A DNA stretch of 26,494 bases, taken from IMG/VR virus record IMGVR_UViG_3300045988_034764; one strand, given 5' to 3'. Below are positions 1 through 26,494 of the stretch, piece by piece. Source of the stretch: a virus (lineage: Duplodnaviria; Heunggongvirae; Uroviricota; Caudoviricetes). Within the stretch, counting starts at the first letter, position 1; each line of letters begins with the position of its first letter. Both the position numbers and the translations under genes were made by a program. The notes beneath the pieces were generated by a model. That model did no database searches and was not told the DNA's origin. It worked only from the letters and a program-made list of their open reading frames with translations.

Positions 1-1
1 C

Positions 2-157
2 ATAATGCACGAAAACGGTAAATACTGGGTTCTAAACGATAAAGGAGTGTACTACGTAATGATTTCTGGGTTTACCCATGCTAAAGCTGATAGCGCATAC
101 GCTAGCTTATATTTAGCGATAGCCCGCTGCGATTATCTAGCGAGTAGAGATGTATAA
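2..157 (+). CDS. 3' end of a plus-strand gene running in from beyond the window start (partial, hypothetical)
   Basis: Frame open from position 2 with no stop until TAA at 155-157; followed directly by a hairpin terminator. Confidence 0.25.
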   Translation: MMHENGKYWVLNDKGVYYVMISGFTHAKADSAYASLYLAIARCDYLASRDV

Positions 158-160
158 GCT

Positions 161-186
161 AAGGCCCCTTTCGGGGCCTTTTATCA
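161..186. terminator. Intrinsic terminator hairpin between convergent genes
   Basis: AAGGCCCC-TTTC-GGGGCCTT stem-loop followed by TTATCATT; lies between a plus-strand ORF end and the minus-strand gene ending at 184. Confidence 0.5.
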
Positions 187-645
187 TTCCGGCTTAGTTA
201 CCTTCGCCGCTTTACTGACGGCCTCTACACCATCAGCATCAGTAACTTTAACGAAGTATTCACCAACCGCGTTTACTGTCAGAGATAAAGCCTCTTCTGG
301 CGCGTTGACAACTTCCTTCCCGTCTTTGTACCAGGTCAGAGCGTACGGAGCTTTACCCGCCTTAACTTCTACCGTGATTACCGCGCTTCCGTCTACCAGT
401 TCCGCGTCTTTCGGTTGCACAGAGAAATACACGTCGCCCGCGTCTTCCAGATACGGAATCTCGTAAAGCATACCCGCCGCAGGCAGTGCAATACCGGTTT
501 TATCTGCAAACGGCATATCGTCTACCGGTGTACCTAGTACACTTTCATCTTCAATAAACACCGCGTTCTCACCAGAGCCAGACACGCGGGCGTACTGGAC
601 TACGCGACGTGACGGAACATCAGTTACTTTGAAAAAGCCCATCAT
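184..645 (-). CDS. Structural protein with Ig-like (Big_2-type) domain, head-associated
   Basis: 153 aa ORF; ATG 1 nt from upstream gene stop; AAGGAG SD; beta-rich Ig-like sequence pattern (YALTWYKDGKEV); sits in the head gene block. Confidence 0.55.
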   Translation of the reverse strand: MMGFFKVTDVPSRRVVQYARVSGSGENAVFIEDESVLGTPVDDMPFADKTGIALPAAGMLYEIPYLEDAGDVYFSVQPKDAELVDGSAVITVEVKAGKAPYALTWYKDGKEVVNAPEEALSLTVNAVGEYFVKVTDADGVEAVSKAAKVTKPE

Positions 646-1688
646 TATTCTCCTTTCAGATAATCAGCAACACGTTTATCGAGTTCCGCCATCTGCTTAA
701 GCGTGAGCGGATTCCCGAAACCATCTACAGATATTACGCGAAACTCTTCCGGCGATATACCGCTGTTGCGGAAAATCTTACCCCGCACCGGGCCGATCGC
801 TTCATCCTGAAACCACGCCGGTTGTTGTTTAAGGAACTCGTAATAGGTTGTGTCCGCGCTTACCTGAGTGCCGCCGTCCGCGCCCTTAGCTGCACGTTTC
901 GCTCCTTTATCGAGGAAGTCGAACTCTGAACTGATTACAGGGGCCGTGGTACTTCTGCACCCAAAATGAGCCGGGGGCATCGGACCTTTACCGATTTCCC
1001 ACGTCATTCCGTCCCTGGCTCTGCAAATCGTACTGGTACGGCTGTCCAGCGTTGACACCCACTCGTACTTCTCGATGATGTCGTCGTTCTGACGGTACGT
1101 CTCGTTACGGGCTTCGTTGGACACATGAGACAGCGCAGTACGTATTACTGTAGCTGCGTTTCGTTCCGAGATGTCTGCCAGTCCGCCAGCGCCGACTACG
1201 CTTTTAACAATCTGCCGTGTGGTTTGGCCTTGTACGAAACCCATTTTAACGCCGGTTACAAGGCGCGCGACTTCTGTTTCACTCCAGCCCGACATCAGCT
1301 TGGTGAAATCAACTGGTTTGTCGCTTAATGAGAGCGGTTGAAACTCGGCAGCGGACCACACCTGTTCAGCGGTAGGTGTAACAAATTCCGCGTTAACGCT
1401 AGCCGTCAGCGTTTTTACATTCCACTCCGCCTCATACGCCGCTAGTTCCTTAAGGTCTTCTGTCAGCTTTGTTTGCCAGTCGCCTGTAAGTCCGCTCAGT
1501 GCTTCTTCCAGGTCGCGTAACAGTTTATTCAGTCGCGCGGTGCTACGCCCGTCGTCGCCGAATAACAGCACCTGCCGTTTGATTTCGTCCCTCATCTCCT
1601 GAAGGAACGGCGCGAGGTCTTTCACCTCACCGGACGCGGCGCGTTGCAGCCATATCTGGTGGCTGATTAGGGATGTAAGTAAGCTCAT
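645..1688 (-). CDS. Head morphogenesis protein (phage Mu F-like / SPP1 gp7 family)
   Basis: Start moved to in-frame ATG with AGGAGGG SD (track start is TTG at 1745); contains the Mu F-type H-x-x-CR motif (PAHFGCRSTT); lies downstream of portal. Confidence 0.65.
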   Translation of the reverse strand: MSLLTSLISHQIWLQRAASGEVKDLAPFLQEMRDEIKRQVLLFGDDGRSTARLNKLLRDLEEALSGLTGDWQTKLTEDLKELAAYEAEWNVKTLTASVNAEFVTPTAEQVWSAAEFQPLSLSDKPVDFTKLMSGWSETEVARLVTGVKMGFVQGQTTRQIVKSVVGAGGLADISERNAATVIRTALSHVSNEARNETYRQNDDIIEKYEWVSTLDSRTSTICRARDGMTWEIGKGPMPPAHFGCRSTTAPVISSEFDFLDKGAKRAAKGADGGTQVSADTTYYEFLKQQPAWFQDEAIGPVRGKIFRNSGISPEEFRVISVDGFGNPLTLKQMAELDKRVADYLKGE

Positions 1689-1732
1689 AAGCCCTCCTGT
1701 AGTATCGACAGTGTACCGCATAAAAATAATAA

Positions 1733-1764
1733 TTGCAGACACCAATATAATAGGGTACTATTCA
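1733..1764 (+). promoter_or_regulatory. sigma70-like promoter with embedded operator motif, driving the transporter/DpdA cassette
   Basis: TTGCAG (1733-1738), 17-bp spacer, TACTAT (1756-1761); internal TATAAT (1746-1751); core TATAATAGGGTACTATTCA is one copy of the recurrent 19-bp motif. Confidence 0.45.
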
Positions 1765-1788
1765 GTTAACTTAAACAGGAGACGAAAA

Positions 1789-1947
1789 ATGAAATTAGCA
1801 AAAAGAATTACCGTAAATACTAATTTAAGTTCGAAAAACGGAGACAAACGTAAGTTCCGCCGTAAAATGCGCCAGATTGTTAAACTAGACTACATTTTTG
1901 AAGAAACGATTGCACTAGCCGCAAACGCTGCCCGTAACTGGGGGTGA
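1789..1947 (+). CDS. Small basic protein (52 aa), first gene of the modification cassette
   Basis: In-frame ATG with AGGAG SD 7 nt upstream; lysine/arginine-rich; stop 4 nt before next gene. Confidence 0.45.
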   Translation: MKLAKRITVNTNLSSKNGDKRKFRRKMRQIVKLDYIFEETIALAANAARNWG

Positions 1948-1951
1948 TAAG

Positions 1952-2416
1952 ATGATGTATGCAATTTACGTAGCGGCGATATGCGCCGCTAACTTTTCGG
2001 TAACTGTGTTTGGTCCGTGGGCGACACCGGTAAACGCCTTTCTACTTATTGGGCTTGATTTCGTAATAAGAGATAAGTTGCACGAGAGGATTGGTGTACA
2101 AAAAATATTCATACTGATACTAGTAACTGGCATTATAAGTTTCTCCATAAACCCGGCAACCGGCAAGATTGCTATGGCAAGCGTTGTTGCCTTCGCTTTT
2201 GCAGCCGCCATAGATGCCGTTGTCTACCAGGCACTGATCAATAAAAAGTGGTTGGTTAAGTCAAACGTAAGTAATACAGCGGCCTCGGCGGTGGACTCTT
2301 TTATTTTCCCACTAATAGCTTTCGGGGCCTTCATGCCGCTAGTCGTACTGGGCCAATTCGTGGCTAAGGTTTTTGGCGGAGCTTTATGGTCGTTCTTGCT
2401 GAGGAAAATTAAATGA
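1952..2416 (+). CDS. Polytopic membrane protein, YhhQ / COG1738-like (queuosine-precursor transporter family)
   Basis: 154 aa with about 4 hydrophobic helices; motifs recalled from memory as YhhQ-like (D-x-x-x-R, NVS-x-T...FIFPLIAF); GGGGGTGA SD; ATGA overlap with DpdA-like gene. Confidence 0.45.
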   Translation: MMYAIYVAAICAANFSVTVFGPWATPVNAFLLIGLDFVIRDKLHERIGVQKIFILILVTGIISFSINPATGKIAMASVVAFAFAAAIDAVVYQALINKKWLVKSNVSNTAASAVDSFIFPLIAFGAFMPLVVLGQFVAKVFGGALWSFLLRKIK

Positions 2417-3147
2417 CAGTGCATTACCACGGAGGCCCTATTTGGGGTGGGGATGAGCTTATAGAAGCATTGTACCGAGGTGGTGGTGCTCTGGTATCAT
2501 ACGCCCGCCCCGATCAAATACGAAAGATAGCCGCCACGAGATGTAAATTAGTGTTGGACAACGGAGCTTTTTCGACGTGGAAGAAAGCACCGGACAACAT
2601 AGACTGGAGCGCCCACTGGGCAGGATATTATGATTTTGTCGGAGAGTGGTTCAGTCGTATTGAGTGGTTCATAATACCGGACGTTATAGAGGGCACGGAG
2701 GAAGAGAACGACGCATTAATAGAAACTGTCCCCGATTGGTTAAGGTCTAAGGCGGTCCCGGTGTGGCACAGCGATGAAAGTATAAGAAGACTGGTAAAAC
2801 TGTGCCGTGGGTTCAATCGGGTAGCGATAGGTTGCTGCGGACCGCACAGGGCCATACGGTCTAAGTCATGGGGGAAAAGAATGGACCAGGCATTTAATGC
2901 GGTTTATAGAAACAGGAAATTGGATGTAAAACTCCACGGCCTTAGAATGCTGGATGGGCGGGCCTTGAGCCGCTACCCTTTCGACAGCGCTGACAGCACA
3001 AACGTAGCTATAAATGTGCCGAAAACTAAGGCAAGACTACCTGACATAACGGACAAACTGCATCGAACTGCCATAATGAGGCATACCATAGAGATGGTTA
3101 AACCCCCTACAGTAGAGGAATGGCTACTTAAAACTAAGGCCCCATAA
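2413..3147 (+). CDS. dpdA: DpdA-like tRNA-guanine transglycosylase paralog (7-deazaguanine DNA transglycosylase candidate)
   Basis: 244 aa; TGT-like motifs LDNGAF (compare DSGGFQ) and FDSADST (compare FDCVxPT); no zinc-binding subdomain, as in short phage DpdA; coupled to the YhhQ-like gene. Confidence 0.5.
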   Translation: MTVHYHGGPIWGGDELIEALYRGGGALVSYARPDQIRKIAATRCKLVLDNGAFSTWKKAPDNIDWSAHWAGYYDFVGEWFSRIEWFIIPDVIEGTEEENDALIETVPDWLRSKAVPVWHSDESIRRLVKLCRGFNRVAIGCCGPHRAIRSKSWGKRMDQAFNAVYRNRKLDVKLHGLRMLDGRALSRYPFDSADSTNVAINVPKTKARLPDITDKLHRTAIMRHTIEMVKPPTVEEWLLKTKAP

Positions 3148-3159
3148 CGGGGCCTTTTT
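3136..3159. terminator. Intrinsic terminator at the end of the modification cassette (possibly bidirectional)
   Basis: AAGGCCCC-ATAAC-GGGGCCTT hairpin spanning the DpdA stop codon, followed by TTTTT; portal gene ends at 3162 on the other strand. Confidence 0.55.
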
Positions 3160-3161
3160 CG

Positions 3162-4631
3162 CTACTCCTGTTGCTGTGCCGACTGCGGAATCTCCCCCTC
3201 CACCTGAGTAACAGCACCTAACGGCAGTGGTGCATCCTCGATTGCGTTCTGAATGTCCTCGTCCGTCCAGTCAGTTACGCCAGCCTTACGCAATGCTGCA
3301 TAGTAAGCAGTGGCGGGCAGCAAACCGGCATTAATGTCTGCCATCCACTGCGCACGGTCATGGGCGGTCATCGGTTGCAAGAAGAACTCCATATTCAGCT
3401 TGAACTCAATCTCTGTGCCTTCACGCAGCCCTAGCATCGCAGCCACCCAGCGCAACGCATCGGTGTACGCCATGCTTACGTTCCGCGCGATTGTCGCCAT
3501 AACTGACGTATCCGCACCGCGTTGCAGTCTGGCCGATTCAGCGGTGATTTGCTGCGTCGGGGTGATAAGCTGCGCACCAATCTGGATAGCCTGATTCTCT
3601 TTATCCAGCATGTTCTGCTTAGCGAGGTTGTTCTCCCCCGCCTGAACCAGAAACGCATTGCCGCCGTAACCAATGTTGTGGCCTGAACGCGACCCCATAC
3701 GCACGCCGTGAGGGTTGGCTTCTTTCCACTGTTCCATGCTCATGTTCTCGCCCGGCGCAATGAACAAAGTAGGCTGGCCTACCACGAAGCTGGACTCTTC
3801 ATTGTCTGCGCTGTTACGGAAATGCCCGATATTAAGCTCAGCCAACGGCAGCAAAGGTGCATCGTCAATTGTTGCATCGTTGTTGCTCGCACCAATGAAC
3901 GTAAATGGGATTTTACCGCGCAACTGTTCGCCCAGTTCCGGGAATATTTCGATTACTTCGTCCTGAGCGCCGCCTTCGGCATCGAAGCGGTAAATGCGCT
4001 GGCGGTAGCGACCGTCAATCAGGTCAAGGACGCGGTATTGCTCGCCAAACTTGGTTTCGAACTCCGCACCCGGTTCTGAGTATTCCCATGCCTCACGCAG
4101 CACGACCATAGTCACACGGTTCACTGAACCTACGCGTGTCAGTCGCCAGTTGATGATGTTCTCTGCGGTATAGAATGCGATGACCGGGTTTAATAACCCT
4201 GCGTTCTGTTCGGCTGCCGTCGCGGCGGCGGTCTCTGGGGCATCAACCAGCAACCCGCCACGACCTACCGAGTCAATCTCCATCAGCGTATCCTGCGCGT
4301 GCTGCCACAGCCCGACACCGGAACCGTCAGCATTACGTAGCAGGTACTCCATCTCAGGCGGAATAATCTGTTCGGGGTCTTTGCGCATGACGCTACCGAC
4401 CATCCCCGCCAGGGTACGTTTAGTGAAGTTGTAGCAGATAGCGCCGTTCTCGTATTCTTCCTGGCGCTGCGCTGCGTAGGTTGGGTCTGGCTCGTTCTTC
4501 CCGACGTTGCGAAGATAGCGGATAAGGTCGCCTTCCAGCGCGTGTCGCACCTTCTGCCATTTATCGAAGTGATGCAGCCATTCCCGGTGTTTTGTCTTAA
4601 CACCCTGATTCTGACCGTTCATAGTTAACAT
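3162..4631 (-). CDS. Portal protein
   Basis: 489 aa ORF between terminase large subunit and head morphogenesis gene; AAGAGGA SD; size and position typical of a portal. Confidence 0.6.
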   Translation of the reverse strand: MLTMNGQNQGVKTKHREWLHHFDKWQKVRHALEGDLIRYLRNVGKNEPDPTYAAQRQEEYENGAICYNFTKRTLAGMVGSVMRKDPEQIIPPEMEYLLRNADGSGVGLWQHAQDTLMEIDSVGRGGLLVDAPETAAATAAEQNAGLLNPVIAFYTAENIINWRLTRVGSVNRVTMVVLREAWEYSEPGAEFETKFGEQYRVLDLIDGRYRQRIYRFDAEGGAQDEVIEIFPELGEQLRGKIPFTFIGASNNDATIDDAPLLPLAELNIGHFRNSADNEESSFVVGQPTLFIAPGENMSMEQWKEANPHGVRMGSRSGHNIGYGGNAFLVQAGENNLAKQNMLDKENQAIQIGAQLITPTQQITAESARLQRGADTSVMATIARNVSMAYTDALRWVAAMLGLREGTEIEFKLNMEFFLQPMTAHDRAQWMADINAGLLPATAYYAALRKAGVTDWTDEDIQNAIEDAPLPLGAVTQVEGEIPQSAQQQE

Positions 4632-4675
4632 TGAGTAGTCCTCTTAGAGTGCGTTAGTGCGCACTGTTGCCGCGT

Positions 4676-4900
4676 TTATGCCTTCTTAATCCAATTATTG
4701 TAAACGCCAAGCCCCCAGCTATAGGCGTAGAAAAGGCACAGCACAAGAATACCCCATTGCTGGTTTACTATCGCGCTATAAATCCAGAAAGGCTGCCCAG
4801 CAATTCCAAACAAACAAGCGAATCTCTTCCACTTCTGGTTGGATTGCTGGGTAAGGAAGATGGCTATTACGCCAGTGAAAGCTATAGCTAGTTGGTCCAT
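4676..4900 (-). CDS. Small integral membrane protein (hypothetical)
   Basis: 74 aa, 2-3 hydrophobic helices; between terminase and portal; TGAGGA SD. Confidence 0.5.
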   Translation of the reverse strand: MDQLAIAFTGVIAIFLTQQSNQKWKRFACLFGIAGQPFWIYSAIVNQQWGILVLCLFYAYSWGLGVYNNWIKKA

Positions 4901-4906
4901 AAATCC

Positions 4907-6157
4907 TCACAGAGAAAAAGTAACGGGGATGTTGATTACTGGTTTAACCACCGGCATCTCGTAAACTACAGGATAGCCGAGAGCATCCGCCATATGGTCG
5001 ATGATGCCGTCTTTATCTGGCTCTCCGTTATCGTCATATGCCTGCTGCTCCAGCGTCTTCGCTATCTCGGGGCATAAGTGGTCGTTAACCCACAGCTTAC
5101 CTTTTTCCAGCGCGGTATTCACGGCTAAAACACGGTCTTTAACCGGGGGGTTGGCGGATTTAGCGCGAACATCGAACCCGGCCTGCTGGAGTAACGCGAT
5201 ATCAGAGATTGACGCTGAGTTGGTTTTGCGGTTCTTGCCGCTGGCGTCGGGGTAAACGACGATGCGGTGGCCTTGCGATTTCCACTTCTCGGTAATGACG
5301 CGCACAGTATCCGGCGTATCGAACAGACCTTTCAGTTCTGCCACCGCGTGCCAGCCGTCTTTACGCTGCACATACACGGCGCTCGCGTTCTTCGTAACGT
5401 TGAAGTCCTGCCCGATGTACAGCGTGTCGCCCGGTTGAATAGTCTCTTTGCTGCGGTGCTTGCGACGGTCATACGCGTAATACACGCTGCCGGATGTCAG
5501 GTTAACGAACTCGCCGTTCAGATACGCGTTAATCAACTGTGCCGGGTAAGTCTCCGTCAGCGAGCTAATGTAATCCGGCGGCAGGAATCTCGCATTCTCA
5601 TGAGTTGATGCCTGCACCATTGAGTAACTCGGCGTCGGGTTCTCTTTGAACTTGGCGTAGACGAACTTGAACCCTTCCGGCGTCGTGGTGACGGAGATGT
5701 GGTTGGTTACGCCAGGAATAACCAGACGCATACGGGCTACGATTTTGTTCCACGCCAGCTCAGCTTTCTCGCGACTCAATACGTCGAGCTCATCCACGAC
5801 CGCGGCGGCGATTTTGAAGCCGACGATAGAGCCAGGGTTATCCATCGAACGGCAGATAACCGTACCGAGCACCGTCTTACCGCGAGTGACAACGACCTCT
5901 TTGTCGCCGGATTTAACCAGCACATCAAGGCCGAGCAGGTTAGCCGCTTCCTCGAATGTCGGGTAGAAGATGTCGCGGATGGCCGGGTACGTCGGCCCGA
6001 AGTAGCCCAGGCGCGCACCTGGGTGCTTGAGCATGAATGTAAGCAGGTCCAGACAGCCAACAAATGTCTTGCCGCTGCCGAATCCCCCGACATAGGCTTT
6101 GTATTTGTTATCGCAATTCAGGAACAGTGCCTGCGGGGCGGATAGCTGAATACTCAT
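4907..6157 (-). CDS. terL: Terminase large subunit
   Basis: 416 aa; Walker A GGFGSGKT, Walker B VVDELD; ATGA overlap with upstream small-subunit gene. Confidence 0.85.
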   Translation of the reverse strand: MSIQLSAPQALFLNCDNKYKAYVGGFGSGKTFVGCLDLLTFMLKHPGARLGYFGPTYPAIRDIFYPTFEEAANLLGLDVLVKSGDKEVVVTRGKTVLGTVICRSMDNPGSIVGFKIAAAVVDELDVLSREKAELAWNKIVARMRLVIPGVTNHISVTTTPEGFKFVYAKFKENPTPSYSMVQASTHENARFLPPDYISSLTETYPAQLINAYLNGEFVNLTSGSVYYAYDRRKHRSKETIQPGDTLYIGQDFNVTKNASAVYVQRKDGWHAVAELKGLFDTPDTVRVITEKWKSQGHRIVVYPDASGKNRKTNSASISDIALLQQAGFDVRAKSANPPVKDRVLAVNTALEKGKLWVNDHLCPEIAKTLEQQAYDDNGEPDKDGIIDHMADALGYPVVYEMPVVKPVINIPVTFSL

Positions 6158-6699
6158 TCCTCTACCTCGCCCATGTTCGTTGTTACGATTTTACCCACAG
6201 GCTCCGCGACACTGAAAATAATCTCAGTCGGTGCTGTTTCTTCTGTTGATTCAACTGGTTTCTCTTTGCTGAGGCCCAGCTTCGCCGCAGCAAACGTAGC
6301 AGAGATACCTGCGGCCCCGGTCTCGGTGAAGTACGCCTCTTCCAGCGCCTGTGCGGTCTCCCAGGCTTCTGCAAATGCGGGAATCTCACGCAGCCACAGC
6401 TTAATAATCGGGATAGTTACGCCGATGTGTAAGGCGAAGCGGGCCAGTGACGGGGGTTTATCCTGAATAAGTGGACGTTCGTCGCCCTTAGACGTAGGCA
6501 CAAGCTCCCATGACGTGCGGTCGAAGAACTCGATTAGCGCGTCGCAATAGTCCGGGTCCCACAACGCGGCGGAATTACGGGATGATTGATAAAGGCTCTG
6601 TTTACCGCGTGGTCGTTTACGGCGACGGTTTGCGCTAACAGCTTCTTCATGTGCAGCTTGCACCACCTCTGGCGATGGCTGCTTAAGTTTCAGCTTCAT
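6154..6699 (-). CDS. Terminase small subunit (putative)
   Basis: Start moved to in-frame ATG with AAGGGGA SD (181 aa); immediately upstream of and overlapping terL; basic N-terminus. Confidence 0.5.
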   Translation of the reverse strand: MKLKLKQPSPEVVQAAHEEAVSANRRRKRPRGKQSLYQSSRNSAALWDPDYCDALIEFFDRTSWELVPTSKGDERPLIQDKPPSLARFALHIGVTIPIIKLWLREIPAFAEAWETAQALEEAYFTETGAAGISATFAAAKLGLSKEKPVESTEETAPTEIIFSVAEPVGKIVTTNMGEVEE

Positions 6700-6716
6700 A
6701 GAATCCCCTTGCATAT

Positions 6717-6757
6717 GCGTCTGACCATCAGAGCGCATCAGACGCGCCCTACGCGTC
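6717..6757 (-). repeat. Nested palindromes and direct repeats in the leader of the terminase operon
   Basis: GCGTCTGA...TCAGACGC and GACGCG-ccctа-CGCGTC inverted repeats plus CATCAGA direct repeat, about 20-60 nt upstream of the small terminase start. Confidence 0.35.
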
Positions 6758-6797
6758 TAAAGGGATTATATAAGGGGATTGGGCGGGATGTACAGAA

Positions 6798-6817
6798 AAG
6801 CCCTCCGTAGAGGGCTT
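6798..6817 (-). terminator. Putative intrinsic terminator separating the small-gene array from the terminase operon
   Basis: 8-bp GC-rich stem with 4-nt loop; on the minus strand followed by TTTTCTGT. Confidence 0.35.
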
Positions 6818-6922
6818 GTATCAGTTATATAGGCCGTGTCGTGGTGCTCTTTTGCCGTCGCCGCTGTAGTGGTCGTTAGCTACCGCGATTGCCCAGGCGT
6901 TAGGGATGATTAACAGTTTCAT

Positions 6923-7111
6923 TTAACCCAGCCCCAGAATCCCTACCCTTTCAACCCTAAGGTATATTTGAGGGGCCTTCTGTTTGGCCTTCGCTATAGC
7001 TTTTTCTGCTTCTTCCTTAGAGAAGAATATAGCTTTGAGTGTATCATAATCTTTATTGGTAACGGACACGATACCACCAGAGGCATCGACTACGGCATAA
7101 AATTCGTTCAT
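6923..7111 (-). CDS. Hypothetical protein (62 aa)
   Basis: ORF with GGGGAGAG SD; ATGA overlap with upstream gene. Confidence 0.5.
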   Translation of the reverse strand: MNEFYAVVDASGGIVSVTNKDYDTLKAIFFSKEEAEKAIAKAKQKAPQIYLRVERVGILGLG

Positions 7112-7344
7112 TCCCCGCTCTCCCCTTTAGCAATGCGTTGTTCAGTTTTAGTGATACCCCGGCGCGTGAATAGCACTGGGCTTGTCTTAACGTGCGTCAT
7201 GAGACGGTTGTTATAAATTACATGGCGCTCACAGTTAACGTCTTTGCTGTACTTCGCAATCGTCATTTCGTTGATGCCGGTTTGTCGGCATGTCTCCGCC
7301 ATCGTGCCGTATTCTTTAATCAGGTTCGGAATGCTGGTAATCAT
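7108..7344 (-). CDS. Hypothetical protein with possible helix-turn-helix (78 aa)
   Basis: Start moved to in-frame ATG with GAGGA SD; segment AETCRQTGINEMTIAKY resembles an HTH. Confidence 0.45.
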   Translation of the reverse strand: MITSIPNLIKEYGTMAETCRQTGINEMTIAKYSKDVNCERHVIYNNRLMTHVKTSPVLFTRRGITKTEQRIAKGESGE

Positions 7345-7511
7345 CCTAAGAAATTCCTCGTTGTCCACATCGCATTCGGATATTTGTTATCGCGGTCCTG
7401 CACTACGGCAATCATGTTACCGCGTTGCACCAGGCAGAAGTGGCGCTGTTGCTCACCGTTGTAGCGGCGCCATATTGCCTCTTCGATTGCTGCGTTGGTG
7501 TCATTGAACAT
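7341..7511 (-). CDS. Hypothetical small protein (56 aa), not in ORF track
   Basis: ATG 2 nt after upstream stop; own stop overlaps next start (ATGA); fills the gap in a tightly packed gene train. Confidence 0.35.
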   Translation of the reverse strand: MFNDTNAAIEEAIWRRYNGEQQRHFCLVQRGNMIAVVQDRDNKYPNAMWTTRNFLG

Positions 7512-7513
7512 AC

Positions 7514-7696
7514 TCACCCCACTATCTCATCACCAAGCCACGCCGTTTCTCGTATATCGTCTACCACACAAGCGGCGTGCTCTCGGCTAATCGCAAAAAT
7601 GTAGAAGCTAAACTTCTTCCCGTCGGCGTCGATGTGGTTAACCGAGTATGGTTTCCACAGGACGCCGTCAATTACTACTGGTTCAGGCGCTTTCAT
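7514..7696 (-). CDS. Hypothetical protein (60 aa)
   Basis: Track ORF with start moved to first ATG (track start is TTG); stop-start junction TAAacATG with upstream gene. Confidence 0.45.
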   Translation of the reverse strand: MKAPEPVVIDGVLWKPYSVNHIDADGKKFSFYIFAISREHAACVVDDIRETAWLGDEIVG

Positions 7697-7698
7697 GT

Positions 7699-7884
7699 TT
7701 AGTATTGCCAGAGGTCTTGCAAGGAATGCGCCCAATCTTCCTCATCCTTCATGCGCTCAAGTAGCATCTTAAACGCTTCCAGTTGAAACTCTCCGTTAAT
7801 CGACAGTCGCCCGCCTAACGTCTGTTTCTCTGACTCAAGCACCGTAATACGGCGTTCGAGTGATGCGATTGTGATTTTAGGCAT
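7699..7884 (-). CDS. Hypothetical coiled-coil protein (61 aa)
   Basis: Start moved to ATG with AGGGTGA SD (track start is GTG). Confidence 0.5.
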   Translation of the reverse strand: MPKITIASLERRITVLESEKQTLGGRLSINGEFQLEAFKMLLERMKDEEDWAHSLQDLWQY

Positions 7885-8050
7885 TGGCGTCACCCTTGTT
7901 CAGGTTGAATCGGTTAATTAGCTCGCGGCGGTGCTCTTGCCACTCTGCGAGTTGTTTTTCCAGGTGTTCGATCATCTCGTCCGCGCCTTTAAGCCACGCT
8001 TGCCCGGTCGCCGCTTCTACGCTAAGTTTCTCGTATTCGTTGTTAGTCAT
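7877..8050 (-). CDS. Hypothetical small protein (57 aa), not in ORF track
   Basis: ATG with GGGGGAG SD; overlaps neighbours on both sides by 8 nt; plus-strand track ORFs here are antisense. Confidence 0.35.
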   Translation of the reverse strand: MTNNEYEKLSVEAATGQAWLKGADEMIEHLEKQLAEWQEHRRELINRFNLNKGDANA

Positions 8051-8204
8051 TCTTTACGCTCCCCCACATGCGATTTAGATACTTGTTCTTGTCCGGCCCC
8101 GGGAAACTGTTGCGTTTCATCAGTTCCTCGCGTGTCGGGAACGGGGTATGACTGACTTTACGGCCTACCCGTAATGGCTGGCTTGCTGGACCTTGTTCAC
8201 TCAT
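8043..8204 (-). CDS. Hypothetical protein (53 aa)
   Basis: Start moved to ATG with AGGAGA SD; ATGA overlap with upstream gene. Confidence 0.4.
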   Translation of the reverse strand: MSEQGPASQPLRVGRKVSHTPFPTREELMKRNSFPGPDKNKYLNRMWGSVKND

Positions 8205-8395
8205 TTCTTCTCTCCTGCGAGTTCCATATTGAATACAATACGAACGTTTTCCAGGGGCGTAGTACCTACTAGCTTTGCCGCGTAAGCCCCCGCATCTCCA
8301 GATTGGTGAAACTGGCCGCAATCAACATACTCATCCCCGTTGAAAAAAGAAACAACGAAACAACCTTTACCAACTTCCGTAACTATATTTTTCAT
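8201..8395 (-). CDS. Hypothetical protein (64 aa)
   Basis: ATG with AGGAGA SD; ATGA overlap with upstream gene. Confidence 0.5.
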   Translation of the reverse strand: MKNIVTEVGKGCFVVSFFNGDEYVDCGQFHQSGDAGAYAAKLVGTTPLENVRIVFNMELAGEKK

Positions 8396-8541
8396 TTCTT
8401 CTCTCCTGCATAAGCTGCTTTAAGTGTCTGCATCGCGGCGAACCAGAACGCGGCCGCTGGGATGCTGTTGCTAAGGTTACTGACGGCGATGCGGGCCATC
8501 AGTTGTGCATCTTTGAATGCTTCGACATCTGTGATTTTCAT
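8392..8541 (-). CDS. Hypothetical small protein (49 aa), not in ORF track
   Basis: ATG with GGAG SD; stop overlaps next start; first gene after a minus-strand promoter. Confidence 0.35.
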   Translation of the reverse strand: MKITDVEAFKDAQLMARIAVSNLSNSIPAAAFWFAAMQTLKAAYAGEKK

Positions 8542-8574
8542 CTTCTCTACTCCGTTCTCGTTGTCGATGGAGTA

Positions 8575-8603
8575 AATATAATTGGTGTAAGAGTAATAGT
8601 CAA
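8575..8603 (-). promoter_or_regulatory. sigma70-like promoter for the small-gene array
   Basis: On minus strand TTGACT (8598-8603), 17-bp spacer, TATATT (8575-8580); about 30 nt upstream of the first ORF. Confidence 0.4.
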
Positions 8604-8624
8604 CTAGTCATAGCAGAAAATAGA

Positions 8625-8657
8625 TAAAAAAAATCCCGGCTGGGTCAGGGCCGGGAT
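8625..8657 (-). terminator. Intrinsic terminator after the lysis cassette
   Basis: 8-bp stem ATCCCGGC/GCCGGGAT with 9-nt loop, followed on the minus strand by T8. Confidence 0.6.
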
Positions 8658-8721
8658 AAAACTGGAGAGTAGAGGGATGGAACAGGAGGTGATTTAAGTA
8701 TCGTCGGATTAGTCTTAGGTG

Positions 8722-9210
8722 TCAACCTTTCACCGTGCGCCCAATAGCCTCTGCCTCTTGCCACGGCTTACCGTCGAACAACGCCAGACGACCCGCAGTA
8801 CGGCGACGCAGACCGAGTAGTGGTTTGCCGTTCTGGTTGATGAACAACGCCAGCTTAGCACGCAGCGTCGCAATATCACCGGAACGCAGGGCCTTGCCAG
8901 TGCCGGTAGTAACTGCAATCACGCCAGCACCAGCGTTATAGACCAGGTCGCATACTGCATCGAACTGCGCCTGTGTCAAGGAGTGGTGCGCTGCAGCGTC
9001 AACCGCAGCTACGGCTTTAGCCATATCACGATTCAGTAATAGGAGGCCTTGCCCGGGAGTGATGGTCTTACCTGGGGTTACGTCCGGTCCGTAATGACCG
9101 TAACCAATAGTCAGGTACTTCTCGTTCGGGGTAGCGCGGTACGCGGTTCTACGGAATCCCTCGAACGCGGCGGTGAAATGCAACCCATTATCTGAAATGT
9201 TTCGAGACAC
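8722..9210 (-). CDS. Endolysin, GH24 phage lysozyme family
   Basis: Motif pattern FEGFRRTAYRATPNEKYLTIGYGH typical of T4/P22-type lysozymes; start moved to GTG with GGAGGA SD 8 nt upstream (track start is TTG). Confidence 0.8.
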   Translation of the reverse strand: MSRNISDNGLHFTAAFEGFRRTAYRATPNEKYLTIGYGHYGPDVTPGKTITPGQGLLLLNRDMAKAVAAVDAAAHHSLTQAQFDAVCDLVYNAGAGVIAVTTGTGKALRSGDIATLRAKLALFINQNGKPLLGLRRRTAGRLALFDGKPWQEAEAIGRTVKG

Positions 9211-9460
9211 GCTTATGTCCTCCGTATGACAGCCACGCCTGACGAATCTGACGCAGCGCAACTAATGTGATTAATGTCTCAGGCAGCGTAGGCGACATGC
9301 TGCCCTGTAGCAGGTGGATACATCCGGCGGCGCAGACGATAGCGGTCAGGATATAGAGCACCCGACCAAATAGTCCGTCATCCACGCTGGGATGATATAC
9401 ATTAAACAGCGATGTGCCCCCTATTGCCAGCATACCGCCGAACCAGAATAACTCATTCAT
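9188..9460 (-). CDS. Lysis-associated membrane protein (holin/antiholin-like, 2 TM)
   Basis: Start moved to ATG with GAGGAGG SD; two hydrophobic helices; overlaps endolysin start by 23 nt. Confidence 0.5.
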   Translation of the reverse strand: MNELFWFGGMLAIGGTSLFNVYHPSVDDGLFGRVLYILTAIVCAAGCIHLLQGSMSPTLPETLITLVALRQIRQAWLSYGGHKRVSKHFR

Positions 9461-9761
9461 CTGGGCCTCCTCGACGTGGGATGTATTCTCCGGCGACGAT
9501 ACCGGAGAGACGGGAATAGATAGGCATCCAGAGAACCGCGATGATGAAGCCCAGGCCCGCGATTTCACGGTCGCCCGTGATACCGAACCATTGAGCCGCG
9601 AGAGGTGCGCCAAATACGGCGCAGGTGAAGCCAGTTGCAATAAAGCAGAAGCCGTCGATAGGGCCAGAAATAACGGACTTATGTTGTCGTAGTCCGATGA
9701 CCCCTCCGGCGAGTGCGGCAGCGAGAAGCCAGCCTGTCACTGTTTCAGTAAATTTATCCAA
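9453..9761 (-). CDS. Holin-like membrane protein (about 3 TM)
   Basis: 102 aa; TTG start with GGAGGA SD 6 nt upstream; hydrophobic helices and charged C-terminus; immediately upstream of the lysis genes. Confidence 0.5.
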   Translation of the reverse strand: MDKFTETVTGWLLAAALAGGVIGLRQHKSVISGPIDGFCFIATGFTCAVFGAPLAAQWFGITGDREIAGLGFIIAVLWMPIYSRLSGIVAGEYIPRRGGPDE

Positions 9762-9820
9762 GATGAATCCTCCAGGTGCGTATTAAGTATGCAGTAACTG
9801 GAGGATACCACGGGTAGGAA

Positions 9821-10261
9821 TTATCCTAATAGTTGTTTGGTAATAATCTTGCCGCCGGTGTTAGTGTCAAACTTCGATGCAACGGCTACACCGCCATGTG
9901 CTGAATATTCACATTCCATGGCCGCCAGTGCGTAGGGAGAACCGGAACCAACGGCGGCAAAGCTATCGGCAATCGGAATAACCGAACTAAGTGCGCAATC
10001 CCACGATTTATAAAACGAGACTTTATACACCTTTTCTGTGTCTTTCACGAATACCAGAGCTTCGAAATCAAAATCATAGTGCTTTGCCTGAAGAATATCA
10101 GGGCAATCGATAAGCATAGCCCCTACCCCCGCATCGCCCGCTACCCCGATAACAGCAAAATCATTCTCATATATCTTTGTGTCTGTGTTGTAACAGTTAC
10201 TTCCGCACACAACACGTGTATCGCAGGCCATTGTCTTTCCATCAAACGCGATTGTAGTCAT
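9821..10261 (-). CDS. HslV-like / proteasome beta-type Ntn-hydrolase peptidase
   Basis: 146 aa; N-terminal MTTIAF (Thr nucleophile after Met removal) and VGSGSPYALAAM resembling HslV IGSGGPYAQAAA; GGAGG SD. Confidence 0.6.
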   Translation of the reverse strand: MTTIAFDGKTMACDTRVVCGSNCYNTDTKIYENDFAVIGVAGDAGVGAMLIDCPDILQAKHYDFDFEALVFVKDTEKVYKVSFYKSWDCALSSVIPIADSFAAVGSGSPYALAAMECEYSAHGGVAVASKFDTNTGGKIITKQLLG

Positions 10262-10551
10262 TTGTGCCTCCAGATGTATTGGCGTCTCTGCGGTTTCGTC
10301 GGAATATCATCGTATCCCAGCGATTTCCAGTAATTAAATAGCCGATTAGCGATAGCGGCGCGTTCCTGTGTTTTAAACTCACCGAGATTAACGGCCTTCC
10401 CGTTCTGGAATCCGCAGTCGCGGACAGCTTTACGTCTGGCCTGAATCTCAGGGTACAGCGCGTTACCCCGACGCTTGTATATCTGTGTTTTAGCTCTCGG
10501 TGACAGCGGCACAAGGCCGCTACGTTTCAGGATGTCAGTTGCAAGGCTCAT
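10258..10551 (-). CDS. Hypothetical basic protein (97 aa)
   Basis: ATG with AGGAGA SD; ATGA overlap with HslV-like gene. Confidence 0.5.
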   Translation of the reverse strand: MSLATDILKRSGLVPLSPRAKTQIYKRRGNALYPEIQARRKAVRDCGFQNGKAVNLGEFKTQERAAIANRLFNYWKSLGYDDIPTKPQRRQYIWRHK

Positions 10552-10769
10552 CACTTCTCCTGTTTACCAAGTCGCTTAGGTGAGCAGATAGCTCGTACCT
10601 CTGAATCGTTGGGCTTGTCACCCTGAAACAGGAAGTGCGCGTTCTCTGCGGCGCGTGCCGCTGACTGGCACGCCTCCATCGAGTAAAACGTTTCTGCTGC
10701 CGCTAGTTGCATCTGACCCGCGGACAGCACCCAGATAAATAAGATGCTGGTCATCTCTTTAGCCCGCAT
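10551..10769 (-). CDS. Small secreted protein (signal-peptide-like N-terminus)
   Basis: 72 aa; positive n-region, hydrophobic core, AAA-E cleavage-like site; alternative start at 10754. Confidence 0.45.
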   Translation of the reverse strand: MRAKEMTSILFIWVLSAGQMQLAAAETFYSMEACQSAARAAENAHFLFQGDKPNDSEVRAICSPKRLGKQEK

Positions 10770-11374
10770 TTAATGCACATACGTGGAAACCCGACTCCGT
10801 AAAATTGCCATTCGTGTTCACACTCTGGCTTGACTACACGGTAGCGGGTAATGTCACCACGCCATCCGCGATGGTCCCAGCGCAGCTCCCCCGCTACTCC
10901 AGGTTCACATGCACTGGTCCCGTCACGCATCCTGATTTGTACAATAGTATCTTTCGGCACCGGACACTCACCACCTTCCCACTTAACCCACGGTTCCGTG
11001 ATATGCGCATCCTCTTTACGGCAGCCAGATCGCTCGGGGACAAGCGCACCCTTGCGCGCAAGTTTGTACGCCTCTGCATCACCGGTAGCGGTAGCCAGTC
11101 GTTTTACCAGGTCATCAACTTGCGCTTGAAAGCGCAACGCGTCATTACGATATGCGGACGATTGCCCGGTCATATGTGATATGTGCTCGGATTTCCTAAT
11201 GTTGTCTTCCTGCAACTCCTTAATCTGCGCCGACGCATCACGTAACTGATTCTTAAGTGACAGCACCTCATGCGCCAGGTCTTCGCACTGTTGCTTGTGC
11301 ACCTTACGTTCGTCCAGTGTTAGGTGCATTGCCGCTACCAAGTACTCGAATACTTCGTTTTTGTTACTCATCAT
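10751..11374 (-). CDS. Coiled-coil protein with Cys-rich C-terminal domain (hypothetical)
   Basis: 207 aa from ATG (track start is TTG at 11377); N-terminal heptad-like region; C-terminal C-x-H...C-x2-C cluster. Confidence 0.55.
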   Translation of the reverse strand: MMSNKNEVFEYLVAAMHLTLDERKVHKQQCEDLAHEVLSLKNQLRDASAQIKELQEDNIRKSEHISHMTGQSSAYRNDALRFQAQVDDLVKRLATATGDAEAYKLARKGALVPERSGCRKEDAHITEPWVKWEGGECPVPKDTIVQIRMRDGTSACEPGVAGELRWDHRGWRGDITRYRVVKPECEHEWQFYGVGFPRMCIKCGLKR

Positions 11375-11483
11375 CAACCCCCATTGTTATCGCTTTAGTG
11401 TCGCCGTCGCACACAGAAGTGCTACCCATTATTTCGTAAGCATCTACCAGTTCGCCTAAGGTCCAGCTACCGTACCAACCCAT
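11364..11483 (-). CDS. Hypothetical small protein (39 aa), not in ORF track
   Basis: ATG with AGGAGA SD about 30 nt downstream of a promoter copy; coordinates approximate. Confidence 0.3.
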   Translation of the reverse strand: MGWYGSWTLGELVDAYEIMGSTSVCDGDTKAITMGVDDE

Positions 11484-11509
11484 CTTCTGTCTCTCCTCTC
11501 GTTTGTGTA

Positions 11510-11545
11510 AATGAATAGTAGCCTATTCTATTTTAGTGTGCAAGT
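11510..11545 (-). promoter_or_regulatory. sigma70-like promoter with operator motif (copy A)
   Basis: On minus strand TTGCAC, 17-bp spacer, TACTAT; core TGAATAGTAGCCTATTCTA; positions approximate (+/- 3 nt). Confidence 0.4.
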
Positions 11546-11550
11546 AAATT

Positions 11551-11724
11551 TTATCGGTGTGTTATAGAGTCGATGAACGCCAGTAACTCGCGCTCCGCTT
11601 CTGCTTCTCTTTCCTCAAGCGACCAGGTAGCGGATTCCTCTGTTGCCGTCGCTAAATCTGTTTTTACATCAATCATCGTATCTATTAACGCGATTAGTCG
11701 TTCAGCCTGTTCTTTAGTAATCAT
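11551..11724 (-). CDS. Hypothetical acidic small protein (57 aa), not in ORF track
   Basis: ATG with GGGAGA SD; preferred over the overlapping low-complexity plus-strand ORF 11573-11785 because all neighbours are minus-strand. Confidence 0.35.
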   Translation of the reverse strand: MITKEQAERLIALIDTMIDVKTDLATATEESATWSLEEREAEAERELLAFIDSITHR

Positions 11725-11848
11725 TGTTGCATCTCCCGCAATAGTCGCTTCGATTGTTGCGTTTGGTGAAATAGAACAAAAATGAGAAAAATGATACGCT
11801 GCTGTGTAGCAGCGTAAGTCACTCAGTAAAATCCCAAACTATTGAACA

Positions 11849-12052
11849 TCACACTTCCGGCGGCCCAGGTAACGGCATCCAGTGGGAAAACACTTCCTGC
11901 TCTAATTCCCCGTAGTCAGCACGGAAATCACACCAAGTTACCCCATCCCACTCGTACACATTGTTCTGGACCACACCACCCATACTACTGACGACCAAAA
12001 CTGGTTGGCCCGGCTCCGGCATCCGCTCACTACACTTAATCCACTCTCCCAT
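11849..12052 (-). CDS. DUF551-like phage protein
   Basis: 67 aa; pattern WIKCSERMPEPGQPVLV...HWMPLPGPP typical of DUF551 proteins. Confidence 0.6.
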   Translation of the reverse strand: MGEWIKCSERMPEPGQPVLVVSSMGGVVQNNVYEWDGVTWCDFRADYGELEQEVFSHWMPLPGPPEV

Positions 12053-12055
12053 ATC

Positions 12056-12199
12056 TCACCTCTGATTCGCGATAAACAACACACCAGCTTTCCACGCCCG
12101 CCACGCGAGACGCGTCTTAACGTTCAGGTACTCTTTCTTCGAACCCTTGTTAACCGGCAGACCCTCAACGACGGCCCATCGTTCGAATGCTTCTCTCAT
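12056..12199 (-). CDS. Hypothetical small protein (47 aa), not in ORF track
   Basis: Exactly fills the gap between two flanking genes in frame with an ATG; weak SD. Confidence 0.3.
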   Translation of the reverse strand: MREAFERWAVVEGLPVNKGSKKEYLNVKTRLAWRAWKAGVLFIANQR

Positions 12200-12202
12200 A
12201 CC

Positions 12203-12451
12203 TTAGTCCTCATCGTCGTTCTCTCTTCCTAGATATGAAAGAGATGTAATCGCGGCAGCGGTAAATCCATCACAATCAATCATACGTTTAAGTTTCTCCG
12301 CATCCTCCTGCGATTTTATTCGGAAACATAGTTGTGCTACCCCCGCCACCGAAGACCTGCCACCCTCTGATACGGCGTTATAGTGATAAACATATATATA
12401 TATTTCATACCAACCCCCAAAACGCGCGCACCACATAGACGTCACTGACAA
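12203..12451 (-). CDS. Hypothetical protein (82 aa; start uncertain)
   Basis: Track ORF with TTG start; contains a (TA)n microsatellite translated as YEIYIYVY; coding status uncertain. Confidence 0.3.
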   Translation of the reverse strand: MSVTSMWCARFGGWYEIYIYVYHYNAVSEGGRSSVAGVAQLCFRIKSQEDAEKLKRMIDCDGFTAAAITSLSYLGRENDDED

Positions 12452-12462
12452 TTAAAATAAAC

Positions 12463-12756
12463 TTATCCACGGCAACCTCCCTCAGAGTCGTCGGCACTGG
12501 CATCATGATTCGATGCCGTTCGCATAAACAGCTTACCTTTGCGCTGTAACAAATCCATCGTCACCGCACCAGCCCCTGACTTATTAGGGCGGCGCATTAG
12601 ACTAAAATTCCACACCCTGGCCTTTGTTACATCCCGGGCGTTACACACCCACAAAGCACCATTTTCTCTCAGGTCCAGCAAATCAGAAATGTTTAAATTA
12701 TTTACCGGGATAAACCCACTAATGAACTGGCGTTCGCATTGCGGTAATTCTTCCAT
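12463..12756 (-). CDS. Hypothetical protein (97 aa)
   Basis: ATG one codon after the track GTG start; first sizeable gene downstream of promoter copy B. Confidence 0.5.
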   Translation of the reverse strand: MEELPQCERQFISGFIPVNNLNISDLLDLRENGALWVCNARDVTKARVWNFSLMRRPNKSGAGAVTMDLLQRKGKLFMRTASNHDASADDSEGGCRG

Positions 12757-12972
12757 CACTTCGCCCCTTTGAATTTAAAATTGTTGCCGATGAGTTTTAT
12801 CCCGTCCTCCCGGACCCATAAATCGAAACACCATTCTGGATGCGCGAGATAGCATAACCCAGGAACTTAATTCGAAACTCGTTTAATTATTGCGTAATGT
12901 CCGCCGCGTTTCGTTTTCACCAACTGACCCTTCTTAAACATAACCCTCACTCCTCTGTCTCGTTTCGATAAG

Positions 12973-13006
12973 TGAATAGTATCCTATTATATTGGGGTGT
13001 GCAAGA
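12973..13006 (-). promoter_or_regulatory. sigma70-like promoter with operator motif (copy B)
   Basis: On minus strand TTGCAC (12999-13004), 17-bp spacer, TACTAT (12976-12981); core TGAATAGTATCCTATTATA at 12973-12991. Confidence 0.45.
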
Positions 13007-13362
13007 GAATAGTTACGTTGCCGTTGTGATTCTTTCGTTTCTTAAAAGAGTACGCAACGCAGTGGGTGGGCGTTAGCCCACCCCAGCGGAGTGAAGTACT
13101 CTCTACCTTGTTTACGGCAATTATAGAAACTTTTAATTATCAGTGACTTGGGTATTTAGGCGGGATTAACAATAGACTTTGGCCCTTCCGAAAGCGCCAG
13201 CGGAACTACACTCAAGTGCCTAATGGCACGCGTTGCGTTCCCTGCCGCTCCGCGGTCGCTTGCGATATCTCACAAGCTCAGTGAAGCTTAGCATATTTTT
13301 AAGTAAAAGTCAATACCAGTAGCATCTTTTGTATCTTAGTAACTTTGTGTGGCGTTTTGGTT

Positions 13363-13391
13363 GCTTTTACATTCCCGCTATCCTATACTCA
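13363..13391 (+). promoter_or_regulatory. sigma70-like promoter for the plus-strand replication module
   Basis: TTGCTT, 17-bp spacer, TATACT, about 30 nt upstream of the ATG at 13421. Confidence 0.4.
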
Positions 13392-13420
13392 GCTTCACCA
13401 AACAAACAGGAGATATAAAA

Positions 13421-13603
13421 ATGCAGCATTACATGACCCAGAATGAAGTAGCAGAACGTATCGGGGTGACCCGTCAGACAATTAATAACTGGTTGCGCAG
13501 TGGTAAATTCCCGGATTGCTGTATTAAGGTTATGGGCCGCCGTTTACCGGGTACATTTGACCGTAATAAAGTTGAAGCGTGGATTAAGGAGAACGTGAAA
13601 TGA
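13421..13603 (+). CDS. AlpA/excisionase-type helix-turn-helix DNA-binding protein
   Basis: Start moved to ATG with AGGAG SD (track start lies inside the promoter); MTQNEVAERIGVTRQTINNWLRSGKFP matches the AlpA-family HTH pattern. Confidence 0.7.
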   Translation: MQHYMTQNEVAERIGVTRQTINNWLRSGKFPDCCIKVMGRRLPGTFDRNKVEAWIKENVK

Positions 13604-13890
13604 AAGGTGTAATATTCCATGATAAAGAGAACGACAATTCTTATATGGTCTATTTAGTGCAAGGCAAGTACGCGTTGTGTTTTAACGTTTCTTGTAAGCT
13701 GGACTCTTATTCGCCGTTTTGCGTTACAGAAGAATTGCAGTTGATTAGTCTCCGAAGACTCAGCACAATGTCGGCCTCCATTGATGTCTCTGACCACTTA
13801 TCGTACGTTTATCAGTATTTCGGCGATGAGATTGTCGTAGATTATTATCGTAAGTACGCACATTTGATGGAATGCCTGGCCAATAGATAA
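13600..13890 (+). CDS. Hypothetical protein (96 aa)
   Basis: ATGA overlap with upstream gene; no recognisable motif. Confidence 0.55.
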   Translation: MKGVIFHDKENDNSYMVYLVQGKYALCFNVSCKLDSYSPFCVTEELQLISLRRLSTMSASIDVSDHLSYVYQYFGDEIVVDYYRKYAHLMECLANR

Positions 13891-13948
13891 AAGAAAGCCC
13901 CGACGCGTGAACGCCGAGGCCAAATTACTTGCTGAAGGAATATACAAT

Positions 13949-16216
13949 ATGTCCGATGTGATTTTATCCTACTCGTGGTCCCGTCGCAACGCGCGGGCGG
14001 AGAAAAAGGATATAAACGTCAGAACCACACACACGGCAACACTGGACGACCTGAAAGGGTTAATCCAGCCGCTCGATGCTGTTCGCGGCGGGATTAACCC
14101 TAAGACCGCGCCTGGCTATATCACGGCCGCGTGCGACTCGACGCACAGCACCGTAAAAGACCCGGAAACAGGCGACTTTAAGCAAGCGCGTAAAGGCTTC
14201 TTCTACCGCTGCGACGCGTCTGTAAGCAAATCGTCGCTTGCCTATCTGGACTTTGACAGTGCAACGCCAGAGGAGTATCAGGAAGCTGTGCGCCTGGTTA
14301 AGCGCAGCCGCCGGGCAATGTGCATTTACACCACGGCATCACATACCGACGAGTCACCGCGCTTTCGCGTCGTCATGCCTCTGGGCCGCCCGGTCGAAGG
14401 TGGTGACATCATCCGTGTTCGTCATGGATTGCTGGAACACTTCTTCAAGGGCATGGGTGCTGACCGCAGTGGGTTCACCCTGTCGCAGCCGATGTACCTG
14501 CCACCGGTTGGCTCTACGGTTATCTGGTCTCGCCGCAACGACCTGATTGACCCGTACGAGTTGCTTGAAGGTATCCCCGCCGTCGACGTTAGCAGCGCAT
14601 CCGACTACCAGATACCGGAAGAACTGCGCACTGCGTTTACTGATGCGTTCGAGGCACTGGCCTTCGAGTATGGCGGTGTCATGACGCCACGCGGCCTGAA
14701 GATGCCCGCTACACCAGAACACGCCGAAAACTACAGCGACCCTACCCCGCGCCCGGACGACTTCCTGCTGTGCTTCCCGCGAGAGGGGTACGAAGCGCCA
14801 AACGTGACCATGATTCACGACACCGACATTACGGCGACCGAAGGCATGTCGCCGAAAGAGGTGTGGAAATACGCTTGCGATGCGACCGGGATGCCATTCA
14901 GTGAAGTCGCAGAGGCCATCGGTTGGGGTGCGCGAGAATCTGTTTCATGCAGCCTGGACGACCTGGAAGACGATGAGGACTCAGAGGAGGACGAGTTACC
15001 GGAACCGGTAAAGGCGGATTTCGTCGTTGAAGGGTACATGCCGTCAGATTGTATCTGGGATATTGTCGGGGAATCTGGCACGTACAAATCGTTCTATACG
15101 CTGGGGATGATGTACCTGAGCGCCGCCGGATACCGGTTTGCGGGGGCGGATACTCAGCGCTGCCACCATTTCTATATCGACGGTGAGGGCGGCGCAGCCA
15201 CACGTACGCGTATTGATGCACTAGCGGCTAAATATGGTGAGGAAGGTAAAGATTATGTACATGTCATCGACATGGGCGAAGTCGGAAAACTGAAAAGCCT
15301 TATTAAGTTGATGCGTGAAACTGCTGGTGACGAACCCATCGGTATGGTCGCGTTTGATACCCTTAACCAGACGCTGGCGCTGACGATTGATAAGTTCGAC
15401 GAGAACAGTTCATCAACGGCAATCGGCATGGGTAAAGTTATCGCCATCCTGAAAGAAGTACGTGACGCGACTAAAGCTGCAGTGGGCGTCGTCCACCACA
15501 CACCGAAGGGTGGAAAGAAAGCCCGCGGCAGTGGGGCGCTGTATGCGGGCGTCGACGTGGAACTGACAATTGAACGCGCTACCGACCGTCAGATAAACGT
15601 ATACCACTCTAAATTCAAACACGGCCCACAACAAAAAACTGTCGGCATGGTGCTTGAGTCGGTACAGTTCCGTGAAGCGCCACCCCCGAAAGAGTACCGC
15701 GCGGTTGAGTTCCTGGGTAGCACAGAGGAATACGGCACAATCGTTAACCTGGACCTGCCTGAGCCGCACAAGGCGCTTGTTCTGATGCCGTGGGGTTTCG
15801 AGCCGTTCAAAACTGACGAGGAGAAAGAGCGCGAAGAAGGTCTGACAAAGGAAGGTAAAGAAAACGTACGTAAAACCGTAGAGAACGCTGTCAACAGTTC
15901 AGAGGCCACGATACTCGCAGCGTTCGAACTGGCGGAAGGAACCTACAACGGCAACGAAGGCATCACGGTAGCCGCAGCGAATAAGCTGGCACAGTCTGAC
16001 CCCAACGCAAAGGCGTTTAACTCCAAAGAAGCCATAGAACGCGGGAAGATTAAGAAAATGGTTGAGGCCGGGTATCTTGTTCCGGGGACTGACGAAAACA
16101 ATCAGATAATACCAGGCCGTTACAGACTGAATACCCGAATAACTGATAACAAGATTCCTAAGACAATATACGAACCGAATGAAATGCTGACAGTGACAGA
16201 GGAAGATTTGGAATAG
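13949..16216 (+). CDS. DNA primase / helicase (primase-polymerase-like N-terminus fused to RecA-like ATPase)
   Basis: Start moved to ATG with GAAGGA SD (track start is GTG at 13907); N-terminal LDFD AEP-like motif; Walker A GESGTYKS, Walker B VAFDTL. Confidence 0.7.
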   Translation: MSDVILSYSWSRRNARAEKKDINVRTTHTATLDDLKGLIQPLDAVRGGINPKTAPGYITAACDSTHSTVKDPETGDFKQARKGFFYRCDASVSKSSLAYLDFDSATPEEYQEAVRLVKRSRRAMCIYTTASHTDESPRFRVVMPLGRPVEGGDIIRVRHGLLEHFFKGMGADRSGFTLSQPMYLPPVGSTVIWSRRNDLIDPYELLEGIPAVDVSSASDYQIPEELRTAFTDAFEALAFEYGGVMTPRGLKMPATPEHAENYSDPTPRPDDFLLCFPREGYEAPNVTMIHDTDITATEGMSPKEVWKYACDATGMPFSEVAEAIGWGARESVSCSLDDLEDDEDSEEDELPEPVKADFVVEGYMPSDCIWDIVGESGTYKSFYTLGMMYLSAAGYRFAGADTQRCHHFYIDGEGGAATRTRIDALAAKYGEEGKDYVHVIDMGEVGKLKSLIKLMRETAGDEPIGMVAFDTLNQTLALTIDKFDENSSSTAIGMGKVIAILKEVRDATKAAVGVVHHTPKGGKKARGSGALYAGVDVELTIERATDRQINVYHSKFKHGPQQKTVGMVLESVQFREAPPPKEYRAVEFLGSTEEYGTIVNLDLPEPHKALVLMPWGFEPFKTDEEKEREEGLTKEGKENVRKTVENAVNSSEATILAAFELAEGTYNGNEGITVAAANKLAQSDPNAKAFNSKEAIERGKIKKMVEAGYLVPGTDENNQIIPGRYRLNTRITDNKIPKTIYEPNEMLTVTEEDLE

Positions 16217-16250
16217 GTAAAAAAAAAAAGGGGGGGGGGCGTTAAGCCCC
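16217..16250 (-). terminator. Homopolymer-containing terminator between convergent genes
   Basis: A11 (16219-16229) then G10 (16230-16239); on the minus strand GGGGC-loop-GCCCC followed by C-run and T11, directly after the XRE gene stop. Confidence 0.4.
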
Positions 16251-16457
16251 TTCACCGAACGCCAGCCACTTGGCGTCTACTTCCAGCACTTCCGCCAGTT
16301 TAAACAGCGTCGCCGGGCGGACGTCCTGAGTTACGCCGAGCGCAAGCTGGTTAATCGCACCCTGGGAAACGCCGGCCAGAACAGCCAGACGGCGCTGTGA
16401 GATGCCGAGTTCTTTACGGCGTTGTTCTACACGGATGCCTAGTTCAGATGGTTGCAT
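16242..16457 (-). CDS. XRE-family (Cro/CI-type) helix-turn-helix transcriptional regulator
   Basis: 71 aa; ELGISQRRLAVLAGVSQGAINQLALG is a classic XRE HTH; AAGGAG SD; antisense to surrounding genes. Confidence 0.75.
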   Translation of the reverse strand: MQPSELGIRVEQRRKELGISQRRLAVLAGVSQGAINQLALGVTQDVRPATLFKLAEVLEVDAKWLAFGEGA

Positions 16458-16484
16458 GTCAATTACTCCTTAGTTAGTTGATAT

Positions 16485-16552
16485 GTGAATAGTACCATAT
16501 TAATTATTTTAGAAAAGCCCATTGACATCGTGAATAGTTAGCTATTATAGTT
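16485..16552. promoter_or_regulatory. Divergent promoter/operator switch region (copies D and E of the motif)
   Basis: Plus strand: TTGACA (16522-16527) + 17-18 bp + TTATAG/TATAGT with TGAATAGTTAGCTATTATA in the spacer; minus strand: TACTAT -10 (16489-16494) facing the XRE gene. Confidence 0.5.
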
Positions 16553-16582
16553 AGCCCATACCAAACGAGAGGAGAGAAACAA

Positions 16583-17083
16583 ATGTTAGAGAAATTCTTA
16601 GCATTACTGGAACGTTTCGTAGTTGCTCATGAACTGATTGCTGCGAACAGCGCGAAACAAGTTGTTCAGGTTTCCGCGCCGCTGGAAGTAGAGACGGTAG
16701 CGTATGCCAAAGAAGCGGTAGCCGAGTGCGCTGAAGAAGAAACAAAAGAAATCCCGGTTGAAGGTGAAGACATCGTCGACACTAAACCGGCAGAAGAAGA
16801 GAAGCCGAAACGCAAGCCGCGGAAAGCTAAAGTAGAGGAACCAACACCGGAGCCGGAAGAAGAGAAGGAAGAAGTTGATTACCAGTCTCTGCGTGACCAG
16901 ATTCAGGCTATCGACGATGCGATTAACGAAGGTCCGAGCGATGCCGCGTGCGATGACTCCGATGAACTGCTGGAAGAGTTCACCGGTAAGAAAATGAAGA
17001 TTGCCGCGATTAAAGACGAAGACCTGGCTGAATACCTGAAACGCCTGACGGCAATCAAGAACAAGTATTTCGAAGAAGAATAA
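16583..17083 (+). CDS. Highly acidic protein (hypothetical; possible DNA mimic)
   Basis: 166 aa very rich in E/D with one basic patch KPKRKPRKAK; first gene after a strong promoter; GAGAGGAGAG SD. Confidence 0.55.
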   Translation: MLEKFLALLERFVVAHELIAANSAKQVVQVSAPLEVETVAYAKEAVAECAEEETKEIPVEGEDIVDTKPAEEEKPKRKPRKAKVEEPTPEPEEEKEEVDYQSLRDQIQAIDDAINEGPSDAACDDSDELLEEFTGKKMKIAAIKDEDLAEYLKRLTAIKNKYFEEE

Positions 17084-17088
17084 CTATC

Positions 17089-17113
17089 TTGCGGCCTTCG
17101 GGCCGCTTTAACT
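17089..17113 (+). terminator. Hairpin (GCGGCC-TTCG-GGCCGC) with weak T tract
   Basis: 6-bp GC stem with UUCG-type loop followed by TTTAAC, 6 nt after the acidic protein stop. Confidence 0.35.
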
Positions 17114-17126
17114 GAGGGTCGGAATT

Positions 17127-17462
17127 ATGAAATACGAAAATTTAACAGACATAGAAATTAATGCACGCGTCAGCCGCGCGTTATACGGCGATGTCTCACG
17201 AGGACATCAGATGGCATTAGCTTCTGGAGTAGTAGATTATTGTAATCGGATAGAGGACGCGTGGCCTGTTATCACCGGTAACAATATCTCGATTGTAGCT
17301 ACAGATTTAGAATGGATTGCTTTACCGGATAATGCGGTTATTGACGGTATTACCGGAGACGCAACCAGTATGATTTACGTAGACGACTCATGTGTTATCG
17401 GTACAAATCCTCTACGCGCAGCAATGATTGTCTTTCTTAAAATGCAGGAGGCCAAGAAATGA
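17127..17462 (+). CDS. Hypothetical protein (111 aa)
   Basis: Track ORF; ATGA overlap with the next gene. Confidence 0.55.
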   Translation: MKYENLTDIEINARVSRALYGDVSRGHQMALASGVVDYCNRIEDAWPVITGNNISIVATDLEWIALPDNAVIDGITGDATSMIYVDDSCVIGTNPLRAAMIVFLKMQEAKK

Positions 17463-17731
17463 TTTACCAACTCTACCGAGCCGTAGACAGGCGGGATAAC
17501 ACCGAGGCGCTATGGCTGTTGCGTGCACCATCCGGCGCGCACCAGATGGGAGAGATGGCGTACTTAGGCAAAGTGCCGCACCCTAAAGATATAGGCCGTC
17601 ACGTGTCACAGATTAAGCGCACGACTTTCGCCAAACCTGACTTTTATGTCTTCGAGTCGATGTATGGGTGGGCTATGCACTGCGAACATAAGACTCGGCA
17701 TTTAATTGACCAGTGGGAGAACAGGGTATGA
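17459..17731 (+). CDS. Hypothetical protein (90 aa)
   Basis: Track ORF; ATGA overlaps on both sides. Confidence 0.55.
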   Translation: MIYQLYRAVDRRDNTEALWLLRAPSGAHQMGEMAYLGKVPHPKDIGRHVSQIKRTTFAKPDFYVFESMYGWAMHCEHKTRHLIDQWENRV

Positions 17732-18969
17732 TTTTAAAGGAACGCGGCGGCAATAATGATGTGCACGCCTTACTGTCACCGTCGGGTGCTAAAAAGTGGC
17801 TGACGTGCAGTGCATCGCTAGCCTGTGAAAAAGATATTCCTAACACGTCCGGTAAAGCAGCCGTATTAGGCACCGCCATGCACACCATAGCCGAGATGCA
17901 CCTTAACCAGTACATCAAAGGCACGGCGCTGCCGTTAGAGCGTGAAGTCGGCGCTTACGTGCTGGATGAGGGTAAAGGTCAGATTAAGGCGTTAATCAGC
18001 CCGATGAAGGGCGCTGTACTGATTACGGCTGACATGATTGAGCAGGTGCGCAAGTACACCGACTATTGCAAACCGATTATCGACGTAGCGACTTACGCCA
18101 AACTTGAGATGCGCGTCAATCTTACTGAGGTATTGCATCCTGGCTATGAAGGCGTTGAGACGTTCGGAACCGCTGACCTCGTTGCCGTGCAGGAACTGGC
18201 GAACACAGACGAGCACATGCTCATTATCGGCGACCTGAAAACAGGACGGCATCGTGTTGAAGCGAAAGAAAACAAACAGCTTATGCTTTACGCTCTCGGT
18301 GTCTATCGCCGACTCAAGAGACGCTATAACATCACCGTGGTTCGTCTGGTCATCTTCCAGCCGTATGCTGGCGGTGCGTCGGAGTGGGACATCTCGGTTG
18401 AAGGTCTGGAACTGTTCGCTAAGTTCGCACAGAAACGTGCACTTTTAGCGCTAGACGCGTATTTCCGCGGCAAGAAGAACCTGAAAGCGTCGGACTTCAG
18501 GCCGTCGGTCGATGGTTGCCAGTGGTGCCGGTTCTCTGAACAATGCGCCGCGCGTACAAAGACGGTTAATTCTGTACTGGCGGAAGAACTGGAGGACGAC
18601 TTTGCGCTGGAACTGACACCGGAGCAACTTGTAGCCGAATATGAGAAGTTGCCGTTGTTGCGCCAGCACATCGATAAGGTTGAGAAAGCGATGGCAGCTG
18701 CGTTACATTCCGGTAAGAAAGTGCCAGGGTACAAGTTGGTTGAAGGTCGTCCTGGTAACCGTGCGTGGAAAGATACCGATGCGGTATTCGAGAAGTACGG
18801 TACTATGCTGCAAAAGGTAGTTCTCATGACGCCGACCGAAGCGGTTAAAGTTGTGCCGGAAGAAGAACTGAAAGACTTCATTACCCGTAAGCCCGGAGCA
18901 CCGTGCGTCGCAACGGCAGACGACAAACGTCCTGAGTGGAATCAGGCAACCGAGGAGGATTTAGAATGA
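17728..18969 (+). CDS. Cas4-like / DUF2800-type PD-(D/E)XK exonuclease
   Basis: Start moved to ATG overlapping the upstream stop; motifs DLVAV...IGDLKTG and C-terminal CQWCRFSEQC cysteine cluster. Confidence 0.7.
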   Translation: MILKERGGNNDVHALLSPSGAKKWLTCSASLACEKDIPNTSGKAAVLGTAMHTIAEMHLNQYIKGTALPLEREVGAYVLDEGKGQIKALISPMKGAVLITADMIEQVRKYTDYCKPIIDVATYAKLEMRVNLTEVLHPGYEGVETFGTADLVAVQELANTDEHMLIIGDLKTGRHRVEAKENKQLMLYALGVYRRLKRRYNITVVRLVIFQPYAGGASEWDISVEGLELFAKFAQKRALLALDAYFRGKKNLKASDFRPSVDGCQWCRFSEQCAARTKTVNSVLAEELEDDFALELTPEQLVAEYEKLPLLRQHIDKVEKAMAAALHSGKKVPGYKLVEGRPGNRAWKDTDAVFEKYGTMLQKVVLMTPTEAVKVVPEEELKDFITRKPGAPCVATADDKRPEWNQATEEDLE

Positions 18970-19124
18970 TTCGTAAAATCGTGTATTGGGCTTTATTATC
19001 ACCATTGGTAGTTATATCTGCTTTTACTTCATCTATTGCTTGGATAGATTGTAAGTTTAGAGGTAGTCAACCCATAGAACGCTATGTTCATTGGTGTGAG
19101 AAAGTTTCTAAAATTAAGCGTTGA
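18966..19124 (+). CDS. Small membrane protein (52 aa)
   Basis: ATGA overlap with upstream stop; one hydrophobic helix. Confidence 0.4.
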   Translation: MIRKIVYWALLSPLVVISAFTSSIAWIDCKFRGSQPIERYVHWCEKVSKIKR

Positions 19125-19150
19125 CACCTGAATAGTTAGCTATTATATTT
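19121..19150 (+). promoter_or_regulatory. sigma70-like promoter with operator motif (copy F) upstream of the SSB-like gene
   Basis: TTGACA (19121-19126), 17-bp spacer, TATATT (19144-19149); spacer holds TGAATAGTTAGCTATTATA, identical to 16531-16549. Confidence 0.5.
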
Positions 19151-19202
19151 CTAATCACTGGCCGGGCAGTTCCCGGAGTAAACTTAAAAGCGAGAAATCA
19201 AG

Positions 19203-19829
19203 ATGGGTATTAAACTGAATCTGCGTAAAGTAAACACTGCATGGGTTAACGTATTCGAACGCGAAAAAGACCGTGAAAACGATGATGGTTCAATCACTAA
19301 GGGGCAGTACAGCGCAACTATCATCCTGCCGTCTGACCATGCTCAAATCGATGCACTCTATGACACTGTTTACGCCGTAGTTGAAGAAGCGTTAGGTGCA
19401 GCCGCCGCCGATAAGTGGATGAAGTCCAACTACGGCGAAGGTAAGCACATGGATAAATGTGCGATTAAGGACATTGCCGAGCGTGACAATCCGTTTGAAG
19501 ACTTCCCGGAAGGCTTCTACTTCAAAGCGAAAGCACAGAAACAGCCTCTGATTGTAACCTCTAAAAAAGGCGAGACTCAGGTAGAGCAGGATTTCAATGT
19601 AGACGGCGAACAGATTGAAGGTGAACAGGTTTACAGCGGCTGCGTCGCTAACGTAAGCGTTGAAATCTGGTTCAGCCAGAAATACAAAGTTCTCGGTGTT
19701 AACCTGCTGGCAATTAAATACGTCGGAGAAGGTAAAGCGTTCGGTGGTTCTAAAGTCGCTGCGAGTGTCGATGACCTGGAAGACGACGAAGAAGATGGAG
19801 CACCGCGCCGCGAACGTCGCCGCCGCTAA
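19203..19829 (+). CDS. DUF2815-like single-stranded DNA-binding protein
   Basis: 208 aa with acidic DDLEDDEEDG tail typical of SSBs; sits between the Cas4-like nuclease and the polymerase. Confidence 0.55.
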   Translation: MGIKLNLRKVNTAWVNVFEREKDRENDDGSITKGQYSATIILPSDHAQIDALYDTVYAVVEEALGAAAADKWMKSNYGEGKHMDKCAIKDIAERDNPFEDFPEGFYFKAKAQKQPLIVTSKKGETQVEQDFNVDGEQIEGEQVYSGCVANVSVEIWFSQKYKVLGVNLLAIKYVGEGKAFGGSKVAASVDDLEDDEEDGAPRRERRRR

Positions 19830-19848
19830 TATCTGAATCAATTTAACT

Positions 19849-19872
19849 AAGGCCCTTCATTGGGCCTTTTTA
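19849..19872 (+). terminator. Intrinsic terminator or attenuator before the polymerase gene
   Basis: AAGGCCC-TTCATT-GGGCCTT hairpin followed by TTTTAC. Confidence 0.5.
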
Positions 19873-19890
19873 CTAAGGGTCGAAAATAAT

Positions 19891-22089
19891 ATGCCTAATT
19901 TATTGTATCTGGATACTGAAACATTCTCTGAAGCTGACCTAAAGAAAGTAGGGTCATACGCGTACGCGGAACACGCAACAACTGAGATTATAATATGCAC
20001 ATACGCCATTGATGACGGGCCTGTAGAAGTATGGGACTGCACTTCCGAACCAGTAATGCCGATAAACCTCCGCGTTGCGCTCCGTAATGTTATGCGCGGA
20101 CGTATGAGAATCGTAGGCCATAACTTTTTAATGTTCGACAGACTAGTTATGAAGCACTGTTGGGGGGTGGATATCAAACCAAGAAATACCATCGACACTA
20201 TGATTCGGGCGTTTCGTCACGCGTTGCCGGGGTCACTTGATGCGCTGTGTGAAGTGCTTGGCGTGTCCGCCGACAATGCGAAAGACAAACGAGGTAAAGC
20301 GCTGATTCAGCGTTTTTCTAAACCGACACCGAAGAACTACAAAATTCGCCGCTACACCGCAGAAACGCACCCAGACGAGTGGGCGTTATTCATCAAGTAC
20401 GCCGTGAGCGACATTACTGCGATGCGTGAAGTCTTTCATAAGCTGCCGCGTTGGGGTAACTCGGAGTTTGAGGACCGTGTACTTGAACTTGACCAATTAA
20501 TCAACGACCGTGGGTTTAAGGTTGACGTAGCGCTGGCAGAAGCCGCGATTGAAGCCGTGGAGAAGCACAAGGCACAGTTACAGGAAGAAGCCCAACTAAA
20601 ATACGGCGGCTCGCTTACTGGTAAGGACTTTCTGCCGATTCTGCGTGAACTCGCACCCGCGCACCGCATCCACAATGCGCAGAAGTCGACGCTGAATGAC
20701 CTGCTGGCGGATGATGATTTACCGGACGACGCCCGCACGATTATCGAAATGCGCCTCGGTGCCGCATCCACGGCATCAACGAAATATAACCCGCTGCTGT
20801 TAGGCCGCTCGTCTGACGACCGCCGTCGTGGTTGTTTACAGTACGGCGGGGCAAAACGGACTCTGCGATGGGCGGGTAAAGGCTTCCAGCCGCAGAACCT
20901 CGCGCGCGGGTACTATCACGATGATGAACTGGATAAAGGCATTTCTGCGCTACTTAAGGGCCGTGCTCATCGCCGTTTCGACGTAGCCAAGCTAACGGCA
21001 TCGACGGTTCGTAGCTGCATCATACCGGAAGCTGGGCATAAATTTGTCGTCGCCGATTACTCTAACGTTGAGGGTCGTGGGCTTGCGTGGCTGGCTGGTG
21101 AAGAAACCGCGCTTGATACGTTCCGCGCCGGACTGGATATTTATTGCGTAACCGCGGGTAAGATGTTTGGCATGGATCCCGACGATATTAAGAAAAACTT
21201 CAAGGAAATCAGACAGATAGGTAAGGCCTGCGAACTGGGCCTCGGCTATGAGGGTGGCGTCGGAGCGTTCGTTACGTTCGCTAAAAACTTAGGCCTCGAC
21301 CTTATTGAGATGGCTAAAACAATGGATGGTACATTCCCTGACCACATATGGGCCGCTACCGCACGGGGTTATGAGTGGGCGCGTATCCAGGAAGCAAAGC
21401 GACCGCCGCATCCTGGTGAAAAGGACGACCGACCGTCGTATATTCTGGATAAGAAAGTGTGGCGTACCTGCGACGCTATCAAGCGCATGTGGCGCGAGTC
21501 GCACCCGGAAACAGTAGCGTTCTGGCGCGACCTTAAAGACGGAATTTTAGCCGCTGTAAGAAATCCTGGTCGTGAATTTTGGGCGGGGGCGCATCTGCGC
21601 AAGAATGGCGAGCGCGCTATCCGAATCTGGAGAACAGTAGAAACCGATTCATCCGGTAGGAAGGTTCCTGGTTGGTGGTTGTGTATGGAGTTGCCGTCAG
21701 GCCGCATCCTTTCGTACCCTGGAATCGGCGTTAGCGTGACAAAAGAAACAGACGAAGACGGACGGGTAAACACGAATGTGCGAATCAAGTATCAGGGCGA
21801 AAACCAGTTAACCCGCCAATGGACTACCTTATACACCCACGGCGGTAAAGCATGTGAAAACATTGTCCAGGCGCTGTGCCGTGATTTACTGGCGTATGCG
21901 ATGCTTAACGTTGAGCGTGGCGGATATCCTATCGTGCTTTCGGTACACGATGAACTGGTATGCGAAACTCCAGATACCCCTGAGTACACGGTGGCCGAAC
22001 TGGAGAAATTAATGTGCGCGTTGCCAGAGTGGGCAGAAGGCTTCCCTCTTGTAGCGGAAGGGCAGGAGTTAAAACGCTATGCTAAGTAA
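19891..22089 (+). CDS. DNA polymerase, family A (Pol I-like) with 3'-5' exonuclease domain
   Basis: 732 aa; N-terminal Exo I motif YLDTETFS; polymerase-type motifs in the C-terminal half. Confidence 0.85.
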   Translation: MPNLLYLDTETFSEADLKKVGSYAYAEHATTEIIICTYAIDDGPVEVWDCTSEPVMPINLRVALRNVMRGRMRIVGHNFLMFDRLVMKHCWGVDIKPRNTIDTMIRAFRHALPGSLDALCEVLGVSADNAKDKRGKALIQRFSKPTPKNYKIRRYTAETHPDEWALFIKYAVSDITAMREVFHKLPRWGNSEFEDRVLELDQLINDRGFKVDVALAEAAIEAVEKHKAQLQEEAQLKYGGSLTGKDFLPILRELAPAHRIHNAQKSTLNDLLADDDLPDDARTIIEMRLGAASTASTKYNPLLLGRSSDDRRRGCLQYGGAKRTLRWAGKGFQPQNLARGYYHDDELDKGISALLKGRAHRRFDVAKLTASTVRSCIIPEAGHKFVVADYSNVEGRGLAWLAGEETALDTFRAGLDIYCVTAGKMFGMDPDDIKKNFKEIRQIGKACELGLGYEGGVGAFVTFAKNLGLDLIEMAKTMDGTFPDHIWAATARGYEWARIQEAKRPPHPGEKDDRPSYILDKKVWRTCDAIKRMWRESHPETVAFWRDLKDGILAAVRNPGREFWAGAHLRKNGERAIRIWRTVETDSSGRKVPGWWLCMELPSGRILSYPGIGVSVTKETDEDGRVNTNVRIKYQGENQLTRQWTTLYTHGGKACENIVQALCRDLLAYAMLNVERGGYPIVLSVHDELVCETPDTPEYTVAELEKLMCALPEWAEGFPLVAEGQELKRYAK

Positions 22090-22210
22090 ACTGATTATCG
22101 CGGTACTGGCGGGATTTGCCGCCGGTGTGTACTGTCACGAGGGCCAATACGGCATGATGGTCGCCGTATTGGGTATGTTCATCGCAATTTATCTGTGGGT
22201 GCTGGAATGA
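22079..22210 (+). CDS. Small membrane peptide (43 aa), not in ORF track
   Basis: ATG overlapping the polymerase stop; fully hydrophobic; AGGAG about 10 nt upstream. Confidence 0.3.
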   Translation: MLSKLIIAVLAGFAAGVYCHEGQYGMMVAVLGMFIAIYLWVLE

Positions 22211-22296
22211 AAATTTACTGGTTCTACGAAGAAGACTGCCGAATCTGTCCGCGCTGCGGTATTGAGCATACAAAACGTGAGGGGTGCGTATTATGA
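22207..22296 (+). CDS. Small CxxC...CxxC zinc-ribbon-like peptide (29 aa), not in ORF track
   Basis: ATGA overlap at both ends; CRICPRCG motif. Confidence 0.25.
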   Translation: MKIYWFYEEDCRICPRCGIEHTKREGCVL

Positions 22297-22445
22297 TGAT
22301 GTTTGTATTTGGGGCAGTCGTAACCATGCTCGCACTGTTGCTCGGTGCGGGAATAGCCGCGATGTTCTGTTATGGCCTGTTCTTTCAGTTTGTCGGTGTT
22401 GCCGTTCTAGGAGGGGCTTTCATTACCTGGATTCTGCGGTCATGA
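22293..22445 (+). CDS. Small membrane protein (50 aa), not in ORF track
   Basis: GAGGGG SD; two hydrophobic helices; stop overlaps the VRR-NUC start; the same-region track frame is Arg/Cys-rich junk. Confidence 0.35.
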   Translation: MMMFVFGAVVTMLALLLGAGIAAMFCYGLFFQFVGVAVLGGAFITWILRS

Positions 22446-22738
22446 CTAAAGAGGGTCGCGTGCAGAAATACGCGAAAGAGAGGTTCGAGGCCCTGGGGGG
22501 CCTCGTTCGCAAGCTCTCCTACGAAGGACGTTCCGGTGCTCCCGACCTGCTGGTAATTCTCCCCGACGGCATCATCTGGTTCGTCGAGGTTAAGAAAGAC
22601 GAAAACACGAAGCCCGACCCGCACCAGCTACGCGAGCACGAGCGGATGCGTAAACGCGGCGCGAATGTTTTTGTCGTTGGTTCGTTTAAACAGGTTGACA
22701 CCCTAATAGCGGACTATTATAGTAAACACATACCCTAA
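22442..22738 (+). CDS. VRR-NUC domain nuclease
   Basis: Start moved to internal ATG (98 aa); PD-(D/E)XK-type motif PDLLVI...FVEVK typical of VRR-NUC. Confidence 0.7.
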   Translation: MTKEGRVQKYAKERFEALGGLVRKLSYEGRSGAPDLLVILPDGIIWFVEVKKDENTKPDPHQLREHERMRKRGANVFVVGSFKQVDTLIADYYSKHIP

Positions 22739-22757
22739 CAATATAAGGAATTATGAA

Positions 22758-23012
22758 ATGACTATCGAACTTCAACTGTCAGTAAACACCATGATTCTCT
22801 GTTCAATCGATTCATCTGTTCGCATCGGTAAATACACAGGGGCGTCAGTTAATTACTCATGGTCTATGAAGGTTTCGGAAGTAAACCGTATCCTGGGTTT
22901 CGGGTCAGTTGGCCGCAAAGTGCTTGCGGAAGACGTCGCTAAAGGGCTGTCTGTAGACTTCACAACGGCTGGAGAACTTATTAAGCAAGTTCAAGCCGAA
23001 TTATCTAACTAA
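22758..23012 (+). CDS. Hypothetical protein (84 aa)
   Basis: Track ORF with AAGGA SD. Confidence 0.55.
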   Translation: MTIELQLSVNTMILCSIDSSVRIGKYTGASVNYSWSMKVSEVNRILGFGSVGRKVLAEDVAKGLSVDFTTAGELIKQVQAELSN

Positions 23013-23051
23013 TACAGGCCCTTCGGGGCCTTAACTATAAGGAATTGAGAA

Positions 23052-23243
23052 ATGAAACACGAATATGACCGCAAACCAGCACGTGACATCGTACCGGGTG
23101 ACATGATTTTCAACGTTAAGACACGTCGTCCTGTCGCCGTTGATACGGTGTACGTCGAGTCGAACGGTAAACTGGTTATCGAAGATGTAACCGGTAACGT
23201 TACGGCGTTCGGGCGTAAAGAGTTAGTTCTGGTGGCGAAATGA
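23052..23243 (+). CDS. Hypothetical protein (63 aa)
   Basis: Track ORF with AAGGA SD; ATGA overlap with the next gene. Confidence 0.55.
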   Translation: MKHEYDRKPARDIVPGDMIFNVKTRRPVAVDTVYVESNGKLVIEDVTGNVTAFGRKELVLVAK

Positions 23244-23923
23244 TTGTCTGGTCCTTGTTTGACGGTTCGGGCCTTATGGCCCAACCGTGGGCGGAAGCAG
23301 GCCATACTTGCTATTGTTTCAACTACGACGGCGCTAACCACGGCGACTACGCACGATTGGGTGCAAAAGTTGTACATGAAAATATCCATTATATAAACGC
23401 GTGGATTGATAATAGATTCGACTTCGGCGTTGCGCCGGATATTATTTTTGCGTTCCCTCCGTGCACAGATTTAGCCGTTAGCGGTGCGGCGCATTTTGAA
23501 ACGAAGCGGAAGAATAACCCAACTTTTCAGGTAGAGGCCGTAATTACATGCAAAGTGGCGGCGCGTCTGGCTAAAAAATACAACGTACCTTATATGATTG
23601 AAAACCCTGTTAGCGTTCTTTCGTCTCTATGGCGTAAGCCAGACTACGTGTTCAATCCGTACGAATACGGTGGATATTTACCGGAAGGCGACGCACATCC
23701 AATGTTCCCGGATGTTATTCCAGCGCGAGATGCGTATGTTAAAAAGACGTGCCTGTGGACGGGCAATGGGTTTGTTATGCCAGACGTTGCCGTGGTTAGC
23801 GCGGATAGTGGAGATAACCCTGGTTGGGCTAAACTCGGCGGAAAGAGCGCCAGAACAAAAACAATCCGCAGCCTTACTCCGCGCGGTTTCGCAAAAGCAG
23901 TTTACGAGGCTAATCATGTCTAA
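23240..23923 (+). CDS. Minimal DNA (cytosine-5)-methyltransferase-like protein
   Basis: 227 aa; C5-MTase motif I-like LFDGSG, motif IV-like FPPCTDLAVSG (PC catalytic dipeptide), motif VI-like IENP; no room for a target-recognition domain. Confidence 0.5.
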   Translation: MIVWSLFDGSGLMAQPWAEAGHTCYCFNYDGANHGDYARLGAKVVHENIHYINAWIDNRFDFGVAPDIIFAFPPCTDLAVSGAAHFETKRKNNPTFQVEAVITCKVAARLAKKYNVPYMIENPVSVLSSLWRKPDYVFNPYEYGGYLPEGDAHPMFPDVIPARDAYVKKTCLWTGNGFVMPDVAVVSADSGDNPGWAKLGGKSARTKTIRSLTPRGFAKAVYEANHV

Positions 23924-25340
23924 GTTTCAAAGGCGCGAATACCAGAAGCTCATGACCTCGTTCATGTTGCGGCACAATCGCTGCAACATATGGGCGAGCA
24001 TGGGCGCCGGGAAGACTGGCAGCGTACTGTGGGCATTAAACCGACTGTTCCGCAACGGCCAACTTAATGATGACGACCGCGTGTTAATACTCGCCCCGCT
24101 GCGCGTTGCGTCAGGTACATGGCCCGCGGAACAAACTAAGTGGGGTTTCCCGTGTCTGCGCGTCATAGACGCGACCGGTTCAGAAAAGCGCCGCATCGCT
24201 GCGCTGGAGTCAGACGCTAATGTAATTTGTATTAACTATGAGGTTATAGAGTGGCTTATCGACTATTACGGAGTAGATGACTGGCCCTTTACTGTGATAG
24301 TTAACGATGAAAGCACGAAGCTTAAGTCATTCCGTAGCCGTTCAGGCGGGAGCAAGAGGGCAAAGGCGCTTAGTAAAGTAGCATTTAGAAATGTTAAGAG
24401 GCTGATAAACCTTACGGGAACACCGTCACCGAACGGCCTCAAGGACTTGTGGGGTCAGAACTGGTTTATAGACGCAGGCGAGCGCCTCGGTTCTTCATAC
24501 ACGGCGTTCACCGACCGCTGGTTTAACTCGGTGCAAAAAGGCAAATCGGCTATGGCGCGGGAGTACCACGCACGCCCGGGAGCAGATAATGAAATTCACC
24601 AGAAGATGAAGGACATCAGCCTGACTATTGACGCCGCCGAGTGGTTTGGTTGCGAAGCTCCGATTATTGTGCCAGTTGAAATCGACCTGCCGAAGAAAGC
24701 GCGTCAGGCGTACATAGATATGGAGGAAAAGTTATTCGCGGAACTGGAGAGCGGAGAAGTTGAAGCGGCTAACGCGGCAGCGAAGACGTCGAAGTGCCTG
24801 CAGATTGCTTCTGGTGCCGTGTACGTGTCAGGACCGGATGGCGAAGCAACGAAAGACTGGGAGAAAGTGCACGATACGAAACTGGATGCGCTTGAGTCCA
24901 TTGTTGAGGAGTTACAGGGCGCGCCGTTGCTGGTGGCCTATCAGTTCAAGCACGAACTGGAGCGCATCCTTAAGCGATTCCCGCAAGCACAGGCGTTTGC
25001 TAAAGGCGCTAAGGGTAATAAGCAGATGGAAGCGTGGAACCGTGGTGAAATCGAAATCCTATGCGTACATCCTGCGTCAGCCGGTCATGGTTTGAATTTA
25101 CAGGACGGCGGGCATCATCTGGCGTTTATTTCGCAGGGCTGGAACCTTGAGCACTATTTGCAGGTCGTCGAACGTATAGGCCCGGTCCGCCAGAAACAGG
25201 CAGGCCACGAACGACCGGTGTTCCTCTACCACATCGTCGCTAAAGACACGCTGGACGAGGTTGTTGCCGCGCGTACAGACGAGAAGAAATCGGTGCAGGA
25301 AGAGTTGCTTAATTACATGAAGAGACGAGGTAAGAAATGA
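23916..25340 (+). CDS. SNF2-family DNA-dependent ATPase / helicase
   Basis: Start moved to ATG overlapping the upstream stop (474 aa); Walker A GAGKTG, DESTK box, LTGTPSPNGL motif, C-terminal helicase region. Confidence 0.8.
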   Translation: MSKFQRREYQKLMTSFMLRHNRCNIWASMGAGKTGSVLWALNRLFRNGQLNDDDRVLILAPLRVASGTWPAEQTKWGFPCLRVIDATGSEKRRIAALESDANVICINYEVIEWLIDYYGVDDWPFTVIVNDESTKLKSFRSRSGGSKRAKALSKVAFRNVKRLINLTGTPSPNGLKDLWGQNWFIDAGERLGSSYTAFTDRWFNSVQKGKSAMAREYHARPGADNEIHQKMKDISLTIDAAEWFGCEAPIIVPVEIDLPKKARQAYIDMEEKLFAELESGEVEAANAAAKTSKCLQIASGAVYVSGPDGEATKDWEKVHDTKLDALESIVEELQGAPLLVAYQFKHELERILKRFPQAQAFAKGAKGNKQMEAWNRGEIEILCVHPASAGHGLNLQDGGHHLAFISQGWNLEHYLQVVERIGPVRQKQAGHERPVFLYHIVAKDTLDEVVAARTDEKKSVQEELLNYMKRRGKK

Positions 25341-25516
25341 AATTTAATACAGCATTAATAGTTTTGTGGCTATTTTGCCGAGTGGGGCCTGGGTCGGTAT
25401 TATTATTGTGCGGTATCTTGGACGGAAAAACCTTTGATGCGGGTGTGATGGTGGGCGCGGGAATGATGCTGTTGGCTGCCGGTGTCGCAGAATTGTATAA
25501 GGATTTTAAGAAATGA
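25337..25516 (+). CDS. Small membrane protein (59 aa), not in ORF track
   Basis: ATGA overlap with the SNF2 stop; two hydrophobic helices. Confidence 0.4.
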   Translation: MKFNTALIVLWLFCRVGPGSVLLLCGILDGKTFDAGVMVGAGMMLLAAGVAELYKDFKK

Positions 25517-25650
25517 ACATCATGGCCCCGATTCCGGCATTGCAAAAACGTATCAAGGAACTCGAAGAAGAGGTTCTACGACTACGGCAACAGAGAGACG
25601 CCGCTAATGCGCAACTGGCGTTTATACTGGAGAAGTTATCAGGAGAGTAG
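25513..25650 (+). CDS. Small coiled-coil protein (45 aa), not in ORF track
   Basis: ATGA overlap with upstream ORF; heptad-like KRIKELEEEVLRLRQQ; followed by a terminator. Confidence 0.35.
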   Translation: MNIMAPIPALQKRIKELEEEVLRLRQQRDAANAQLAFILEKLSGE

Positions 25651-25654
25651 AGAA

Positions 25655-25680
25655 AAGGCCCCGTTTGGGGCCTTAGTTTT
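25655..25680. terminator. Intrinsic terminator between convergent genes
   Basis: AAGGCCCC-GTTT-GGGGCCTT hairpin followed by AGTTTT. Confidence 0.5.
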
Positions 25681-26494
25681 AGCTAGTTACATTACCAGCA
25701 ACCTTCCACACACCAGAGCCAACATGGACCCATTTATAAGGTCGCCCAGCAACTGGTGTCAGAAGCTCCCATCGCGCACCATTGCCGAATTGGGTGACTG
25801 AAGAATCAGGGGGAGCATCCCCGTATACATGCGCAATGCCGTTAATTTTGTAACCAGCAGCTGTCCATGTGTACGTACCCCAGATTGTATAATTACCTCC
25901 CCAGTCTGAGTAGTTAAACTGCGAAACACCTGCTGCCCACAGCACACGGGAGGCTGCCGGTGCAACGGTATTAATCAGGTTAATGGTAGTGTCATTAACT
26001 TGCCAGTATTTGCTAGTAGGTGAACCAGCAAACTCCGGCAGGTAGCTACCAGTAATGGTGACTGCACATTGAGTAAAGATGCAGGCAACACTTCCCGTAT
26101 CTGTGAGATTAACACTACGAAAGGCATTAATAGATAAGCGAGATTGATTACACTCAAAGAGGCTACCATGAATCTCTTCTGCCCCGCAGCCGTCCATAAC
26201 TACACTAGTGCACCCTAAGAACACATAAGCGGAACCAGTTACATAATCCGTTGCACAACCTTTAAGATTGGAATAAGTAATGTTAGTAAACTTATATGCC
26301 CACCGGGATACATTCCTGACATAAACGTTATTTAAGTTAAAAGTTGTGCCGCCGGTGTCTACAGAAATGCCATCTTGAACATCTTTAATGATAAGTGAAT
26401 CAAACACCTGAAGCCAGCTATCACTTGTTCGGTACCCTGTCATCACGTTTTCTATATACAGGTCTTCTAATCGAACCATATAGCTTATTGCACT
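25679..26494 (-). CDS. Tail fibre / tailspike protein, C-terminal part (gene continues beyond window end)
   Basis: Frame open to the window edge; G/T/S/N/Y/W-rich beta-helix-like composition typical of receptor-binding tail fibre C-termini. Confidence 0.5.
   Translation of the reverse strand, partial: SAISYMVRLEDLYIENVMTGYRTSDSWLQVFDSLIIKDVQDGISVDTGGTTFNLNNVYVRNVSRWAYKFTNITYSNLKGCATDYVTGSAYVFLGCTSVVMDGCGAEEIHGSLFECNQSRLSINAFRSVNLTDTGSVACIFTQCAVTITGSYLPEFAGSPTSKYWQVNDTTINLINTVAPAASRVLWAAGVSQFNYSDWGGNYTIWGTYTWTAAGYKINGIAHVYGDAPPDSSVTQFGNGARWELLTPVAGRPYKWVHVGSGVWKVAGNVTS

Follow-up and report, generated by a model that had tools for sequence, protein, structure and literature searches.

The window, the whole stretch of 26,494 nucleotides that was analysed, belongs to a Kagunavirus (Guernseyvirinae) coliphage, and the region is about 90% identical at the nucleotide level to LF7074P1, phiEc3 and K1H. 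The minus strand of the window carries the genes for the small and large terminase subunits, the portal, head morphogenesis and Hoc-like head decoration. The plus strand encodes a helicase-primase, an exonuclease, a single-stranded DNA-binding protein, a DNA polymerase and an SNF2-type helicase. The gene under study encodes a proteasome/HslV homolog of the phage mini-proteasome homolog (PPH) type, referred to here as PPH, and occupies positions 9821-10261 of the minus strand. It begins with ATG, ends with a stop codon at 9821-9823 and encodes 146 aa; it is placed by the open reading frame list, PHROG 1040, Pfam, profile comparison, AlphaFold2 and Foldseek. The translation starts with MTTIAFDGKTMACDT (MTTIAFDGK), and residues 103-115 are A-VGSGSPYALAAM, i.e. 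AVGSGSPYALAAM. Both the MTTIAF start and the VGSGSPYALAAM motif, which were the basis of the initial annotation, can be read in the sequence. A Shine-Dalgarno GGAGG, also read from the sequence, lies on the minus strand at 10267-10271, 5 nt 5' of the ATG. The ATG itself overlaps the TGA stop of an upstream gene of 98 aa, phrog_9632, in the form ATGA.

Downstream of PPH, on the same strand, a spacer of 59 nt (9762-9820, defined by alignment with K1H and Esher4) leads to two holin genes followed by an endolysin gene, which bears out the reported adjacency to holin and endolysin genes. The first holin (9453-9761, minus strand, phrog_2359) has 102 aa and a TTG start. The second holin (90 aa, phrog_2508) is encoded on the minus strand within 9188-9640, and the endolysin gene (8722-9261, minus strand) encodes a protein of the lysozyme family (Pfam PF00959 at 7e-27). 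Within the spacer, a CCUCC upstream of the holin Shine-Dalgarno GGAGG base-pairs with it in a hairpin (UCCUCCAG...CUGGAGGA). The predicted RNA fold has an energy of -23.8 kcal/mol, with z = -3.73 against shuffled sequences. K1H and Esher4, which have no PPH, carry nearly the same spacer, with a single mismatch, in Esher4. The hairpin may provide translational control of holin synthesis.

PPH was initially annotated as the last gene of an operon, but no terminator-like site is seen between PPH and the holin. This makes it more likely, as judged from the sequence, that PPH shares a transcript with the lysis genes. A sigma-70-like site in the 3' end of PPH (9870-9843) was weighed as a possible lysis-gene promoter and rejected: such sites are no commoner here than in shuffled sequence, and this one is inside the segment that is absent from K1H. 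From the divergent control region (about 12760-13350) to the lysis genes, the minus strand has a single terminator-like hairpin, at 11795-11816. This hairpin may split the leftward operon of small genes into an early part and a part with PPH and the lysis genes.

Two further features of the window were observed away from PPH. Positions 1952-3147 hold two plus-strand genes between the minus-strand portal and head morphogenesis genes. Their products are a transporter resembling Vut_1/YhhQ (Pfam 2.5e-9) and a DpdA-like 'queuine tRNA-ribosyltransferase' (phrog_887, 2.9e-84); the two genes look like a 7-deazaguanine DNA-modification cassette. At the equivalent site the Jerseyvirus SE2 has an opposite-strand 'amidase' instead. 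The other feature is in the DNA polymerase ORF (19891-22089, plus strand, 732 aa), of which residues 444-537 match the endonuclease family phrog_93 (7.6e-15). This stretch may have been inserted as a homing endonuclease or an intein-like element. The polymerase of SE2 is annotated as two separate genes.

The PPH ORF is a genuine gene and not a chance ORF. PHROG 1040, 'peptidase HslV family', matches the 146-aa protein with E = 4e-35. There are 291 protein matches to PPH in a set of 5.8 billion proteins, and tblastn finds PPH in 300 phage records. The median dN/dS of the Kagunavirus PPH copies is 0.14 (36 pairs).

The single sequence is a weak guide to the fold. Pfam PF00227 (Proteasome) scores 22.5 bits, which is borderline against the gathering cut-off of 22.4, and the best PDB match to HslV by single-sequence phmmer is non-significant (E = 0.12). 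A profile built from 19 PPH homologs was needed for significant PDB matches. This profile matches the HslV of T. maritima (1m4y) at 1.1e-11, other HslV structures at about 1e-9, proteasome beta5 at about 1e-8 and BPH at 5.9e-7. The comparison with E. coli HslV by hhalign gives a probability of 96%. The numbering of the HslV sequence in that comparison fits the residues quoted in PMC5777263 and PMC6429459. An AlphaFold2 model on the same 19 homologs has a pLDDT of 92.2 and a pTM of 0.88. The top 50 Foldseek matches in the PDB are all HslV or proteasome beta subunits, with no phage PPH structure among them. The best is S. aureus HslV (6kui, E = 1.8e-6, TM 0.72), and the beta subunits also reach a TM of about 0.72. 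Many phage proteins in BFVD share the PPH fold.

Membership of the protein in the proteasome-beta/HslV N-terminal-threonine (Ntn) hydrolase superfamily is supported by the profile matches and the model. The initial annotation had proposed an Ntn hydrolase of the HslV/proteasome-beta type with an exposed threonine, and had set beforehand a structure and profile comparison with HslV and 20S beta subunits as the check; this comparison does predict an Ntn-hydrolase fold. In the model a single short helix (44-51) lies between the two halves of the sheet and is followed by a loop to the strand 66-72. Helix H2 is absent from the model, and in hhalign PPH has a gap opposite HslV residues from about 60 to 90. 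The C-terminal part has helices 108-116 and 121-131, and the chain ends after the strand 139-143. The N-terminus is buried in the fold.

Conservation of the active site was evaluated in an alignment of 151 diverse PPH family representatives from a library at 50% identity. The predicted nucleophile after removal of Met1 is Thr2 (codon 10256-10258, minus strand, as for all codons given here); 97% of the 151 have T at this position and the other 3% have S. Asp14 (10220-10222) is conserved in 99% and is aligned by hhalign with Asp17 of HslV, the equivalent of the proteasome Asp17. Lys29 (10175-10177) is 100% conserved and is the equivalent of the catalytic Lys33; hhalign sets it at Lys32/Lys33 of HslV, so the alignment must have slipped by one residue in the hairpin. 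Gly42 (10136-10138), also 100% conserved, is aligned by hhalign with the oxyanion-hole glycine, Gly47 in the proteasome and Gly48 in E. coli HslV, whose role is described in PMC8665760. The GSG loop, Gly105-Ser106-Gly107 (9941-9949), is conserved at 100%, 95% and 100%. It aligns with the IGSGG motif of HslV, and Ser106 corresponds to the proteasome Ser129. Finally, a D-x-x-T motif, Asp132-Thr135 (9857-9868), has D in 96% and T in 81% of the members, with S in another 14%. Its spacing and its position after helix H4 suggest that it represents Asp166/Ser169 of the proteasome.

The start MTT[IV] is found in about 90% of the top family representatives, so there is no propeptide. The mature N-terminus of E. 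coli HslV is likewise Thr2 of the primary product (PMC7468587). By alignment, the catalytic set of Thr2, Asp14, Lys29, Gly42, Ser106, Asp132 and Thr135 is complete and strongly conserved. The near-invariance of the active site and the dN/dS of 0.14 show that PPH is functional where it is present and that there is selection on catalysis.

In the window copy, the turn that joins the two C-terminal helices contains Glu118 (codon 9908-9910), at a position that is Gly in 99% of the 151 members. Since Glu is found at this position in 16 of the 120 closest homolog clusters, Glu118 is a minority polymorphism and not a sequencing error. The Kagunavirus and Jerseyvirus copies also have an insertion of eight residues, SFYKSWDC (residues 82-89, codons 9995-10018), which is located in a beta-hairpin. 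It is absent from about 94-99% of the family representatives and is a clade-specific surface feature.

PPH homologs are numerous. The PPH profile is matched by 12,008 clusters (50% identity) at E <= 1e-3 and by 7,940 at E <= 1e-10, and the best 150 of the matching clusters have a median length of 145 aa. The family is therefore far larger than was reported in 2021, with 7,940 clusters against 324 sequences. A scan of bacterial genome contigs with a profile of six PPH sequences shows that the copies in bacterial genome assemblies are almost all from Pseudomonadota. Three contigs, from a Bacillota metagenome bin, Taishania pollutisoli and Novosphingobium silvae, carry a PPH that is 60-86% identical to the window protein. 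These look like Kagunavirus/Jerseyvirus phage contigs that contaminate the assemblies and not like bacterial genes.

The presence of PPH in the relatives of the window phage is patchy. The upstream gene phrog_9632 is found in 483 phage records (358 Salmonella, 113 Escherichia/Kagunavirus), and the 300 records with PPH include 258 from Salmonella and 33 from Escherichia/Kagunavirus. PPH is missing from about 70% of the Kagunavirus-type and about a quarter of the Jerseyvirus-type records. Guernseyvirinae that have PPH always carry it directly before the holin and endolysin genes. The phrog_9632 gene of K1H and Esher4 leads directly into the holin spacer, with a precise gap that extends from the PPH start codon to about codon 140. 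Some 18 nt from the 3' end of PPH are kept in both phages, whose holins and endolysin are unchanged. The gap is probably a deletion, an insertion of the gene in the other phages being the less likely reading. On either reading, PPH is dispensed with in phages that have an identical lysis cassette. PPH is an accessory gene and is dispensable, as closely related viable phages do without it. The natural presence and absence of PPH in E. coli and Salmonella isolates of Kagunavirus and Jerseyvirus is a convenient direct genetic test system.

The neighbourhood of PPH is different in more distant phages. Forty dereplicated distant phage loci, with homologs of 28-37% identity, were compared; the PPH ORF was forced into the ORF calling, which used GC3 weighting, and the calls of neighbouring genes are approximate. 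Within three genes downstream of PPH there is mostly a terminase large subunit, a portal or a small terminase. Upstream there is mostly a helicase, primase, polymerase or exonuclease, as in a Manatee Spring phage where the polymerase and exonuclease genes are followed by the PPH homolog. The homolog is thus usually between the replication and packaging genes in these 40 phages. Among the 84 proteins encoded downstream at these loci, each endolysin family has only one or two matches. No conserved partner gene is seen, and the largest cluster of immediate neighbours is found at three of the 40 loci. Because there is no shared neighbour and endolysin neighbours are rare, the adjacency to the lysis genes looks like a location at a module boundary and not like functional coupling.

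In three viral contigs the PPH homolog is at 6001-6414, apparently inside a structural operon. ORF sizes and PHROG counts suggest that it is located between the head-tail adaptor (Ad1) gene and the head-closure, Neck1 and tail-terminator genes. This is an unusual site for an enzyme gene. In a few of the distant loci PPH appears to be surrounded by genes for head and head-tail connector proteins.

The best explanation of these observations is that PPH would be a propeptide-free, stand-alone threonine peptidase which acts as a dispensable accessory factor. We give this reading, which relies on sequence comparison and the model, a probability of roughly 0.55. Host methionine aminopeptidase would remove Met1 and expose Thr2. 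The free Thr2 would be the nucleophile. Lys29 and Asp14 would serve it as a proton relay, the oxyanion hole would be provided by Gly42, and the N-terminus would be positioned by Ser106, Asp132 and Thr135. All characterised members of group I assemble into rings, and the PPH subunits probably do so too, as homo-oligomers. Inside the infected cell these rings would need no dedicated unfoldase to cleave peptides, unfolded proteins or a specific target. Such independent action is probable because H2, the HslU pocket and a partner gene are all missing. The role could be that of a dispensable accessory, e.g. in host takeover or counter-defence, encoded at the module boundary before the lysis and packaging genes. 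The patchy distribution fits a conditionally useful accessory role of this kind. Host proteolysis, which the initial annotation also suggested, is a possible role. PPH is probably neither part of the lysis machinery nor an HslU client. Because BPH is inert on standard substrates with an intact active site, the peptidase activity of PPH is something that we infer.

A regulation of lysis timing by PPH, for example by processing of a holin, antiholin, endolysin or spanin, was one of the roles suggested initially. The conserved adjacency to the holin and endolysin genes across Kagunavirus and Jerseyvirus, the lack of a predicted terminator before the holin and the few distant homologs that are also near endolysins would be consistent with such a role. 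However, most Kagunavirus-type records lack the gene, K1H and Esher4 lack only PPH and keep the spacer, the holins and the endolysin, and the distant homologs have mainly terminase and replication neighbours and are rarely near lysis genes. A function in lysis timing is therefore very unlikely. The packaging neighbours raise another candidate, a head-maturation (prohead) protease, since terminase large subunit, portal or head-connector genes are no more than three or four genes away in many distant loci. A prohead protease would be essential, but related phages are viable without PPH. In addition, the Guernseyvirinae phage SE2 has separate scaffolding and major head proteins and no annotated protease in its head module. 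It is hard to believe that PPH matures heads, and this is the explanation to which we give least credence.

A docking of PPH rings to the host unfoldase HslU would produce a hybrid ATP-dependent protease that redirects host proteolysis. The protein is an HslV homolog with the same MTTI N-terminus, and the hairpin region of the HslU groove in HslV is kept as PPH strands 16-25. The hosts of the window phage and of nearly all the bacterial or prophage copies are Pseudomonadota. HslU is generally present in Pseudomonadota, so the host distribution is compatible with the use of HslU. The interface itself is less favourable. The pocket of HslV for the C-terminal tail of HslU consists of Phe54, Phe57, Ala79/Lys80 and Gln114 (PMC6429459, PMC5777263). 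A pore cluster of Arg86/Arg89/Lys90 shifts on HslU binding, and its mutation cripples HslV (PMC5777263). The HslV segment that falls in the gap holds both Ala79/Lys80, which are on H2, and this HslU-responsive cluster, which follows H2, so that in the alignment both are without a PPH counterpart and are deleted along with H2. Phe54 and Phe57 are replaced by Ala48 and Ile51 in the hhalign comparison, and both positions are variable across the family. BPH, another HslV descendant, no longer has the HslU interface and failed to retrieve HslU in a pull-down (PMC5777263), and the HslV equivalog score of PPH is about 15 bits against a cut-off of about 158. The partnership with host HslU proposed in the initial annotation is weakened by the absent H2 and the altered pocket, and we consider it unlikely. 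PPH could instead be a catalytically irrelevant decoy that poisons host HslVU, either by co-assembly with HslV or by titration of HslU. PPH is indeed homologous to HslV, small and without a partner. Nevertheless, Thr2, Asp14, Lys29, Gly42 and the GSG loop are near-invariant in very divergent members, which points to selection on catalysis, and the elements of the HslV ring and of the HslU interface are not conserved in PPH. A decoy is thus highly improbable.

The Ntn site might also be used for other chemistry, as in a sequence-specific ligase or transpeptidase like the archaeal connectase, or in an amidohydrolase with a non-protein substrate. Connectase, a ligase, belongs to the superfamily, as do many stand-alone homologs without detectable peptidase activity (PMC8665760, PMC5777263), and according to the model the loss of H2 would reshape the surface beside the active site. 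On the other hand, PPH is in group I and outside the connectase lineage (PMC8665760), it keeps all the residues typical of proteolytic members, and the 40 distant loci have no conserved substrate-like partner gene nearby. A non-proteolytic function is doubtful for these reasons. The preferred reading of a stand-alone peptidase has a more speculative extension. PPH, maybe by hijacking HslU, could destroy a specific host protein late in infection and so be a protease-based counter-defence or host-takeover factor. The target would be, e.g., an immune sensor or a stress or envelope regulator. If this is true, the patchy presence of PPH in near-identical Kagunavirus genomes would reflect an arms race with particular host strains. 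We regard this extension as a long shot. The PADLOC defence-system models give no match to PPH even at E = 10.

The comparison with known systems begins with the 20S proteasome. PPH shares with its beta subunits (e.g. beta5) the fold, the equivalents of Thr1, Asp17, Lys33, Gly47 and Ser129, and a D-x-x-S/T motif with the spacing of Asp166/Ser169. It differs from them in being much smaller and in having no propeptide, no alpha-ring partner and no H2.

HslV (ClpQ), which forms the peptidase part of the ATP-dependent HslVU protease of bacteria, is the best solved-structure match of the PPH protein. The two have in common the Ntn fold, an MTTI N-terminus that is matured by removal of Met, and the equivalents of Asp17, Lys33 and the GSG loop. 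HslV has about 175 aa and PPH 146 aa, so PPH is shorter by about 30 residues, as the initial annotation noted, and no hslU is found alongside it. No AAA+ unfoldase or HslU-like ATPase is present among the scanned ORFs of at least 120 aa in the window, in agreement with what had been reported. The HslV equivalog models TIGR03692 and NF003964 give 15.4 bits against a cut-off of 157.75 and 14.4 bits against a cut-off of 137, respectively. Judged by these scores and by the predicted structure, the protein is a relative of HslV and not HslV.

BPH, the Betaproteobacteria proteasome homolog, is also derived from HslV and stands alone. Its active site is complete, and like PPH it has neither a propeptide nor a partner ATPase. 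As mentioned above, it is inert on standard substrates (PMC5777263). BPH is different in that it has about 200 aa, keeps H2, has a long acidic pore loop, is cellular and forms 14-mers.

The published family that accommodates the protein is PPH (Fuchs et al. 2021). Its members have about 140 aa, come from tailed phages of Proteobacteria and have no propeptide, no H2 and no C-terminal S12/H5 (PMC8665760). H2 is missing only in PPH and RPC, and RPC has a C-terminal extension where PPH has none (PMC8665760). The published representative is WP_042125023.1, the survey of 2021 comprised the 324 sequences mentioned above, and PPH is in group I of the cluster map with HslV, BPH, AAH and CPH (PMC8665760). 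PHROG 1040 and the GenBank label 'peptidase HslV family' seem to denote this family. GenBank labels in Jerseyvirus and Kagunavirus are 'peptidase HslV family', 'ATP-dependent protease' and 'protease'. A literature search found the bioinformatic paper of 2021 and genome announcements, and no biochemical or genetic study of any PPH or viral proteasome homolog. Placed by the published criteria, which were applied to its sequence and model, the protein is a member of this already described family. Like the published members it comes from a tailed phage, has a length of 146 aa and a Thr/Asp/Lys triad with the oxyanion Gly, and is without H2 and S12/H5. The window locus adds no new kind of gene; the family is already described and annotated. 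What distinguishes the protein from other PPH members is the insertion 82-89 of the Kagunavirus/Jerseyvirus branch and the Glu118 of the window copy, and neither is a difference of kind.

Follow-up and report, generated by a model that had tools for sequence, protein, structure and literature searches.

What is the role of a 19-bp word that recurs along the genome of a tailed phage and coincides each time with a promoter-like sequence? The preliminary description of this DNA took the word, present among other places at 12973-12991, for an operator through which one phage-encoded regulator controls several operons. We address this question for the whole stretch of 26,494 nucleotides, referred to below as the window, and for its relatives. 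The window is assigned to the genus Kagunavirus (subfamily Guernseyvirinae) and belongs to a virulent E. coli phage. Kagunavirus and Jerseyvirus, for which the phage collection has over 450 records, rank among the phages isolated most frequently for use against E. coli and Salmonella in therapy and food biocontrol, and yet their transcriptional programme is essentially undescribed; we found no transcription-start or operator work on Guernseyvirinae in the literature. The motif itself is already known from two genome reports that used PHIRE, on fBC-Eco01 (PMC9825357) and on SGP-C (PMC8790156), the latter giving it as TAATAGTACCCTATTATGTT. Both reports only list it, and its symmetry, register, binder and lineage are not analysed there.

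Recurrence and symmetry of the motif

The motif reads TGAATAGT-N3-CTATTATA with the core AATAG-N4-CTATT, and its eight copies in the window start at 1746, 8592, 11512, 12973, 16486, 16531, 19129 and 22703. The copies listed in the preliminary description are real, with the one placed at about 11510-11528 lying in fact at 11512-11530, and two further copies, at 8592-8610 and 22703-22721, had been missed. The search of the window with TGAATAGTNNNCTATTATA and up to three mismatches gives eight matches against a mean of 0.16 in dinucleotide shuffles, and eight were reached in none of 100 shuffles, which bears out the claimed recurrence. With a weight matrix built from the eight copies, their scores range from 24.5 to 37.7 bits, and the best of the remaining sites in the window reaches 10.1 bits. 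The copies at 16531 and 19129 are identical over 19 nt, as had been stated; 16486-16504 is indeed a copy, but a degenerate one with three mismatches.

As a perfect palindrome AATAG-N4-CTATT is present six times in the window, that is, in six of the eight copies. Enumeration of the other 5-mer palindromes in the window finds at most three occurrences of each, the recurrent ones being terminator stems. The N4 spacing is kept in all eight copies, and in the extended form TAATAG-N4-CTATTA the half-sites are 10 bp apart from centre to centre. Across 31 distinct Kagunavirus sequences of the XRE region the half-sites are invariant, while the central bases vary, as do the 2-4 nt that separate TTGACA from the operator; the orthologous promoter of the gene for the single-stranded DNA-binding protein (O7) likewise combines fixed half-sites with variable central and neighbouring bases across genera. 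We suggest that the 19-bp word is most likely an operator with dyad symmetry, (T/G)AATAG-N4-CTATTA, whose half-sites are centred roughly one helical turn from each other, and that its central 4 bp appear not to be read.

Placement of the copies on promoter-like sequences

By hexamer inspection all eight copies overlap sigma70-like core promoters, with the facing gene start 27-60 nt downstream, so the earlier statement that every copy lies on such hexamers holds for the complete set. The dyad centres fall at about -18.5 (three copies), -12.5 (four copies) and -33.5 (one copy), and the copies are used in both orientations relative to transcription. These three registers and two orientations fit the operator of an occluding repressor rather than a recognition element of RNA polymerase. 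We number the copies O1 to O8 along the window.

O1 (TGAATAGTACCCTATTATA, read on the minus strand, 1746-1764) lies on the plus-strand promoter TTGCAG 1733-1738 / 17 bp / TACTAT 1756-1761. Its predicted target is the plus-strand cassette 1789-3147, with a 52-aa ORF followed by YhhQ-like and DpdA-like genes. The label of modification cassette given to it earlier is right: 1952-2416 is YhhQ/Vut_1-like and 2413-3147 is DpdA-type, matching the phage queuine tRNA-ribosyltransferase (DpdA-type) family with an E-value of 2.9e-84. O3 (TGAATAGTAGCCTATTCTA, one mismatch, plus strand, 11512-11530) overlaps the minus-strand promoter TTGCAC 11543-11538 / 17 bp / TACTAT 11520-11515, with the gene start at 11483 and a terminator upstream at 11816-11795. 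O4 (TGAATAGTATCCTATTATA, plus strand, 12973-12991) overlaps the minus-strand promoter TTGCAC 13004-12999 / 17 bp / TACTAT 12981-12976; it is centred at about -12.5 and heads a leftward early operon whose gene start is at 12941. O5 (TGAATAGTACCATATTAAT, plus strand, 16486-16504, three mismatches, right half ATATT) overlaps the minus-strand extended -10 TGgTACTAT 16497-16489, the predicted promoter of the XRE gene itself, and its degenerate form is invariant in the 31 Kagunavirus sequences. Thus the arrangement TTGCAC/G-17-TACTAT, previously ascribed to four copies, is found at three (1746, 11512, 12973), the fourth TACTAT copy (16486) having the extended -10 instead of such a -35.

O6 (TGAATAGTTAGCTATTATA, plus strand, 16531-16549) covers the spacer and -10 of the plus-strand promoter TTGACA 16522-16527 / 18 bp / TATAGT 16546-16551, with its centre at about -18.5 and the gene start at 16583. 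O7 (TGAATAGTTAGCTATTATA, plus strand, 19129-19147) lies in the same manner on the plus-strand promoter TTGACA 19121-19126 / 17 bp / TATATT 19144-19149, which faces the genes for an Enc34-type ssDNA-binding protein (19203) and a DNA polymerase (19891). O8 (CTAATAGCGGACTATTATA, plus strand, 22703-22721) has three mismatches and a perfect TAATAG-N4-CTATTA. It occupies the spacer and -10 of the plus-strand promoter TTGACA 22695-22700 / 17 bp / TATAGT 22718-22723 inside the 3' end of the VRR-NUC gene, a promoter predicted to drive 22758 onward, helicase included; its orthologue in wksl3 lies at 18530. TTGACA with the motif in the spacer therefore occurs three times and not twice as first counted; the spacer is 18 bp at 16531 and 17 bp at 19129 and 22703. 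No other site in the window agrees as well with the sigma70 consensus as these three copies, which match it at 11 of 12 positions.

O2 (TGACTAGTTGACTATTACT, minus strand, 8592-8610, degenerate with three mismatches) contains the -35 of the minus-strand promoter TTGACT 8603-8598 / 17 bp / TATATT 8580-8575 and is centred at about -33.5. A terminator lies just upstream, and the predicted targets on the minus strand are small nin-like genes from 8541 and then the terminase genes. This degenerate form is also kept in other Kagunavirus and Jerseyvirus genomes.

Distribution in the lineage

All of the 33 Kagunavirus-type and 12 Jerseyvirus-type loci carry the palindrome, at a density of 2.7-5.7 per 10 kb. 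Cornellvirus-type loci, like every other locus with an XRE homologue, have no copy or a single one. In the complete relatives the copies stand at early, middle and moron promoters only, with none before the late structural operons. The promoter-plus-leader units are mosaic junctions common to different genera. Palindrome enumeration and reading of all intergenic regions in GRNsp27 and VSiP revealed no convincing Cornellvirus-specific replacement operator. Isolated features seen in this intergenic search are a GCAACACG dyad and GTGAATAGTTAT twice in tandem.

XRE as the candidate binder

A gene for a 71-aa XRE protein (16242-16457, minus strand) is encoded beside two of the copies; the preliminary description had named its product as a candidate regulator, and we propose this 434-Cro-like helix-turn-helix protein as the repressor of the eight operators. 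XRE matches Pfam HTH_3 (E-value 2.3e-12). Its closest sequence match among solved structures is 434 Cro, over residues 6-68 and thus full length (phmmer, E-value 5.4e-7), and the closest solved relatives are 434 Cro, the 434 repressor and P22 C2. The AF2 model (mean pLDDT 84) has five helices in the Cro/CI fold, and its top Foldseek match is again 434 Cro (2cro, 40% identity, TM 0.73/0.79). The XRE gene is present in every motif-bearing locus examined. O5 and O6 lie inside the 125-bp divergent region upstream of it, and this arrangement is kept in both Kagunavirus and Jerseyvirus. On the other side of the divergent region stands the gene for a 166-aa protein with no assigned function.

G occupies the outermost position of 35 of the 102 half-sites in Kagunavirus, against 3 of 44 in Jerseyvirus (Fisher p = 4e-4), and the XRE recognition helix is genus-specific as well, SQGAINQ in Kagunavirus and SQSLITH in Jerseyvirus. 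The bias of the outer base parallels the difference in the helix, which we regard as a weak covariation. Several observations speak against XRE. The recognition helix differs at four of seven positions between the two genera, yet the operator core AATAG is unchanged. The Cornellvirus helix TQSAISH mixes both types, yet Cornellvirus is without the palindrome. Finally, in the one published Kagunavirus time course (K1B4, PRJNA939978) the gene _004, annotated with "specific DNA binding", belongs by its peak to the "middle" class; by gene order _004 would be XRE and _008 would be HTH_17, and the time resolution of this series is coarse.

The operator interpretation put forward at first is supported in silico. 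That a single regulator serves all copies, and which protein it is, we infer from the comparison of sequences, and of the two candidates named earlier, XRE and the AlpA-like HTH_17 protein, the comparative data favour XRE. On balance we suggest, with moderate confidence, that the 19-bp motif is the docking site of the phage's own Cro-like XRE repressor, and the same confidence applies to the mechanism proposed below as a whole.

Alternative explanations

Another protein might bind the operator, either a host transcription factor or a further small phage protein. We consider this unlikely, although the phage has many small early ORFs without known function and ATAG...CTAT is reminiscent of an OxyR/LysR-type box. 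The OxyR consensus is ATAG-N7-CTAT with a T-N11-A architecture, whereas the motif has N4, and a host OxyR-like box is rejected on this spacing, which is the same in every copy. Cornellvirus infects the same Salmonella hosts and is nevertheless without the motif, which speaks against a host factor. As for a phage protein, within about 10 kb on either side of XRE only one 63-aa protein, besides HTH_17, is common to Kagunavirus and Jerseyvirus and absent from Cornellvirus, and it carries no DNA-binding signature.

HTH_17, a 60-aa excisionase/MerR-like protein (13421-13603), could itself occupy the operator in place of XRE. It is 78-82% identical between Kagunavirus and Jerseyvirus, the genera sharing the operator core, while XRE is only about 50% identical between them. 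HTH_17 is also absent from Cornellvirus, which lacks the motif, so that its distribution too matches that of the motif with the exception of two loci, L033 and L026. In the K1B4 series the gene read as HTH_17 from the gene order is among the four earliest-peaking ("early") genes. The two exceptional loci, with an XRE 97% identical, have no HTH_17 at the syntenic position in a search of their locus segments and still keep all orthologous operators. In its place they carry a 47-aa zinc-ribbon protein and a 149-aa protein together with a different primase N-terminus. Since the operators are kept despite this replacement, HTH_17 behaves like one component of a replication-initiation module that can be exchanged. 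There is no operator at its proximal promoter candidate (TTGCTT 13361-13366 / 17 bp / TATACT 13384-13389), and it has no significant relative among solved structures. Small excisionase-type winged helices, moreover, usually bind direct repeats as monomers and not dyads with 10-bp spacing. We therefore give HTH_17 little credence as the binder.

It is likewise quite improbable, in our estimate, that no dedicated regulator exists and that the word is merely the shared sequence of a strong sigma70 promoter family spread by duplication and recombination. The symmetry would then be a by-product of -10-like hexamers, TATAAT and TACTAT on one strand and TATTAT on the other. Several TAnnnT hexamers are indeed present in the motif, every copy falls on a promoter-like sequence, and the occurrence of promoter-leader units as mosaic junctions between genera makes common descent plausible. 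However, the copies use three registers, in each of which a different part of the dyad lies outside the hexamers and is invariant all the same; the spacer contains TGAATAG in the TTGACA class, for example, and TATAATAG in the TTGCAC class. Bases beside the -35 and in the centre of the dyad vary freely with the half-sites fixed. Furthermore, the orthologous Cornellvirus promoters keep TTGACA and the -10 and have lost the dyad, hence the dyad is not needed for promoter function.

To the reading of the copies as promoters of a phage-encoded RNA polymerase, the label attached to the seven copies that PHIRE found in fBC-Eco01 (consensus tgAATAGTa-ccTATTat-T; PMC9825357), we assign practically no probability, and it is untenable because the group has no such polymerase: the complete genomes of fPoEco01, wksl3 and GRNsp27 have no gene annotated as one, none is found among the window ORFs, all accounted for by synteny, and the motif occurs in two orientations and three registers with respect to the downstream gene, coinciding with sigma70 hexamers.

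Three further candidates were rejected. A loading site for an antiterminator of the Q or P. aeruginosa AlpA type, which calls for a fixed register in the promoter spacer and for a protein big enough to build a ring at the RNA exit channel, does not agree with only three of the eight copies lying in the spacer in one register, nor with the 60 aa of HTH_17; P. aeruginosa AlpA, whose DNA-contact residues are at positions 128-142 (PMC9371919), is much larger than HTH_17 and unrelated to it. A MerR-type spacer operator does not fit spacers of the optimal 17-18 bp instead of 19-20 bp, nor a protein without dimerisation or effector domain. An RNA element is not supported: Rfam gives no match anywhere in the window, the copies are located ahead of the predicted starts, and each arm has only 5-6 AT-rich bp.

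Proposed mechanism

Returning to XRE, we infer its binding, the repression and the graded timing from the arrangement described above. A dimer of the 71-aa Cro-like protein would bind the operator dyad. About ten operator copies per genome, eight of them in the window, are placed on the -35, the spacer or the -10 of predicted host sigma70 promoters. From these promoters the early and middle operons would be transcribed, as would the accessory moron cassettes, which are add-on genes with transcription of their own.

Step 1: Upon infection the host RNA polymerase would fire the operator-bearing promoters.

Step 2: XRE would be made from its own weak promoter, which has an extended -10 and no -35. 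Because of the weakness of this promoter XRE would build up gradually.

Step 3: XRE would occlude the core promoters and turn them down, as the Cro proteins of lambda, 434 and P22 do at OR and OL. A CI partner is absent since the phage is virulent. The promoters with degenerate operators, O5 at the XRE gene and O2 at the nin-like and packaging genes, would be shut off last.

As a more tentative possibility, which we hold to be clearly less probable than the repressor-operator pair itself, this could amount to a CI-less clock run by Cro alone, in which one 71-aa repressor with graded operators would time all early and middle expression in Kagunavirus and Jerseyvirus, a large family of virulent phages. 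Perfect operators would serve the replication and early promoters, and conserved but degenerate ones the repressor's own and the packaging-ward promoters. The promoter-operator-leader unit of about 45 bp might also be a portable plug for new cassettes that marks recombination joints, with the DpdA-YhhQ DNA-modification cassette as the example here and amidase and superinfection-immunity cassettes as examples in relatives.

The proposed circuit would be conventional in kind, an operator and a repressor in ordinary phage control, and useful to the specialist rather than surprising. If true, the pair would explain how early genes are shut down in a virulent lambdoid-derived siphovirus without a CI/Cro switch. 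It would correct the published annotation of these copies as promoters of a phage RNA polymerase and would show that the phage regulon takes in accessory cassettes, the 7-deazaguanine (DpdA-YhhQ) module among them. Phage engineering would also gain a compact set of sigma70 promoters that are orthogonal and repressible.

Comparison with known systems

The closest likeness is to the lambdoid Cro proteins. XRE resembles 434 Cro, its best match in both sequence and fold, in being a 71-aa single-domain protein of five helices. Proteins of the 434/P22 Cro type bind 14-18-bp dyads with an uncontacted central stretch, and here we find an inverted repeat of that size with its central 4 bp apparently unread. 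In 434 and P22 the operators share bases with the -35 or -10 of sigma70 promoters, which is the placement seen here on predicted promoters. Lambdoid operators also lie beside the regulator gene, as do the two in the divergent region next to XRE. In the temperate phage CobraSix a homologue of XRE occupies the cro position beside a CI-like gene. Unlike the lambdoid phages, the phage described here has no CI repressor, integrase or lysogeny module, and neither a CI-like gene nor an integrase was found in the window or in the complete relatives. A lambdoid immunity switch with CI, Cro and a tripartite OR is rejected for this region, as no CI-like gene is divergent from XRE and lysogeny functions are absent. 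Instead of a tripartite OR the XRE region has two operators 45 bp apart, and instead of forming two clusters the operators, about ten in number, are scattered along the genome. Neither ACAA of 434 nor the half-site of P22 resembles the half-site (T/G)AATAG, and the residues aligned with the base contacts of the 434 recognition helix differ as well (QGAINQ in XRE, QQSIQL in 434).

C proteins of restriction-modification systems, which serve as timers once a new cell has been entered, are another parallel. C.AhdI, C.BclI and C.Esp1396I are small XRE-fold dimers among the top fold matches, and their palindromic C-boxes overlap their own promoter, as O5 overlaps the predicted promoter of XRE. However, they control a single operon from two boxes side by side, as activators and as repressors, whereas here many single sites are dispersed, all of them in positions that would repress.

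A scattered arrangement is known from the stoperators of the mycobacteriophages L5 and D29, where about 30 copies of a short word bound by the repressor gp71 are spread over short intergenic gaps. The stoperators are asymmetric 13-mers inside the transcription units of a temperate phage and block elongation in an orientation-dependent manner, while the copies described here are dyads on the predicted core promoters themselves.

Results

With Escherichia phages in the Kagunavirus genus (Guernseyvirinae subfamily), among them fPoEco01, K1G and K1H, the window shares about 90% identity; starting at position 6158, it is colinear with fPoEco01. According to synteny and domain searches, the minus strand carries a MuF-like head morphogenesis gene (645-1745), the portal gene (3162-4631), the large (4907-6157) and small (6154-6738) terminase genes, small nin-like genes (up to 8541), the lysis genes (8722-9831), small early genes (up to 12941) and the gene of XRE (16242-16457). 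The plus strand encodes the HTH_17 protein, a 96-aa protein and the helicase-primase (13421 onward), followed by a replication operon with nuclease, Enc34-type ssDNA-binding protein, DNA polymerase, VRR-NUC and helicase (16583 onward). Between the MuF and portal genes an opposite-strand cassette is inserted (1789-3147, plus; terminator at 3136-3156) with a 52-aa ORF, a YhhQ/Vut_1-like protein of the queuosine-precursor transporter family and a 244-aa DpdA-type protein matching phrog_887 'queuine tRNA-ribosyltransferase' (E 2.9e-84). The name 'modification cassette', used in the preliminary description, is therefore right, and the genes suggest 7-deazaguanine DNA modification from salvaged precursors. 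The same spot holds an HNH endonuclease in fPoEco01 and an amidase in the Jerseyvirus wksl3.

Two coding irregularities are seen relative to fPoEco01. The first gene downstream of the motif copy at 12973 (12867-12941, minus) has an in-frame stop after 24 codons, past which the frame is clearly homologous to the 62-aa protein PE1_051 (…LIGNNFKFKGAK); possible explanations are a nonsense mutation, a pseudogene and a sequencing error. In the fPoEco01 DNA polymerase gene, about 890 bp (15452-16346 of the fPoEco01 locus) are inserted relative to window position ~21231 (1032 aa versus 732 aa), which an intein or an inserted homing endonuclease may explain.

With up to three mismatches, TGAATAGTNNNCTATTATA matches the window at eight positions: 1746 and 8592 on the minus strand, and 11512, 12973, 16486, 16531, 19129 and 22703. 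Dinucleotide-preserving shuffles (n=100) give a mean of 0.16 matches and never reach eight. Under a weight matrix built from the eight copies, these reach 24.5-37.7 bits, and no other site across the 26.5 kb exceeds 10.1 bits. When every 5-mer inverted repeat in the window with a gap of 0-8 is counted without bias, AATAG-N4-CTATT ranks first with six perfect copies; all others have at most three, and the runners-up are terminator stems. The recurrence of the motif, proposed earlier from reading alone, is thus borne out, although in that list one coordinate was 2 nt off and the copies at 8592 and 22703 were overlooked. It had also been stated that the copies overlap sigma70 hexamers, which holds at every copy, while the counts given for the individual hexamers were slightly wrong.

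All eight copies overlap a sigma70-like core promoter facing a start codon 27-60 nt downstream, in one of three layouts; operator centres are computed with the transcription start assumed 7 nt after the -10. At 16531, 19129 and 22703 the motif follows TTGACA after 2-3 nt and its 3' end overlaps the -10 TATAnT, which places the operator in the spacer and -10 (centre about -18.5); these three are the only 11/12 sigma70 matches in the window. At 1746, 11512 and 12973 the operator lies over the -10 (centre about -12.5) of TTGCAC/G, 17 bp, TACTAT, on the strand opposite to the motif as written. The promoter of the XRE gene itself, at 16486, is a variant of the second layout with the same centre, no -35 and an extended -10 TGgTACTAT, which arises from the degenerate right half-site. 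In the third layout, at 8592, the -35 of TTGACT, 17 bp, TATATT lies inside the motif (centre about -33.5). Hence one dyad occupies three registers in both orientations, always spanning the predicted core promoter, and by its placement looks like the site of an occluding repressor and not like a polymerase recognition element.

Aligned Guernseyvirinae XRE proteins were used as the query against IMG/VR, which yielded 74 loci of up to 20 kb, each centred on the XRE homologue, in which AATAG-N4-CTATT was counted with at most one mismatch. Every one of the 33 Kagunavirus-type loci (XRE identity to the window at least 95%) and 12 Jerseyvirus-type loci (about 51%) has 2.7-5.7 palindromes per 10 kb. 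The six Cornellvirus-type loci (GRNsp27, VSiP and four from IMG/VR; about 41%) have 0-1 each, and all remaining loci, of lower identity, have none; these include lambdoid phages such as CobraSix, where the XRE homologue occupies the cro position. The complete fPoEco01 genome has 11 copies, and wksl3 has 10 of the variant TAATAG-N4-CTATTA, versus 1.8 expected, in orthologous places. In both genomes the copies head early and middle operons and oppositely oriented accessory cassettes within the structural region, and never the late structural operons on their own strand.

No half-site base changes across 31 distinct Kagunavirus sequences of the XRE region; variation falls in the central bases and in the 2-4 nt separating TTGACA from the operator. 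The promoter of the ssDNA-binding protein gene (copy at 19129) reads TGAATAG...CTATTATA in Kagunavirus versus TTAATAG...CTATTATA in Jerseyvirus. Its Cornellvirus equivalent, with TGAATTATTAAACTATTAT, keeps TTGACA and the -10 without the dyad, so promoter function as such does not require the dyad. VSiP, a phage that lacks the full dyad, has GTGAATAGTTAT, which corresponds to the left operator half of Kagunavirus, twice in tandem in a long G-rich non-coding region (about 13680-13720 of its locus). The promoter-operator-leader unit ending ...TATAGTTAGCCCATACCAAACGAGAGGAG (16546-16582 and orthologues) precedes at least five different genes among Kagunaviruses, and the leader is found in some Jerseyviruses too; such units therefore coincide with mosaic recombination joints.

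The motif is very probably a protein-bound operator of some kind. The 71-aa XRE is an HTH_3 protein; among solved structures, its sequence is nearest to 434 Cro, of the same length (E 5.4e-7), followed by 434 repressor and P22 C2. Its single-sequence AF2 model (pLDDT 84, five helices) also matches 434 Cro best (TM 0.73/0.79, 40% identity). These three relatives bind as dimers to 14-18-bp dyads with a central stretch free of contacts, which is the geometry of the dyad in the window. Two copies flank the XRE gene, and XRE is present in all motif-bearing loci, by construction, as the loci were found through it.

The operator might instead be bound by HTH_17, a 60-aa excisionase/MerR-like protein (13421-13603), which is 78-82% identical between the two motif-bearing genera, much better conserved than XRE, and is missing from Cornellvirus; on conservation and distribution alone it would fit as well as XRE. 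However, two Kagunavirus contigs, each visible in part, retain every orthologous operator with HTH_17 replaced: in L033 (12559-13144) and L026 (3624-4209), corresponding to window 13421-13890, a 47-aa CxxC...CxxC zinc-ribbon protein and a 149-aa protein stand in place of HTH_17 and its 96-aa neighbour, and the helicase-primase N-terminus also differs. HTH_17 thus moves together with the replication-initiation module, and the operators can be kept without it; the swapped segment looks like an exchangeable module of this type, and we regard HTH_17 as very unlikely to be the binder. A weaker point in favour of XRE is the outermost half-site base, which is G at 35 of 102 half-sites in Kagunavirus versus 3 of 44 in Jerseyvirus (p = 4e-4). 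This parallels the recognition helix of XRE, which is genus-specific (SQGAINQ versus SQSLITH), while HTH_17 has nearly the same HTH in both genera. As caveats on XRE as the binder, the XRE helices differ a good deal with the AATAG core unchanged, and the Cornellvirus helix is intermediate, yet no dyad is present there. On balance, we moderately favour the motif as an operator bound by XRE.

Two non-coding elements lie near the copies. The stretch of about 430 bp between the copy at 12973 and the HTH_17 gene (12992-13420; about 88% conserved with fPoEco01) contains GC-rich hairpins, e.g. GGGTGGGC-GTTA-GCCCACCC near 13066-13085, has no Rfam match and might serve as a replication origin or encode an unclassified RNA. 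It also holds an operator-free promoter candidate (TTGCTT 13361-13366, 17 bp, TATACT 13384-13389). The 5' leader of the ssDNA-binding protein gene forms a hairpin, CACTGGCCGGGCAG(n)TTCCCGGAGTAAAC (19157-19182), conserved in most of the Kagunavirus, Jerseyvirus and Cornellvirus sequences listed. Of the four from Cornellvirus, two retain CACTGGCCGGGCAG and diverge downstream, and the promoter spacer upstream has diverged in this genus. The hairpin might act as an operator of translation or stability for the Enc34-type protein.

Discussion

The preliminary description suggested that one phage-encoded regulator acts on these promoters. This is supported in silico by the dyad on promoters in three registers, by the conserved half-sites and by XRE being favoured over HTH_17. 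We suggest that host RNA polymerase would fire the operator-bearing promoters at entry, and that XRE, made from its weak promoter that relies on an extended -10, would accumulate gradually, occlude and so repress them in the manner of Cro, but with no CI counterpart. The copies at 16486 (the promoter of XRE) and 8592 (the promoter into nin-like and packaging genes) are degenerate, in a form conserved in both genera, and these promoters would be the last to close. Operator-free sigma70-like matches upstream of the small terminase gene (TGTACA-18-TATAAT, 6765-6794, minus) and of the lysis genes (TTGACA-16-GATTAT, 9843-9870, minus) are candidate promoters escaping the proposed repressor.

In the only Kagunavirus time course, that of K1B4, which is coarse, _004 'specific DNA binding' belongs to the middle class and _008 'helix-turn-helix' is among four early genes (PMC12645636). 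From gene order, we infer that these are XRE and HTH_17, respectively. The classes are compatible with a repressor building up after the earliest genes; they are not a test of it.

The motif has been reported twice before, each time as a 'regulatory element' detected by PHIRE. In Kagunavirus fBC-Eco01 it has seven copies of consensus tgAATAGTa-ccTATTat-T and was ascribed to a phage-encoded RNA polymerase (PMC9825357); in Salmonella phage SGP-C it is given as TAATAGTACCCTATTATGTT (PMC8790156). The attribution to a polymerase is wrong, since none of the Guernseyvirinae genomes examined has an RNA polymerase gene. A literature search on Guernseyvirinae operators, repressors or transcription starts found no study. 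Thus the motif is already in print; what is new, as far as we found, is its reading as a Cro operator, together with the lineage limits. These results are useful for a heavily used therapeutic phage group, although the mechanism is conventional. In function, the nearest systems are Cro and its operators in 434 and P22; unlike in those phages, CI and lysogeny functions are absent here, about 10 single operators are dispersed over the genome, and the half-site is new.

Follow-up and report, generated by a model that had tools for sequence, protein, structure and literature searches.

Phage HK022 encodes two related put RNAs of about 70 nt, with putL located right after PL, that act in the absence of protein partners (PMC9378689). 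Placed at the head of long operons, they form stem-loops with bulges, two per RNA, which adopt a V shape with a triplex in stem I (PMC9378689). Terminators are suppressed in cis without phage proteins, and suppression depends on the β′ zinc-binding domain (PMC9378689). Bacillus EAR, Tn916 canT and pLS20 conAn2 are likewise structured leader RNAs of long operons with internal terminators, acting in cis and in one orientation, and their existence indicates that antitermination RNAs come in unrelated shapes (PMC11658703).

Here we describe a conserved, structured RNA of about 110 nt that lies directly downstream of a predicted σ70 promoter at the head of long gene series in phages of the Guernseyvirinae. 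The locus was examined in a viral DNA stretch of 26,494 nt (IMG/VR record IMGVR_UViG_3300045988_034764), referred to as the window. The window derives from a phage of the genus Kagunavirus (Guernseyvirinae), a group infecting E. coli and Salmonella. A 1-kb query around the locus matched 170 phage records, almost all from the Guernseyvirinae genera Kagunavirus and Jerseyvirus, and the best matches were Escherichia phages fFiEco02 and fFiEco03 at ~95–98% identity. Guernseyvirinae (Jersey-like, K1-type) are widely isolated and find therapeutic and biocontrol use, and their transcription programme is essentially unmapped. In the literature searched on transcription in Guernseyvirinae, Kagunavirus and Jerseyvirus, we found only lists of predicted promoters and terminators and one gene-level RNA-seq study; the RNA is not mentioned there, and the Kagunavirus RNA-seq paper does not discuss intergenic RNA. 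To our knowledge, these phages have neither an RNA polymerase of their own nor a recognised antiterminator.

In annotated relatives, the locus falls within an intergenic region of ~470 bp, with leftward small early genes on one side and, on the other, a rightward HTH gene and then the gene for the replicative helicase-primase. The setting in the window is as follows.

12951–13420: intergenic region.
13421–13603, plus strand: HTH gene, with an HTH_17 domain (Pfam).
13907–16216: helicase-primase gene, adjoining the region.
13361–13389, plus strand: predicted divergent promoter of the HTH gene, TTGCTT-N17-TATACT, read from the sequence.
12976–13004, minus strand: early promoter "copy B", TTGCAC-N17-TACTAT, directly downstream of a nested hairpin and driving the minus-strand early genes.

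A first-pass annotation of the sequence had singled out positions 13020–13300 as a noncoding, GC-rich and structured island between divergent transcription units. Both flanking promoters lie where it had placed them, and the absence of a convincing ORF was borne out, the longest frame in 12951–13420 having 34 codons' worth of protein (34 aa) and none being conserved. A small-ORF reading was rejected, with no conserved frame, indels between variants and the sole ATG falling within a promoter. The compositional claim holds against the AT-rich promoter flanks (GC 0.34–0.375) but not against the window: GC content over 13020–13300 is 0.488 versus a window mean of 0.506, in the 32nd percentile of 281-nt windows. 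GC is instead concentrated in two islands, 13170–13279 (0.58) and 13047–13105 (0.59). The feature also reaches further than proposed, to 13313, the edge of a promoter designated Px, which stands back to back with the divergent HTH-gene promoter (47 bp from −35 to −35). Its minus-strand parts are listed below.

13285–13313, minus strand: Px, predicted σ70 extended −10 promoter, TTGACT-N17-TGnTAAGCT, from sequence and conservation (−35 TTGACT, 13313–13308; TG, 13293–13292, ending the 17-nt spacer; −10 TAAGCT, 13290–13285).
13170–13279, minus strand: conserved structured RNA (model R1), from a covariance model, covariation and minimum free energy (MFE).
13258–13277, minus strand: 5′ hairpin P1, 6–8 bp.
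13188–13255, minus strand: long irregular hairpin P2, with the tip GTGCC-TAAT-GGCAC at 13216–13229.
13170–13187, minus strand: conserved single-stranded 3′ tail AAGGGCCAAAGUCUAUUG, part of R1.
13106–13169, minus strand: AT-rich spacer of 64 nt (GC 0.34) between the RNA and the hairpin that follows.
13044–13104, minus strand: terminator-like nested hairpin, from its fold, with UUUU at 13047–13044 and then AAG.

A sensitive BLAST search showed that window positions 13170–13313 match a second intergenic region at ~78–80% identity, a match present in a large share of 228 matching Guernseyvirinae records. This second region lies between a "tail protein" gene and the spanin and capsid genes. The structural-region paralogue is referred to as the S copy and the early-region version, that of the window, as the E copy. 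Phage fFiEco02 contains exactly two copies (5722–5829 and 37559–37668), which share a strand and each precede a long run of genes. Viral contigs scanned with a sequence pattern yielded 49 loci, and many contigs carry both copies. E copies split into divergent types: E1 is that of the window, E2–E4 come from the 49 loci, and further viral and metagenome scans added E5 (contig L174) and E6 (L228 and L254). The S copy occurs in most Guernseyvirinae; the Kagunavirus and Jerseyvirus genomes that were examined, SETP13 among them, all have it. The E copy is restricted to a subset of Kagunaviruses, and Jerseyvirus SETP13 has the S copy without an E copy, which indicates that the E copy is dispensable for this type of phage.

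Model R1 was built from the S and E2 types only, with a hand-drawn structure, and recovered all remaining types. Its match in the window scores 80.9 bits (E ~1e-19) and is the sole copy there. The RNA consists of P1, which in all copies starts 2 nt from the predicted 5′ end, the long hairpin P2, a conserved internal-loop motif, GAGUGUAG, and the single-stranded tail. A 112-nt minus-strand segment folds with an MFE of −49.3 kcal/mol (z = −4.06; 0/200 shuffles as stable), compared with −37.6 kcal/mol (z = −2.21) for the plus strand. The stems are kept in related phages. Among 29 distinct sequences, which represent only about seven lineages and were aligned by fitting to R1 itself, 95.2% of cells form a standard pair, as opposed to 31–42% when the 3′ partner is slid by 1–3 columns. 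Eleven pairs changed on both sides, against a shuffled mean of 5.4, and the covariation score was 0.201, against 0.072; neither value was reached in 500 shuffles. RNAalifold returned nearly the same fold from this alignment (25 pairs, 9 compensatory). P1 and the 5′ base of P2 belonged to the search patterns, and their invariance is therefore uninformative. The tip helix has changed in sequence while pairing was maintained, with at least five different versions: GGAC/GUCC (S), GUGC/GCAC (E2), GUGCC/GGCAC (E1), ACGU/ACGU (E4) and GGGC/GCCC (E5). Similarly, the base of the long hairpin has a pair that varies between C-G, U-A and A-U, and a mid-stem pair varies between U-A, A-U and G-C.

Three observations fix the strand as minus. 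At the base of P2, two G·U pairs hardly vary (27/28 sequences each) and would become C·A on the other strand, nearly all one-sided changes yield G·U, and the minus-sense RNA folds 7–13 kcal/mol more stably than the plus-sense RNA in 8/8 variants tested. A plus-strand RNA was rejected on the same fold difference and the C·A mismatches. Together with the covariation, the near-invariant G·U pairs and the strand asymmetry argue that the conserved structure is one of RNA and not of DNA. Pairing of the GAGUGU loop with the AUAnUC tail as a pseudoknot was also considered and rejected, as judged by eye, since a variable base fails to keep the pairing.

The element appears confined to its phage group, in that no copy was found outside Guernseyvirinae in viral, metagenome and bacterial scans. 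Serratia phage ZDD2, the nearest outgroup (42% capsid identity), has no equivalent intergenic region and no R1 match. A loose motif scan of viral contigs returned chance matches only, save one known Guernseyvirinae contig, and a scan of bacterial genomes gave 20 hits, about the chance expectation, of which 19 fail R1 and one is probably a mis-binned phage contig. An E4-type copy (70.7 bits) was seen at 2136–2245 of JAEWLW010000073.1 (L196), a 6.2-kb contig of a "Bacillota bacterium" MAG that is almost certainly a Kagunavirus contig mis-binned into that assembly. Rfam 15 gave no match at gathering thresholds across the whole window; a permissive search of 12900–13450 gave two matches only, with E > 1 and far under threshold, and ARAGORN found nothing. 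The RNA looks like an undescribed family, new in structure and probably of a known kind of function.

The first-pass annotation had proposed that the island serves as an origin of replication or a structured regulatory RNA. The second half of this proposal is supported once corrected to a minus-strand RNA with its own predicted promoter, placed inside the supposed noncoding region. The origin half drew no support. An origin, perhaps one primed by transcription through an R-loop or primer RNA, would suit the position between divergent units beside the helicase-primase gene and the 64-bp AT-rich stretch (GC 0.34) that follows a promoter and a GC-rich transcribed segment. The cumulative GC skew also has its minimum here, which the gene-strand switch alone explains. 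The sequence nevertheless contains no iterons, no repeat family with at least three meaningful copies and a single 8/9 DnaA-like site; the GC-rich imperfect repeats that had been noted are just two-copy matches of 8–18 nt and form no iteron-like family. Moreover, the element is found in the structural-gene leader as well, far from the replication genes, and Jerseyviruses have it only there, and it is an RNA fold that selection appears to maintain, judging by the compensatory changes and the near-invariant G·U pairs. We therefore regard an origin at this site as highly improbable.

Conservation extends upstream of the RNA into Px. The −35 hexamer is TTGACT in 37/38 distinct modules, and the 17-nt spacer, the TG and TAAGCT are each found in 38/38, although Px was not part of the search pattern by which the module sequences were collected. 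The base between TG and the −10 hexamer is free (C in 26, A in 7 and G in 5 of the 38). Fixed hexamers, TG and spacer length combined with a free n in TGn are the signature of an extended −10 promoter. The TG lies at −15/−14, and transcription is predicted to start at ~13279/13278 on the minus strand. E and S copies are homologous from the −35 onward, and the predicted +1 is where R1 begins. Because TAAGCT matches TATAAT at only 3/6 positions, a simple consensus scan calls no promoter here. No minus-strand gene able to supply a transcript from upstream was found in the gene maps of the window and fFiEco02, and Px is the candidate promoter for the RNA. On the opposite strand, the hairpin AAGCTC..GAGCTT with TTTTT was considered as a terminator and rejected; its T-run is 5 nt off the stem, and it overlaps the minus-strand −10.

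Downstream of the RNA, the two copies of the module diverge. The first-pass annotation had described nested hairpins across the island, and the two it named turn out to be different parts: one is the tip of the conserved RNA, the other the terminator-like hairpin downstream. The latter has outer arms AGAGTAC (13047–13053) and GTACTCT (13096–13102) and inner arms GGGTGGGC (13064–13071) and GCCCACCC (13076–13083), as described, and, like the conserved RNA, folds stably as minus-strand RNA (−32.6 kcal/mol, z = −4.36, 0/200 shuffles as stable). Its stem is followed by four U residues (three in some relatives), and this short U-tract accounts for the failure of a consensus scan to call a terminator. 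Termination at this hairpin is accordingly a prediction from its fold and tail. The hairpin is kept in E1- and E2-type relatives, with loop and flank variation; E3- and E4-type relatives have a (CTCA)n tract and the GC hairpin GGTGCC-TTCG-GGCACC in its place. The (CTCA)n microsatellite, of 3–6 units, lies between the RNA and that hairpin (L010 at ~4330–4360; also L017, L042, L047 and L053), and its copy number varies among E3/E4-type phages. A (GTGA)n-like expansion occupies the equivalent place in L015, which has an E1-type leader.

The S copy ends in GCCCCGC-UUUAA-GGCGGGGC-UUUACUUAU, ~15 nt ahead of the spanin ATG. This terminal hairpin, which folds at −22.3 kcal/mol (z = −4.1), is called by a terminator scan and shows a compensatory C-G to U-A change in L006; in L055, the terminator spans 5896–5915 with the tail TTTACTTATC and is followed by the spanin ATG at 5940. 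Every version of the module thus ends in a hairpin. The spacer of the window shows patchy similarity to that of the S copy (AAGUnACUGA, GUUUCUAU), which suggests that duplication took in the whole unit, promoter through terminator.

In fFiEco02, the RNA-sense strand bears a single co-directional gene series of ~33 kb. It begins with the E module, the early promoter, small early genes, holins/endolysin, terminase and portal, and continues with head morphogenesis and tail protein, the S module, spanin, capsid, tail and tailspike. The replication genes have the opposite orientation. Within the corresponding downstream unit of the window are strong minus-strand terminator-like sites at 11816–11795 and 3156–3136 and candidate internal promoters, for example at 8603–8575 and 2159–2132, also on the minus strand; fFiEco02 has a candidate promoter, TTGCCT-N17-TATTCT, upstream of the capsid cluster.

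Of the explanations considered, the one that fits this arrangement best, and the most likely though still tentative, is that the RNA is a cis-acting leader that renders polymerase resistant to terminators, by analogy with, but not homology to, HK022 put or lambda PR′-6S-tR′. Positions 13313–13044 of the minus strand would constitute a compact transcription unit: a host-type σ70 extended −10 promoter, the ~110-nt RNA and, ~65 nt further on, a hairpin with a short U-run. The nascent RNA would act in cis on its own polymerase, either alone, as in HK022 put, or with a host or phage factor, as in nut/N. The modified polymerase would pass the adjoining hairpin or terminator and then later terminators in the long operon. 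Unmodified transcripts would stop as a leader RNA of ~200–240 nt, as in lambda PR′-6S-tR′.

Several features bear on this antitermination model. Both copies share the same order of promoter, promoter-proximal RNA, non-conserved spacer, hairpin or terminator and long operon. The spacers and terminators differ between copies, and no conserved alternative pairing of the RNA with them was found, which favours an effect travelling with the polymerase over control by a riboswitch or attenuator; the form of such control that uses an overlapping expression platform was rejected on this basis. At the S copy, the terminator leaves no room for a promoter before the spanin gene, and spanin expression from Px would thus need read-through. 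The terminator-like sites at 11816–11795 and 3156–3136 also count for the model. The weak −10 (3/6) and the short U-tracts count against it, as do the lack of an E copy in SETP13, the missing homology to put and the failure of Pfam to find N- or Q-like proteins among 20 window ORFs. The candidate internal promoters mean that read-through is not proven necessary beyond spanin. Separately, a 14-nt stretch of 86% complementarity was noticed between 13230–13243, in the 5′ arm of the RNA, and 13047–13060, in the 3′ arm of the downstream hairpin. This complementarity is specific to E1 and absent from E2, which has the same hairpin; it is probably due to chance, and could permit an alternative fold in E1.

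The resemblance to put is one of layout. In both systems, two related copies per genome lie just downstream of a σ70 promoter at the head of a long operon, the RNAs form two stem-loops with bulges, and there are terminators to pass downstream. The Guernseyvirinae RNA is longer, with ~92 nt of helices and an 18-nt conserved tail as opposed to ~70 nt in total, and combines a short P1 (6–8 bp) with a long P2 (~67 nt). Its host phage is virulent and not lambdoid, and the two copies of the RNA share one strand. Searching the HK022 genome with R1 at full sensitivity found nothing in the PL/PR region or at the put loci. The sole match, of 17 bits and covering P1 only, is at PR′ and was set aside as probably due to chance. 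The HK022 late promoter PR′ (L173, 36868–36956) shares TTGACTTTT with Px and is accompanied by a P1-like inverted repeat, GTTGGG..CCCAAC.

The S copy also resembles the lambda late leader, with a near-consensus −35 (TTGACT) and weak −10, a leader of ~200 nt and an intrinsic terminator, and lysis and then morphogenesis genes directly follow it; the window copy, by contrast, stands ahead of early genes. In lambda, Q engages via DNA and a sigma-dependent pause, and we know of no dependence of the lambda late leader on a covarying RNA fold. In contrast to lambda, no Q homologue was detected in the window: Pfam identified neither N- nor Q-family proteins among 20 of its ORFs, the matches being to NinH, DUF551, DUF7438, lysozyme and HTH only, and the annotation of fFiEco02 has no Q-family antiterminator entry. 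As with lambda nut, the two copies lie close to where long operons start, hairpins are combined with a conserved single-stranded segment, and the effect on downstream terminators would be processive. Aside from the lack of an N-like protein by this Pfam search, nut differs in its boxB, a 15-nt hairpin with a conserved loop, to which the RNA has no counterpart; the tip loop is free to vary (GUAA, GUCA, AUUA or CUCG). The tail CUCUAUUG matches boxA GCUCUUUA weakly, at no more than 5/8 positions by eye. EAR, canT and conAn2 are likewise structured leader RNAs placed where a long operon begins. They have no sequence relationship to the RNA, come from Gram-positive hosts and exceed it in size (canT, ~450 nt), and the RNA has no Rfam match to EAR.

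Promoter, 5′-hairpin RNA and terminator are also the exact anatomy of a stand-alone sRNA gene, which counts against antitermination. In such a scheme, transcripts of ~236 nt (early) and ~200 nt (structural) would function in trans, by pairing or by sequestering a protein, and their position at operon heads would be incidental. The self-contained unit of promoter, 5′ hairpin, structured body and terminal hairpin fits this well, two copies per genome would double the dosage, the conserved single-stranded segments GAGUGUAG and GGAAGGGCCAUAnUCUAUUG could be seeds or binding sites, and the patchy similarity between E and S copies extends up to the terminator. The terminal U-tracts, however, are short (3–4 U), unlike those of typical Hfq-type sRNA terminators, and no target or partner was identified. 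In addition, the S-copy terminator abuts the spanin ribosome-binding site with no promoter between, and a fully terminating sRNA gene would therefore shut off spanin expression from Px. On balance, we consider a trans-acting sRNA rather unlikely; were it one, it would be an abundant phage RNA.

The proximity of P1 to the predicted 5′ end raises a further alternative, in which the leader stabilises or processes long mRNAs, with the 5′ hairpin shielding against RNase E and the long hairpin serving as an RNase III site, and leaves polymerase unaffected. A hairpin at the extreme 5′ end is the classic arrangement of a 5′ stabiliser, and P1 keeps its 2-nt distance in every copy; the unit also lies within the leader of the structural operon. 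Yet the early genes of the window have a promoter of their own downstream of the module, so that the main mRNA would lack this 5′ end, and the conserved internal loops, the conserved tail and the terminator after each copy would be left unexplained. This alternative appears improbable.

A bolder form of the antitermination model, which by analogy to put we entertain but find doubtful, is that the RNA represents a new structural class of RNA-only processive antiterminator, a put analogue that arose independently in virulent Guernseyvirinae as a portable, promoter-bearing module copied to operon heads. One such copying event would have given a subset of Kagunaviruses their early-region copy. More generally, an RNA with its own predicted promoter at the entry to the structural operon, joined in many Kagunaviruses by a second copy where the early operon begins, offers a testable handle on how ~33 kb of co-directional genes may be driven past internal terminators. 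If put-like, it would be a second, structurally unrelated case of RNA-only antitermination in enterobacterial phages and a compact part for synthetic biology (promoter plus ~110 nt). With either a cis or a trans function, it is a candidate new Rfam family.

Several further features were noted in the surrounding control regions. The early intergenic region of Salmonella phage SETP13 (L056, 35922–36378) lacks the RNA and has a promoter-like TTGACA-N17-TAAGTT. Its leader of ~280 nt contains the GC hairpins GGTTCCGC..GCGGGAAC and GCACTTGCC..GGCAAGCGC and a repeated TAAGTTACT motif, and may be an analogous, unrelated leader.

Early promoter copy B is part of a 36-nt promoter module, TTGCAnACnCCAATATAATAGGnTACTAT, with the palindrome AATAG..CTATT, which occurs in the window as an inverted repeat at 1733–1768 (plus strand) and 12969–13004 (minus strand) and three times in fFiEco02. 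The module matches the "phage promoter" consensus tgAATAGTa-ccTATTat-T predicted by PHIRE (PMC9825357). It is probably a σ70 promoter with an embedded operator that serves the early genes and opposite-strand morons. The first early ORF after copy B (window 12760–12950, minus strand) encodes only 24–27 aa, MFKKGQLVKTKRGGHYAIIKRVSN, as compared with 62 aa in fFiEco02. Its initial ~12 codons are common to relatives, which diverge completely thereafter, suggesting that this ORF is mosaic or has been replaced; the ~100 nt downstream of it contain no clear ORF.

Two observations concern terminators elsewhere in the window. At 8575–8653 on the minus strand, in the gap that separates the endolysin gene from the next small-gene cluster, a T8-tailed hairpin-like site has a promoter-like TTGACT-N17-TATATT directly after it; the pair may mark a terminator/promoter junction within the long leftward unit. 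Finally, a near-identical terminator hairpin, AAGGCCCC-N3/4-GGGGCCTT, occurs four times (156–182, 3132–3158, 19845–19871 and 25650–25679), in both orientations and at the boundaries of gene clusters, and some of its copies look bidirectional.

Follow-up and report, generated by a model that had tools for sequence, protein, structure and literature searches.

The closest described counterpart of the regulator examined here is 434 Cro, which, together with the all-alpha Cro and CI N-terminal domains of P22 and other lambdoid phages, offers the same five-helix XRE fold (71 aa, about 40% identity). The likeness extends to the 14-bp two-arm palindromes lying over core promoters, to the placement of the gene at a divergent promoter region and to a presumed role in turning down early promoters during lytic growth. 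Unlike 434, the phage described here lacks a CI partner, a tripartite OR and lysogeny. Its half-site is AATAG with a 4-bp centre, compared with ACAA and a 6-bp centre in 434, and its candidate operators are spread over 7-9 promoters rather than concentrated at OR and OL.

Dispersed operators are known from temperate phages. P1 C1 and L5 gp71 are small repressors that each act at a dozen or so sites across the genome and control many transcription units. Both are maintenance repressors that recognize asymmetric sites (17 bp in P1, 13 bp in L5), and the L5 stoperators act inside transcription units, whereas the phage here is virulent and its sites are palindromic and each placed in a core promoter. 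The C proteins of restriction-modification systems (C.AhdI, C.BclI, C.Esp1396I) offer a further comparison, as small XRE-fold dimers that appear among the structural matches of our protein and serve as autoregulatory timers on palindromic sites over their own promoter. These proteins control only their own operon, however, through a paired OL/OR ‘C-box’ at which they activate first and then repress. The sites here are single and lie over the -10 or spacer of many promoters, so only repression would be expected.

Phages of the Kagunavirus and Jerseyvirus type are siphophages of about 41-45 kb that are regarded in the literature as strictly lytic, and they are among the phages most often isolated and proposed for E. 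coli and Salmonella therapy and for food biocontrol. An XRE family regulator is listed among the Jerseyvirus core genes. Genome papers of these phages ignore the gene or deny any repressor, and one lists a DicA-like repressor and then says that no repressor is present. The palindrome has also been met before. PHIRE returned seven copies of a motif with the consensus tgAATAGTa-ccTATTat-T in Kagunavirus fBC-Eco01, which were assigned to a phage-encoded RNA polymerase (PMC9825357). These ‘phage promoters’ have the same motif and the same copy number, seven, as the sites reported below; the link to XRE, the palindromic arms and the overlap with sigma-70 hexamers are not mentioned there, and these phages encode no such polymerase. 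Within the searchable literature we found no paper that ties the motif to the XRE protein or calls it an operator inside sigma-70 promoters, and a literature search with the motif string gave only noise.

An XRE-family gene in the replication region of Guernseyvirinae

The window is the whole stretch of DNA analysed, 26,494 nucleotides in length, and by nucleotide similarity it is assigned to Kagunavirus, virulent E. coli siphophages of the subfamily Guernseyvirinae. Positions 15500-17500 match 446 phage records at 80-95% nucleotide identity (best ~94%). The closest are Escherichia phages fEg-Eco06, phiEc3, K1H and K1ind, of the genus Kagunavirus, while many Salmonella matches are Jerseyvirus, a genus that belongs with Kagunavirus to Guernseyvirinae. 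The first part of the window contains head, portal and terminase genes and a minus-strand small-gene block (184-12941). The plus-strand replication block (13421-25340) encodes, in order, an HTH_17 protein, helicase-primase, acidic protein, NinX, DUF2800 nuclease, SSB-like protein, family-A DNA polymerase, methyltransferase and helicase. An Rfam scan of the window returned no match. The XRE gene interrupts this block on the opposite strand. An earlier note on this DNA had called it the only minus-strand gene there, and this holds for 13.4-25.3 kb, because the only other sizeable minus-strand reading frame (23009-23389) has no PHROG match, overlaps the methyltransferase gene and is not credible. 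The acidic-protein gene, which diverges from the XRE gene, has no Pfam match and falls in a PHROG family of unknown function.

The same note had read the XRE gene as encoding a 71-aa Cro/CI-type helix-turn-helix protein, and we reached the same assignment by sequence and by fold. The protein matches Pfam HTH_3 over residues 11-65 (E 2.3e-12; 47.2 bits against a cut-off of 23), and 434 Cro is its top solved relative by sequence (E 5e-7). The AF2 model (pLDDT 84) has helices at residues 5-17, 21-28, 32-39, 48-57 and 62-66, and its top Foldseek match is again 434 Cro (2cro; TM 0.73/0.79, 40% identity). As modelled, the protein is a member of the 434-Cro-type helix-turn-helix family with a five-helix all-alpha fold.

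The gene is widely conserved. We found it in 502 phage records, nearly all of Guernseyvirinae type, under the GenBank names transcriptional repressor, Cro or DicA; a gene carried by some 500 phage records and routinely annotated in this way can hardly be called unexpected in such a phage. Over 33 distinct Kagunavirus alleles its pN/pS is 0.043, a sign of strong purifying selection, and no frameshifts occur across 36 Kagunavirus loci. These patterns indicate that the gene is functional and not decayed. Downstream, a hairpin of the form GGGGC-NTTAA-GCCCC, variable in one loop base, is kept in 36 relatives together with TTTCTTTTT; in the window, it has apparently grown to C10 T11, the A11G10 tract at 16219-16239, either by a real expansion or as an artefact. 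This hairpin and T-run probably act as the terminator of the XRE gene. With its own Shine-Dalgarno sequence and a conserved hairpin and T-rich run on its own strand, the gene looks monocistronic.

A palindrome dispersed over sigma-70-type promoters

Between the XRE and acidic-protein genes lies a 125-bp region (16458-16582) in which the earlier note had recognized two motif copies. Both are present as parts of an 18-nt direct repeat whose units, GTGAATAGTACCATATTA (16485-16502) and GTGAATAGTTAGCTATTA (16530-16547), begin 45 bp from each other. Both copies fit TGAATAGT-N3-MTATTA, and the window has only three exact occurrences of the 9-mer GTGAATAGT. We refer to the copies as candidate operators O1 and O2 (Table 1). 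Among 36 relatives, O1 is identical in 33, with two of the three variants differing in the centre only, and O2 has invariant arms and six centre variants. The O1-O2 spacing of 45 bp in the window is 44 in many relatives, and Jerseyvirus and Cornellvirus have wider gaps between their equivalent sites, which argues that cooperative phasing is not required. An 8-bp inverted repeat in the same region (ATGTCAAT/ATTGACAT, 16456-63 and 16521-28) varies among relatives and was dismissed as a coincidence.

Both candidate operators overlap putative core promoter elements. The strong plus-strand promoter proposed previously, TTGACA-17-TTATAG, which can also be read as TTGACA-18-TATAGT, is one of only three in the 26.5-kb window to match the consensus at 11/12 positions, and its TTGACA (16522-16527) is invariant in 36 Kagunavirus loci. 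The minus-strand -10 TACTAT said to face the XRE gene is indeed there (16494-16489), with a TG at 16497-16496, but it has no good -35. An alternative minus-strand candidate has a TAAAAT -10 that is incompletely conserved. As read from the sequence, both minus-strand candidates are overlapped by O1 or O2 and the plus-strand promoter by O2; since each XRE promoter candidate carries an operator, self-repression is predicted whichever of them is used. The C-to-A change in the right arm of O1 creates the TG of the XRE extended -10, which explains why this ‘imperfect’ base is invariant in 36 genomes. Back-to-back promoter candidates, each with an operator-like repeat, are conserved in three genera.

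Table 1. Coordinates of genes, promoter candidates and operator candidates in the window
Feature	Position	Strand	Context or basis
Candidate operator	1748..1764		In TTGCAG-17-TACTAT (1733-1761, +), promoter of the 1789-3147 cassette
Small plus-strand cassette within structural genes	1789-3147	+
Doubtful degenerate copy, TGACTAGTTGACTATTA	8594..8610		Over the -35 of TTGACT-17-TATATT (8603-8575, -); PWM 11.9 bits
Candidate operator	11512..11528		In leftward internal promoter TTGCAC-17-TACTAT (11543-11515), minus-strand block
Rightward promoter at the 12973 site	12965-12993	+	TCGATA-17-TATATT; HTH_17/helicase-primase operon
Candidate operator in bidirectional promoter core	12973..12989		Serves divergent promoters on both sides
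Leftward promoter at the 12973 site	13004-12976	-	TTGCAC-17-TACTAT
HTH_17 (AlpA/excisionase-like) protein, 56-60 aa	13421-13603	+	In plus-strand block
Terminator-like element of XRE gene	16219..16250	-	Hairpin GGGGC-UUAAC-GCCCC over stop codon, then T-run
XRE/434-Cro-like regulator gene, 71 aa	16242..16457	-	Pfam HTH_3, PDB, fold
XRE ribosome-binding site	16467..16472	-	AAGGAG; read from sequence, invariant in alignment
Candidate operator O1	16486..16502		TGAATAGTACCATATTA; core AATAG-N4-ATATT, right arm imperfect; overlaps XRE -10
Candidate XRE promoter, extended -10	16489..16497	-	TGgTACTAT; read from sequence, invariant; no -35
Alternative XRE promoter candidate	16506..16534	-	TTCACG-17-TAAAAT, 9/12; -35 in O2 left arm
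Sigma-70-type promoter of acidic protein-NinX-exonuclease operon	16522..16551	+	TTGACA-18-TATAGT, 11/12; also reads TTGACA-17-TTATAG
Candidate operator O2	16531..16547		TGAATAGTTAGCTATTA; perfect arms AATAG/CTATT; in spacer and -10 of plus promoter
Candidate operator, identical to O2	19129..19145		In TTGACA-17-TATATT (19121-19149), SSB/DNA polymerase operon promoter
Candidate operator, TAATAGCGGACTATTAT	22704..22720		In TTGACA-17-TATAGT (22695-22723), upstream of methyltransferase/helicase genes

The motif is not special to the XRE locus. O1 and O2 belong to a family of sites, seven in the window and about nine good copies in the complete phiEc3 genome, built on a 14-bp palindrome, AATAG-N4-CTATT, with the 17-nt consensus TGAATAGT-N3-CTATTA. 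The XRE promoter region has one operator per promoter, as elsewhere, and no excess. The pattern TGAATAGTNNNMTATTA, with up to two mismatches, has 8 matches in the window against 0.29 expected, a number that none of 100 shuffled sequences reached; the 8 comprise the seven good sites and the doubtful degenerate copy at 8594. With a position weight matrix, the seven sites score 20-32 bits and the next best 11.9, a value that shuffled sequence also reaches; only the gap between these scores is informative, because the matrix was built from the same seven sites. AATAG-N4-CTATT is also the most frequent palindrome of the 5-N-5 kind in the complete phiEc3 genome. The window thus contains a single over-represented motif at transcription units, as in the dispersed operators of the P1 C1 and L5 type (8 against 0.29), with all copies at promoters. 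In SE2 and VSiP, degenerate copies like that at 8594 occur in an equivalent sequence context, directly following a T-rich run.

All seven sites are intergenic and overlap sigma-70-type hexamers, in either orientation. The only three promoters in the window that match the consensus at 11/12 positions all carry the motif (16531, 19129 and 22704) and share the form TTGACA-N2-3-[T/G]AATAG-N4-CTATTATAGT. The sites at 1748, 11512 and 12973 run the other way, as TTGCA(C/G)-17-TACTAT, with the left arm as the -10, and O1 is also of this kind. From the -35 to the downstream arm there are 14 nt in one class of site and 19 nt in the other, so that the motif occupies two registers.

Conservation is concentrated in the arms. 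Across 36 Kagunavirus loci from IMG/VR, O1, O2 and the SSB-promoter site at 19129 have nearly invariant GAATAG and CTATTA arms around a centre of 4 nt that changes freely and takes six or more forms; at the 19129 site, variation is confined to this centre. Part of this arm conservation is owed to the promoter, since TATTAT in the right arm doubles as a -10 hexamer. The promoter-distal arm, though, is conserved even at unidirectional promoters, where a spacer is ordinarily unconstrained, and the two registers, the occurrence in both orientations and the conserved distal arm together argue for the binding site of a symmetric protein rather than a promoter element. Invariant arms around a free centre form the footprint expected of a dimeric helix-turn-helix operator. 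We also considered that the palindrome could arise from the symmetry of bidirectional -10 elements; this was rejected, given that the arms are conserved at unidirectional promoters and that the two -10 candidates are separate.

Candidate regulators of the dispersed sites

We think it likely that XRE is a Cro-type, self-repressing global repressor of early and middle promoters that acts through the dispersed palindromes. Essentially every sigma-70-type early or middle promoter appears to hold one copy, including the XRE gene’s own (O1) and the divergent one (O2). XRE itself is the probable palindrome-binding protein, and the 14-bp two-arm geometry would fit operators of the 434 type. In the temperate Enterobacter phage CobraSix, a 39%-identical XRE homolog occupies the Cro position, between CI-like and CII-like genes, and adjoins three ACAG-N6-CTGT sites. 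According to this model, host RNA polymerase would fire the near-consensus promoters after injection, while XRE, made from its weaker extended -10 promoter, would accumulate and bind the palindromes, presumably as a dimer. Bound over the -10 and spacer, it would occlude RNA polymerase, and the replication and early operons would be turned down. Imperfect O1 would let XRE limit its own synthesis. We infer dimerisation, repression on binding and the filling of O2-type sites before O1. By acting at many promoters at once, XRE would serve as a brake or rheostat and not as a two-repressor bistable switch between lysis and lysogeny. One further feedback is speculation. The plus-strand hairpin 3’ of the helicase-primase gene has no T-run, which makes read-through across the XRE gene likely, and repression of the helicase-primase operon by XRE would relieve it.

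The palindrome may instead be a real operator for some other protein, with the HTH_17 product as the leading candidate and some further small protein of the phage or a factor of the host as possible ones, a reading that we regard as rather unlikely. Under it, the targets of XRE would be different ones, perhaps purely local. Among host factors, the boxes of ArgR and TrpR have half-sites unlike the AATAG/CTATT palindrome. The motif extends beyond Kagunavirus. Jerseyvirus SE2 has TAATAG-N4-CTATTA at orthologous promoters (6 sites against 0.09 expected), and Cornellvirus VSiP has TATTAG-N4-GTAWTA, again at orthologous promoters (6 sites against 0.33 expected). Kagunavirus and Jerseyvirus thus have the motif core in common, and the HTH_17 protein is 82% identical between them. 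The XRE proteins of the two genera are 51% identical and differ in their recognition helices (SQGAINQ and SQSLITH), yet the AATAG half-site is common to both, which counts in favour of HTH_17. So does Cornellvirus, where the motif differs and HTH_17 has no tblastn match. In a published RNA-seq time course of the Kagunavirus K1B4, where gene numbers are not mappable with certainty, the one gene annotated as ‘early’ is an HTH gene, and by gene order it may be HTH_17 rather than XRE.

Cornellvirus also provides evidence against HTH_17. VSiP keeps the XRE gene and, with no detectable HTH_17, retains a significant dispersed motif at orthologous promoters. HTH_17 travels with the helicase-primase cassette, which is exchanged between genera, whereas XRE is the regulator common to Kagunavirus, Jerseyvirus and Cornellvirus. 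A 14-bp two-arm palindrome is moreover the classic target of a 434-Cro-type dimer, and most relatives of HTH_17 carry the annotation excisionase or terminase small subunit. Covariation of recognition helix and motif across the genera appears untidy: the recognition helix of the Cornellvirus XRE resembles that of SE2, and the Cornellvirus motif differs and is less symmetric. Taken together, the arguments favour XRE as the binder, short of proof.

The exchange of the cassette also suggests how the XRE gene came to lie against its neighbours. Cornellvirus, its relative SaI_NFG_5577 and Serratia phage Otaku have a helicase-primase of only distant kinship (26% identity in VSiP), encoded downstream of XRE and on its strand, which is the arrangement of Cro with replication genes in lambdoid phages. 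The cassette is reversed in Kagunavirus and Jerseyvirus, and XRE is therefore left as an ‘antisense’ orphan. The same scans did not find the dispersed motif in Otaku, where only a local TTGCA...TGCAA palindrome is present in the intergenic region, so this phage is unusable as a fourth test case.

Control by XRE, if correct, would provide a regulatory map, the first for the subfamily, in which a single Cro-type protein acts through one operator at each promoter, and would account for the motif earlier labelled a phage-polymerase promoter. Supplying XRE in trans should then make cells immune to a specific group of these phages, and the consensus promoters with their operators would serve phage engineering as compact, repressible parts. 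No concept would be changed, as there is good precedent both for Cro-like repressors and for dispersed operator sets; the model is easily testable and useful for the annotation of Guernseyvirinae.

Unlikely alternatives: lysogeny, phage-specific promoters and gene decay

The back-to-back promoters had been likened to a lambda-type PR/PRM switch. The likeness is sound for the geometry and for the protein fold and fails for the logic, and a bistable switch is not supported. It has a single regulator, and two antagonistic repressors of CI and Cro type were not encountered. The 71 residues of XRE make up a helix-turn-helix domain only, lacking the C-terminal oligomerisation/self-cleavage (S24) domain. 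There are two operators, 44-45 bp apart and one per promoter, and three adjacent shared operators were not seen; the locus of the temperate CobraSix homolog does have three adjacent 14-bp sites. The absence of an integrase, previously noted for the window, extends to the rest of the genome as judged from complete relatives, in which no CI-type repressor, integrase or partition genes are annotated.

It is nonetheless conceivable that the locus is a true lambda-type lysis/lysogeny or carrier-state switch in which XRE silences all promoters, and operators on every early promoter would allow complete silencing. We consider this very unlikely. Besides the divergent layout, it can draw on the temperate phage CobraSix, in which the XRE homolog occupies the Cro position. 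The complete genomes of the group, however, have no second repressor, cleavable domain, integrase or partition genes, and its published phages (Jerseyviruses) form clear plaques and yield no lysogens inducible by mitomycin. No prophage copy was found in 5,426 complete E. coli genomes or in the GTDB species representatives (one genome each, 185,579 species). One complete Kagunavirus genome, otherwise a plain phage genome, entered the databases as a circular 44-kb ‘plasmid’ from the E. coli blood isolate C16EC0033 (CP088689.1); this single record could be contamination or a carrier culture, and no Jerseyvirus is recorded as a plasmid. An episomal carrier state maintained by repressor, with XRE alone holding the genome silent without CI, integrase or partition genes, seems to us just as improbable, and our literature search found no paper linking Guernseyvirinae to pseudolysogeny or a carrier state. 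In such a state, the XRE gene would be read convergently by the helicase-primase operon that XRE represses, forming a double-negative loop, and the circular blood-isolate ‘plasmid’ would be one such case in a ‘strictly lytic’ family of therapy candidates.

Still less credible is that the motif is a phage-specific promoter for a phage-encoded RNA polymerase or sigma-like factor, with XRE unrelated to it. This is how the seven PHIRE copies of fBC-Eco01 were listed (PMC9825357). Complete relatives have no annotated RNA polymerase or sigma gene, though, and each copy lies within a canonical -35/-10 pair of sigma-70, with a spacing of 17-18 bp; three of these pairs match at 11/12 positions. Two orientations and two registers are likewise unlike the promoter of a single-subunit polymerase.

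Equally remote is the idea that the XRE gene is a decaying and now functionless relic of a temperate ancestor, as its orphan position against its neighbours, and its place at the head of the helicase-primase operon in Cornellvirus and Otaku, like a Cro gene, might suggest: its low pN/pS (0.043, 33 alleles) and freedom from frameshifts in 36 loci speak against decay, and its ribosome-binding site, promoter candidate and terminator are conserved in a gene present in about 500 genomes.

Promoters, leaders and inserted genes

The gene directly downstream of the 16522 promoter varies among relatives (window 16552-16582 against loci L002-L036), in which no fewer than four distinct small ORFs precede the acidic-protein gene as insertions. 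The promoter, its operator (the candidate palindrome AATAG-N4-CTATT) and its leader are constant across these relatives despite the differing first gene, an arrangement which argues that the site downstream is a putative moron-like insertion slot. The leader sequence AAACGAGAGGAG(A) is common to several operator-bearing promoters, lying downstream of them at differing distances, and similar leaders are present in the Jerseyvirus SE2 and the Cornellvirus VSiP. This leader may be a strong ribosome-binding site only, or it may be a piece of a repeated promoter-leader module.

Among the structural genes lies a three-gene cassette whose products have 52, 154 and 244 aa; the 154-aa product matches Pfam Vut_1 (putative vitamin uptake transporter family), and the 244-aa product is an unknown protein. 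The predicted promoter of the cassette, TTGCAG-17-TACTAT, carries a candidate operator. The Kagunavirus relative phiEc3 has only a single small gene at this position. At the promoter TTGACT-17-TATATT, the sole copy of the palindrome is degenerate and lies over the -35 element, and this promoter may escape repression. Degenerate copies occur in equivalent sequence context in SE2 and VSiP, right after a T-rich run, and the corresponding site in phiEc3 directly follows the endolysin gene.

Features of the window and the host array discussed in the text
Feature	Coordinates	Strand	Remark
Predicted cassette promoter	1733-1761		
Three-gene cassette	1789-3147	+	inserted between portal and Mu-F-like head genes
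Promoter TTGACT-17-TATATT with degenerate palindrome	8575-8610	-	after T-rich run
Shared leader	11487-11503		
Shared leader	12952-12966		reads AAACGAGACAGAGGAG
Gap upstream of HTH_17	12994-13420		~430 nt
Hairpin GGGTGGGC-GTTA-GCCCACCC	near 13065-13084		GC-rich; within gap
Helicase-primase cassette	13421-16216		
A11 G10 tract	16219-16239		
Match to CRISPR array	16260-16294		within XRE
Shared leader	16563-16574		
Array match to XRE	NZ_AP025214.2, 4038605-4038639		adjoins cas1e/cas2e

The helicase-primase and XRE region

Between the operator and promoter at 12973 and the gene of the small AlpA/excisionase-like protein HTH_17, the window has no convincing ORF. An equally long gap is present in phiEc3, and the corresponding gap in SE2 reaches ~1 kb and contains two operator sites. 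The gap, for which Rfam returned no match, may serve as a long leader, encode a small RNA or hold the origin of replication.

The helicase-primase cassette that follows is swapped among genera, with opposite orientation (comparison with loci L040, L041 and L042). The Jerseyvirus helicase-primase shares 58% identity with that of the window and is likewise convergent with XRE, the putative repressor gene; the Cornellvirus protein shares 26% identity and is encoded in the same direction as XRE, and no HTH_17 match was found in Cornellvirus.

A homopolymer pair, A11 G10, lies between the stops of helicase-primase and XRE and sets the XRE terminator hairpin apart from its T-run. Since 36 relatives carry AAAAAGAAAGGGG at this position (A9 in one), an expansion of ~8 nt is private to the window sequence, reflecting either slippage or a sequencing or assembly artefact.

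Among temperate phages, the Enterobacter phage CobraSix has the homolog nearest to the XRE protein, and this homolog adjoins three 14-bp sites, ACAG-N6-CTGT, in the CI/Cro intergenic region (L043, 2385-2482). This triplet is a textbook 434-like tripartite operator.

A plasmid record and a CRISPR spacer

CP088689.1 is a complete Kagunavirus genome with 92% identity to the window at the compared region, deposited under the name pC16EC0033-2 as a 'plasmid' from an E. coli strain isolated from blood; the molecule is circular, 44,086 bp long and non-mobilizable. Its gene content is that of an ordinary phage, with no partition genes in the whole record, and no Jerseyvirus counterpart was found among plasmids. 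The record represents either a carrier state or contamination.

Within XRE, 35 bp are 100% identical to a type I-E CRISPR array of E. coli 2017.09.02CC. Judged by this match, XRE is the predicted target of a natural type I-E spacer in that strain.

Follow-up and report, generated by a model that had tools for sequence, protein, structure and literature searches.

A probable lineage-specific, length-unstable homopolymer expansion in the predicted terminator of an XRE/cro-like gene of Guernseyvirinae phages

The tandem A11–G10 tract between the convergent helicase and XRE genes of this phage is, with good probability, a lineage-specific and length-unstable homopolymer expansion within a conserved Rho-independent terminator of the XRE/cro-like gene of Guernseyvirinae. 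The tract lies in what we call the window, the whole 26,494-nt stretch of DNA that was analysed. The window is Kagunavirus (Guernseyvirinae) phage DNA, with 90–95% identity to fFiEco02, fPoEco01, AV104, K1G/K1H/K1ind and others. Relatives carry a homologous short form at the same junction. The window allele is 8 nt longer than this short form (A5GA3 has become A11, and G4 has become G10), and the expansion recurs, at a slightly different length, in a second assembly. The features concerned are:

13949–16216, plus strand: replicative helicase(-primase) gene, 755 aa (ORF listing, start region; Pfam AAA_25)
16219–16229, plus-strand letters: A11 run, read on the minus strand as a T11/U11 tail; derived by expansion from the ancestral AAAAAGAAA, and A10 in scaffold_459, the second assembly
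16230–16235, plus-strand letters: six extra G, which on the minus strand set the stem apart from the U tract as a C6 spacer; found in no relative
16250–16236, minus strand: hairpin GGGGC-UUAAC-GCCCC (sequence; folds)
16253–16256, minus strand: GGUG just 5′ of the hairpin, the predicted partner of the extra C (ViennaRNA nascent-transcript folds)
16242–16457, minus strand: XRE/cro-like HTH regulator gene, 71 aa (translation; Pfam HTH_3, E 2e-12)

Read directly, the plus strand runs ...GGAA-TAG-GT-A11-G10-CG-TTA-AGCCCC-TTC..., which confirms the uninterrupted A11 and G10 described in an earlier, sequence-only reading of this DNA. Two bases (GT, 16217–16218) separate the TAG stop of the helicase gene (16214–16216) from the A run, which begins at the third base past the stop, as had been stated. 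The G10 run covers 16230–16239 and is followed by CG at 16240–16241. The TTA at 16242–16244 is the TAA stop of the 71-aa gene on the minus strand (16244–16242). The placement at 16217–16241 also holds, and this interval is the entire 25-nt intergenic spacer. The tract thus sits wholly between two stop codons, in neither a reading frame nor a promoter spacer. It is as unusual as had been claimed: the exact 21-mer occurs once in the 26,494 bases, where the only other homopolymer of at least 7 nt is an A8 at 8626. With up to 3 mismatches allowed, the 21-mer was matched in 0 of 100 dinucleotide-preserving shuffles of the window, and base composition predicts about 1e-8 occurrences per window. The tract is therefore far beyond chance.

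The flanks had been described as convergent primase-helicase and XRE genes. Both genes are as described, but Pfam detects no primase domain in the 755-aa protein, which matches AAA_25 (RepA-like helicase, E 2e-17); relatives annotate its homologue as replicative helicase/primase. In addition to HTH_3, the 71-aa protein matches HTH_19 and HTH_31, and its homologue is annotated in relatives as a transcriptional repressor or Cro. The XRE gene is the sole minus-strand gene within a long series of plus-strand genes, the next of which has a near-consensus sigma-70-like promoter at 16522–16551 (TTGACA-18-TATAGT).

Two further elements were observed around these genes. A GTGAATAGT-N3–5-(C)TATTAT motif occurs in three copies in the window, at 12972, 16485 and 16530. 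Two GTGAATAGT...CTATTAT copies lie in the divergent XRE/ORF166 control region and overlap the promoters around the XRE gene, and one of these two sits between the −35 and −10 elements of the promoter at 16522–16551. The motif matches the “phage promoter” consensus of the Kagunavirus fBC-Eco01, tgAATAGTa-ccTATTat-T (PMC9825357); in appearance it is closer to an operator of the XRE protein than to a phage promoter. A second terminator-like hairpin was called by the scan on the minus strand at 13896–13921. Of its 11 pairs, 7 are GC, and its TTCTTTTATC tail is of the same kind as at the XRE end; the hairpin sits a short way before the helicase start and faces the opposite way.

The homologous junction was read directly in about 65 relatives, drawn from GenBank isolates, IMG/VR (36 contigs) and the metagenome contigs of ENA and Logan. 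With few exceptions the Kagunavirus sequences read AAAAAGAAA-GGGGC-(GTTAA, ATTAA, TTTAA, GTCAA or TTAA)-GCCCC-TTC, and the relatives as a set carry AAAAAGAAA-GGGGC-N4–5-GCCCC or near variants of it at the homologous spot. On the XRE strand this becomes (AA)GGGGC-loop-GCCCC(UU) and then directly UUUCUUUUU, a 5–7 bp GC hairpin with a U3CU5 tail. The structure is conserved across the ~65 Kagunavirus sequences, with an almost invariant stem and a variable loop. The pairs are so nearly invariant that no clean compensatory stem changes occur within Kagunavirus, and the genus accordingly lends no true covariation support. Some 20 further single-piece GenBank matches have BLAST length differences of 8–10 nt, consistent with the short form. 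No Rfam family was found in 15800–16700 at E up to 1. The phage phiEap-2 was rejected as an informative relative; its gene order is different and its terminator unrelated.

In relatives the short form has the marks of a terminator. In fFiEco02, our scan makes a terminator-like call on the XRE strand, with 8 pairs and the tail CTTTTTACCT. In Schulenburg (MK931438.1, 34591–34614), the depositors annotate the 24 bases GGGGCTTAATGCCCCTTTCTTTTT as a terminator on the cro strand. Like the window hairpin, this element lies at the 3′ end of an XRE/cro gene facing the helicase, and it has a GGGGC/GCCCC stem, a stop codon in the loop and a T-rich tail. It differs in its loop (TTAAT, against TTAAC in the window), in an additional ORF between helicase and hairpin, and in the junction of stem and tail: TTTCTTTTT comes directly after the stem in this short form, whereas the window has six extra C and then an uninterrupted T11. 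Genome papers on Kagunavirus merely count predicted terminators.

The same arrangement is found in Jerseyvirus, where a GC hairpin with a T-rich tail ends the homologous repressor gene of, for example, the Salmonella phages Kenya-K47, SB3, dunkel and SETP13. That gene is also convergent with the helicase, and the AAAAAGAAA motif is kept on the helicase strand. The Jerseyvirus stem is 6–7 bp with a TGAT loop (GGGGCC-TGAT-GGCCCC; GGGGGTC...GGCCCCC in SETP13), and its run lengths vary modestly (C4–C5, T5–T8). Canonical Rho-independent terminators of E. coli and phages likewise place a GC stem-loop and then a U tract at the 3′ end of a gene, with host RNA polymerase as the presumed target, as here.

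In the window, the 5′ arm of the hairpin (16250–16246) is formed by the two codons that precede the XRE stop (GGG GCU), the loop (16245–16241) contains that UAA stop, and the 3′ arm (16240–16236) consists of C16240 and the final four G of G10. The XRE sense strand thus retains a GC-rich stem-loop within the usual range (at least 4–5 pairs, a loop of 3–8 nt) at the 3′ end of a transcription unit, overlapping the last two XRE codons and stop, with the next gene convergent. The claim that the tract supplies the C-run and T11 tail of a minus-strand hairpin holds in part: four G and C16240 are in the stem, but the other six G hold the core stem and T11 apart as a C6 spacer, whereas in relatives the stem runs directly into its tail. 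Stem-to-tail spacing matters for intrinsic termination. Canonical stem-to-U spacing is 0–2 nt, whereas the window allele combines a short 5-bp core stem with a 6-nt gap. Because the six extra C separate the core stem from T11, the scan that calls fFiEco02 calls no terminator in the window tract on the XRE strand. The earlier suggestion that the tract is the XRE terminator accordingly fits its element of origin, which is terminator-like in relatives, better than the window allele itself.

By ViennaRNA, the ancestral hairpin of 7 bp folds at −11.5 kcal/mol, the 5-bp core at −9.0 kcal/mol, and a “distal register” hairpin abutting the U tract at only −6.3 kcal/mol. In predicted folds of the nascent transcript, the extra C and the upstream GGUG form a composite stem, interrupted by an internal loop, whose end falls exactly at U11, for a gain of only about 2 kcal/mol.

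These structures suggest a mechanism for both forms. The ancestral XRE transcript would fold as (AA)GGGGC-UUAAC-GCCCC(UU), running straight into the U-rich tail, which would release host RNA polymerase after the hairpin. Release would prevent antisense transcription of the replication gene from XRE. A G-to-A change together with replication slippage would have converted A5GA3 to A10–11 and G4 to G9–10. The expanded tail would then be a perfect U11, now six extra C away from the core stem. These C would pair weakly with the upstream GGUG, leaving a composite stem that still ends at the U tract. The longer runs would now slip readily; between the two assemblies the count is one off in each run. 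On these models, termination in the window allele is probably retained with an altered, likely lower, efficiency. The allele may also terminate poorly or not at all, given the missing scan call and the small energy gain of the composite stem.

An exact-protein look-up located the helicase protein on two ENA contigs of one study. COST17-1_SAMEA4545300 scaffold_459 (44,652 bp) has 0 mismatches over 5,268 nt around the tract. Compared with window positions 1093–26494, it shows one SNP, a silent change at 20766 in the DNA polymerase gene, and a different tract, which reads A10G9. This is the only indel in the 25.4 kb, and it falls at the two longest homopolymers. COST17-1_SAMEA4545384 scaffold_424 (ENA ERZ28580146) begins at the window's first base, and the part of it that was compared (1–16157, which leaves off 62 nt before the tract) is 100% identical; scaffold_424 is 26,268 nt long, and the window is 226 nt longer. 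Judging from this identity, the window is probably another assembly of sample SAMEA4545384. A literature search on the sample accessions brought up no relevant paper. Within 870–1092, in a Mu F-like head morphogenesis gene, the window and scaffold_459 differ by 47 mismatches and 6 single-base indels in 223 nt, a cluster that points to recombination confined to this patch, or to two haplotypes side by side. Because this patch differs, the two assemblies are not one consensus copied twice.

These comparisons bear on whether the tract is real and how far its length can be read. Long homopolymers are known error sites, and the whole expansion could be a sequencing or assembly artefact in a phage that truly has the ordinary AAAAAGAAAGGGG. 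The expanded form is in no other relative, no Kagunavirus DNA with at least G5 at the hairpin was found in IMG/VR or metagenome contigs, and the run counts differ between the two assemblies. We nevertheless consider an artefact very unlikely. An artefact should be absent from independent assemblies of the same organism, yet scaffold_459, from a second sample, also has the expanded tract; assemblies from SAMEA4545300 and from the window (matching SAMEA4545384 scaffold_424 over 1–16157) both carry it, and such a recurrence speaks against an isolated artefact. On either side of the tract the sequence is perfectly collinear with relatives, neither gene end is damaged, the 223-nt patch distinguishes the two assemblies, and an 8-nt consensus over-call that includes a G-to-A change is typical of no platform. 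Both expanded-tract assemblies come from one study and one pipeline and may share a technical cause; even so, judging from the sequences, the tract taken as a whole is unlikely to be an assembly artefact. The expansion is reproducible across the two sequences, but the exact number of bases is either unstable or uncertain. The offset of one base in each run reflects either real slippage heterogeneity or homopolymer miscounting. That the expansion is real while the A10G9 versus A11G10 difference is a read or assembler miscount, not biology, is compatible with our main explanation, and we give it slightly less than an even chance. Short-read indel error climbs steeply at runs of ~10, and the sole indel in 25.4 kb of near-identical sequence lies exactly at such runs. 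However, runs of 9–11 also slip at high rates in replication, independently sequenced natural isolates vary in run length at the same site, and the two samples carry distinguishable haplotypes elsewhere. The second assembly, with this as its only length difference in 25.4 kb, bears out the earlier warning that the tract is prone to slippage and to sequencing or assembly error.

Our favoured explanation, a slippage-derived expansion of a conserved terminator, agrees with the variation seen at this site in other phages. A search of IMG/VR for an expanded tract (A8G7 plus the hairpin) found nothing, and 48 of 48 matches to G5 or longer beside the hairpin in IMG/VR and metagenome contigs were unrelated DNA. 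Smaller run changes occur in ULINTec2 (A7GA3), HSE2 (G5, in a record outside those two collections), an IMG/VR contig (A9GA3) and an ENA contig (A5GA4G3), and Jerseyvirus has T8 and T3CT7 tails and C5 arms. Across the subfamily the site is evidently slippage-prone at the sequence level, and the window is the extreme case.

Such instability invites comparison with the poly-G/poly-C contingency loci of Neisseria, Haemophilus and Campylobacter, which similarly have runs of 9–11 nt, and whose run lengths vary between near-identical genomes, as those of the tract may do. The tandem runs could, by analogy, act as a hypermutable contingency-type switch whose length tunes XRE read-through antisense to the replication gene. 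The run lengths are in the often-slipping range, the assembled length differs between two near-identical genomes, and the predicted fold changes with the C count. We judge this highly improbable, as long runs occur in only one lineage among about 65 and hence give no sign of selection for them. Unlike the runs at contingency loci, the tract occupies the inter-stop spacer, outside any coding frame or promoter spacer, and there is no evidence of on/off expression states for it. The two observed alleles are also nearly alike in predicted structure (−11.9 versus −12.1 kcal/mol). It is barely credible, in our estimate, that the A/G runs form a hypermutable terminator spacer in which slippage alters the stem-to-U distance and thereby tunes antisense XRE/cro read-through. 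If true, the balance of early genes would vary within the phage population in a heritable and reversible way. A less remote, though still unlikely, reading is that the terminator is bidirectional, also ending helicase-primase transcription on the plus strand and strengthened there by the G10 expansion. The genes converge, and the same hairpin is present in plus-strand RNA, where the window G10 pairs with CCCCUUC-CC in a 10-pair stem (the 71-nt segment has an MFE of −25.3 kcal/mol, z −2.0); the downstream plus-strand genes, moreover, have their own near-consensus promoter at 16522–16551. Yet the plus-strand stem is followed by UUCACCGAA and not by a U tract. The extended stem depends on G-U pairs and a bulge, and no plus-strand terminator is called in the window or in fFiEco02. 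A plus-strand terminator role is weakly supported at best, and we retain a terminator acting on the XRE strand as the preferred reading.

Several other candidates were tried and rejected. A contig junction or a genome end does not fit, since neither gene is truncated and the flanks line up with those of relatives. A G-quadruplex would need four G2 runs with loops, which is impossible from G10, and H-DNA was rejected because the tract is not a mirror repeat. Read-through of the helicase stop codon, or a frameshift extension, was likewise rejected: the downstream frame changes across the 13-, 19- and 21-nt versions of the tract, and the extension frame is therefore not conserved. A 118-aa minus-strand ORF that spans the tract (15899–16255) runs antisense inside the helicase gene and is unsupported.

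The helicase–XRE junction also differs between phages in gene content. Many relatives (14 junctions) have an extra small plus-strand ORF between helicase and hairpin. The versions are unrelated to each other and of several kinds, including ORFs of 65 and 104 aa, and the two tested had no Pfam match. In the relatives with the 65-aa or 104-aa ORF, the hairpin remains with the XRE end. From these sequences, accessory genes seem to insert preferentially at this junction.

The same region is also matched by CRISPR spacers. E. coli 2017.09.02CC (NZ_AP025214.2, 1108–1685) has a type I-E CRISPR array adjoining cas1e and cas2e, and two adjacent 32-nt spacers of this array match the phage at 100%. One matches 16262–16293 on the plus strand, in the 3′ part of the XRE gene, with ACG as the upstream bases. 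The other matches 16494–16525 on the minus strand, within the intergenic stretch that separates XRE from the 166-aa ORF; its PAM is ATG. Both matches lie less than 270 bp from the tract, and neighbouring spacers so placed look like primed adaptation against a Kagunavirus.

The element belongs to the textbook class of intrinsic terminators and is already annotated in a relative, and homopolymer slippage is likewise textbook. Nothing here is new in kind or hints at a new kind of element, and the tract is in that respect a minor curiosity. The main value of the finding lies in annotation and quality control: it marks a conserved predicted terminator site with an unusual expansion of uncertain length, and the base count here (A10–11, G9–10) should not be trusted for variant calling or strain typing. 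For the phage itself, the expansion may mean that the terminator of the window strain is weakened, as the predictions suggest.

Follow-up and report, generated by a model that had tools for sequence, protein, structure and literature searches.

Background

The closest experimentally described relative of the protein considered here is the Dcm protein of phage K42, a KarlJaspers-like phage of the Drexlerviridae whose genome is 95.4% identical to that of KarlJaspers (bioRxiv 10.1101/2023.08.16.553469). Mutants of this phage that escape the retron Ec86 map to its 711-bp dcm gene, the expressed enzyme is not toxic unless the retron is there as well, and LC-MS revealed high levels of 5mC on the msDNA with the wild-type enzyme and not with C82A/E128A/K175A/K176A, of which K175 and K176 had been assigned to substrate binding after superposition on DNMT3A (bioRxiv 10.1101/2023.08.16.553469). 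Expressed by itself in E. coli, the enzyme is active; its CCWGG specificity was assumed on the model of E. coli Dcm, the sole test being mutation of the msDNA stem, in which alteration of CCTGG abolished defence, and the dcm+ host MG1655 alone showed low msDNA 5mC (bioRxiv 10.1101/2023.08.16.553469). In our search of the literature for phage C5-methyltransferases that are non-specific or lack a target-recognition domain (TRD), and for methylation data from Kagunavirus, this retron study was the only relevant one found, and the literature searched yielded no solved structure or base-resolution methylome for the family.

Here we analyze an orthologue of this enzyme encoded in a 26,494-nucleotide stretch of DNA from a virus of the Caudoviricetes (IMG/VR record IMGVR_UViG_3300045988_034764), hereinafter the window. 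The 5mC measurements and retron experiments belong to the K42 enzyme, whereas the window protein is known from its sequence and a structural model. Drawing on these and on the analogy with K42, we consider it likely, with a probability of roughly 80%, that this member of the compact phage 'Dcm' family (PHROG 757) is an active DNA cytosine-C5 methyltransferase that depends on SAM and stands alone. The features discussed below are collected in Table 1.

Table 1. Coordinates of the methyltransferase gene, its sequence motifs and other features of the window
Feature	Position	Strand	Remarks
YhhQ/Vut_1-like membrane protein	1952..2416	+	PF02592, E 2.5e-9
DpdA/TGT-like protein	2413..3147	+	phrog_887 'queuine tRNA-ribosyltransferase', E 2.9e-84; no Pfam hit
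VRR-NUC-type nuclease	22442..22738	+	start codon approximate; ~500 nt upstream of methyltransferase
63-aa ORF	23052..23243	+	phrog_4879, function unknown; stop overlaps methyltransferase ATG (ATGA)
Predicted compact Dcm-type C5-cytosine DNA methyltransferase, CDS	23240..23923	+	227 aa; ATG start
Motif I, LFDGSG	23255..23272	+	residues 6-11; predicted SAM-binding glycine loop after strand beta1; G9, S10, G11 invariant in alignment A1
Motif IV, FPPCTDLAVSG	23453..23485	+	residues 72-82; predicted catalytic nucleophile Cys75 at 23462-23464
Motif VI, IENP	23597..23608	+	residues 120-123, with Glu121; E121 and P123 invariant, N122 nearly so
Lys168-Lys169 before strand beta7 (KKTCLW)	23741..23746	+	in the place of motif VIII; K168 nearly invariant
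Short variable loop in TRD position	23765..23836	+	residues 176-199; lower confidence; most variable segment of alignment A1
Basic C-terminal block GGKSARTKTIRSLTPRGFAKAV	23837..23902	+	residues 200-221; one of the family's most conserved parts
SNF2-family helicase	23916..25340	+	474 aa; PF00176, E 1.2e-11; phrog_62, E 2e-166

Family membership and conservation of the catalytic residues

The protein matches phrog_757, "DNA methyltransferase", over residues 1-226 (E 2.1e-87) and is 61% identical over its full length to the "Dcm-like C5 cytosine methyltransferase" of KarlJaspers (Bas06; 236 aa, 711 bp; E 1e-107). Homologues were detected by tblastn in 1,529 phage records, mostly of Escherichia, Klebsiella and Salmonella phages from several families, and the family as a whole forms 1,294 clusters at 50% identity (E <= 1e-3) and, at 90% identity, more than 7,700. 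Its members are short throughout: for 150 representatives taken at 50% identity, the median length is 234 aa (quartiles 213-248). The small size thus characterizes the whole family and does not result from truncation of the window copy. A search for fusion partners in ten representatives of 292-453 aa, nine of them above 300 aa, found no Pfam domain except for one HNH. A protein 100% identical to that of the window is already present in public metagenome data, and "DNA cytosine methyltransferase" is the existing annotation of its orthologues in hz69, SZH-1, phiWAO78-1, RP180 and others. Thus, the C5-methyltransferase identity proposed in the earlier note on this DNA holds, whereas its presentation of the protein as an oddity does not: the protein is typical of a phage family that is huge and has been annotated before. 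The observation is real, though of an ordinary kind.

In sequence, the family resembles canonical C5-methyltransferases only marginally. The window protein does match the C5-methyltransferase profile PF00145, at 15.5 bits against a cut-off of 22 and over residues 3-102 only, and 2 of 77 family members reach E <= 0.01 with it; family profiles run against C5-methyltransferases of the PDB gave E-values of about 0.4-0.5, and searches of NCBIfam and directly of PDB sequences returned no match. Nevertheless, motifs I, IV and VI can be read straight from the translation, as had been claimed, and the FDGSG, PPCT and ENP elements occur at the expected spacing and align with those of DNMT3B, DNMT2 and E. 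coli Dcm, with C75 falling on the PC of both DNMT3B and E. coli Dcm; the sequence alignments with PF00145 and with DNMT3B/DNMT2 begin at motif I. The QxRxR signature of motif VIII is absent, and two lysines precede strand beta7 instead. In the diverse alignment A3, which contains 77 family members that are 36-63% identical to the query, C75, E121, P123, P140, Y166, W173 and P181 are invariant, and F72, P73, G82, N122, K168, R210, S211, P214 and G216 are nearly so; the window copy has every one of these residues. By way of the alignment with KarlJaspers Dcm, C82, E128, K175 and K176 of the K42 enzyme correspond to C75, E121, K168 and K169 here. The window protein thus shares with the K42/KarlJaspers enzymes the family and size class, the PPCT, ENP and KK residues and the DNPGWAK loop described below; it differs from KarlJaspers Dcm in lacking a 6-residue insert before motif IV.

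The small size, the score below the Pfam threshold, the PCT in place of PCQ and the KK in place of QxRxR might be taken as signs of an inactive relic, or of a purely DNA-binding protein devoid of catalysis, as the earlier note had also contemplated. However, both PCT and KK are present in the active K42 enzyme, which is inactivated by C82A/E128A/K175A/K176A, and the orthologue makes 5mC. Furthermore, Cys75 and Glu121 are invariant family-wide, and comparison with three orthologues gives a dN/dS of 0.10-0.15. This purifying selection, together with the invariant catalytic residues, argues against a relic, to which we accord hardly any probability.

Predicted fold and reduction of the recognition domain

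The AlphaFold2 model of the 227-aa protein (pLDDT 88.3, pTM 0.88) contains the C5-methyltransferase catalytic-domain fold. The structural match values are 12.8 for DNMT3B (183 residues aligned), 11.8 for CmoX (8yf3), 11.5 for a prophage methyltransferase (3g7u), 11.3 for DNMT3A, 10.6 for M.HhaI and 10.5 for M.HaeIII. A DNMT2-like enzyme whose true substrate is RNA (tRNA m5C) is a further reading. Against it, DNMT2 scores lower than the DNA enzymes in the structural comparison, the orthologue increases 5mC in the DNA portion of the msDNA, and the genomic context is one of DNA replication and recombination; an RNA substrate is, like the relic, among the least probable readings.

The match to CmoX bears on another suggestion of the earlier note, namely pyrimidine hypermodification, in which a group other than methyl, for instance carboxymethyl from Cx-SAM, would be transferred as the first step of cytosine hypermodification. 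CmoX (PDB 8yf3) is a C5-carboxymethyltransferase of 333 aa with a full TRD, which uses Cx-SAM by means of a key Arg and has cmoA and a ligase as linked partners (PMC12783734). The window protein is unlike it in having 227 aa and no such linkage: neither the scan of flanking genes in the window nor the annotation of SZH-1 revealed cmoA or an amide ligase gene. As the product of the orthologue is moreover 5mC, the suggestion is not borne out, and we regard it as very improbable, only marginally less so than the relic or the RNA enzyme.

The earlier observation that a target-recognition domain is lacking is well supported by the model. A separate variable TRD between motifs VIII and IX is absent from it; the catalytic core already takes up 183 of the 227 residues, and between beta7 (residues 170-175) and the C-terminal helix there are only about 40 residues (176-214). 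In M.HhaI the equivalent span consists of a hinge and a small domain with some 80 residues, and we therefore conclude that the TRD has been reduced to a loop, the variable segment 176-199 being its vestige. Model confidence is lowest at residues 191-200 (mean pLDDT 57), while the helices at 204-210 and 215-225 that follow have a pLDDT of 93-95. Across the family the loop at 186-199 occurs in two subtypes in alignment A1, DNPGWAK and GYSxQHxK, of which the former (residues 190-197) is common to the window protein and KarlJaspers Dcm. In comparison with M.HhaI, M.HaeIII and E. coli Dcm (PF00145), the window protein is about 100-250 residues shorter and has no TRD domain; canonical bacterial C5-methyltransferases carry PCQ and QxRxR, unlike the PCT and KK of the window protein, which scores under the Pfam gathering threshold. 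The best structural analogues are the catalytic domains of DNMT3A and DNMT3B, which combine a small TRD with oligomerisation, but they are only 14-18% identical to the window protein, and the DNMT3 domain is about 60 residues longer.

At variance with the earlier claim that the C-terminal motifs are missing, a conserved basic block with the consensus GGKSxRTKxIRSLTPRGFAxAV follows the loop. In alignment A1 its G200, T206, K207, I209 and R210-G216 are invariant, and its RSLTPRGFAxAV part resembles a fused motif IX/X. The C-terminal half did not align with canonical enzymes when the profiles of A1 and A3 were compared with PDB sequences or when hhalign was run against E. coli Dcm, the aligned part in those runs being only the half from motif I to motif IV (E about 0.4-0.8). 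Residues 200-221 probably represent a condensed motif IX/X together with a DNA contact. The DNA is probably read through the catalytic loop after Cys75, the loop of about 25 residues at 176-199 and the basic block at 200-216.

Target specificity

This reduced architecture bears directly on specificity, as an enzyme with so little of a recognition domain may be an active C5-methyltransferase and yet not a CCWGG 'Dcm'. It might instead recognize a motif that is shorter than CCWGG or unlike it, favor single-stranded or hairpin substrates, or have to dimerise like DNMT3A to bind DNA. In favor of this proposal, the vestigial TRD spans about 40 residues from beta7 to the C-terminal helix, part of them modelled with low confidence; the best structural matches, DNMT3A and DNMT3B, resemble it in motif IV (PCxDLS) and have TRDs of small size; and outside motif IV no resemblance to E. 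coli Dcm could be detected, as hhalign of the family profile against the E. coli K-12 protein covered 25 columns around that motif with a probability of 1%. The two subtypes of the loop at 186-199 point the same way. In the K42 study the methylated sites were left unmapped, and msDNA 5mC was not high in a dcm+ host by itself, which fits poorly with a simple duplicate of the host Dcm specificity. On the other side, the loss of defence upon mutation of CCTGG in the msDNA is consistent with CCWGG, even though such a stem mutation could also disturb contacts with the effector. RmC sites expose DNA to McrBC in K-12 hosts, and thus a very relaxed enzyme creating such sites would be expected to leave the phage DNA open to attack there. 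The frequency of CCWGG in the window, 52 sites against 68 expected, is a mild under-representation that is uninformative on specificity. On balance, we view a specificity other than CCWGG as a possible reading, with odds somewhat short of even.

More tentatively still, it is conceivable that at about 225 aa these proteins are the smallest natural DNA C5-methyltransferases, with TRD-free recognition by the loop of about 25 residues and the basic block, perhaps assisted by DNMT3-like dimerisation, and with a specificity that may be not CCWGG but a shorter motif, another cytosine, or DNA that is single-stranded or folded into hairpins, msDNA being an example. DNMT3 itself acts on CpG as a DNMT3L-assisted tetramer. 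If correct, this proposal would explain why the phage enzyme, but not the host Dcm, triggers retron Ec86, and it would offer a minimal scaffold for engineered methylation.

Gene neighborhood and the adjacent SNF2 helicase

The methyltransferase lies in a replication and recombination module that also encodes an AAA_25 primase/helicase, a DUF2800/PD-(D/E)XK nuclease, an Enc34-type ssDNA-binding protein and a family A DNA polymerase. KarlJaspers Dcm is likewise a single gene amid early/replication genes, without overlap with a helicase gene. The two neighbors named in the earlier note are both present. The VRR-NUC-type nuclease scores 19.6 bits with PF08774, which is under the cut-off, and matches the phrog_93 endonuclease (E 1.5e-33) and the phrog_5702 Holliday junction resolvase (E 1.6e-20), and its orthologues carry the VRR-NUC annotation. 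The SNF2 ATPase adjoins the methyltransferase directly: the methyltransferase stop and the helicase ATG share 8 nucleotides (ATGTCTAA), and the ATG at 23916 is also the start in annotated orthologues. Towards the right-hand end of the window there is a tailspike-like ORF on the minus strand (25679..26479), where the orthologous genomes have their tailspike gene (SZH-1 gp49).

Such an arrangement invites the idea of a functional pair analogous to DNMT5 or DDM1-MET1, in which the SNF2 translocase would feed DNA to a methyltransferase devoid of a TRD. The gene overlap and the recurrence of the pairing in a second set of loci are in its favor, as are two proteins of uncultured Caudovirales, BFVD A0A6J5SE15_1 (1,397 aa) and A0A6J5NPY6_2 (1,126 aa), which contain a structurally similar module (26-30% identity, TM 0.62-0.66), one of them annotated as 'Helicase/UvrB, N-terminal', and may be natural methyltransferase-helicase fusions. 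However, a helicase homologue occurs within 4 kb in only 8 of 80 related viral loci, and in a Pfam census of the 147 nearest large neighboring ORFs SNF2 was found 7 times, as against 12 for NinG and 5 for DnaB_C, the remainder including various genes of replication and recombination. Moreover, the helicase is unchanged in sister phages that have no methyltransferase, and the K42 enzyme works when expressed alone in E. coli. A functional pairing is accordingly unlikely, with a chance only slightly better than that of a carboxymethyl-type modification. As a general rule for the family we reject it, since there is no consistent partner and the coupling is lineage-specific.

A cassette that is present or absent among sister phages

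The region is about 89% identical at the nucleotide level to genomes of Kagunavirus in the Guernseyvirinae (BCH953P1, hz69, SZH-1 and others), a lineage distinct from the Drexlerviridae of KarlJaspers, and these genomes have an orthologous 227-aa gene in the same position. The orthologues of SZH-1 (QCF74_gp45), hz69, skrot and S55 share 83-92% nucleotide identity with the window gene and, as here, lie between the 63-aa ORF and the helicase, with no substantial difference. In Henuyfy11N, by contrast, the methyltransferase is absent while the 63-aa ORF and the helicase are kept and joined by an ATGA stop/ATG overlap (locus 1660-1670). The junctions are thus codon-precise: where the gene is present, ATGA (23240-23243) and ATGTCTAA (23916-23923) flank it, and where it is absent a single ATGA remains, so that start/stop overlaps are preserved in both states. 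BUCT789, phiSD1 and EF2-1, whose matches span only about 74% of the region and in which no methyltransferase is annotated, probably also have no cassette. On a wider scale, the 3.5-kb neighborhood occurs in 456 phage records, but the methyltransferase gene, at >= 80% nucleotide identity, in only 62; it is therefore an accessory cassette, with the gene overlaps kept on both sides.

Other modification signals in the window

The DpdA-like gene that had been noted in the same phage is confirmed by its phrog_887 match. With the gene for the YhhQ-like membrane protein it forms an overlapping two-gene cassette between a Mu-F-like head gene and the portal gene, a position at which SZH-1 has only a 168-nt ORF. 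A megablast search of positions 1900-3200 against 50,697 phage records gave no match other than the last 75 nucleotides, which belong to the portal gene, and for this reason the cassette appears to be rare among sequenced isolates. It may indicate a 7-deazaguanine modification of DNA; no genes for preQ0 synthesis were found among the window ORFs scanned.

A further signal concerns GATC, which is nearly absent from the window (1..26494), with 6 sites observed against about 91 expected by a maximal-order Markov estimate, whereas GCGC, CCGG, GGCC and CCWGG are near expectation. Neither the ORFs scanned nor the annotation of SZH-1 contained a Dam-type methylase. The depletion points to strong selection against restriction directed at GATC or against processes related to MutH/Dam.

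Proposed activity and biological implications

The foregoing comparisons suggest how the enzyme would act. By analogy with M.HhaI and DNMT3A, SAM would be bound by the FDGSG loop and the target cytosine flipped out of the helix, whereupon Cys75 of the PPC element in motif IV would attack C6 and Glu121 of the ENP element in motif VI would protonate N3. Lys168 and Lys169 are predicted to hold the base and the backbone where canonical enzymes use QxRxR, and after transfer of the methyl group to C5 the enzyme would be freed by beta-elimination. With start/stop codon overlaps at both ends, the gene is presumably expressed within the replication/recombination operon, and the methylation of replicating phage DNA would most likely blunt host restriction. 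Of the roles offered in the earlier note, that of an orphan anti-restriction methylase is thus the one that fares best: an active orphan methylase is strongly favored by the 5mC made by an orthologue of 61% identity, the retention of the catalytic residues and the low dN/dS, and a part in anti-restriction is probable.

The same activity may carry a liability, as 5mC placed by the orthologue on the msDNA of retron Ec86 (Eco1) leads to abortive infection. Such sensing may explain why the cassette is dispensable and comes and goes among sister phages, a pattern that would be expected of a gene that helps against restriction and is sensed by retron Ec86.

For annotation, a safe label is phage Dcm-type DNA cytosine-C5 methyltransferase, with a probable anti-restriction function and membership in a family that is a known trigger of retron Ec86/Eco1. 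The family at large, more than this locus, poses the question of how an enzyme of 227 aa with no recognition domain picks out its target cytosines, and of which cytosines these are. The presence and absence of the cassette is a plausible trace of a trade-off between escaping restriction and being sensed by the retron, and this trade-off matters for the prediction of host range in phage therapy cocktails.
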